Shown in pieces: positions 1-35,714 of a stretch of DNA of 35,714 bases (its first letter is position 1; every line of letters starts with the position of its first letter). Where the stretch lies: contig JBAVTL010000503.1 of the NCBI GenBank assembly GCA_049696175.1, forward strand, positions 1-35,714, given 5' to 3'. The stretch is from Anaeromyxobacteraceae bacterium (GTDB lineage Bacteria; Myxococcota; Myxococcia; Myxococcales; Anaeromyxobacteraceae). Under the pieces are notes generated by a model. The model searched no databases, was not told where the DNA came from, and saw only the letters and a program-made list of their open reading frames with translations. The position numbers and the translations under genes were made by a program.

Positions 1-1
1 C

Positions 2-553
2 CCCCCCTACGCGCAGATCGAGTTCCTCCCGGCCCGCCTCGCGCTCTCGACCGAGACCGGCAGGCTCGAGGCGCTGGAGGCTTCGCTCGTCCGGGTGACG
101 TCCCTCAACGAGGTCACCCGGTTCGACCGGCGCCCCTCCTGGCGGATGCGCTTCGGCGCCGACCTCCTGAAGGACGGCGGCTGCGAGCGCTGCGTCGCGG
201 CGGTCGGCGAGATGGGCGGCGGCTTCTCGGCGCTCCAGCTCTGGGACGCGCTCGACCTCTACGCGGGCGGCGAGACGGCGCTCGACTGGTCCCCCAGCCT
301 CGACGGCCTCCTCGGCTCGCGCGTCCGCCTGGGCGTGGGCCCCGCCGCGCTCGCGCGGCTCCGGCTGGGCGAGCGGTTCAGCCTGGTCGCAAACGGCCGT
401 TACCGGTTCCTGCCCTACACGACGCTCCACGCGAGCTGGGAGACCGGCGCCGAGGCCCGCGTCCACGTGGGCCGGCGCCTCTCCGTCGCCGCAACGTGGC
501 GCCTCGACCCCACAGACTGGCTCGCCGGGGCGCTCCTGCTCGGCTACTTCTAG
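2..553 (+). CDS. Probable outer-membrane (beta-barrel-like) protein, 5'-truncated by the window edge
   Basis: The frame of ORF 95..553 stays open back to nt 2, so the gene probably starts upstream of the window. Alternating hydrophobic pattern and a C-terminal ...ALLLGYF ending in Phe are typical of OMP barrel termini. Confidence 0.4.
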   Translation, partial: PPYAQIEFLPARLALSTETGRLEALEASLVRVTSLNEVTRFDRRPSWRMRFGADLLKDGGCERCVAAVGEMGGGFSALQLWDALDLYAGGETALDWSPSLDGLLGSRVRLGVGPAALARLRLGERFSLVANGRYRFLPYTTLHASWETGAEARVHVGRRLSVAATWRLDPTDWLAGALLLGYF

Positions 554-636
554 CCGCCAGCGCCGGGTGGAAAGGCGCGCGGGGCTCGGGGTATCATGCG
601 CGCCCCCCTGCAGGCCGTTGGAGAGGCAAAGCGAAG

Positions 637-2244
637 ATGGACAGGAAGCTCCTGAGCGGAGACGAAGCAGTCGCGGCGGCGGCGCTCGACGCCGGCGTAC
701 ACCTGGGGACGGGTTACCCCGGCACCCCATCCACCGAGATCCTGGAGACCTTCAGCACCCTCGGTGGCCGCGCCCAGTGGGCGCCCAACGAGAAGGTCGC
801 GCTCGAGGTCGGGCTCGGTGCCGCTTACGGCGGCGCGCGCGTCATCGTCACGATGAAACACGTCGGCGTGAACGTGGCCGCCGACCCGCTCTTCACGGCG
901 GCCTACACCGGCGTCACCGGCGGCCTCGTGCTCGTCACGGCGGACGACCCGGGCATGGCCTCCTCGCAGAACGAGCAGGACAACAGGCACTACGCCAAGG
1001 CGGCCGGCCTGCCGATGCTGGAGCCGTCCGACTCACAGGAGGCGTACGACCTCGCCCGCGCCGCGTTCGAGCTCTCCGAGCGCTGGCAGCTCCCCGTGAT
1101 GCTGCGGATGACGACGCGCGTCTGCCACGGCAAGTCGATCGTCACCCGGCGCGCCCCCGAGACGCCGAAGGCGCCCCAGTTCGTCCGCGACATCGTGGGG
1201 CGCGTGATGATCCCGGCCTACGCGAAGCCGGCGCACCGGCGCCTCCGCAAGAAGCTCGACAGCCTGCGGGAGTGGGCCGAGTCGTCGCCCTTCGTCGTCG
1301 AGCGCGACGGCGGCACGAAGCTCGGCATCATCACCGCCGGCGTCACCGCCCGCCACGCGCGGGAGGCGGTGCCGGACGCGAGCATGCTCGAGCTGAAGCT
1401 CCTCCACCCGCTCCCCATCGGGCGGATCCGCGCCTTCGCGGCGACGGTCGAGCGCTGCTTCGTCGTCGAGGAGGGCGACCCCTTCCTCGCGGACGCGATC
1501 CGCGCCGCCGGCATCCAGGTCGAGGCCAAGGCGCCGGACTTCCGCTTCGGCGAGATGAACGTCGAGCGGGTCCGTCGCGTCCTGGGGCTCGACACGACGC
1601 CGGAGCCGGTGCCGCCGAAGGGGAAGCCGCCGCAGCTCTGCGAGGCCTGCCCGTACCACCCGGTCTACGCCGCGCTCCGGAAGCTCGACTGCATCGTGGC
1701 CGGCGACATCGGCTGCTACACGCTCGGCGTCCTCCCGCCGTACCAGGGGCTCGACACCTGCGTCGCGATGGGGGCCTCGCTGGGCGTCGGCCTCGGGCTG
1801 CGCCACGTGCTGCCGGAGCAGGACGCCCGGCGCGTCGTCTCGATCATCGGCGACTCGACCTTCGTCCACACCGGCGTGAACGGCCTCATCGAGATGGTCT
1901 ACAACGCCCCGAAGACCGGGCACGTGCTGATCATCCTCGACAACGGCACGACCGCCATGACCGGCCAGCAGGAGCACCCGGGCACCGGCCGCACGCTCGA
2001 CCACGAGCCCGCCGGGAAGCTGTCGCTCGAGGGGCTGGCGCGCGCGCTCGGCGTGAAGAACGTGGACGTGGTCGACCCGGTGAAGGACCCGCCCGGCTTC
2101 CTGAAGCTGCTGGGGGATCGGCTCGCGGTGCCCGAGCTGACCGTCATCATCGCGCGGCGGCCGTGCATCCTCGCCGCCGCCGACATCCGGCACTACGAGC
2201 AGCAGAACGCCGCCAAGTGCAGCGCGCTGGCGGTGGAGGCGTGA
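637..2244 (+). CDS. iorA: Indolepyruvate/arylpyruvate ferredoxin oxidoreductase, alpha subunit
   Basis: ATG at 637 follows GGAGAGG (620-626). N-terminus reads MDRKLLSGDEAVAAAALDAGVHLGTGYPGTPSTEILE. PPQLCEACPYHP Cys cluster and a TPP-type GDSTFVHTG motif are present. Followed by iorB with ATGA-style overlap. Confidence 0.9.
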   Translation: MDRKLLSGDEAVAAAALDAGVHLGTGYPGTPSTEILETFSTLGGRAQWAPNEKVALEVGLGAAYGGARVIVTMKHVGVNVAADPLFTAAYTGVTGGLVLVTADDPGMASSQNEQDNRHYAKAAGLPMLEPSDSQEAYDLARAAFELSERWQLPVMLRMTTRVCHGKSIVTRRAPETPKAPQFVRDIVGRVMIPAYAKPAHRRLRKKLDSLREWAESSPFVVERDGGTKLGIITAGVTARHAREAVPDASMLELKLLHPLPIGRIRAFAATVERCFVVEEGDPFLADAIRAAGIQVEAKAPDFRFGEMNVERVRRVLGLDTTPEPVPPKGKPPQLCEACPYHPVYAALRKLDCIVAGDIGCYTLGVLPPYQGLDTCVAMGASLGVGLGLRHVLPEQDARRVVSIIGDSTFVHTGVNGLIEMVYNAPKTGHVLIILDNGTTAMTGQQEHPGTGRTLDHEPAGKLSLEGLARALGVKNVDVVDPVKDPPGFLKLLGDRLAVPELTVIIARRPCILAAADIRHYEQQNAAKCSALAVEA

Positions 2245-2732
2245 TGGCACGCAAGGTGATGAACGTCATCCTCGCCGGGCTCGGCGGGCAGGGGGTGATC
2301 AAGGCCTCCAACATCCTCGCCGACGCCGCCTTCCGCGACGGCCGCGACGTCAAGAAGGCGGAGGTCCACGGGATGAGCCAGCGCGGCGGCTCCGTGACGA
2401 CCGACGTCCGCTTCGGCGACGAGGTCCTCTCGCCGATGATCCCGTGGGGCGAGGCCGACTTCATCGTGGTCTGCGCGCCGAGCGAGGTGGAGGTGGTCCG
2501 GCCGCTCCTCCGGCCGGGCGGCCTGCTGATCGCCCCTGACTTCGTCGACGAGGCGAAGCTCGGGAACAAGCGGAGCCTCAACGTGGCCTTGCTCGGCGCC
2601 CTCTCGCACCACCTCGACATCCCCGAGGAGCGCTGGGGCGAGGCGATCAACGCCGGGCTGCCGACGCACCTCCACGACGTGAACGCCCAGGCCTTCCGGC
2701 TCGGCCGGGAGACCGCTGCCGCGCGCAAGTAG
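2244..2732 (+). CDS. iorB: Indolepyruvate ferredoxin oxidoreductase, beta subunit
   Basis: ATG at 2244 overlaps the iorA stop (gtgATGgca). MARKVMNVILAGLGGQGVIKASNILADAAF...VHGMSQRGGSVTTDVRFGDEV is the characteristic IorB/gamma-domain signature. Only the last 163 codons of track ORF 567..2732 are real. Confidence 0.88.
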   Translation: MARKVMNVILAGLGGQGVIKASNILADAAFRDGRDVKKAEVHGMSQRGGSVTTDVRFGDEVLSPMIPWGEADFIVVCAPSEVEVVRPLLRPGGLLIAPDFVDEAKLGNKRSLNVALLGALSHHLDIPEERWGEAINAGLPTHLHDVNAQAFRLGRETAAARK

Positions 2733-2791
2733 CACGCCCACGCCCTGCCGGGCGCCGACCGCGGCCCGGGACGCACACCAAGGAGGAGCCC

Positions 2792-4117
2792 TTGAAGAGC
2801 CAGTGGAACGACGCCCCGGGTGGCTTTCACCCAGCCAGCGCGCCCGACTTCCTGCCGCGCGCCCAGCTCCAGACGCTCCAGCTCGGCCGGCTCCAGGCGA
2901 CGGTCACCCGCGCGTACGAGAAGGTCCCGCTCTTCCGCGAGCGCATGAACGCGCGCAACCTGGGCCCTGGCGACATCAAGGCGCTCCCGGACATCGCGAA
3001 GCTGCCGTTCACGGTCAAGGCAGACCTCCGCGACACCTACCCGTTCGGCCTCTTCGCGAGCCCGATGGAGGAGGTGGTCCGGCTCCACGCCTCCTCCGGC
3101 ACGACGGGCAAGCCCATCGTCGTCGCCTACACCGAGGCCGACCTCCAGGTCTGGACCAGCGTCATGGTCCGCGCCTTCGCCGCGTGCGGGCTCCACAGGG
3201 GCGACGTCCTCCAGAACGCGTACGGCTACGGCCTCTTCACGGGGGGGCTCGGCGCGCACTACGGCGGCGAGGCGCTGGGCGCGACCGTGATCCCGATCTC
3301 CGGCGGCAACACCGAGCGTCAGCTGATGGTCCTGCAGGACTTCGGCGTCACCGCCGTGAGCTGCACGCCCAGCTACTTCATCCACCTCATCGAGAAGGCG
3401 CGCGAGGCGAAGATCGGCTTCGGCAAGCTCAGGGTGGGCGTCTTCGGCGCCGAGCCCTGGAGCGAGGAGATGCGCCAGTACATCCAGGCGGAGTCGGGCA
3501 TCAAGGCGTTCGACATCTACGGCCTCTCCGAGATCACCGGCCCGGGCGTCGGCATCGAGTGCCACCAGCAGCACGGGCCGCACATCTTCGAGGACCACTT
3601 CTACCCGGAGATCGTCGACCCGGCGACGGGCGACCCGCTGCCGGACGGGACGGAGGGCGAGCTCGTGCTCACGACCCTCTCCAAGCAGGCGATGCCGATG
3701 ATCCGCTACCGGACGCGCGACATCTCCTCGATCGACGCGGAGCCCTGCGGCTGCGGCCGGACGCTCCGCCGGATCCGGCGCATCGGCCGGCGCTCCGACG
3801 ACATGTTCATCATCCGCGGCGTCAACGTCTTCCCGTCGCAGGTCGAGACCGCGCTCCTCAAGGTGGAGGGGACGCTGCCGCACTACCAGATCATCCTCAC
3901 CCGCGAGCAGGGGCTCGACACCATGGAGGTGCAGATCGAGGTCACGCCGGAGTTCTTCTCCGACAAGATCAGCGCCCTCGAGAGCCTGCAGCGGAAGCTG
4001 GCGGACGCCGTCGAGCACGTGCTCGGGCTCCGCGTGAAGGTCACGCTCGTCGAGCCGCGCACGCTGGCGCGGAGCGAGGGCAAGGCGAAGCGCGTCGTGG
4101 ACAAGCGGAAGATCTAA
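2792..4117 (+). CDS. paaK: Phenylacetate-CoA ligase family (AMP-forming aryl-acid CoA ligase), paralog 1
   Basis: TTG start at 2792, 5 nt after AAGGAGG (2780-2786). Motifs LPFTVKADLRDTYPFGLFA, SSGTTGKP, YGLSE and DDMFIIRGVNVFPSQVE are present. Confidence 0.9.
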   Translation: MKSQWNDAPGGFHPASAPDFLPRAQLQTLQLGRLQATVTRAYEKVPLFRERMNARNLGPGDIKALPDIAKLPFTVKADLRDTYPFGLFASPMEEVVRLHASSGTTGKPIVVAYTEADLQVWTSVMVRAFAACGLHRGDVLQNAYGYGLFTGGLGAHYGGEALGATVIPISGGNTERQLMVLQDFGVTAVSCTPSYFIHLIEKAREAKIGFGKLRVGVFGAEPWSEEMRQYIQAESGIKAFDIYGLSEITGPGVGIECHQQHGPHIFEDHFYPEIVDPATGDPLPDGTEGELVLTTLSKQAMPMIRYRTRDISSIDAEPCGCGRTLRRIRRIGRRSDDMFIIRGVNVFPSQVETALLKVEGTLPHYQIILTREQGLDTMEVQIEVTPEFFSDKISALESLQRKLADAVEHVLGLRVKVTLVEPRTLARSEGKAKRVVDKRKI

Positions 4118-4132
4118 CCAAGGGGGGTCGCC

Positions 4133-4579
4133 ATGAAGATCCGTCAGCTCTCGCTCTTCCTAGAGAACCGCCCCGGCCAGCTCCGGGTCCCCTTCAAGGT
4201 GCTGGGCGACGCCGGGATCGACGTCCTCACCATGTCGCTCGCCGACACGCAGCAGTTCGGGATCCTGCGGCTCGTGGTCAGGGACTGGGCGCGCGCGAAG
4301 CAGGTGCTGGAGGCCGCCGGCTCGGTCGTCAACGTCACCGACCTCATCTCGCTCGACGTCCCCGACCAGCCGGGCGGCCTCGCCACCGTCCTGGAGGCGT
4401 TCGACCGGCTCGGGCTGAGCATCGAGTACATGTACGCCTTCGCGGCCTCACGTGAGCGCGGCGGCTACGCGACGCTGCTCGTGCGGCTCGAGGACCCCGA
4501 CGCCGCGGGGCCCAGGCTCACCGCCGCAGGCGTGAAGCTCGTCGCGGCGGAGGAGCTCTTCAGGCGGCTCGGGGCATAG
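4133..4579 (+). CDS. ACT-domain (small-molecule-binding regulatory) protein
   Basis: MKIRQLSLFLENRPGQL...GIDVLTMSLADTQQFGILRLVV and a second half SLDVPDQPGGLATVLEAF suggest tandem ACT-like beta-alpha-beta-beta-alpha-beta units. Sits between two paaK paralogs. Confidence 0.8.
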   Translation: MKIRQLSLFLENRPGQLRVPFKVLGDAGIDVLTMSLADTQQFGILRLVVRDWARAKQVLEAAGSVVNVTDLISLDVPDQPGGLATVLEAFDRLGLSIEYMYAFAASRERGGYATLLVRLEDPDAAGPRLTAAGVKLVAAEELFRRLGA

Positions 4580-4586
4580 GAAGAAC

Positions 4587-5906
4587 GTGGCCGACTTCGC
4601 GTACGAAGACCGGATCTGGGATCCGGCGGAGACCCTCTCACGCGCCGAGCTCCGGGTGCTGCAGGGCGCGCGGCTCGCCGACACCCTGCGCCGCGCCGCG
4701 ACGATCCCGTTCTACCGTGACGCGCTCGCGCGCGCCGGCGTGGAGCCGGGGTCGATCCGCTCCCCCGACGACGTGCGCCGCCTCCCCTTCACGGTGAAGG
4801 ACGACCTCCGGGCGAACTACCCGTTCGGCATGCTCGCGGTCCCGCGCGCCGCGCTGGCGCGCGTCCATGGCTCGTCGGGCACGACGGGCAGGCCCACCTT
4901 CGTCGCGTACACGAAGCGCGACCTCGAGACCTGGTCCGGGCTCTGCGCCCGCTTCCTCACCGCCGGCGGCCTGCGCCCGGAGCACCTCGTCCACATCGCC
5001 TTCGGCTACGGCCTCTTCACCGGCGGCTTCGGGCTCCACTACGGCGTCGAGCGGGTCGGCGCGGCCGTGGTCCCGGCGGCCGGCGGGAACACGCCGCGAC
5101 AGGTGCTGCTGATCCGCGACCTCGGCGCCGAGGTCCTGGTCTGCACCCCCTCCTACGCGCTCCACATCGGGGAGGTGGCGCGCGAGCAGGGCTTCGGCCC
5201 CGGCCAGCTCCCGCTGCGCTACGGCCACTTCGGCGGCGAGCCCTGGACGGACGAGCTGAGGCTGGAGATCGAGCGGCAGCTCGGGATCCTGGCGTTCAAC
5301 AACTACGGCCTCTCGGAGGTGATCGGCCCCGGCGTCGCGGGCGAGTGCCCCGCCCGGAGCGGGATGCACGTCCAGGAGGACCACTTCATCGTGGAGTGCG
5401 TGGACCCGGTCACGCTGGAGCCGGTGCGCGACGGCGAGGTGGGCGAGCTCGTCTTCACGTCGCTGACCAAGGAGGCGAACCCGATCCTCCGGTACCGGAC
5501 GCGCGACCTCGCGGCGCTCGACCGGTCCCCCTGCCCGTGCGGCCGCACGGGCGTGCGGATGGGGCGCGTCGTCGGCCGCTCCGACGACATGTTCATCGTC
5601 CGCGGCGTCAACGTCTTCCCCTCCCAGGTCGAGGAGGCGCTGCTCCGCGTCGAGGGGACGGCCCCCCACTACCTCATCGAGATCTCCCGCCCAGGCGCGC
5701 TCGACGAGGTGGCGGTGAGGGTGGAGATCCGGCCCGGCGAGTTCTCAGACGAGATGCGCCACATGATCGCGCTCCACGAACGGATCGACCGTGAGATCCA
5801 CACGGTCACCGGGATCCGGATGCGTGTGGAGCTGGTTGCGCCGGGCTCGCTCGAGCGCTCCCCCGGCAAGGCGAAGCGGGTCGTCGATCACCGCAAGCCC
5901 GCGTAG
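4587..5906 (+). CDS. paaK: Phenylacetate-CoA ligase family, paralog 2
   Basis: GTG start at 4587 after AGGAAG. LPFTVKDDLRANYPFGMLA, SSGTTGRP, YGLSE and DDMFIVRGVNVFPSQVE. Colinear with paralog 1 over its full length. Confidence 0.9.
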   Translation: MADFAYEDRIWDPAETLSRAELRVLQGARLADTLRRAATIPFYRDALARAGVEPGSIRSPDDVRRLPFTVKDDLRANYPFGMLAVPRAALARVHGSSGTTGRPTFVAYTKRDLETWSGLCARFLTAGGLRPEHLVHIAFGYGLFTGGFGLHYGVERVGAAVVPAAGGNTPRQVLLIRDLGAEVLVCTPSYALHIGEVAREQGFGPGQLPLRYGHFGGEPWTDELRLEIERQLGILAFNNYGLSEVIGPGVAGECPARSGMHVQEDHFIVECVDPVTLEPVRDGEVGELVFTSLTKEANPILRYRTRDLAALDRSPCPCGRTGVRMGRVVGRSDDMFIVRGVNVFPSQVEEALLRVEGTAPHYLIEISRPGALDEVAVRVEIRPGEFSDEMRHMIALHERIDREIHTVTGIRMRVELVAPGSLERSPGKAKRVVDHRKPA

Positions 5907-5915
5907 CGGGCTCCC

Positions 5916-5940
5916 CCCTCTCCCGCACCGCGGGAGAGGG
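5916..5940. terminator. GC-rich hairpin between convergent genes (bidirectional terminator candidate)
   Basis: ccctctcccgc (5916-5926) pairs perfectly with gcgggagaggg (5930-5940): 11-bp stem, 3-nt loop, 10 nt after the paaK2 stop. Confidence 0.6.
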
Positions 5941-5982
5941 CAGGGGTGAGGGCCGCTGGCCAAGTCCACGCGCTCGAGCGCG

Positions 5983-6417
5983 CTACTTCGTGATCGTCAC
6001 GCGCCGAACACCCTCGGTGTTGGCTCCGGCGGAGACGTAGCCGACAGCACCCGGGGTCTCGCGGACGTAGGCGAGGACCTCGGCGTCCGAGCGCTTCTCC
6101 GGCGGCGGGACCGCGCGCCCCGAGAAGACAGACTGCGTCCAGTACTGCTCGATCGCCCCCATGGAGCGGCCGAGGATCTCCTTCGTGAAGGCCGCCCGCA
6201 CGGGGGAACCCTTCGCGAGGTCGACCGGCTTCACGTGGTCGCCGCCCGGCCACTGGGTCGTGCTGCGAAGAAAGAGCCGGCTGGCCTCCGAGCGGGTGAG
6301 GCTCGCCTTCGCGACGCCCGAGTTGACGACCACCACGAACTCGGAGGCTGCCGACGTGGCCGGCAGGACGAAGGCGAGGAGGAGCCCCAGCCAGGCGAGC
6401 GAGCGAATGCGCCACAT
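5983..6417 (-). CDS. Short secreted PstS/PBP-like (phosphate-binding-protein fold) domain protein
   Basis: Likely start is MWRIRSLAWLGLLLAFVLPATSAASE (signal peptide) at 6417, not 6456. C-terminal AEVLAYVRETPGAVGYVSAG resembles PBP_like_2 periplasmic phosphate-binding domains. Only about 145 aa, so a single lobe. Confidence 0.55.
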   Translation of the reverse strand: MWRIRSLAWLGLLLAFVLPATSAASEFVVVVNSGVAKASLTRSEASRLFLRSTTQWPGGDHVKPVDLAKGSPVRAAFTKEILGRSMGAIEQYWTQSVFSGRAVPPPEKRSDAEVLAYVRETPGAVGYVSAGANTEGVRRVTITK

Positions 6418-6484
6418 CGAGTCATCTCTCCGACAGCGGCTGGTCCGTCGGGCCATCCCGCGCTTCCCGCTGTGGGGGCGAAAG

Positions 6485-6775
6485 CTACTCCGTCTCCCGA
6501 CGCCCGTCGATCACCGCCTGCACTGTCAGGCACGGCTCTCTCGGGGCGCGCAGCAACTCCACCACCTCGGCAGGCGCGAGCAGCTTCCCCGCCGACACCA
6601 CCTTGCCGTCGACCGCGAGCGCCGGCGTGGACATCACCTTGAACTTCATGATCTCGCGGACGTCCTCGACCTTCTCGACCGACACGCCGAGCCCCAGCTC
6701 CGCGACGGCCTTCTCGACGTTCGCGGTGAGCTGCTTGCACTTCGCGCAGCCCGTCCCGAGCACCTGGATCTTCAT
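6485..6775 (-). CDS. Small thioredoxin-fold 'redox-active disulfide protein 2' family protein
   Basis: MKIQVLGTGCAKCKQL has the CxxC motif at the N-terminus. STPALAVDGKVV is present. Sits immediately downstream of a DUF318-type permease, the usual partner. Confidence 0.8.
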   Translation of the reverse strand: MKIQVLGTGCAKCKQLTANVEKAVAELGLGVSVEKVEDVREIMKFKVMSTPALAVDGKVVSAGKLLAPAEVVELLRAPREPCLTVQAVIDGRRETE

Positions 6776-6788
6776 CGCCCCCGCCTCC

Positions 6789-7898
6789 TCAGAGCACCGC
6801 GTTGAACAACCAGCCCACCGCCAGGATCCCGCTCGCCACCACGCCGACGAAGGTCGCGATGAGCTTCGGCTTGAGCACCTTGCGCAGGATGATCATCTCC
6901 GGAAGGGAGAGGGCGATGACCGCCATCATGAAGGCGAGCACCGTCCCGAGCGCCGCCCCCTTGCCGAGCAGCGCCTCGACCACGGGGATGATCCCGGCGG
7001 CGTTCGAGTACATCGGGACTCCGATGAGGACCGCGACCGGCACCGACCACCAGGCGGACTTGCCCATGAAGCTGACGAGCAGCCCCTCGGGCACGTAGCC
7101 GTGGATGCCGGCCCCGACGGCGATCCCCCCGAGCACCCACGGCCAGACCTTGCCGACGATCTCGCGGACCGCCTCGAGCCCCTTCCGCACGCGGCCGGTG
7201 AAGCCGAGCCGCTCCTTCTCGTAGCCCGCGCTGGCGTTCATCGACTCGTAGACCCACGGCTCGACCCAGCGCTCCAGCTTCAGCCGGCCGAGGACGAACC
7301 CCGACACGATGGCGATCGCGAGCCCCGTGGACAGATAGAGCGCCGCGACCTTCCAGCCGAAGAGGCCGAAGAGGAGGACGAGCGCGACCTCGTTCACCAT
7401 CGGGGCGGAGATGAGGAAGGAGAGCGTCACGCCGAGCGGGATCCCCACCTCGACGAAGCCGATGAAGAGCGGCACCGCCGAGCAGGAGCAGAAGGGGGTC
7501 ACGATCCCCAGGAGCGCCGCCAGCACGTTTCCGACCGACTCCCGCTTCCCGGCGAGGATGGCGCGCGTCCGCTCCGGCGTGAAGAAGGACCGCGCGATCC
7601 CGACGAGGAAGACGATGAGCGTCAGGAGCAGCAGCACCTTCGGCGTGTCGTAGAGGAAGAACGCGACGCTCTCGCCGAGGTGCGAGCCGGGCGTGAGGCC
7701 GAGAGCCCGGAAGCTGAGCCACTCGGACAGCGGCTTCACGGCTGCGTAGGCAGCGGCCCAGGCGCCAAGGCCGAGCGCGAGGAGGACGGCCGTCACAGGC
7801 GCGCGGGACTCCGGCGGGGGCCCTGGCTTCGGGTTCGTGTACGGGTTGGCGCAGCACTGCGGCTGCTGGGTGGGCTGCTCGATCACCTTGAGGCTCAT
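6789..7898 (-). CDS. DUF318/ArsP-type permease (putative organoarsenical or metalloid efflux permease)
   Basis: Polytopic membrane protein with the TPFCSCSAVPLF motif and Cys-rich N-terminal tail (QCCANPY). Paired with the small CxxC protein and lies next to ars genes. Confidence 0.78.
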   Translation of the reverse strand: MSLKVIEQPTQQPQCCANPYTNPKPGPPPESRAPVTAVLLALGLGAWAAAYAAVKPLSEWLSFRALGLTPGSHLGESVAFFLYDTPKVLLLLTLIVFLVGIARSFFTPERTRAILAGKRESVGNVLAALLGIVTPFCSCSAVPLFIGFVEVGIPLGVTLSFLISAPMVNEVALVLLFGLFGWKVAALYLSTGLAIAIVSGFVLGRLKLERWVEPWVYESMNASAGYEKERLGFTGRVRKGLEAVREIVGKVWPWVLGGIAVGAGIHGYVPEGLLVSFMGKSAWWSVPVAVLIGVPMYSNAAGIIPVVEALLGKGAALGTVLAFMMAVIALSLPEMIILRKVLKPKLIATFVGVVASGILAVGWLFNAVL

Positions 7899-7908
7899 CG
7901 GCTCGCTC

Positions 7909-8610
7909 TCAGATCACGGTGTGGACGAAGTAGAGGCCGCCCGCGATGACAGCGAGTCCGGCGATCACGCGCAGCGCGGAGACCGCGCGGGCGCCGCCCC
8001 TCCAGGCCAGCCAGCGCTGGACGTTCTGCGCGGAGGCGCCAGCAGCCACGATGGCCAGCGAGTGGCCGAGGCCGTACAGCGAGACCAGGAGCACGCCGTA
8101 GAGGGCGCGCTCCGCCCCGGCCCGGAAGGCGAGCCCGAGGAGCGGCGCCATGAAGGCGAAGGTGCAGGGCCCTAGCGCGGCGCCGAAGAGGAGACCCAGC
8201 AGCAGCGCCCCGACCGCGCCCCGCTGGCGCGGCGAGCCGCCGGGCGCGGACCAGCTCGGCAACTGGAGGACGCCGACCAGGTTGAGCCCCACCGCGATGA
8301 AGACCGCGGCGAGCGCCCAGGTCCCCCCGCGCCCCACGTCGCCCACCATGCGCCCCGCGGCCGCGGTCGCGGCGCCGACGGCGGCGATGGAGCCGAGGAT
8401 TCCGAGCGCGAAGGCCCCTGAGAGCACCACCGCCCTTCGCCCGGTCGGCAGCTCGTCGCCGCCGCTCATGTACGCGACGACGAGCGGGATGCTCGAGAGG
8501 TGGCAAGGGCTCAAGACGACCGACAGGACTCCCCACGCGAACGCCGCCGGGAGGGCGAGCGCAGCGGAGGCCTCGAAGGCCCGGCCGAAGGCGGTCAGGA
8601 GCTCGACCAT
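7909..8610 (-). CDS. ccdA: CcdA/DsbD-family transmembrane thiol-disulfide electron transporter
   Basis: Likely start MVELLTAFG at 8610 (ATG, preceded by GAAAGG, 8 nt after the upstream gene's stop). SVVLSPCHLSSIP and LGPCTFAFMAP are the two conserved Cys-containing TM motifs. Confidence 0.85.
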   Translation of the reverse strand: MVELLTAFGRAFEASAALALPAAFAWGVLSVVLSPCHLSSIPLVVAYMSGGDELPTGRRAVVLSGAFALGILGSIAAVGAATAAAGRMVGDVGRGGTWALAAVFIAVGLNLVGVLQLPSWSAPGGSPRQRGAVGALLLGLLFGAALGPCTFAFMAPLLGLAFRAGAERALYGVLLVSLYGLGHSLAIVAAGASAQNVQRWLAWRGGARAVSALRVIAGLAVIAGGLYFVHTVI

Positions 8611-8617
8611 GAAAGGC

Positions 8618-9040
8618 TCAGAACGTGAGGCCGTGCGACTGCCACCTGGCGAGGATGTCCTCACGGGACATGAAGCCCATGTGGCGGCTCAGCTCCACGC
8701 CATCGGCCCCGTAGAAGATCTGCGTCGGGATGGCGCGGACGCCGAGGTCCTCGGCCGCCATCCGAGCGTTCTCGAGCTCGTTGATGTCGATGAACTGGAC
8801 CTCCAGGCGCCCCGAGAAGTCCGAACGCAGGCCATCCAGTATCGGCGTCATCGCCTTGCACGGGGCGCACGTGGTCGCCCCGACGTCGACGAGGCGCGGA
8901 AGCCGGGCGCCGCTGGGCACCGGCTGGGCGGTGGCTGGGGTGCTGCCGGCTGGATTCGCTCGCCCGTTGCCGCAGCCTGAGGCGAACGCGACGAGGACCG
9001 CTGCTGCGGCCCAGGGAAGGATGGTACGGCTCGTGCTCAT
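8618..9040 (-). CDS. Periplasmic thioredoxin-like lipoprotein (TlpA/thioredoxin family)
   Basis: Likely start MSTSRTILPWAAAAVLVAFASGC at 9040 (lipobox FASGC). CxxC active site GATTCAPCKAM. Directly upstream of ccdA. Confidence 0.8.
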   Translation of the reverse strand: MSTSRTILPWAAAAVLVAFASGCGNGRANPAGSTPATAQPVPSGARLPRLVDVGATTCAPCKAMTPILDGLRSDFSGRLEVQFIDINELENARMAAEDLGVRAIPTQIFYGADGVELSRHMGFMSREDILARWQSHGLTF

Positions 9041-9177
9041 CGGTCTTGCTCCCTGGAACGCCAAGGGCTGGCGTGGGCGAAGTGACGCCTATCGTCTAGC
9101 ACCGATGAGACGTGGCGCCAACATGAGGGCGCCCGGAAGACCTCCGGCCCCGTGTGAGCAAATGATGACGCCGCTCT

Positions 9178-9190
9178 CGATGATTCATCG
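9178..9190. promoter_or_regulatory. 13-bp perfect palindrome in the divergent arsR / trx-ccdA intergenic region (candidate ArsR operator)
   Basis: cgatga-t-tcatcg at 9178-9190, about 36 nt upstream of the arsR ATG. A related atgatga lies at 9162-9168. The region is locally less GC-rich than the flanks. Confidence 0.3.
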
Positions 9191-9225
9191 CCTTGCGTCG
9201 CCACTCTGGCTATCGTAGAAGGCCG

Positions 9226-9582
9226 ATGGCCATGGCCGCTATCGTCAAGAAGGTCGCCTGCGAACCGCCCCCTCCCACCGCCGAGGGGCCCGACGTCCGC
9301 CCGGTCGAGGGCCCAGCCGCCGACGAGGAGCTGGCGCTCCTCACCAAGGCCGTGGGCCACCCTGCGCGGGTCCAGATCCTTCGCCTCCTGGCCCGGCGCA
9401 CCACCTGCGTCTGCGGCGACATCGTGGACGAGCTCCCGCTCGCCCAGTCCACGGTCTCCCAGCACCTCAAGGTGCTCAAGGAGGCGGGGCTCATCAAGGG
9501 CGAGATCTCCGGCCCGCGCGTCTGCTACTGCCTCGAACCCCGCGCGCTTCGGCGGCTGCGGGCGCTCATCGGAAGCCTCTAG
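9226..9582 (+). CDS. arsR: ArsR/SmtB-family metalloregulatory repressor
   Basis: Likely start MAMAAIVKK at 9226. [46 protein letters not shown] is a winged HTH with a CVC metalloid-binding motif. Confidence 0.9.
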
Positions 9583-9587
9583 CTCTC

Positions 9588-10727
9588 ATGGAGCCGCAAG
9601 TGACCCAGCCCGCCGCGGGCGTCGCCCGACGCCTCTCGTTCCTCGACCGCTACCTGACCCTCTGGATCTTCGTCGCCATGGGGGCCGGCGTCGCGCTCGG
9701 CTTCCTCGCGCCGGGCGTCGTGCCCCTGCTCGACCGGCTGTCGGTCGGGACGACGTCACTCCCCATCGCAGCCGGACTCATCCTCATGATGTACCCACCC
9801 CTCGCGAAGGTCCGGTACGAGGAGCTGCCGCGGGTCCTGAAGAACGGACGGGTCCTGAGCCTCTCGCTCGTCCAGAACTGGATCGTCGGGCCGATCCTGA
9901 TGTTCGCGCTGGCGGTCGTCTTCCTGCGCGACAAGCCCGAGTACATGGTCGGGCTCATCATGATCGGCCTCGCCCGCTGCATCGCGATGGTGATCGTCTG
10001 GAACGACCTCGCCGGCGGCGACACGGAGTATTGCGCCGGGCTCGTCGCCTTCAACTCGATCTTCCAGGTGCTCTTCTTCTCGGTCTACGCGTGGGTCTTC
10101 GTCACCGTGCTCCCCGGCTGGCTCGGGCTCCAGGGAGCCGAGGTCCACATCACGATCGGCGAGATCGCGAAGAGCGTCTTCGTCTACCTGGGCATCCCCT
10201 TCATCGCAGGGATCGCCAGCCGCTTCGGGCTCCGCGCCCTCAAGGGGGAGGAGTGGTACCGGAAGGTCTTCATCCCCCGGATCTCCCCGCTCACCCTCAT
10301 CGCCCTGCTCTTCACGATCGTCGTGATGTTCTCCCTCAAGGGGGAGACGATCGTGCAGCTCCCGTTCGACGTGGTCAGGATCGCGATCCCGCTCCTCATC
10401 TACTTCGTCGTGATGTTCTTCGTCTCCTTCTTCATGAGCCGCCGCCTCGGCGCGACCTACGGCCAGACGGCGACCCTCTCCTTCACCGCCTCCTCCAACA
10501 ACTTCGAGCTGGCCATCGCCGTCGCCGTCGCCACCTTCGGGATCCACCACGGCGCCGCCTTCGCCGCGGTCATCGGCCCGCTCGTCGAGGTGCCGGTCCT
10601 GATCGGGCTCGTGAACGTCGCGCTGCGGCTGCGCGACCGCTTCTTCCCGGGGGAGACGGGTGAGCTCGTGCGGGTGTCCAACTGCGCCGTCACGGTCGAG
10701 GGGCCGGCCGCGCGGAGGGCGCCGTGA
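9588..10727 (+). CDS. acr3: ACR3-family arsenite efflux transporter
   Basis: [39 protein letters not shown] and [15 protein letters not shown] are ACR3 hallmarks. About 10 TM segments. Confidence 0.92.
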
Positions 10728-11173
10728 GCTCGCCTTGGGAGGCCGAAGCCGCGCGCATCCGCGACGCGCGCCCGCGCCACGTCCTCTTCCTGTGCGTCGC
10801 CAACTCTGCGCGCAGCCAGATGGCCGAGGGGATCGCCCGGTCGCTGGCGCCCGCGGGGGTGAAGGTCTCCTCGGCGGGCTCCGCCCCGTCCCGGCTCAAC
10901 CCGCTCGCGGTCCGCGCGCTCGCCGAGATCGGCATCGACATCAGCGCCCACTTCTCGAAGAGCGTGGACGGCGTCCCGCCCGGCGACGTGGACGCCGTGA
11001 TCACCCTCTGCGCCGAGGAGGTCTGCCCGGTCTTCCTCGGGAAGGCGCTCCGCGTCCACTGGGGGCTGCCAGATCCAGGGGCGGTTGCCGGGGACGAGAC
11101 CGCGCGGCTCCAGGCGTTCCGCGAAGTCCGCGATGAGCTTCGCCGCCGGCTCGCAGCCGTCTTCGCCGGCTGA
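10724..11173 (+). CDS. arsC: Arsenate reductase, LMW-PTP type (thioredoxin-coupled)
   Basis: GTGA overlap with the acr3 stop. [18 protein letters not shown] is the CX5R P-loop. Downstream Cys pair [10 protein letters not shown] is as in pI258-type ArsC. Confidence 0.9.
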
Positions 11174-11282
11174 CTCCCCCTGAGTCCGGGGAGGGCTTCA
11201 TTCGGGATCGTGAAGCTTTCCTGAACGGCCCATGCGCTTCCGGGTCCTTTCGGAGGCTCGCCCGCGCGCGTAGGGTCCGCTC

Positions 11283-13348
<2,066 letters not shown>

Positions 13349-13357
13349 GCTGCCGCT

Positions 13358-13388
13358 GGTGGTGTGCCCGCGCGCCGGGCACACCACC
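13358..13388. terminator. GC-rich hairpin between convergent genes (bidirectional terminator candidate)
   Basis: ggtggtgtgcccg (13358-13370) pairs perfectly with cgggcacaccacc (13376-13388): 13-bp stem, 5-nt loop, 10 nt after the AKR stop. Confidence 0.6.
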
Positions 13389-13441
13389 GGACCGGCGGGT
13401 GGAGGAGCGGTCGCCCGGCTACGCGGCGAGGCCCCCCTTCT

Positions 13442-14968
13442 TCAGGCCTGGAGGCCGTGAGGCGCGCGGCAGGTCTTGTCGTACAGGTCGCGGAAGACGT
13501 TGTCCGGGTCGGTCGCCGCCTTCACGGCCTCGTAGTTCTCGCGGTTCCAGGTCTTCCAGAAGTCCTCGCGCGAGTAGTAGTTGTGCGAGATGAGCGTCTT
13601 GAGCCCGCCGAGCTCGAGCAGCTTCTCCTCCAGCGCCACGTGCAGGTTGGCGCCGGGCGGCTGCCGCATCCCGTAGATGGCCAGATCGAGGAAGAGCCGA
13701 TCGTCGAGCCCGTCGAAGAAGCGCGACGAGAGCCACTCGTAGTCCCGCACGCGCCGGTACGGCACGCACCAGATCGGGAAGTGGCCGAAGGTTGGCTGGT
13801 ACCACTCCATGAACGCCTCCACCTTCGAGAAGGGGATGAAGGTGTCGACCGTGATCCTGGGCTGACCGTCGGGGAGCAGGCGGCTGAGCAGCCGGGCGAC
13901 GCGGAGCGCCTGCTCCGAGCCGATGAGCCGGCCGAAGAGCAGCCGGCCGATGAACGACTTGGGGTGAACGTTGGTGACGCCGTGGTCGTACCGGAAGTAG
14001 TAGTCGGGGGTGCGCAGGTAGTCCTCGTCCCGCGTGCGCGTGGTGCGGTAGTAGACCCGCGTCCAGTCGTACCGGTGCGTGTAGGGAGCGCGATCGACGA
14101 AGCGGCCGGCGCAGAGCGACCACTCGGTCGGCGAGTGGATGATGCCGTCCATGAAGTCGACGTCCCGGCGCTCGAAGTGGCCCCAGATTGCCGCCTTGTA
14201 GGCGGCGAGCGTCTGGTGCTGCTCGTAGACGACGTGGACGAACGGCTTGGCGGGGACCAGCCTGAACTTCAGGCGGGTGAGCACGCCGAGCGTGCCGAAG
14301 GCGCCGTGGATCATCTGGAAGAGCAGCCGGTGCTCGTTCTCGGGAGTGCAGACCAGCACCTCCCCCCGGGCCGTGAGCAGCTCGTACTCGAGGCAGCTGT
14401 CGGCGAAGCCGCCGTACTGGAACGACGCCGACTCGAGGGAGCAGCCCGAGACGGCCCCTCCGATCGTGATGGTCTTCAGCTCGGGGACCACCAGCGGCAC
14501 GAGCCCGTGCTTCAGCGTCGCCGCCACCAGATCGACGAAGGTCACCCCTGGCTCCGCCACGCAGACGCGCGCGTCGGGATCGATGGAGAGGACCTCGTCC
14601 AGGTCGCCGATGTCGATCGGCTCGTCCGAGAGCTTCAGGTCGTGCGCCTTCGGCACCTCGTGGGCGGTGGCCCGCTTCCGGATCCAGACCGGGCGCGCGC
14701 CGTCACGCTGCCGGAGCTGCCGCGCGATGCGCTCGAGCTTCGTGGCGTGGTCAGCGGACCACGCCGGGCGCTGCGCGACGTCCTGGGAGAGGTGAGACAA
14801 GGGCCGGCTCCGATGCCCGTGGCGATGGTGCGTCGAGCTGTTCCCGGGTCCTCGCGCCGCATCGGCAGGATCCCGGGCTCCACCCAGAAGCAGACTTCCG
14901 GCGCGCTGCCTTGTCCAGATCGACCGCGCGACCGGAAGGGGCGTGGTCATCGAGTGCGAGAGGGCCAC
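13442..14968 (-). CDS. FAD-binding (PCMH-type) oxidoreductase, DHCR24/DIMINUTO-like
   Basis: LVPLVVPELKTITIGGAVSGCSLESASFQYGGF...YELLTARGEVLVCTPENE...GAFGTLGVLTRLKFRLVPAKPFV and the C-terminal DPDNVFRDLYDKTCRA look colinear with my recollection of eukaryotic delta-24 sterol reductase. Start is uncertain (14968 or 14950). The first 70 aa or so are low complexity and His/Arg-rich. Confidence 0.78.
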   Translation of the reverse strand: MALSHSMTTPLPVARSIWTRQRAGSLLLGGARDPADAARGPGNSSTHHRHGHRSRPLSHLSQDVAQRPAWSADHATKLERIARQLRQRDGARPVWIRKRATAHEVPKAHDLKLSDEPIDIGDLDEVLSIDPDARVCVAEPGVTFVDLVAATLKHGLVPLVVPELKTITIGGAVSGCSLESASFQYGGFADSCLEYELLTARGEVLVCTPENEHRLLFQMIHGAFGTLGVLTRLKFRLVPAKPFVHVVYEQHQTLAAYKAAIWGHFERRDVDFMDGIIHSPTEWSLCAGRFVDRAPYTHRYDWTRVYYRTTRTRDEDYLRTPDYYFRYDHGVTNVHPKSFIGRLLFGRLIGSEQALRVARLLSRLLPDGQPRITVDTFIPFSKVEAFMEWYQPTFGHFPIWCVPYRRVRDYEWLSSRFFDGLDDRLFLDLAIYGMRQPPGANLHVALEEKLLELGGLKTLISHNYYSREDFWKTWNRENYEAVKAATDPDNVFRDLYDKTCRAPHGLQA

Positions 14969-15046
14969 GCGAAATGCGGACGTCCCGTGACGCAGCTGGA
15001 CGTTCGCGCCTGCACGCCGTCCGCGCCTCGGTTAGATTCCAGTGCA

Positions 15047-15855
<809 letters not shown>

Positions 15856-15859
<4 letters not shown>

Positions 15860-16617
15860 TCTCGCTCGGCCTGCGCACGCTCCTCGTCAAGGAGGTGCGC
15901 CGCTTCCTCCGGGTGCCCGGCCAGACGCTCGCGTCACCCTTGGTGACCACCACGCTCTACTTCCTGGTCTTCGGCTGGTCCATCGGCCACCAGCTCCGCG
16001 CCGTGGACGGCGTCCCCTACGCGCGCTTCATCGTGCCGGGCCTGGTGGTCATGGGGGTGGTGCAGAACGCCTATCTCAACAGCGCCTCCTCGCTCTTCGT
16101 CATGAAGCTGCAGGGGACCATCGTGGATCTCCTGGTCTCGCCGCTCGCCTACTGGGAGATCCTGGCCGGCTTCGTCGGGGCGGCGGTGGTGCGGGGGCTG
16201 CTCATCGGCGGCGTCACCTGGCTGGTGGCCGCGCTCTTCACCGGCTTCGGGGTGGCCCACCCGCTCCTGACGCTCGCCATGCTGGTCCTGGTGGCGGTGG
16301 TCTTCGCCGGCCTGGGGGTGGCCTCCGCCATCTGGGCCCAGACCTTCGAGCAGGTGAACTTCTTCCCGACCTTCTTCATCCTCCCGCTCACCTTCCTGGG
16401 CGGCGTCTTCTACTCGGCGCGCGCCCTGCCGCCGGCGCTCGAGCCCTTCACCCGGGCCAACCCGGTCTTCTACATGGTGGACGCGGTCCGCTACGGGATG
16501 CTGGGCATCTCCGACGCGCCGCCCGCCGCCGGCGCGGCGCTGGTCGTGGTCCTGGCCCTGGCAGCGCTCGTCGGCCCCTGGCTCCTGCTCAGGTCCGGCT
16601 GGCGGCTGCGCGGATAG
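15856..16617 (+). CDS. ABC-2 type transporter permease (YadH-like)
   Basis: GTGA overlap with the ATPase stop. Six predicted TM segments. N-terminal LLVKEVRRFLRVPGQTLASPLVTTTLYFLVFG is typical of ABC-2 permeases. Confidence 0.85.
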
Positions 16618-16665
16618 CGCGGGCGACCCTGCGGAAGGTGGAGGAGGTCCGTGCCCTTGCGGGGT

Positions 16666-19542
16666 TCAGCCGCCGCTGCTGGATAGAGGAGGCGAGCTCG
16701 TCGCGAACGCAGCGCGAACCTCCGACATCCACGCCGCGATCGGCGGAGCCGACGCGCCCATGGCCTCGAAGAGCGCGGGGAGCCCCATCAGGTCGCCGAC
16801 CGGGACCCACTCCCCCTTGACCTCGACCTCGAGCGCCGGGCAGAGGGCGTAGGCGCCGCGCCGCACCCGCTGGAAGAGACGCCGGCCGTACGGATTCGTC
16901 GAGGCGATCTCGTTCTTGCCGAGGAGGGAGGACAGGTACTCCCGCCGGCGTCGGTAGTCGGCGAGGGTGCCGCGCGGGAGGCCGGCGACCAGCCGCGCCA
17001 GGCCGGGGGCATCGACCACCGGGACCCCACCCTGGCGGACGGCGCCATCCATCATGCGCCGGAGCTGCACGAGGCAGAGCTGCACGAGGAACCACTCGCC
17101 GGTGGTCGGGTCGAGCTTGACCATCCGGTCGCCGAGCTTCACCTTGAGTGGCGCGGTGGCCAGCTGCTCCCACACCCGCTGGAAGGCGGCCGCCTTGACG
17201 CCGCGCTGCTCGAGCCAGGCCGCCAACGCCACCCGCAGGGCGGTGCGGCCGGCCGTGTCGACGGCTTCGCCGTCGGCGCCCAGGGCCAGCAGCTCGGTCG
17301 CCAGCTCGTCCTGGCCGAGCCGAGCCGCCACCATGAGCGGGGTCTCGTTGAGCGGGTTGCGGAAGTCCAGGCCGTGCGCGCGGAGCTGGTCCTGGAGGCG
17401 CGGGGAGCGCCGCTGCTGGTACTCGGCGTAGTACGTGGCTTCGATGTAGGCGCGCCCAGACTCGGCCTTCCGCGCGTGGCGGAACCCGGCGGCCACCAGC
17501 CGCGGCAGCAGCGACGCGGCGTCGTACGTGACGGCGAACTCGAAGAGGAGTTGCTGGGCCGCCTTGTCGGTCGGCCCCGGGCCGAGCGCCCGGTCCCGGA
17601 GCCCGGCCAGCGCGGCCCCGTCGGCCACGGCCCACGGGACCGGTCGGACCTCGAGGATGTCGCGCCGGATCCGCTCGGCCTGCTCGGCCTTCCCCTGCAG
17701 CTCGAGCCGCCTCGCCTCGCGCTGCCACTCCTCGCGCGACGACTCCTCGGCGGGCAGCTCCACGGCGTCCCCAGCCTCGCCGACGGCCAGGAGCGCGAGG
17801 AGCGGGTGGCCGGGGTCGGCCTCGATCACCACCAGCGACTTCACCGCCCTAGTCATGGCGACGTAGAGGGCGTTCACGTAGAACTTGTAGGCGTCGAGGC
17901 TCTTGTCCGCCTTGTCGCGCGCCCGGGCGTACTCCAGCTCGCCATCCAGCTCGGACGGCGCGACGCCGGCGGCGCACTCCCTGAACTCCCTGGCCGCGCC
18001 GCTCACCAGGTTGAAGAGCACCACGTTCTCGTACTCCAGCCCCTTGGCCTCCTGGACCGAGAAGAGGAGCGGCGTGGAGAAGGCCGCCCGGGCCGCCGCC
18101 TTGTCCTCGTCGCGGAGCACCACCACCGCCGTCCGCGCCGAGCGCCGGGTCCGGGCGTCGAGCTCCGCGCGCACGGCCGGACCGTCGGCCAGCAGCTCGA
18201 CCCGTCCCTCCTCGCCGCTGACGCACTCGACCAGGTAGTTGCTCTCCCGGTCCACCGAGCCGAAGCGCCGCTGCTTGACGAGCAGCAGCCGGTTGGCGAG
18301 CGCCGTCACCGCCCGGGTGTTCCGGTAGTTGGCGGACAGGACGTGGATCCTGTCGAGTGGCGTCGGGTCGCCGCGGCGGCCGCCGTCACCGTGGAAGAGC
18401 CCCTTCACCCGGGCCCAGGAGAAGAGGTTGGGGTGCACGATCTGGTTGGAGTCGCCGCAGAGCAGGAAGGCGTGCTTGTCCCTCAGGGTGGCCAGCGCCA
18501 GCCGGAGCTCGACCGGTGTGACGTCCTGCACCTCGTCGATCACGAGGAAGTCGTAGCGCTCGGGCGCCAGGCTCCGCCGCTCCCACGCGGCCACGTTGGC
18601 GTCGAAGAGGGCGTGCTCGCGCAGGTGGGCGAGCCACCTCTCGAAGACCCGGTAGACCACCCGGCGCTCCTCGCCGAGGAAGATCGACTGCCGGACGCCC
18701 AGCGCGAGGTACTCCTCCTCGCCGAGGTGCGGCCCCTCCTCGGCCGAGCCCGTGAGGACCCCGGTCACCTCCTCGAAGATCCGGTGCGGCTCCCGCAGCT
18801 TGAAGGTGCCCTGGTGCCGGCCGTACCAGGCCGCGAAGTCCGACCAGCGCGCCTCTCGCCCCGACGGCACCTTGACGGTCTCGACGAGCTCCGCCAGCGA
18901 GAGGAAGTCCACCTCCTGCCCTTCGTTGGCGTAGCGATGGGCGTAGTAGAGCGACCGCGCGTTCTCGACCAGGAACGAAGACCGGGTGAGGTAGAGCCCG
19001 TGGCCAGCCAGCGTCTTGAGCTTCTCCAGGGTGAGGGCGGTCTTGCCCGAGCCGGCCGAGCCGATGACGATGAGGGGCAGCGGCGTGCTGAAGACGGCCG
19101 CCTGGGCGTCGTCGAACGAGAGCGGCTTGTCCAGGACGTGCAGCACCGTCGAGGCCGGGTTGAGGTAGGCCATCCGCTCGGCCTCGACCCCCTTCCAGCC
19201 CCCCTCGGGCGAGCGGTCCGGGGTCGGCGCTGCCTGCACCGGCTCGAAGTCCGCCTCGGTCGCCTCGCCGCCGCCGAGGAATCGGGATCGCGCGTAGTCG
19301 TGGTTGTGCACCACCTCGAGGACCAGCAGCACCCGTCGCCCGCCGTGCTCGCCGAACTTGAAGAGGAGCCGGTTCCGTTCGTCGAGCCTGGCGCGGTAGA
19401 GCGCCGTCCCCTTCAGCTTCCTGGCGTCGGCGGCGCGGAAGTCGCCCGCGCGGAGCTGCTGGATGGCGAGCTCGACCTGGCGGCCGAGCTGGCGGACCTC
19501 CAGATCGCGGTACACGAGGACGTCGATGGGCTGGTCGAACAC
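16666..19542 (-). CDS. 958-aa multidomain protein: RelE/ParE-like N-domain + UvrD-like SF1 helicase core + ankyrin-containing C-terminal region
   Basis: GTG start at 19542, the first start after an in-frame TAG. Residues 45-85 read GTALYRARLDERNRLLFKFGEHGGRRVLLVLEVVHNHDY (RelE/ParE-type pattern). Helicase motifs: GSAGSGKT (nt 19039-19062), FLVIDEVQD (18523-18537 covers DEVQD), GDSNQIV, NYRNTRAV, SVQEAKGLEYENVVLF, LYVAMTRAVKSL. ANK-like NETPLMVAARLGQDELATELLALGADGEAVDTAGRTALRVA lies at about nt 17218-17355. Confidence 0.85.
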   Translation of the reverse strand: MFDQPIDVLVYRDLEVRQLGRQVELAIQQLRAGDFRAADARKLKGTALYRARLDERNRLLFKFGEHGGRRVLLVLEVVHNHDYARSRFLGGGEATEADFEPVQAAPTPDRSPEGGWKGVEAERMAYLNPASTVLHVLDKPLSFDDAQAAVFSTPLPLIVIGSAGSGKTALTLEKLKTLAGHGLYLTRSSFLVENARSLYYAHRYANEGQEVDFLSLAELVETVKVPSGREARWSDFAAWYGRHQGTFKLREPHRIFEEVTGVLTGSAEEGPHLGEEEYLALGVRQSIFLGEERRVVYRVFERWLAHLREHALFDANVAAWERRSLAPERYDFLVIDEVQDVTPVELRLALATLRDKHAFLLCGDSNQIVHPNLFSWARVKGLFHGDGGRRGDPTPLDRIHVLSANYRNTRAVTALANRLLLVKQRRFGSVDRESNYLVECVSGEEGRVELLADGPAVRAELDARTRRSARTAVVVLRDEDKAAARAAFSTPLLFSVQEAKGLEYENVVLFNLVSGAAREFRECAAGVAPSELDGELEYARARDKADKSLDAYKFYVNALYVAMTRAVKSLVVIEADPGHPLLALLAVGEAGDAVELPAEESSREEWQREARRLELQGKAEQAERIRRDILEVRPVPWAVADGAALAGLRDRALGPGPTDKAAQQLLFEFAVTYDAASLLPRLVAAGFRHARKAESGRAYIEATYYAEYQQRRSPRLQDQLRAHGLDFRNPLNETPLMVAARLGQDELATELLALGADGEAVDTAGRTALRVALAAWLEQRGVKAAAFQRVWEQLATAPLKVKLGDRMVKLDPTTGEWFLVQLCLVQLRRMMDGAVRQGGVPVVDAPGLARLVAGLPRGTLADYRRRREYLSSLLGKNEIASTNPYGRRLFQRVRRGAYALCPALEVEVKGEWVPVGDLMGLPALFEAMGASAPPIAAWMSEVRAAFATSSPPLSSSGG

Positions 19543-19618
19543 GCCGTCACCCTATCAAGAAGTCCTCGCCCATCGCGCGCGTGGGGCGCAACGCCCGCTG
19601 TCCGTCAGTTCACCGGCC

Positions 19619-20134
19619 TCAGAGCCGCCTCCGCACCAGACCGTCCCACGCGGTCCCCTGGATCCACGGCAGGAGCTGCTTGAGCGCCTCGCGCTCGCCG
19701 ACCGCCTGCGTGCGAACCAGGTCGAAGTCGTCGCCTCCCTTCGGCACGAACTTCCACGAGCCGAGGTAGTGGACCCCCGCCCCACCGATCGCCTTGGTCG
19801 TCGGGTTACGTCCTGCCTCCTCCGGGAGCTTGTAGATGCGCGTGACGATCCCGTCCTGGAAGCCGCCGGTGATCCAGCAGCGCCCCGGGGGGACGCCCTC
19901 CTGGTAGAAGAGCCCCTTGCCGTCGGTGTGCATGTGCCACCAGGGCTTCCCGCCCTTACGGTCCTCGCAGGCGAGCGGCACCTTGCGCCAGTACGAAGGG
20001 GACCTCGAGAGGTCGAGCTGAATGACGACGAGCGAGTGCTCGGCGCTCGTCCGCTCCCCGACGTAGGGCGTAGCGCAGGCCGCCGCCAGCAGCGGGACGG
20101 TGAGTGCGATCGTGCGCGCGAGCCGTGTCGTCAT
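19619..20134 (-). CDS. Lipoprotein of unknown function
   Basis: MTTRLARTIALTVPLLAAAC gives a signal peptide plus lipobox. No recognisable domain. Lies 76 nt upstream of, and co-directional with, the helicase fusion gene. Confidence 0.6.
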   Translation of the reverse strand: MTTRLARTIALTVPLLAAACATPYVGERTSAEHSLVVIQLDLSRSPSYWRKVPLACEDRKGGKPWWHMHTDGKGLFYQEGVPPGRCWITGGFQDGIVTRIYKLPEEAGRNPTTKAIGGAGVHYLGSWKFVPKGGDDFDLVRTQAVGEREALKQLLPWIQGTAWDGLVRRRL

Positions 20135-20216
20135 CGTGTAGGACCCTCCGCTCGGAGTATAGGCCGGCGATGAGTCATGAATGCATCGACGAGCCCGGGG
20201 GCCGCCCGCCCGGCAG

Positions 20217-21293
20217 CTACGGCTTGCCCCCTTTCCACTTCCGCAGCTGAGCCACCTCGTCGTGGAGCTGGCCCCACACCCGCTCGGCCTGTCGCCGGCC
20301 GTGCTCGTCGCGCCGCAGCGCGTTTGCCCGGGCCTCGTGCTCGAGCTTCCGGTGGTGCTCGAAGCGCGCGGCCTCCAGCGCCCCCGACTCGACTGCCTCC
20401 TTCACGGCGCAGCCGGGCTCGTCCTCGTGCCGGCAGTCGCGGAAGCGACATCGGCCGGCCAGCGCCGCGATGTCGCCGAAGGCCGTGTCGAGGCCGTCCT
20501 CGTCGAGCAGCTGCAGCTCGCGCATGCCCGGCGTATCGAGCAGCAGGCCGCCGCCGGGCAGGAGGACGAGCTGGCGATGCGTCGTGACGTGGCGACCTCG
20601 GTCGTCGCCTGCGCGGACCTCCCCCGTGCGCATCCGCTCCTCGCCGAGCAGGGCGTTGGCCAGCGTCGACTTGCCGGCCCCGGAGGAGCCCACCAGTGCC
20701 ACGGTCATGCTGGGCTCGACGCAGGCGCGCACCGCGTCGATGCCCTCTGAGCGGAGCGCGCTGATCACGTGAACCGGCACGCCGACGGCGTGACTCTCGA
20801 CCTCGGCGACCCGCGCGCCGGCGGCGTCGCACAGGTCGGACTTGTTGAGGATCACGAACGGCTGGGCGCCGCTCGCCCAGATGCGGGCGAGGTAGCGCTC
20901 GATGCGGCGGACGTTGAAGTCGGCGTCGAGGCCGCAGACGGCGAACACCAGGTCTACGTTGGCCGCGACCACCTGCGCGCGCGCCGCGCGTCCGGCCGCT
21001 CCGCGGGAGAAGACCGTGCGCCGCTCGAGGACGCGCTCGATGACGGCCGTACGGCCGGGGCCGGGCGCGTCCTCGAGGAGGACCCAGTCGCCGACGCCGG
21101 GAGTCGCGTCCTCCCCGAGCTCGAGGCGCAGGCGGCCCGCGAGCCGGGCGCGCCCCGGCCCGGTCCTGGACCAGACCTCGTACTCACCGCGATGCTCGGC
21201 GGCGATGCGAGCGGGGATGACCGCGCCACCGTGCGATGGAGGGAGCTGCCGTTCGAAGAAGGGGCCGAAGCCCAGAGCAGAGAGCTCGTACAT
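20217..21293 (-). CDS. rsgA: Ribosome small-subunit-dependent GTPase A
   Basis: Likely start MYELSALGF at 21293. Circularly permuted GTPase motifs NKSDL ... VGSSGAGKSTLANALLG ... DTPGMRE and Zn knuckle CRFRDCRHEDEPGCAV. Confidence 0.92.
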   Translation of the reverse strand: MYELSALGFGPFFERQLPPSHGGAVIPARIAAEHRGEYEVWSRTGPGRARLAGRLRLELGEDATPGVGDWVLLEDAPGPGRTAVIERVLERRTVFSRGAAGRAARAQVVAANVDLVFAVCGLDADFNVRRIERYLARIWASGAQPFVILNKSDLCDAAGARVAEVESHAVGVPVHVISALRSEGIDAVRACVEPSMTVALVGSSGAGKSTLANALLGEERMRTGEVRAGDDRGRHVTTHRQLVLLPGGGLLLDTPGMRELQLLDEDGLDTAFGDIAALAGRCRFRDCRHEDEPGCAVKEAVESGALEAARFEHHRKLEHEARANALRRDEHGRRQAERVWGQLHDEVAQLRKWKGGKP

Positions 21294-21517
21294 GATGCCC
21301 TCTGGCTGGGGATCCTTCCCCCGCCGGTCCGAAGGATAGCACTGAGGGGCTGGCCGCCCGCAATCTGCGCCGGCTCCGCGAGGCGACCGCCGCCGAGGCG
21401 CTGCGGCGGAGGTGGCCAAGGCCGCGGAACCCCGAGGGTCGGAGGGCGTGCGGGCCGGGGCGCCGGGTGTGGCTCCCGGTTGATGGAAGGACGGGGCGCG
21501 AGGTAGAAGCCCCCGTC

Positions 21518-21865
21518 ATGAGCGACCTGCCCGCCTGCCCGAAGTGCCAGTCGGCCCTGACCTACGAAGACGGGAGCCTGCTCGCCTGCCCGGAGTGCGC
21601 CCACGAGTGGTCGCCCGGCGCGCCGTCGGAGGCCGCCGCCGCCGAGCAGGGACTCGTCGTACGCGACGCCTTCGGCACCGTGCTCGCCGACGGAGACACC
21701 GTCACGATGATCAAGGACCTGAAGGTCAAGGGCGCGTCCTCGTCGCTGAAGGTGGGGACCAGGGTGCGCAACATCCGCCTCGTCGACGGGGACCACAACA
21801 TCGACTGCAGGATCGACGGCTTCGGCGCGATGGGGCTCAAGTCCGAGTTCGTGAAGAAGGCCTGA
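21518..21865 (+). CDS. phnA: PhnA-family zinc-ribbon protein
   Basis: Likely start [12 protein letters not shown] at 21518. CPKC...CPEC zinc ribbon. C-terminal [68 protein letters not shown] is the PhnA domain. Confidence 0.9.
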
Positions 21866-21887
21866 GGGGCGCGCCTTCCGTCGAGGA

Positions 21888-22367
21888 TCAACCTCGGCGA
21901 GCCACTTCGATGGCAGCGATGTCGATCTTCGTCATCCGCATCATCGCCTCGAAGGCGCGTCTTGCGGCCGCCGGATCGGGGTCGGCGATCGCGGCGGTCA
22001 ACGCGCGCTGCGTGATCTGCCACGACAGCCCCCACTTGTCCTTGCACCAGCCGCAGGCGCTCGCCTGCCCGCCGTTCCCGATGATGGCGTTCCACAGTCG
22101 GTCGGTCTCGGCCTGATCGTCGGTCGCCACCTGGAAGGAGAAGGCCTCGCTGTGCCTGAACGCCGGGCCGCCGTTCAGCCCGAGGCACGGGATGCCCATC
22201 ACGGTGAACTCCACCGTCAGCACGTCGCCCTGCTTGCCCGAGGGGTAGTCGGCGGGCGCGCGGTGGACTGCCCCGACTTCGCTGTAGGGGACCGTGGCGG
22301 CATAGAACCGCGCGGCCTCCAGGGCGCCGCCGTCGCACCAGAGGCAGATCGTGTTCTTGCTGGTCAC
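21888..22367 (-). CDS. VOC-superfamily protein, PhnB / 3-demethylubiquinone-9 3-methyltransferase-domain type
   Basis: Likely GTG start at 22367 preceded by AAGGAA. VTSKNTICLWCDG ... VLTVEFTVMG ... CGWCKDKWGLSWQI are hallmarks of this family. Confidence 0.8.
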   Translation of the reverse strand: MTSKNTICLWCDGGALEAARFYAATVPYSEVGAVHRAPADYPSGKQGDVLTVEFTVMGIPCLGLNGGPAFRHSEAFSFQVATDDQAETDRLWNAIIGNGGQASACGWCKDKWGLSWQITQRALTAAIADPDPAAARRAFEAMMRMTKIDIAAIEVARRG

Positions 22368-22573
22368 CGGAGTGTTCCTTTCGACGCCGGGGCGCGCATC
22401 GAGGAGCGGCTGCGTGCCGATCATCGGTCGGCTCGGCGTATTCTGCGACGAGATATTCGCGCGCGCCCCGGCGCGCCGTTCACGAATGGGGGCTCCGATT
22501 TGGCGGACGGAACGAGCTGCCCGACGTCCACACCCGCGGTGGCGTTCAAGGACTGGGTGCGCCCTTGCCTCAG

Positions 22574-22592
22574 AGGTAGCACGGCGCTACCT
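22574..22592. promoter_or_regulatory. Inverted repeat immediately upstream of the ParD-like antitoxin gene (candidate autoregulatory operator)
   Basis: aggtagc-acggc-gctacct: perfect 7-bp arms with a 5-nt spacer, ending 8 nt before the ATG at 22601. Confidence 0.35.
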
Positions 22593-22600
22593 TTGGCTTC

Positions 22601-22981
22601 ATGGGTCAGCCCGTGAAGCTCTCCGATCACCTGATGCTCGAAGCACGCCGCGTCGCCGAAGAGTCGCAGCGCTCCCTCGCCGGCCAGATCGAGCACTGGG
22701 CACGGCTCGGCCGCGCCATCGACACAGTCATGCGCCCGGTGACGGCGCTCAAGCTCAAGCGCCGCGCGCCGGCGCCGGCGCCGGCCATCTCCGCACGCCT
22801 CGAGGACATCGACACGCCCGCAGGGCGCGCCCGCGTCGCGGCCGGGCTCACGTCGGAGCCCTTCCCGCACTTCGAGGTCGCTCCCGGTCGACCGGGGCTC
22901 CTCGTGAGGATCGACGAGGATGGCAGGCACACCATCGGCCGGTTCGTGAAGCGTAAGTTCGTTCCGGTGAAGGCGCAGTAG
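22601..22981 (+). CDS. ParD-like type II antitoxin (family that partners zeta/P-loop kinase toxins)
   Basis: MGQPVKLSDHLMLEARRVAEESQRSLAGQIEHWARLGRAIDTV matches my recollection of the ParD_like N-terminal RHH-type region. Located 21 nt upstream of a zeta-like P-loop gene. Confidence 0.68.
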   Translation: MGQPVKLSDHLMLEARRVAEESQRSLAGQIEHWARLGRAIDTVMRPVTALKLKRRAPAPAPAISARLEDIDTPAGRARVAAGLTSEPFPHFEVAPGRPGLLVRIDEDGRHTIGRFVKRKFVPVKAQ

Positions 22982-23002
22982 CTGTCCCCACGTCCACCCG
23001 CC

Positions 23003-23602
23003 GTGGCCTCGCTCACCGGGAAGCCGCCCATCGATCGGCAACCGCTCCTGATCGCCGTCGCGGGGCCGAATGGGGCCGGCAAGACCACCTTCTGCCGTTA
23101 CCACCTGGCGGATCTCCGGCTCCGCTACGTCAACGCGGATCTGCTCGCCGGTGAGCTCGCCCTGGGCCCGCACGAGGCGGCGGAGCTCACCACCACCCTC
23201 CGCGAAAGCCTGGTGCGCGAGCGCGAGAGCTTCGTCTTCGAGACCGTCTTCTCGGACCCCGCAGGCGACAAGCTCGGCTTCTTCGTCGACGCCGCCGCGC
23301 AGGGATACACGGTCGTGCTCTGCTTCGTCGGCCTGGAGGACGCCGCCCTCTCCGAGGCCCGCGTCGCGATGCGGGTCCTCAAGGGAGGTCACGACGTCCC
23401 GACCCGGAAGATCAGGGAGCGCTTCCCGCGCACGCTCGCCAACCTGCGCCGGGCCATCCGTGCGCTTCCCCACGTCCTGGTCTTCGACAACAGCGACCTC
23501 TCCCGCCCCTTTCGCGCGGTCGCCACGTTCAAGGACGGGGCGCTCGTCGAGGCCAGGACTCCCGTACCTTCCTGGGCGAGGAGGCTCGTCAAGCTGACTT
23601 AG
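23003..23602 (+). CDS. Zeta-toxin-like P-loop kinase (type II toxin candidate)
   Basis: GTG start at 23003. IAVAGPNGAGKTTF Walker A, FVFETVFSD, VVLCFVGLEDAALSEARVAMRVLKGGHDVP. About 200 aa, typical of short zeta/AAA_33-like toxins. Confidence 0.72.
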   Translation: MASLTGKPPIDRQPLLIAVAGPNGAGKTTFCRYHLADLRLRYVNADLLAGELALGPHEAAELTTTLRESLVRERESFVFETVFSDPAGDKLGFFVDAAAQGYTVVLCFVGLEDAALSEARVAMRVLKGGHDVPTRKIRERFPRTLANLRRAIRALPHVLVFDNSDLSRPFRAVATFKDGALVEARTPVPSWARRLVKLT

Positions 23603-23619
23603 CGGTGGTCGCCGAGACG
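23483..23619 (+). repeat. Direct repeat copy A (137 bp): 3' end of the zeta-like gene plus 17 nt downstream
   Basis: Ungapped alignment by eye with 26051-26187 gives 122 of 137 identical positions. Similarity stops abruptly at both ends. Confidence 0.85.
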
Positions 23620-23717
23620 AGACTTTGGAACAGGCCAGAATCCCGGTGTCACCGGTCGTGCGGACGCACGCCCCGTGATAGTCCTACGTCAGCGATTCAC
23701 GATCGCGAGGGGGCTTC

Positions 23718-24086
23718 ATGCGGTGGATCGGGCGAGCAGTCCTCGGGGTGGCGGCGGTGCACACGCTCTTCGGCGCGGCGGTCTTCCGAGGAACCGTCTC
23801 GGCGATGGCGCGCGAGGGGTTCGTCGCGACCATCACGGACCAGGCTGACCGCGGCGCCGTCTTCTGGTTCTTCTACACGGGGTTCGCGCTAGCGATCCTC
23901 GGGGGCTGGATGCACGAGTGCGAGGCGGAGGAGCGGCGGTTTCCCACCTATCTGGTCGCGGGCCTCGCGGCGCTCACGGGCGCTGGGCTACTCATCATGC
24001 CGGCGAGCGGCTTCTGGCTGCTCATCCCTCCAGTCGGCGGAGCGATCGTTCGCAACCGCCGCATGTCGGTAACGGTCCGGCGTTGA
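23718..24086 (+). CDS. Small integral membrane protein (4 TM), unknown function
   Basis: MRWIGRAVLGVAAVHTLFGAAVF..., AVFWFFYTGFALAILGGW, LVAGLAALTGAGLLIM, FWLLIPPVGGAIV. The 3' end overlaps the convergent AraC gene by 65 nt. Confidence 0.5.
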   Translation: MRWIGRAVLGVAAVHTLFGAAVFRGTVSAMAREGFVATITDQADRGAVFWFFYTGFALAILGGWMHECEAEERRFPTYLVAGLAALTGAGLLIMPASGFWLLIPPVGGAIVRNRRMSVTVRR

Positions 24087-24846
24087 AAACGGCGCGCCGG
24101 TAGCGCCCCGGCGTGAATCCGAGCAGCCGCTTGAAGTGCCGGGTCAGGTGGCTCTGGTCGGCGAAGCCGAGCGCGGCTGCGACCTCGGCCAGCGGCTGAC
24201 CGGCCCGGAGCAGCTCCTTCGCACGCCGCACCCGCTGCTGGACGAGCCAGGCGTGGGGCGGAATCCCGTAGGCGCGGGTGAACCCCCGCACCAGCGCGAA
24301 CGGGTCCATCGCCGAGATCGTGGCGAGGTCGGTGAGCGATACGTTCTCGGCCGCGTTGTCGGCGAGGTACTCGCGCGCCCGCGATACGCCCCTCGGGAGA
24401 GGCTCCACCGCGCGGCTCGCGACGGGCTCCAGCGCGTGGCGCATCGTGACCCGCATGAGCAGCTCCGCGAGGCGGGTCTCTCGCGCCAGGCCGTCCTCCG
24501 TCCCGTCCATGTCGAAGAGCGCCGAGATGAGCCCCGCCGCCGCCTCGTCCGAAATGACAGGAGGCAGCGCCAGTGTCCGCCTGAGCTTGCGTCCGGCAAC
24601 GGCCGCGGCCGCGGCACGGAGCTGAGTCTCGGATGGGTAGAGGCAGCGGTAGGCGAAGCCGACCTTCCCGGCAGGCTCGACCTCGTGAGGTTCATCCGGC
24701 GTGACCGTGCAGATCGCGCCCGCCGGGGCCTGCACCCACTCGCCGCGGTAGCGGAACCGGTTGATCCCCGACGTCACGACGCCGATCGCGTAGGTCGGGT
24801 GTGCGTGCCGCCCGAAGCGCGGCTCCGGATGGCGAGCCTCGACCAT
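24022..24846 (-). CDS. AraC-family transcriptional regulator with N-terminal cupin-type sensor domain
   Basis: Likely start MVEARHPEPRFGRHAHPTY at 24846 (alternative 24897). C-terminal dual HTH LTDLATISAMDPFALVRGFTRAYGIPPHAWL...GFADQSHLTRHFKRLLGFTPGRYRR. Confidence 0.87.
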   Translation of the reverse strand: MVEARHPEPRFGRHAHPTYAIGVVTSGINRFRYRGEWVQAPAGAICTVTPDEPHEVEPAGKVGFAYRCLYPSETQLRAAAAAVAGRKLRRTLALPPVISDEAAAGLISALFDMDGTEDGLARETRLAELLMRVTMRHALEPVASRAVEPLPRGVSRAREYLADNAAENVSLTDLATISAMDPFALVRGFTRAYGIPPHAWLVQQRVRRAKELLRAGQPLAEVAAALGFADQSHLTRHFKRLLGFTPGRYRRAVFNAGPLPTCGGCERSLRRLEG

Positions 24847-24980
24847 CTCGAGCCCGCCGAGGTCCTTCGCAACGCGGATCCGGCAGGTCCCTCGCACCGG
24901 ACCATCCTACAAGAACGTTCAAGACGCGACGCCCTCGCGCGGCCGAGACTCGCCGCGCCACCCGGAAAGGAGGCGATCGG

Positions 24981-25829
24981 ATGAGCCAGGGGTATGTGCA
25001 CGGTTACGGCGAGCGTGAGGGGGAGCGGCTGCTCGACCAGGCGACCACGCTCGCGGAGCTGCTGTACGGCGACCTGCGCTTCCCGCCGGGGAGCCGCGTC
25101 CTGGAAGCCGGCTGCGGTGTCGGCGCCCAGACCGAGTTCCTCGCCCGCGGCAGCCCTGGAGCGCGCTTCACCTGCGTGGACGTGTCGGCCGACTCGATCG
25201 CGCGCGCGCGGCAACGGGCCGACGCCGCGGGGCTCGGAAACGTCGCCTTCGAGCGCGCCGACCTCCTTCGGCTCCCGGCGCGGCTCGGGGTCTTCGATCA
25301 TGTCTTCGTCTGCTTCGTGCTGGAGCACCTGTCGGATCCGGCTGCGGCGCTCGCCTCCCTGAACTGCGCGCTTCGCCTCGGCGGCACGCTCACTGTCATC
25401 GAGGGAGATCACGGCTCCGCCTTCTTTCATCCCGACGATGCGCGGGCGTGCCGAGCGATCGAGCTGCTCATACGGCTTCAGTCCGAAGAGGGCGGCGACG
25501 CCAACATCGGGCGTAGGCTCCGCCCCCTGCTCGAGGGCGCCGGGTTCTGCGACGTCTCGGTGGCTCCACGGACAGTGTACGCAGACGCCGGTCGCCCGGC
25601 GCTGGTCGAGGGATTCACGCGCAACACCTTCACCGCGATGGTGGAGGGTGTGCGCGATGCGGTTCTCTCCCGCCGACTGATGACGCCCGAGGACTGGGAG
25701 GCGGCGATCGGTGCGCTCCATTCGACGGCGGAGCCCGACGGCTCGTTCTGCTACACGTTCTTCAGGGCAGCCGCTACGCGACCGAGCGTTCCTCAGCCGG
25801 GTACTCCTCAGGCGCCTGCGGGGACATGA
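24981..25829 (+). CDS. Class I SAM-dependent methyltransferase
   Basis: ATG at 24981 after GGAAAGGAGG. VLEAGCGVGAQT motif I, DHVFVCFVLEHL, GGTLTVIE. Divergent from the AraC gene. Confidence 0.85.
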   Translation: MSQGYVHGYGEREGERLLDQATTLAELLYGDLRFPPGSRVLEAGCGVGAQTEFLARGSPGARFTCVDVSADSIARARQRADAAGLGNVAFERADLLRLPARLGVFDHVFVCFVLEHLSDPAAALASLNCALRLGGTLTVIEGDHGSAFFHPDDARACRAIELLIRLQSEEGGDANIGRRLRPLLEGAGFCDVSVAPRTVYADAGRPALVEGFTRNTFTAMVEGVRDAVLSRRLMTPEDWEAAIGALHSTAEPDGSFCYTFFRAAATRPSVPQPGTPQAPAGT

Positions 25830-26170
25830 GCGAAACGTTGGAGCAGGCCAGGGACGCGGTCCGCGACGAGGACTCGTTGATCCACTTCATGCAGGTACTG
25901 GCGGTGGACTTCGCCGCCGACCGCGAGGAGGCCGCCAAGAGTCCACCGCATTTCACGGCCCAAGGTCCTCGCGGCTGGGAGAACGGCACGGTCGACGCGT
26001 TCCTCGAATCGGCCGCCGCATGGGTCGAGGACTCGCGGGCGTCCCGCAGTTTCGACAACAGCGACCTCTCACGTCCCTTCCACGCGGTCGCCACGTTCAC
26101 GGACGGGGCAGTCGTCGAGGCAACGACTCCCGCACCCGCCTGGGCGAGGAGGCTCGTCAGGCTGACGTAG
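25826..26170 (+). CDS. Chimeric small ORF: unknown N-terminal domain fused in frame to a copy of the zeta-toxin C-terminal 40 aa
   Basis: ATGA overlap with the methyltransferase stop. Residues 1-74 (…GWENGTVDAFLESAAAWVED…) resemble small hypothetical, immunity-like proteins. Residues 75-114 (SFDNSDLSRPFHAVATFTDGAVVEATTPAPAWARRLVRLT) parallel the zeta C-terminus VFDNSDLSRPFRAVATFKDGALVEARTPVPSWARRLVKLT. Confidence 0.5.
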   Translation: MSETLEQARDAVRDEDSLIHFMQVLAVDFAADREEAAKSPPHFTAQGPRGWENGTVDAFLESAAAWVEDSRASRSFDNSDLSRPFHAVATFTDGAVVEATTPAPAWARRLVRLT

Positions 26171-26187
26171 CTGTGGTCGCCGAGACG
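26051..26187 (+). repeat. Direct repeat copy B (137 bp)
   Basis: See copy A: 15 substitutions, no gaps. Includes the stop codon and the 17 nt after it (tag-c[g/t]gtggtcgccgagacg). Confidence 0.85.
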
Positions 26188-27173
26188 TGCCGCCGCTGCG
26201 CCCGCGCCCGCGCTGCCCCGAGCGACGACATCCTTTGATAGACGTTGTTCATGACGAGCGCCGAGATCGTCAGGGTCACACCCAGCACCTCCGCCGCGTT
26301 GAAGTGGTAGCCGCGGAGCGCCGAGATCGCGAAGGTCGTCATCGGCACCACGTCCATGAAGAGCACTCCGTTGATCGGCGTGACGATCTTGTTGCCCGAG
26401 TTCCAGAAGAGGACCCCGACGAAGCCCGCGACGACGACCATGTAGGCGAGGTGCGGGACCAACGACAGGAGCGCCTCGCGGCTCACGAGGGCGTTGCGCC
26501 CGGCGAGGAAGAGCGCGACGTTCACTGTCAGGATAGTGGGGAGCCCGAGCGCCGTGGTCAGCGCGGTGTAGCGCACGGCCGACCAGGCCGGGAACCAGGT
26601 CGCGCCGACGGTGTAGATCACCCAGCAGAGGGCGCCGAGGAGGATCAGCACGTCGGCGAGGATGTTCTCCTGGAGTTGCGTCAACGCGCGGAAGTCGCCC
26701 CGCGTGATCACGAACAAGACTCCGCTGAAGGACACCGCGACGAACAGGGGGGACCAGCGAAGCGGCCGGATGCCACGGAGCAGCCAGTTGACCAGGATGC
26801 TCAGCATCGGCATGAGCGCCATCGTCACCGAGGCGCTCATGGCCCCCGAGGGCCCCGCCAGCTTCTGGCCAAGGAAGACGAGGAAGCCGTAGCCGGCGAA
26901 GCCCAGCGACCCGAGGATCCAGAGTGCGCCGACGCGCCCGGCCGGACTGAGCGCTCCTCTCCCCTCGCGCCAGGCGAGGAGCGCCATGAACATGATCCCG
27001 GCCGCGGAGTAGCGGATGGCGGTGAAGAGGAACGGGTTCATCACCCCGAGGGCAGAGCCCATCACGGGGAACATGCCTCCCCAAGACAGGACTGCGCCGA
27101 GGCAGAAGACGACGCCGAGCGGGAACCGGTCCTTCACGATGGACCTCCGAGGAGCCTTCGGGTGAAGGCGCAT
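26157..27173 (-). CDS. DMT-superfamily (EamA-type) transporter
   Basis: Ten hydrophobic segments. LGAVLSWGGMFPV and a duplicated EamA-like architecture. Divergent from the LysR gene. Confidence 0.87.
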   Translation of the reverse strand: MRLHPKAPRRSIVKDRFPLGVVFCLGAVLSWGGMFPVMGSALGVMNPFLFTAIRYSAAGIMFMALLAWREGRGALSPAGRVGALWILGSLGFAGYGFLVFLGQKLAGPSGAMSASVTMALMPMLSILVNWLLRGIRPLRWSPLFVAVSFSGVLFVITRGDFRALTQLQENILADVLILLGALCWVIYTVGATWFPAWSAVRYTALTTALGLPTILTVNVALFLAGRNALVSREALLSLVPHLAYMVVVAGFVGVLFWNSGNKIVTPINGVLFMDVVPMTTFAISALRGYHFNAAEVLGVTLTISALVMNNVYQRMSSLGAARARAQRRHVSATTATSA

Positions 27174-27241
27174 CGAGTAGCATCCGGATCGTCGGTGCCG
27201 AACCGCCGATGCTGACCATCGGCTTGCTCGATGGAGGGAAC

Positions 27242-28183
27242 GTGAGACACGACATCGAGCTGAGGCAACTGAGGGCGCTGCTCTCCATCGTCGAGGAGGG
27301 CGGCTTCGTACGAGCGTCCCGGGTGCTGAGGCTGTCGCAGTCGACGGTGTCGGCGGCGATCCGGGCGCTGGAGCGCCGGGTCGGTGGCGCCGTCCTGCGG
27401 AAGACCGGCGGCAAGGTTGCTCTCACGGCGATCGGCGAGGCGTTGTTCCCCTACGCACGCCAGATGCTCGCGCTCGACTCGGAGCTGCGCGCGCGCCTCG
27501 GCGAGGTCACTCGGGACTTCGCGAACCAGGTGCTGCTCGCCACGAGCGAGTCCATCAGCTCCTATCTGCTACCCGCGCACCTCGTCGGTCTCCGTCGCCG
27601 GTGGCCCCGGTCGAGGGTCCAGGTGACGGCTGCGACGTGCCTCGAGGTCCGCAGCGCCCTCCGCGCCGGACGCGTCGACCTCGGCCTCGTCTGCGAGCCC
27701 GTCGCACTCACCGGGTCCGAGGCGATGATGGTGGTGGCGCCGGCCGAGCTGGCGCTCTTCGCGACGCCCAGACACCCGCTTGCTGGCGCAGAGGCGACAC
27801 CGGAGCGGCTAAGGGGCTACCCGGTCCAGCTGAGTGACGCCGCAGGGAGCTTCAAGGGTGAACTCACCCGCTACTTCGAGGCCGCTGGTCTCCCGACGCC
27901 GCCCGTCATCGCCACCGGGAGCGTGGAGGGGGTCAAGCGAGGGGTCCTCGCGGACGCCGTGTGCCTTGGGCTCCTTCCCTCCTTCGCGATCGAGGAGGAG
28001 CTCCGCGCGGGCCGCGTCCTTCGGCTCGCGCCGAGCCCGCCGCTCCCCGCCGTCGTGATCAAGGCCCTCTGGCGCCAGGACTACGCCCTCTCCCCGATGA
28101 GCTCGGAGCTGCTCGAGCGGATCCGCGAGGGCGGGCCGCGGACGCGGAGCTCACCTCGCCGATCCGGAGCCGGCCGACCATGA
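27242..28183 (+). CDS. LysR-family transcriptional regulator
   Basis: GTG at 27242 follows GGAGGG (27232-27237); an alternative ATG is at 27209. IELRQLRALLSIVEEGGFVRASRVLRLSQSTVSAAIRALE is the LysR HTH. Confidence 0.9.
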   Translation: MRHDIELRQLRALLSIVEEGGFVRASRVLRLSQSTVSAAIRALERRVGGAVLRKTGGKVALTAIGEALFPYARQMLALDSELRARLGEVTRDFANQVLLATSESISSYLLPAHLVGLRRRWPRSRVQVTAATCLEVRSALRAGRVDLGLVCEPVALTGSEAMMVVAPAELALFATPRHPLAGAEATPERLRGYPVQLSDAAGSFKGELTRYFEAAGLPTPPVIATGSVEGVKRGVLADAVCLGLLPSFAIEEELRAGRVLRLAPSPPLPAVVIKALWRQDYALSPMSSELLERIREGGPRTRSSPRRSGAGRP

Positions 28184-28482
28184 AGATCCTCATCCTCCTC
28201 GCTCACCCCGATCCCGGCAGCCTCAACCACGCGCTCGCCGACGCCGCGGCTCGGTCGGCGCGGCGACTCGGGCACGACGTCACGCTGCGCGATCTCTACA
28301 CCGAGGGCTTCGACCCGATTCTTCCGGGACCCGAGATCCCGAAGGGCGCCTCGCTCCCAGACCGGCTTCAAGGCCACTGTGACGACCTCGCCTCGGCGGA
28401 CGGGATCGTCGTCGTCCATCCGAACTGTGACCGAGCTGCTCGTCGGCGACGCGTCCCGCGCGAAAGCCGAGCGACGGCCTGA
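28180..28482 (+). pseudogene. Truncated flavodoxin-like-fold NAD(P)H (quinone) dehydrogenase
   Basis: ATGA overlap with the LysR stop. MKILILLAHPDPGSLNHALADAA...DLYTEGFDPIL...ADGIVVVHPN matches the N-terminal half of the family. It then reads CDRAARRRRVPRESRATA* instead of the expected WWG..PA.LKGW.DRV continuation. About 100 aa versus the usual 175-200 or so. Confidence 0.55.
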
Positions 28483-28614
28483 CGCCGCGGGCGCGTGGCT
28501 CACTGAGCCGCGCGCCGGCTGACCGTGGGCATGTGGCCGGCACGCCCCTTCTGATATGGATCGGCGCGGTTCCGGGTGTCTGCACGGACGCGGCGACGGG
28601 ACCAGGGAACGTCC

Positions 28615-30999
28615 ATGCCAGTCGAGTTGGCCCGGTTGCTGCTCTTGCCGCTCGTCTCGGTCGCGGGGACGGGCGCCTTCTGTCTGTGGCGCGCCCGGCG
28701 TCCCCGGGGGCGGCCGCTCGGCGCGAACGCCTCTGCTACGGCGACGCTGCTCGACCGACTGGAGGAAGCCTCACGGTTCGTGAATGACGCCGTGCTGATC
28801 GCCGGCCCCGGCCAGGACCTCCTGTTCGCCAACGACCGCGCCGTCTCGATGCTTGGCTACGCCCGGGACGAGCTCCTCCGGATGAACGTGCGGGAGCTGC
28901 GCGACCCCGCGACCCTGGGGGACTTCGACGCCCGCGTCCGCGAGCAGCTCGAGGCCGGCGCCGCCCGCTTCGAGACGCGCTTCCGCCGCAAGGACGACGT
29001 CAGCCTGGCCGTGGAGGTGAGCATCCGGGTGTTTCAGCTGGAGGGACGGCCGTATTTCCAGGCGACCATCCGCGACGTCACGGAGCGCCGGCGACTGGAG
29101 GAGGCCCTCCGCGCCAGCGAGGAGCGGCTGCGCGCGATCATCATGACGGAGCCCGAGTGCGTGAAGGTCATCGCGCCCGACGGGAAGCTCGTCGAGATGA
29201 ACCCCTCCGGACTCGGCATGCTGGAGGCCGAGTCACTGGCCCACGCCCAGGCGACCCCCCTCGTTGACTTCGTCGATCCCGAGGACCGGCCTGCCTTCGT
29301 CGGGCTGTTGGACACCGTGATGAGCGGGGGGAGCGGACGCCTGCATTTCGGCGTCACCGGGCTCCGCGGCGCGCACCGCACGCTGGAGACCAACGCCGTC
29401 CCCTTGCGCGACGCCGACGGTCGCATCACGGGCCTGCTCGGCGTGACCCGTGACATCACGGAGCGCATGCGGGCCGAGGCGGCGCTCCGGCGGAGCGAGG
29501 AGCGCTTCAGGGAGCTGATCGAGAAGTCGTCGGACCTGCTCCTGGTGCTCGACGCCGACGGTCGGGTCACCTTCGCCAGCCCTTCGTCGGAGGGCGCCCT
29601 CGGCCGCGCGCCCGGGGAGCTCCAGGGGAGGCGCCTCGCGGAGCTCCTCGTCCCCGAGGACCAGCCCCAAGCCGCCGCGGCCCTCGCACGCCTGCGCGAC
29701 GATCGCGGCGGCACGATGAGCCTGGTGGCCCGGGCGGCGCGGTCCGACGGGAGCTGGCGACTGCTCGAGATGGTTGGACGCGACCTGCTCGACGTGCCGG
29801 CGGTGATGGGACTCGTCATCAACGCGCGGGACGTCACCGATCAGCGCCGCCTGGAGGAGCAGCTCGCCCAGGCGCAGAGGCTGGAGAGCATCGGGCGGCT
29901 CGCCGGAGGCATCGCGCACGACTTCAACAACCTGCTCGTGGCGATCCTCTGCAACGTCGAGTTCCTGGAGGAGGGCCTCCGCTCCGGCCATGCCAGGGTG
30001 GAGGACCTCCAGGACATCCGGACGGCGGGGGAGCGGGCCCGCGACCTGACGGCGCAGCTGCTCGCCGTCGCGCGGCGGCAGGTCATCGCGCCGCGGCGGC
30101 TCGACGTCGGTCGCCTGGTGCGGGAGGCGGAGAAGCTCCTCAGCCGGGTGATGGGAGAGGACGTCGCGATGGAGGTCATCCTGGGCGACGGCCTCTGGCC
30201 GATCCAGGGCGACGCCGGGCAGCTGCAGCAGGTCATCCTGAACCTGGCCGTGAACGCCCGGGACGCCATGCCGAAGGGCGGGCGCTTCACGCTCGAGGCC
30301 GCCAACGTCGAGCTGAGCGATCGCCTGGCCGCCTCCCTCCCCGGCGCCACCGCCGGCCCGCACGTCCTGCTGCGGTTCAGCGACACCGGCGAGGGGATGA
30401 CGGATCGGGTCAAGGCCCACGTCTTCGAGCCCTTCTTCACCACCAAGCCGACCGGCCGCGGCACTGGCCTCGGGCTCGCGACCGTGTACGGCATCGTGAA
30501 GCAGAGCGCCGGCTTCATCGAGTGGGAGAGCGAGCTCGGGGTGGGGACCACCTTCCGCATCTACCTGCCCCGCGCCAACCCGGACGCGGCGGAGGACGTG
30601 CCGGCGCTCGCCAGCCCGACGTCCCGGGGCACCGAGACGATCCTCGTGGTGGAGGATGAGCAGGCCGTGCGAGACGTCGCGGTGCGCTCCCTCTCCGGGG
30701 CCGGGTACAAGGTCCTGGCGGCCGCCGGGGGCCGGCAAGCGCTGGACCTGCTCGCGTGCCTGGATCAGCCCCTGCACCTGCTGCTCACCGACGTGGTCAT
30801 GCCCGATGTGTCCGGCAAGGAGGTCGCCGGGGCGGCGAATCGGCTCCGACCTGCGCCGCGCGTGCTCTACATGTCCGGGTACGCCAACGACGCCATCGCG
30901 CACCACGGTGTCCTGGAGCCCGGCGTGGAGTTGCTGGCGAAGCCCTTCACGCCCTCCGGGCTGCTCGCGAGGGTGCGCGCGGTCCTCGACCTGGCGTAG
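28615..30999 (+). CDS. Membrane-anchored multi-PAS hybrid sensor histidine kinase with C-terminal receiver domain
   Basis: Likely start MPVELARLLLLPLVSVAGTGAFCLW at 28615 (one TM). Repeated PAS-type modules (…IRDVTERRRLEEALRASEERLRAI…, …TRDITERMRAEAALRRSEERFRELI…, …ARDVTDQRRLEEQL). HisKA box GGIAHDFNNLL, HATPase N/G boxes NLAVNARDAM and GTGLGLATVYGIV. REC domain ILVVEDEQAVRD…LLLTDVVMPDVSG…K. Confidence 0.92.
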   Translation: MPVELARLLLLPLVSVAGTGAFCLWRARRPRGRPLGANASATATLLDRLEEASRFVNDAVLIAGPGQDLLFANDRAVSMLGYARDELLRMNVRELRDPATLGDFDARVREQLEAGAARFETRFRRKDDVSLAVEVSIRVFQLEGRPYFQATIRDVTERRRLEEALRASEERLRAIIMTEPECVKVIAPDGKLVEMNPSGLGMLEAESLAHAQATPLVDFVDPEDRPAFVGLLDTVMSGGSGRLHFGVTGLRGAHRTLETNAVPLRDADGRITGLLGVTRDITERMRAEAALRRSEERFRELIEKSSDLLLVLDADGRVTFASPSSEGALGRAPGELQGRRLAELLVPEDQPQAAAALARLRDDRGGTMSLVARAARSDGSWRLLEMVGRDLLDVPAVMGLVINARDVTDQRRLEEQLAQAQRLESIGRLAGGIAHDFNNLLVAILCNVEFLEEGLRSGHARVEDLQDIRTAGERARDLTAQLLAVARRQVIAPRRLDVGRLVREAEKLLSRVMGEDVAMEVILGDGLWPIQGDAGQLQQVILNLAVNARDAMPKGGRFTLEAANVELSDRLAASLPGATAGPHVLLRFSDTGEGMTDRVKAHVFEPFFTTKPTGRGTGLGLATVYGIVKQSAGFIEWESELGVGTTFRIYLPRANPDAAEDVPALASPTSRGTETILVVEDEQAVRDVAVRSLSGAGYKVLAAAGGRQALDLLACLDQPLHLLLTDVVMPDVSGKEVAGAANRLRPAPRVLYMSGYANDAIAHHGVLEPGVELLAKPFTPSGLLARVRAVLDLA

Positions 31000-31036
31000 G
31001 GGCTGGGGCTCCGGAGGCAATTGAGTGGCGACTCTC

Positions 31037-31065
31037 TTGCCAGTGCAAGTAGATGGGCCTAGTGT
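31037..31065 (+). promoter_or_regulatory. Candidate sigma-70-type promoter with an overlapping short inverted repeat upstream of the parS/RES genes
   Basis: TTGCCA (31037-31042), 17-nt spacer, TAGTGT (31060-31065), in a locally less GC-rich patch. cttgc-cagt-gcaag inverted repeat at 31036-31049. Confidence 0.3.
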
Positions 31066-31111
31066 TTCACATGCAACGCGTGGTGCCTCAGCGGCCCAGT
31101 CACGGGGGTAG

Positions 31112-31486
31112 GTGATGCGTCCCAGGCTTCGGTCCGTTTCGCCCGACCAGGCGGCCGTCCTGACCAAGGCTACCCGGCGTGCCGCCGAGCATCTCGGCCT
31201 CTCCGACGCGGCGCTCGCCGACGTCCTGGGAGTGAGCCCGTCGTCGGTCTCCAGGCTCGGTGACTCGCGGAACATCGACCCCGCCAGCCGCGAGGGCGAG
31301 TGCGCGCTCCTCCTGCTCAGGATCTTCCGTGGCCTCGACTCGTTGCTCGGCGACGTCGGGAGCTGCAAGAAGTGGATGGCAGCCAACAACAACCACCTGC
31401 GCGGCGTGCCGGCGGAGCTCGTCCGGTCCGTCGAGGGGCTCGTGAATGTCACCCGGTATCTGGATGCGATGCGGGGGAAGCTCTAG
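31112..31486 (+). CDS. Xre-like/DUF2384 antitoxin (ParS/MbcA family)
   Basis: N-terminal HTH-like LGLSDAALADVLGVSPSSVSRL. C-terminal RIFRGLDSLLGDVGSCKKWMAANNNHLRGVPAELVRSVEGLVNVTRYLDAM is the RES-toxin-binding DUF2384 pattern. Start is GTG 31112 or ATG 31115. Confidence 0.8.
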   Translation: MMRPRLRSVSPDQAAVLTKATRRAAEHLGLSDAALADVLGVSPSSVSRLGDSRNIDPASREGECALLLLRIFRGLDSLLGDVGSCKKWMAANNNHLRGVPAELVRSVEGLVNVTRYLDAMRGKL

Positions 31487-32210
31487 CCTCCGCAGCATCG
31501 AGAGCAAGCCGTGGCGGGTGGTGGAGTCCCAGCAGCGGATCTCCACGCGCGTCCTCGTCGACTCCGACGCCGAGCATGAGCTCCTCGAGGCCCTCATCGA
31601 GGAGAGCAAGCCGCCGGTCCCCGACGAGGCGGAAGACCTCGACTTCCTGCTCTTCTCTCCCTTCCGCTACCCGCCACTGGAGCACGGATCGCGCTTCGGG
31701 CGGCCTGACGAGCCGTCGCTCTGGTACGGGTCCGAGTCGGTCGAGACGGCCCTCGCCGAGATGGCCTACTACCGGCTCGTCTTCTTCGAGGGGACAGCGG
31801 CCGACCTCCTCCCCAACCAGCTCCGTATGTCCGCGTTCAGGGCGGGCGTCGCCTCGAAGTCGGCGGTGGACCTCACCGCGCCCCCCTTCGACCGATTCCG
31901 GGACGCGATCACCTCCAGGACCGACTACGGCGAGCCCCAGCAGCTCGGTTCCGACATGAGGGCCGACGGCGTCGAGCTCTTCCGCTTCCCGTCGGCGCGC
32001 GCCCCGAAGCAGGGCCTGAACGTGGCGCTCTTCACGCCCAAGGCATTCGTCCTCAAGGAGCCGCTCGAGCCTTCGACCACCTGGACCTGCACCGTGACGG
32101 CCCGGCGCGACGTCTCCTGGTTGCGCGAGGGAGCAGGAAGCCATGAGCGGTTCGAGTTCCCGCGCGCCATCTTCCTCGTGGACGGGAAGCTCCCTGGGCC
32201 CGCGCTGTAG
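31464..32210 (+). CDS. RES-domain toxin (NAD+-targeting ParT/MbcT family)
   Basis: Overlaps the antitoxin 3' end (ATG 31464, alternative 31446). WRVVESQQRISTRVLVDSDAEHELLEALIEESKP. R-E-S signature: GSRFG, ALAEMAYY, FRFPSARAPKQGLNVALF. Confidence 0.85.
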   Translation: MRCGGSSSLRSIESKPWRVVESQQRISTRVLVDSDAEHELLEALIEESKPPVPDEAEDLDFLLFSPFRYPPLEHGSRFGRPDEPSLWYGSESVETALAEMAYYRLVFFEGTAADLLPNQLRMSAFRAGVASKSAVDLTAPPFDRFRDAITSRTDYGEPQQLGSDMRADGVELFRFPSARAPKQGLNVALFTPKAFVLKEPLEPSTTWTCTVTARRDVSWLREGAGSHERFEFPRAIFLVDGKLPGPAL

Positions 32211-32252
32211 AAGCCGAACTTCGAACACCAGGGCGGTTATGATGCGCCGCCC

Positions 32253-34964
32253 TTGGCCACCCACTTCACACTCACCCTCACCCCCGCCGGCCACGTCCTT
32301 CCCCGTCCGGCCGCCCCGGACGAGCCGGGGCCGGCGCCGGCCGTCGCCCTGAGGATCCAGGCGGCCTTCGAGCGCGGGCACGGGGCGGGGCTCCTCCACC
32401 TGGGCGCCGCCGAGGCGCGGACGGCGCTTCCGCCCGTCTTCAACTTCTGGCGCGACCTTGGTCGCGCCTTCATCGCAGCGCTCTGCGCCCTCCCCGACCT
32501 CGAGGAGCGGCGCGAGCGCGCCGACCCCGTGCCGCGCGACGGGGCGCTGGAGCGGCTCGCCTCCTCGGCGCCGCTCCTGCCGGGCGGCGAGTACCTCTCG
32601 CCCGAAGTCCTCCACGCGCTCTGGCGCGACCTCCTCGCCGCCTGGCGCGCCGAGCTCACGTCGGCTCGCGGCACCGTCCAGGACTGGCTCGCAGCGAAGG
32701 ACCCGGCCTGGAGCGTCGTCGGGCGCGTCCACCTCCACCTCGCCGAGAACAAGCGCGATCTCGAACGGCCCTTCGCCTTCCTCGCCAGCTACACGACCGG
32801 CCTCACCGCGAGCGGCAAGCCACAGCACCGGCCGCTCGGGGAGGCCGTTCGCGAGGCCTCCTCGGCCGCCGACCGTCGGCGCCTCCTGGCGCTCCTGCAG
32901 CCGGTCCAGCGCGCCTCGGAGCGCAGCCCGCTCGTGAAGGCGCTGGCCGACTCCGGCAGGCTCTTCCAACCGCAGGCCTGGACGCCCTCCGAGGCCCACC
33001 GCTTCCTTCGCGAGGTCCCCTCGCTGGAGGAGAGCGGTGTCGTCGTTCGTGTGCCCGACTGGTGGAGCAGCCGCCATCCGCCCCGCCCGCGCGTGACGGT
33101 CTCGGTGGGGGAGCGGAAGCCCGCGGCGCTGGGGCTCGACGCGATCCTCGACTTCTCTGTGCGGCTCACGCTCGGAGAGGAGGAGGTGACCGAGGCGGAG
33201 CTTCGCAAGCTTCGCGAGCACACCGACGGGCTGGTCCTCCTGAAGGGGCGCTGGGTCGAGGTGGACCGCGAGCGGCTGGACGAGCTGCTCCGCCGCTGGA
33301 AGGCCGCGCAGCGGAGCGCCGGCGAGGGGCTCTCGTTCATCGAAGCGATGCGGCTCGTCGCGGGGGCGGACCTCGCGAGCGGGACGGCAGCGGCGGAGGT
33401 TGACCGCGAATGGGAAGGCGTGCGGCCGGGCGCGTGGCTCGCCGAGACGCTCGCCGAGCTTCGCGGAGCCGGAGGCGCGGGGCTGGACGCGCAGGCGGAC
33501 CCCGGCGACGCGCTTCACGCGGACCTCCGCCCCTACCAGCGCGACGGCGTCCGCTGGCTCTGGTTCCTCTCGCGCCTCGGCCTCGGCGGCTGCCTCGCCG
33601 ACGACATGGGGCTCGGCAAGACGGTGCAGGTCCTGGCGCTCCTGCTCCTCCTGAAGCGCCACAGGACGGTCCCCGGGCCCCACCTCCTCGTCGTCCCCGC
33701 CTCGCTCCTCGCCAACTGGAAGGCGGAGGCCGAGCGGTTCGCGCCCTCGCTGAAGATGCTCGTCGCCCACCCGTCGGCGACGCCGCGGGACGAGCTGGCT
33801 GCGCTCGGGCCGGAGTCGCTCGCCGGTCTGGACGTGGTGGTCGTGACGTACGGTGGCGTCCATCGCCTCCCATGGCTCGCCTCCACTCGCTTCGGGCTCG
33901 TCGTCCTCGACGAGGCGCAGGCGATCAAGAACCCCGGCGCGCGCCAGACGCGGGCGGTGAAGGCGCTCGGCTCGCGGCTGCGGCTCGCCCTCACAGGCAC
34001 CCCCGTCGAGAACCGGGCCGGCGACCTCTGGTCGCTCTTCGACTTCGTGAACCCGGGGCTGCTCGGCTCGCCGAAGGAGTTCGGGACGTTCCTGAAGCGC
34101 GCCGAGGGCGACGCGCCCTACGCGGCACTTCGCGAGCTGGTCCGGCCCTACATCCTGCGCCGGCTCAAGACCGACCGCACCGTGATCGCCGACCTGCCGG
34201 ACAAGACGGAGGTGAAGGCCTGGTGCGCCCTCACGAAGCGGCAGGCGGCGCTCTACCAGGAGTCGGTCGAGTCACTGACCCGCGAGCTGCAGTCGCTCGC
34301 GCCAGCCGACCGGATGCGCAGGCGTGGCCTCGTCCTCTCATACCTCCTGCGGCTCAAGCAGATCTGCAATCACCCCTCGCAGTGGCTCGGCGACGGCGGG
34401 TGGGCCCCTGAAGAGAGCGGCAAGCTCGCGCGCCTCGCCGAGCTCGCCGAGGTGGTGGCGTCGCGCCAGGAGAAGGCGCTCGTCTTCACGCAGTTCCGCG
34501 AGGTGACCGCGCCGCTCGCTCGCTTCCTCGCGGACGCGTTCGGCAGGCCCGGGCTCGTCCTCACCGGCGAGACGAAGGTCCGCGAGCGCGCGGAGCTGGT
34601 ACGCCGCTTCCAGGAGGACGAGGCGCTCCCCTTCTTCGTGCTCTCGCTCAAGGCCGGCGGCACGGGGCTCAACCTCACCGCCGCGACGCACGTCATCCAC
34701 TTCGATCGGTGGTGGAACCCCGCGGTCGAGAACCAGGCGACCGACCGCGCCTTCCGCATCGGCCAGAAGAAGGGGGTCCTCGTGCACAAGCTCGTCTGCC
34801 GGGGGACGGTCGAGGAGCGGATCGACGCGATGCTGGAGTCGAAGCAGGCCCTCTCGCGCGAGCTGCTCGAGGGGGGCGACGAGCTGAAGCTGACTGAGCT
34901 GGACGACCGCGCACTCTTGAAGATGGTCTCGCTGGACCTGAGGGGCGCGAGCGCGGAGCGCTGA
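32253..34964 (+). CDS. SNF2-family helicase/ATPase with long bacterial SNF2-associated N-terminal region
   Basis: LRPYQRDGVRWLWFL…LADDMGLGKTVQ (motif I), VVLDEAQAIKN (II), LALTGTPVENR (III), FTQF…LSLKAGGTGLNLT…HFDRWWNPAVENQATDRAFRIGQ (IV-VI). The only nearby start is TTG at 32253, with no obvious SD. Confidence 0.92.
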   Translation: MATHFTLTLTPAGHVLPRPAAPDEPGPAPAVALRIQAAFERGHGAGLLHLGAAEARTALPPVFNFWRDLGRAFIAALCALPDLEERRERADPVPRDGALERLASSAPLLPGGEYLSPEVLHALWRDLLAAWRAELTSARGTVQDWLAAKDPAWSVVGRVHLHLAENKRDLERPFAFLASYTTGLTASGKPQHRPLGEAVREASSAADRRRLLALLQPVQRASERSPLVKALADSGRLFQPQAWTPSEAHRFLREVPSLEESGVVVRVPDWWSSRHPPRPRVTVSVGERKPAALGLDAILDFSVRLTLGEEEVTEAELRKLREHTDGLVLLKGRWVEVDRERLDELLRRWKAAQRSAGEGLSFIEAMRLVAGADLASGTAAAEVDREWEGVRPGAWLAETLAELRGAGGAGLDAQADPGDALHADLRPYQRDGVRWLWFLSRLGLGGCLADDMGLGKTVQVLALLLLLKRHRTVPGPHLLVVPASLLANWKAEAERFAPSLKMLVAHPSATPRDELAALGPESLAGLDVVVVTYGGVHRLPWLASTRFGLVVLDEAQAIKNPGARQTRAVKALGSRLRLALTGTPVENRAGDLWSLFDFVNPGLLGSPKEFGTFLKRAEGDAPYAALRELVRPYILRRLKTDRTVIADLPDKTEVKAWCALTKRQAALYQESVESLTRELQSLAPADRMRRRGLVLSYLLRLKQICNHPSQWLGDGGWAPEESGKLARLAELAEVVASRQEKALVFTQFREVTAPLARFLADAFGRPGLVLTGETKVRERAELVRRFQEDEALPFFVLSLKAGGTGLNLTAATHVIHFDRWWNPAVENQATDRAFRIGQKKGVLVHKLVCRGTVEERIDAMLESKQALSRELLEGGDELKLTELDDRALLKMVSLDLRGASAER

Positions 34965-34986
34965 CGCGCGGGACTGGAGACGGAAC

Positions 34987-35714
34987 ATGGGCTACGGCAA
35001 CTACTACGGATTTCCACCTTACGTGCCGGTGGCGGAGCGGAGGCGGCGCGCGGCGAAGAAGCTCGCGCAGCTCCGGAAGCAGGGGCGCGAGCCCGCGCCG
35101 GTCGCCATCGCGGGGCGCGAGATCGCCACGACCTTCTGGGGCAAGGCCTGGTGCGACCACCTCGAGGCGCACGCCGACCTCGCGAGCCGCCTGCCCCGCG
35201 GCAAGACCTACGTGCGGAACGGCTCCGTGATCGACCTTCGGATCTCGGAGGGAGAGGTCCGCGCCCTCGTCTCGGGCACCGAGATCTACGACGTGAAGGT
35301 GAGGATTCGGCCGCTCGCGCCGGCGCGCTGGAAGACCGTGCGCGGCGACTGCGCCGGCCAGATCGCGTCGGTGGTCGAGCTCCTGACGGGCAAGCTCTCG
35401 ACGGCGGTGATGGAGCAGCTCTGCCACCGGCAGAAGGGGCTCTTCCCCGCGACGCGCGAGCTCGACCTGTCCTGCTCGTGCCCCGACGGCGCCTGGCTCT
35501 GCAAGCACCTCGCCGCGACTCTCTACGGCGTGGGCGCGAGGCTCGATCACGCCCCCGAGCTGCTCTTCACGCTCCGCGGCGTGGACGGGGCCGAGCTGGT
35601 GGCTGCGGCGGGGAAGGCGGGGGCGCTGAAGACCGCGGCCGCGACGGACCGCTCGATCGGCGGCGAGGAGCTGGCCGAGATCTTCGGGATCGAGCTGGAG
35701 GATGGTGCGCCGCC
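34987..35714 (+). CDS. SWIM zinc-finger protein (SNF2-partner family), 3'-truncated by the window edge
   Basis: Not in the supplied ORF track because there is no stop in the window. My translation from ATG 34987 is open to the end: MGYGNYYGFPPYVPVAERRRRAAKKLAQLRKQGREPAPVAIAGREIATTFWGKAWCDHLE…RGKTYVRNGSVIDL…LSCSCPDGAWLCKHLAATLYGVGARLD. CxCx6CxH SWIM motif at 35473-35518. GGAG lies 9 nt upstream of the ATG. Confidence 0.88.
   Translation, partial: MGYGNYYGFPPYVPVAERRRRAAKKLAQLRKQGREPAPVAIAGREIATTFWGKAWCDHLEAHADLASRLPRGKTYVRNGSVIDLRISEGEVRALVSGTEIYDVKVRIRPLAPARWKTVRGDCAGQIASVVELLTGKLSTAVMEQLCHRQKGLFPATRELDLSCSCPDGAWLCKHLAATLYGVGARLDHAPELLFTLRGVDGAELVAAAGKAGALKTAAATDRSIGGEELAEIFGIELEDGAP

Follow-up and report, generated by a model that had tools for sequence, protein, structure and literature searches.

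A mobile bacterial gene for a protein with a RelE/YoeB-type fold, UvrD-like helicase, ankyrin solenoid and conserved C-terminal domain

Introduction

What is the role of a bacterial protein in which a toxin-like domain is covalently tethered to a nucleic-acid motor and which lacks a neighbouring antitoxin gene? This question is raised by an open reading frame in a 35,714-nucleotide stretch of Anaeromyxobacteraceae DNA (the window), for which an original prediction, made from the sequence, had proposed a fusion of a RelE/ParE-like domain, a compact SF1 helicase and an ankyrin-containing tail. In line with that prediction, no characterised protein of this architecture was found in PADLOC, NCBIfam and literature searches, and literature searches likewise revealed no experimental work on any family member. 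PADLOC has no model for the family, and the copies in Shigella, E. coli ST131 and Methylosinus go no further in their annotation than 'hypothetical', 'AAA family ATPase' or 'ankyrin repeat protein'.

Results

Gene and overall architecture

The open reading frame represents a real gene with the predicted span and is located on the minus strand, which had been left unstated (Table 1). Its codon-position GC of 0.75/0.46/0.96 is typical of a real gene in a genome of 71% GC, the position of the start codon is common to the homologues, and full-length homologues share 44–90% identity with the protein. All motifs quoted in the prediction could be located in the 958-aa protein, and their core residues are invariant in an alignment of 30 diverse homologues. 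The protein is composed of a RelE/YoeB-type fold, a UvrD-like helicase, an ankyrin solenoid and a C-terminal domain.

Table 1. Features of the 958-aa protein and their positions in the window.
Feature	Residues	Position	Strand	Basis or remark
Complete CDS, 958 aa		16666..19542	minus	GTG start at 19542; stop codon 16666-16668
N-terminal RelE/YoeB-like (BECR-fold) domain	1-90	19273..19542	minus	AF2 model, Foldseek, alignment
YRARLDERNRLLFKFGEHGGRRVLLVLEVVHNHDY	49-83			within the N-terminal domain
Pro/Gly/acidic linker	91-125	19168..19272	minus	poorly conserved, length varies (gapped stretch in the conservation profile)
Divergent UvrD/PcrA-like SF1A helicase core, motifs I-VI intact	126-590	17773..19167	minus	Pfam, profile
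GSAGSGKT, Walker A, K167	161-168	19039..19062	minus	invariant in homologue alignment
DEVQD	336-340			helicase core
GDSNQ	363-367			helicase core
YRNT	406-409 (motif IV 405-409)			helicase core
QEAKGLE, motif V	497-503			helicase core
YVAMTRA	560-566			helicase core
Charged helical hairpin (EEWQREARRLELQGKxEQAExIRRxIL)	600-632	17647..17745	minus	highly conserved; two helices in AF2 model
Ankyrin-type helical-repeat solenoid, ~150 aa	~640-795	17158..17625	minus	AF2 pLDDT ~90
C-terminal alpha/beta domain, ~155 aa	~796-950	16693..17157	minus	conserved; AF2 model, alignment

The N-terminal domain

The AlphaFold (AF2) model of residues 1–100 (pLDDT 89, pTM 0.81) displays the RelE-type α/β fold, in which one or more N-terminal helices pack on an antiparallel sheet. 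The elements follow in the order β1, α1, β2 (YRARL), β3 (NRLLFKF) and β4 (VLLVLEVV), and the last strand leads into NHDY. [quoted passage not shown] Topmost among the matches were YoeB (6n90), RelK (3oei) and YoeB (7v6w; TMq 0.61, TMt 0.68), and YafQ, HigB, ParE2 and the RelE domain of ribosome-bound Cami1 (PDB 8phj) followed. The best structural matches are mRNA-cleaving members of the superfamily (YoeB, RelK, YafQ and HigB), with ParE2 ranked lower.

At the sequence level, homology to RelE and YoeB is weak and lacks statistical support. A profile of the domain found no match among PDB sequences, hhalign against YoeB and RelE gave non-significant values (P 0.016–0.16), and the only recurrent Pfam match, ParE_like (PF24732), was seen in 13 of 31 members and below cut-off (14.7 bits against 24.4; best E 0.0018 among the 31). 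Within the family, F35, A38, K42, R50, A51, R58, L59, L60, F61, L75, E76, H81, Y83, R87 and L89 are invariant in the domain. Across phyla, K42, R50, K/R52, R58, E76, H81, Y83 and R87 vary little or not at all, and the putative active-site residues are also retained in the copy of E. coli and Shigella.

With the catalytic residues of YoeB (E46/R65/H83/Y84) and RelE (K52/K54/R61/R81/Y87) as reference set, the invariant residues D/E39, K42, R50, K/R52, R58, H81, Y83 and R87 line up with catalytic residues only in non-significant alignments. There R58 is placed on YoeB R65 and RelE R61, and R50 and R52 on RelE K52 and K54, while the last strand ends with H81 and Y83, comparable to H83 and Y84 of YoeB. 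Because the sequence homology is non-significant, the correspondence rests on short alignments; as far as these weak alignments go, basic and His/Tyr residues at candidate YoeB/RelE active-site positions appear to be conserved across phyla. The domain family was found only in the helicase-ankyrin fusion architecture.

The helicase core

The SF1 core was confirmed by Pfam models above their cut-offs, namely Viral_helicase1 (5e-10; 40 bits, cut-off 21), AAA_19 (33.8 bits, cut-off 25.1), UvrD_C_2 (31.1 bits, cut-off 27.4) and UvrD-helicase (30.7 bits, cut-off 23). In a profile comparison with the PDB, UvrD (4c2t, 1.4e-5) scored best, followed by PcrA, Rep and AddA, and these comparisons place the motor, as a very divergent member, among the UvrD/PcrA-like SF1A helicases. 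A weak match to SLFN-g3_helicase stayed below the cut-off (18.5 bits against 24). The residues of motifs I–VI are invariant across homologues, indicating that the ATPase is under selection.

The core had been described as free of large 1B and 2B insertions, which proved right for 2B only. The distance between motifs IV and V amounts to only ~90 aa, so that the 2B domain, ~170 aa in UvrD, appears to be essentially absent. However, Walker A and Walker B are separated by 169 aa, and thus an insert of 1B size is retained. Both statements rely on motif spacing and on the UvrD numbering.

Hairpin, ankyrin solenoid and C-terminal domain

The charged hairpin that follows the core carries the invariant residues W606, E609, A610, L613, Q616, G617, E620, Q621, A622, I625 and R626. 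Behind it, ankyrin repeats are present as proposed: phmmer detected DARPins down to 2.4e-16, and Foldseek matched the region to ankyrin and DARPin structures only (probability ~1). Instead of one clear repeat plus part of a second, however, the models reveal a solenoid, in which repeats can be recognised by sequence only at residues 723–773. Pfam Ank_2 stays below cut-off for the window protein (22.6 against 27.3) and is recorded for many homologues.

The last ~180 residues, in which no feature had been recognised, contain a conserved and confidently modelled α/β domain consisting of a β-hairpin, a long helix, short helices, a four-stranded meander and two helices, with R864, Y869, N877, R892, Y898 and P902 invariant. 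It matched nothing in Pfam or among PDB sequences and appears to be novel in this respect; the Foldseek output for the region was swamped by ankyrin matches. One subfamily of homologues carries a C-terminal extension with DUF1186 and SEC-C, and at one locus (L008) a separate gene encoding UPF0149 and SEC-C abuts the homologue.

Gene neighbourhood and distribution

A comparison of 89 loci revealed no conserved neighbouring gene, and no family recurs among the 130 nearest neighbours, which argues, as predicted, against an adjacent antitoxin gene; within the 958-aa protein, the Pfam search revealed no antitoxin-type domain either. Upstream of the window gene lies a lipoprotein-like ORF of 171 aa, and the neighbours there are metabolic or housekeeping genes (ABC-2 permease, lipoprotein, RsgA, PhnA). 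Flanking repeats or IS elements were not found around the window gene. The prediction had raised the question of defence islands. The window gene does not lie in one, the nearest neighbours across species are mostly metabolic, and defence or toxin-antitoxin (TA) genes account for less than 10% of them (rough count). In some lineages the gene adjoins AspS-GatA-GatB or FolD-LptF-TyrS. As the context varies between loci, the picture also differs from that of a housekeeping helicase with conserved synteny.

The whole architecture, including the three parts originally predicted, is conserved at 40–48% identity in at least 587 species from many phyla. These represent ~0.3% of 185,579 species representatives, with a patchy distribution, and the family comprises at least 358 sequence clusters. 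Most carriers are free-living environmental bacteria, such as Anaeromyxobacter, methanotrophs, Nitrospirota, Thiothrix, Nitrosomonas and Saprospiraceae. Copies from Anaeromyxobacter that are 81–88% identical to the window protein sit in differing contexts, one of them next to AbiEi/AbiEii, and cultured Anaeromyxobacter species are missing among the homologue matches.

Homologues were found on 132 plasmids, among them the Shigella virulence plasmid pINV and a plasmid of Methylosinus trichosporium OB3b, and also in Piscirickettsia plasmids and Endozoicomonas. In pINV the gene lies among the virulence genes virK, ospG and ipaH and is flanked by IS remnants. In E. coli, 115 of 5426 complete genomes (2%) contain a homologue, e.g. 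ST131 strain EC958. The four chromosomal copies that were examined all belong to integrative islands of CP4-like type, where antirestriction genes, IS elements, cdiBA and TA genes are their neighbours. Some homologues are pseudogenes, and a search of 50,697 phage records found no homologue. Patchy spread and carriage on plasmids and islands characterise the gene as accessory and horizontally mobile.

Discussion

Our preferred reading is that the protein, carried by mobile elements, constitutes a one-polypeptide conflict system with an RNase effector gated by a motor, which would serve defence, abortive infection or the competition of mobile elements with one another; we hold this reading tentatively, at a little short of an even chance. 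In its favour we count the toxin-type fold, the conserved residues at candidate active-site positions, the invariant motor motifs, the lack of a partner gene, the accessory and mobile character of the gene and the precedents of Cami1, CnuH and type II Gabija, whereas the metabolic surroundings in the window and in most species, the high conservation between phyla and the negative search of phage records count against it. For this protein we infer RNase activity, ribosome dependence, autoinhibition, a trigger and a biological role as follows. Until triggered, the RelE-like domain would be kept silent within its own polypeptide, which would make an antitoxin gene unnecessary. Recognition of a nucleic-acid structure or a protein derived from an invader may fall jointly to the ATP-driven motor and to the ankyrin and C-terminal modules, and would lead to release or positioning of the RelE-like domain. 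Translation would stop as this domain cuts RNA, the likeliest substrate being mRNA in the ribosomal A-site, as for YoeB and RelE. UvrD-like motors normally work on DNA, and the coupling of such a motor to a ribosome-dependent RNase is for this reason speculative. The sensor-effector or anti-phage function suggested in the original prediction is likewise something that we infer. In its boldest form, the reading describes a so far unrecognised single-gene immune or abortive-infection system, which the Shigella virulence plasmid and islands of E. coli ST131 would already carry and in which a UvrD-like motor, with its ankyrin and C-terminal sensor, releases an antitoxin-less, ribosome-targeting RNase of the RelE/YoeB type on detecting foreign nucleic acid or a phage protein; this version is possible but somewhat more doubtful.

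The RelE/ParE-type fold could also serve a purpose other than RNA cleavage. As a ParE-like or purely binding module it might dock onto a partner such as gyrase, the ribosome, RNA polymerase or nucleic acid, in which case the protein would act as a specialised DNA helicase or translocase of mobile elements, for example in plasmid or island maintenance, anti-plasmid interference or the resolution of replication conflicts. The recurrence of ParE_like as the only Pfam match of the N-terminal domain is consistent with this, as are the closest solved helicases, which are all DNA enzymes (UvrD, PcrA, Rep and AddA), and the carriage on plasmids and islands. ParE-type members of the superfamily inhibit gyrase and do not cleave RNA (Gerdes 2025, PMC11980606), and the RelE-like domain of the CoCoNuT helicase CnuH shows no recognisable catalytic conservation (PMC11090510). 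However, Arg/Lys, His and Tyr are fixed across phyla at candidate positions of YoeB and RelE catalysis, which is less readily expected of a surface that serves docking alone, and the mRNA-cleaving toxins outrank ParE2 among the structural matches. We regard a docking module as unlikely.

An RNase could in turn work for the cell instead of against invaders, for instance in a translation quality-control factor for stalled-ribosome rescue, in which the RelE-like domain cuts mRNA in the empty A-site while the motor strips or remodels; such a protein would be an accessory housekeeping factor and not an immune one. An identity of 40–48% over 950 aa across phyla is indeed unusually conservative for an arms-race protein, and the mostly metabolic or housekeeping neighbours, such as AspS-GatA-GatB and FolD-LptF-TyrS, point in the same direction. 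So do the SEC-C motifs attached or adjacent to some homologues, together with DUF1186 or UPF0149, as the SEC-C motif of SecA is reported to contact ribosomes, and the sub-threshold similarity to Schlafen group-3 helicases. However, a factor of this kind should occur throughout a lineage and in conserved synteny, whereas the gene has been detected in only ~0.3% of the species representatives and, within E. coli, in 2% of the genomes, is missing from the matches in cultured Anaeromyxobacter and changes context even between copies of 81–88% identity. Plasmid and island carriage and occasional pseudogenes speak against it as well, which makes a quality-control role rather improbable, slightly more so than docking. 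Finally, ankyrin repeats are typical of bacterial effectors, and a protein secreted against eukaryotic host cells might be considered in view of the Shigella copy amid virK, ospG and ipaH, the copies in Piscirickettsia plasmids and Endozoicomonas, and weak NCBIfam matches to Legionella Ank effectors. These matches are confined to the ankyrin repeat and lie far below the cut-offs, however, most carriers are free-living, and the flanking IS remnants suggest that the Shigella copy is hitch-hiking cargo; secretion into host cells is thus very improbable.

If the conflict-system reading is correct, control by a covalently attached nucleic-acid motor would represent a new way of keeping a RelE-type toxin in check, distinct from the antitoxins of TA modules and the cyclic-nucleotide sensor of Cami1, and DNA or RNA sensing would be coupled directly to translation arrest inside one protein, in a large family that spans phyla. 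Since Shigella pINV, E. coli ST131 EC958 and the M. trichosporium OB3b plasmid provide natural copies in hosts that are tractable and of medical relevance, the family is directly testable. Even if the N-terminal domain proves non-catalytic, the reuse of a RelE/ParE fold as a helicase accessory module and the C-terminal domain would be worth describing.

Comparison with known systems

The N-terminal domain shares its fold with the mRNA interferases YoeB, RelE, RelK, YafQ and HigB, and its basic residues on β2 and β3 and the His…Tyr pair that closes the last strand fall, in the weak alignments, at candidate catalytic positions of YoeB and RelE. Significant sequence similarity to these toxins is lacking, no antitoxin gene is present and a motor and sensor polypeptide of 870 aa is covalently attached to the domain; the model shows only one N-terminal helix, whereas YoeB has two. 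A type II TA module is not represented, as neither an adjacent antitoxin gene nor a fused antitoxin domain in Pfam was found. The helicase resembles UvrD, PcrA and Rep in its motifs I–VI (including GDxxQ, NYRxT, AKGLE and TRA) and in its best profile matches to solved structures, but differs by an E-value of only ~1e-5, a 2B domain missing by motif spacing, foreign termini and an accessory instead of a core gene. Schlafen group III proteins (SLFN11/13-like) combine an N-terminal RNase with a C-terminal SF1 helicase and target translation; the resemblance is purely architectural, as their RNase folds are unrelated to the RelE-like domain.

Cami1, an ancillary protein of type III CRISPR, likewise contains a RelE-fold effector fused to a sensor without antitoxin. 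Cami1 senses cA4 through a CARF domain and depends on type III CRISPR, whereas an SF1A helicase and ankyrin and C-terminal domains are the partners here. Membership in the CARF-RelE type was rejected, since Pfam revealed no CARF domain in the window protein and a CRISPR context is not conserved across loci.

The only described combination of a RelE-like domain with an SF1 helicase found in literature searches is CnuH of CoCoNuT, a predicted RNA-targeting defence system, in types II and III-A of which a RelE/colicin D-like 'RNase toxin-like' (RTL) domain precedes the helicase (PMC11090510). CnuH is described as UPF1-like and as containing, in addition, an SmpB-like OB fold and a coiled-coil insert; its gene lies in conserved operons with the HEPN nuclease CnuE, McrBC homologues and TerY-P. 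The window protein, however, is UvrD/PcrA-like, opens directly with the RelE-like domain and carries ankyrin and novel C-terminal domains, and its family has no conserved neighbours; with UvrD and PcrA as nearest helicases and no recurrent HEPN or McrBC neighbours, it was not assigned to CnuH.

In type II Gabija, the UvrD-family helicase GajB is partnered with a nuclease effector, the MazF-like RNase GajC, which has an mRNA-interferase fold (PMC13069673). The PADLOC models of GajB gave the best matches to the helicase core, partial and weak ones (E 1e-6 to 1e-11). However, Gabija consists of two genes, whereas here a RelE toxin fold takes the place of MazF or TOPRIM and forms one polypeptide with the helicase. 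Gabija membership was discarded, as GajB matched only fragments of the core and neither GajA (OLD-family ATPase/TOPRIM) nor GajC lies nearby. The helicases of Nhi, Hachiman (HamB), AbiO and the DRT reverse transcriptase-associated systems were dismissed as well, PADLOC matching only 40–100 residues around motifs II–III or V–VI (E 1e-3 to 1e-9).

The logic of a toxin-fold domain tethered to a nucleic-acid motor, put forward in the original prediction, is thus less unprecedented than implied, since fusions of a RelE fold to a sensor or to an SF1 helicase have already been described in Cami1 and CoCoNuT CnuH. No paper describing the architecture itself was found, and its closest precedents are Cami1, CoCoNuT CnuH and type II Gabija.

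Domain organization of the 958-residue protein

The open reading frame for a 958-residue protein, which the original prediction had located at nucleotides 16666–19542, is indeed present; it lies on the minus strand, a point that had not been specified, and starts with GTG. At a GC content of the window of roughly 71%, the values by codon position (0.75/0.46/0.96) are the signature of a genuine gene, and all helicase and other motifs quoted in the prediction were found in the translation. The Pfam families Viral_helicase1, AAA_19, UvrD_C_2 and UvrD-helicase each score above their own cut-off, defining an SF1 helicase core. In addition, a weak ankyrin signal covers residues 723–773, and residues 1–130 and 776–958 are without Pfam match. 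Matches to PADLOC and NCBIfam are partial, weak and limited to helicase-core or ankyrin segments.

In an alignment of the first ~100 residues of 31 diverse homologues, F35, A38, K42, R50, A51, R58, L59, L60, F61, L75, E76, H81, Y83, R87 and L89 are invariant. A profile of these 31 sequences retrieved nothing relevant from all PDB sequences, Pfam returned sub-threshold ParE_like (PF24732) alone, in 13 of the 31, and hhalign comparison with E. coli YoeB (query sequence identical to PDB 2a6q_E), RelE and a four-sequence YoeB profile was not significant. The AlphaFold model of the domain (pLDDT 89, pTM 0.81) displays the order β1, α1, β2, β3, β4. [quoted passage not shown] The RelE/ParE-type fold originally proposed for the N-terminus is supported by this predicted structure. 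Since the PDB profile and hhalign searches gave nothing significant, the assignment rests on the fold, and homology to RelE/YoeB is not established at the sequence level by PDB profile, Pfam or hhalign.

The non-significant hhalign alignments agree with each other, matching YRAKLddkNRLLF to WSRRIteeHRLVY of YoeB and YKIKLrssgYRLVY of RelE. R58 is thereby placed on YoeB R65 and RelE R61, and R50 and K/R52 on RelE K52 and K54. The last strand is closed by H81 and Y83, like H83 and Y84 in YoeB. Judged from these residues, a putative active site of the YoeB/RelE type is plausible. Among 1.84 billion representatives, at least 358 clusters match the N-domain profile at E ≤ 1e-10. Many matching proteins are short; because those inspected are pieces of the same long architecture, cut short at contig ends or by frameshifts, no stand-alone version of the domain was found in this search.

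When the helicase core was compared as a profile with the PDB, UvrD, PcrA, Rep and AddA emerged as the nearest solved relatives. As the best of these reach an E-value of only ~1e-5, the core is a very divergent SF1A enzyme. Walker A and Walker B are 169 residues apart, whereas only ~90 residues separate motif IV from motif V, a spacing which implies that an insertion of 1B size is probably kept and 2B lost. DarH, a UvrD-like helicase recently reported from a defence system, is likewise devoid of 2B (PMC13069673); both enzymes are UvrD-like and both would lack 2B, in the present protein as indicated by the motif spacing.

The model of residues 596–958 (pLDDT 89, pTM 0.88) comprises a helical hairpin, a solenoid and an α/β domain. 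The Foldseek output for this region is dominated by ankyrin matches, none of which points to the fold of the C-terminal domain, and Pfam and PDB profile searches with this domain gave no match. By eye only, the hairpin (EEWQREARRLELQGKxEQAExIRRxIL) resembles a UVR-type helical hairpin, and RRLFxRVxRGxYxLNP (window 16780–16960, minus strand) recalls the wing in winged-helix domains of the AbiEi type; neither was detected by Pfam in the protein.

Features of the protein, of the surrounding window and of two homologous loci
Feature	Position	Strand	Basis or remarks
Linker, variable, Pro/Gly/acidic	aa 91–125		Conservation profile
Helicase core	aa 126–590		All motifs invariant
Charged helical hairpin, conserved	aa 600–632; window 17647–17745	-	Model of aa 596–958
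Helical-repeat solenoid	After hairpin, up to ~aa 795		Foldseek: ankyrin/DARPin structures only
α/β domain	~aa 796–950		Model of aa 596–958
Two paralogous AMP-binding ligase genes, small ORF between	2540–4117, 4536–5906	+	AMP-binding + AMP-binding_C_2
Lipoprotein-like ORF, 171 aa	19619–20134	-	Signal …LLAAAC…, GC3 0.92, no Pfam match
ParD-like antitoxin ORF	22580–22981	+	Pfam ParD_like 1.7e-12
Zeta-toxin family ORF	22982–23602	+	Zeta_toxin 7e-13; immediately after ParD-like ORF
Large SNF2-family helicase with DUF3670 domain	32211–34964	+	SNF2-rel_dom 2.9e-61
Intact homologue, Shigella dysenteriae pSLG231	L090 7875–10799		~41% identity
Intact homologue, E. coli ST131 EC958	L092 15049–17898		~41% identity

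Distribution and genomic context

The full architecture is kept at 44–90% identity in the 120 best database matches. A scan with one genome per species identified carriers in at least 587 species, usually one listed per genus and typically with 40–48% identity to the window protein; these include Myxococcota, Acidobacteriota, Bacteroidota, Planctomycetota, Verrucomicrobiota, Lentisphaerota, Desulfobacterota, Nitrospirota, Chloroflexota and several proteobacterial classes. No homologue was found in 50,697 phage records. Members of a ~1400-residue subfamily (P0078, P0079, P0083, P0093, P0095 and others) possess an additional C-terminal DUF1186 (PF06685) and a SEC-C motif (PF02810). The SEC-C association is recurrent, being fused in this subfamily and encoded separately at locus L008, where a UPF0149 + SEC-C gene (7321–7986) stops 14 nt ahead of the homologue.

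Homologues are present on 132 plasmids, including 101 Shigella virulence plasmids, on which the gene is situated between IS remnants and adjoins shf-capU-virK-msbB2; further plasmid carriers include Methylosinus trichosporium OB3b, Piscirickettsia, Deinococcus, Thermus and Polymorphobacter. Among complete E. coli genomes, 115 of 5426 encode a homologue, mostly on the chromosome. For ST131 EC958 and a further three strains, its location is a CP4-like integrative island, where it directly follows an inovirus-Gp2/YfjJ-like gene; AlpA, an antirestriction gene, RadC, IS elements, cdiBA and YacAB are close by. One copy is a pseudogene. The EC958 homologue has the accession WP_000686652 and that of Shigella pINV AHA69123. 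All invariant N-domain residues are kept in the E. coli/Shigella protein, and the Shigella and ST131 homologues are annotated merely as ankyrin, UvrD-domain or hypothetical proteins. The E. coli chromosomal copies are preceded, 36–94 nt upstream and on the same strand, by a gene for ~180 residues (L093/L094 9401/9402–9964/9965; L092 14422–14955), annotated 'inovirus-type Gp2 / UCP030791 phage-derived' or, in EC958, 'hypothetical'. This gene, absent in other phyla, could belong to the backbone of the island or be a partner confined to this lineage.

All-against-all clustering of the flanking ORFs of 89 loci revealed no family common to more than 4–5 loci, family scans of the 130 nearest neighbours none recurring in more than 3, and neither approach found a conserved partner or antitoxin gene. 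The 130 neighbours are mainly metabolic genes, with a few AbiEi/AbiEii, Fic, PtuB and PDC candidates, and Anaeromyxobacter copies with 81–88% identity to the window protein have differing neighbourhoods. Directly upstream of the closest GTDB homologue (88% identity; Anaeromyxobacter MAG, locus L010) lies an AbiEi antitoxin gene (4767–5654, PADLOC 8.5e-91); AbiEii, too, turned up when the nearest neighbours at the various loci were scanned. At locus L004 (4122–7706), a homologue of the DUF1186/SEC-C subfamily has a BrnT/BrnA pair and a gene for a reverse transcriptase (RVT_1) beside it, surroundings that resemble a defence island.

In the window, an ABC-2 permease gene is convergent with the gene for the 958-residue protein, and the lipoprotein-like gene, itself preceded by rsgA, is located 76 bp upstream on the same strand. 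Neither meaningful repeats, IS elements, tRNAs or Rfam matches nor recognisable promoter-like or terminator-like sites were detected around the gene. About 3 kb away, the ParD-like and zeta-toxin ORFs (22580–23602) form an apparent toxin–antitoxin pair. The SNF2-family helicase gene is part of an apparent same-strand gene string with flanking ORFs at 31112–32210 and 34942–35712.

Possible function

The occurrence across phyla is patchy and the context variable, copies are carried by plasmids and islands, and a partner gene is lacking. All of this speaks against a housekeeping helicase, a role that the patchy, mobile distribution contradicts, and in favour of accessory cargo engaged in genetic conflict. 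If no antitoxin restrains it, a RelE-fold domain that retains residues of active-site type can only be inactive or kept in check by the polypeptide itself. One alternative reading is a non-catalytic N-domain, ParE-like or serving as an adaptor, within a helicase of mobile elements. This explanation shares the mobile pattern, has the conserved putative active-site residues to account for, and is considered rather doubtful. That the protein serves as an accessory factor in translation or in RNA quality control appears unlikely. An ankyrin effector aimed at eukaryotes, suggested by the solenoid, is highly improbable, since the carriers are mostly free-living.

Control within the polypeptide is the basis of the interpretation favoured here, which is put forward tentatively: the protein may act as sensor, motor and effector in one. 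It would recognise foreign nucleic acid or protein in an ATP-dependent manner, recognition would unleash the putative RNase, and the RNase would in turn stop translation. Favouring this sensor–motor–effector reading are the accessory and mobile pattern, the antitoxin-less RelE fold and the precedents of Cami1, CnuH and type II Gabija.

Comparison with known systems

Queried with the window protein and with the homologues from E. coli and Methylosinus, PADLOC-DB 2.0 yielded no match to a known defence system beyond partial ones to the helicase core. None of the NCBI names is informative ('hypothetical', 'AAA family ATPase', 'UvrD-helicase domain-containing', 'ankyrin repeat domain-containing'). 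A literature search by accession and keyword found no published account of the family, which is also absent from the text and supplements of the Gerdes 2025 survey of multidomain RelE/ParE toxins (PMC11980606). The architecture, the family and its stand-alone organisation have not been described previously in the literature and databases searched.

The principle itself, in which an effector with a toxin fold is joined covalently to a sensor or helicase or works as its partner, is already known. In Cami1, a RelE domain is under the control of a fused CARF sensor, and the resemblance lies in the fusion of a RelE domain to its controlling module in one polypeptide. In CnuH of the CoCoNuT systems, the UPF1-like helicase is preceded by a RelE-like domain (PMC11090510); the N-terminal position of this domain is shared, whereas the helicase is UPF1-like in CnuH, as described, and UvrD/PcrA-like here. 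In type II Gabija a MazF-like RNase is coupled to a UvrD-type helicase (PMC13069673), so that both combine a helicase of this type with a toxin-type domain, which is MazF-like in Gabija and of the RelE fold in the present family.
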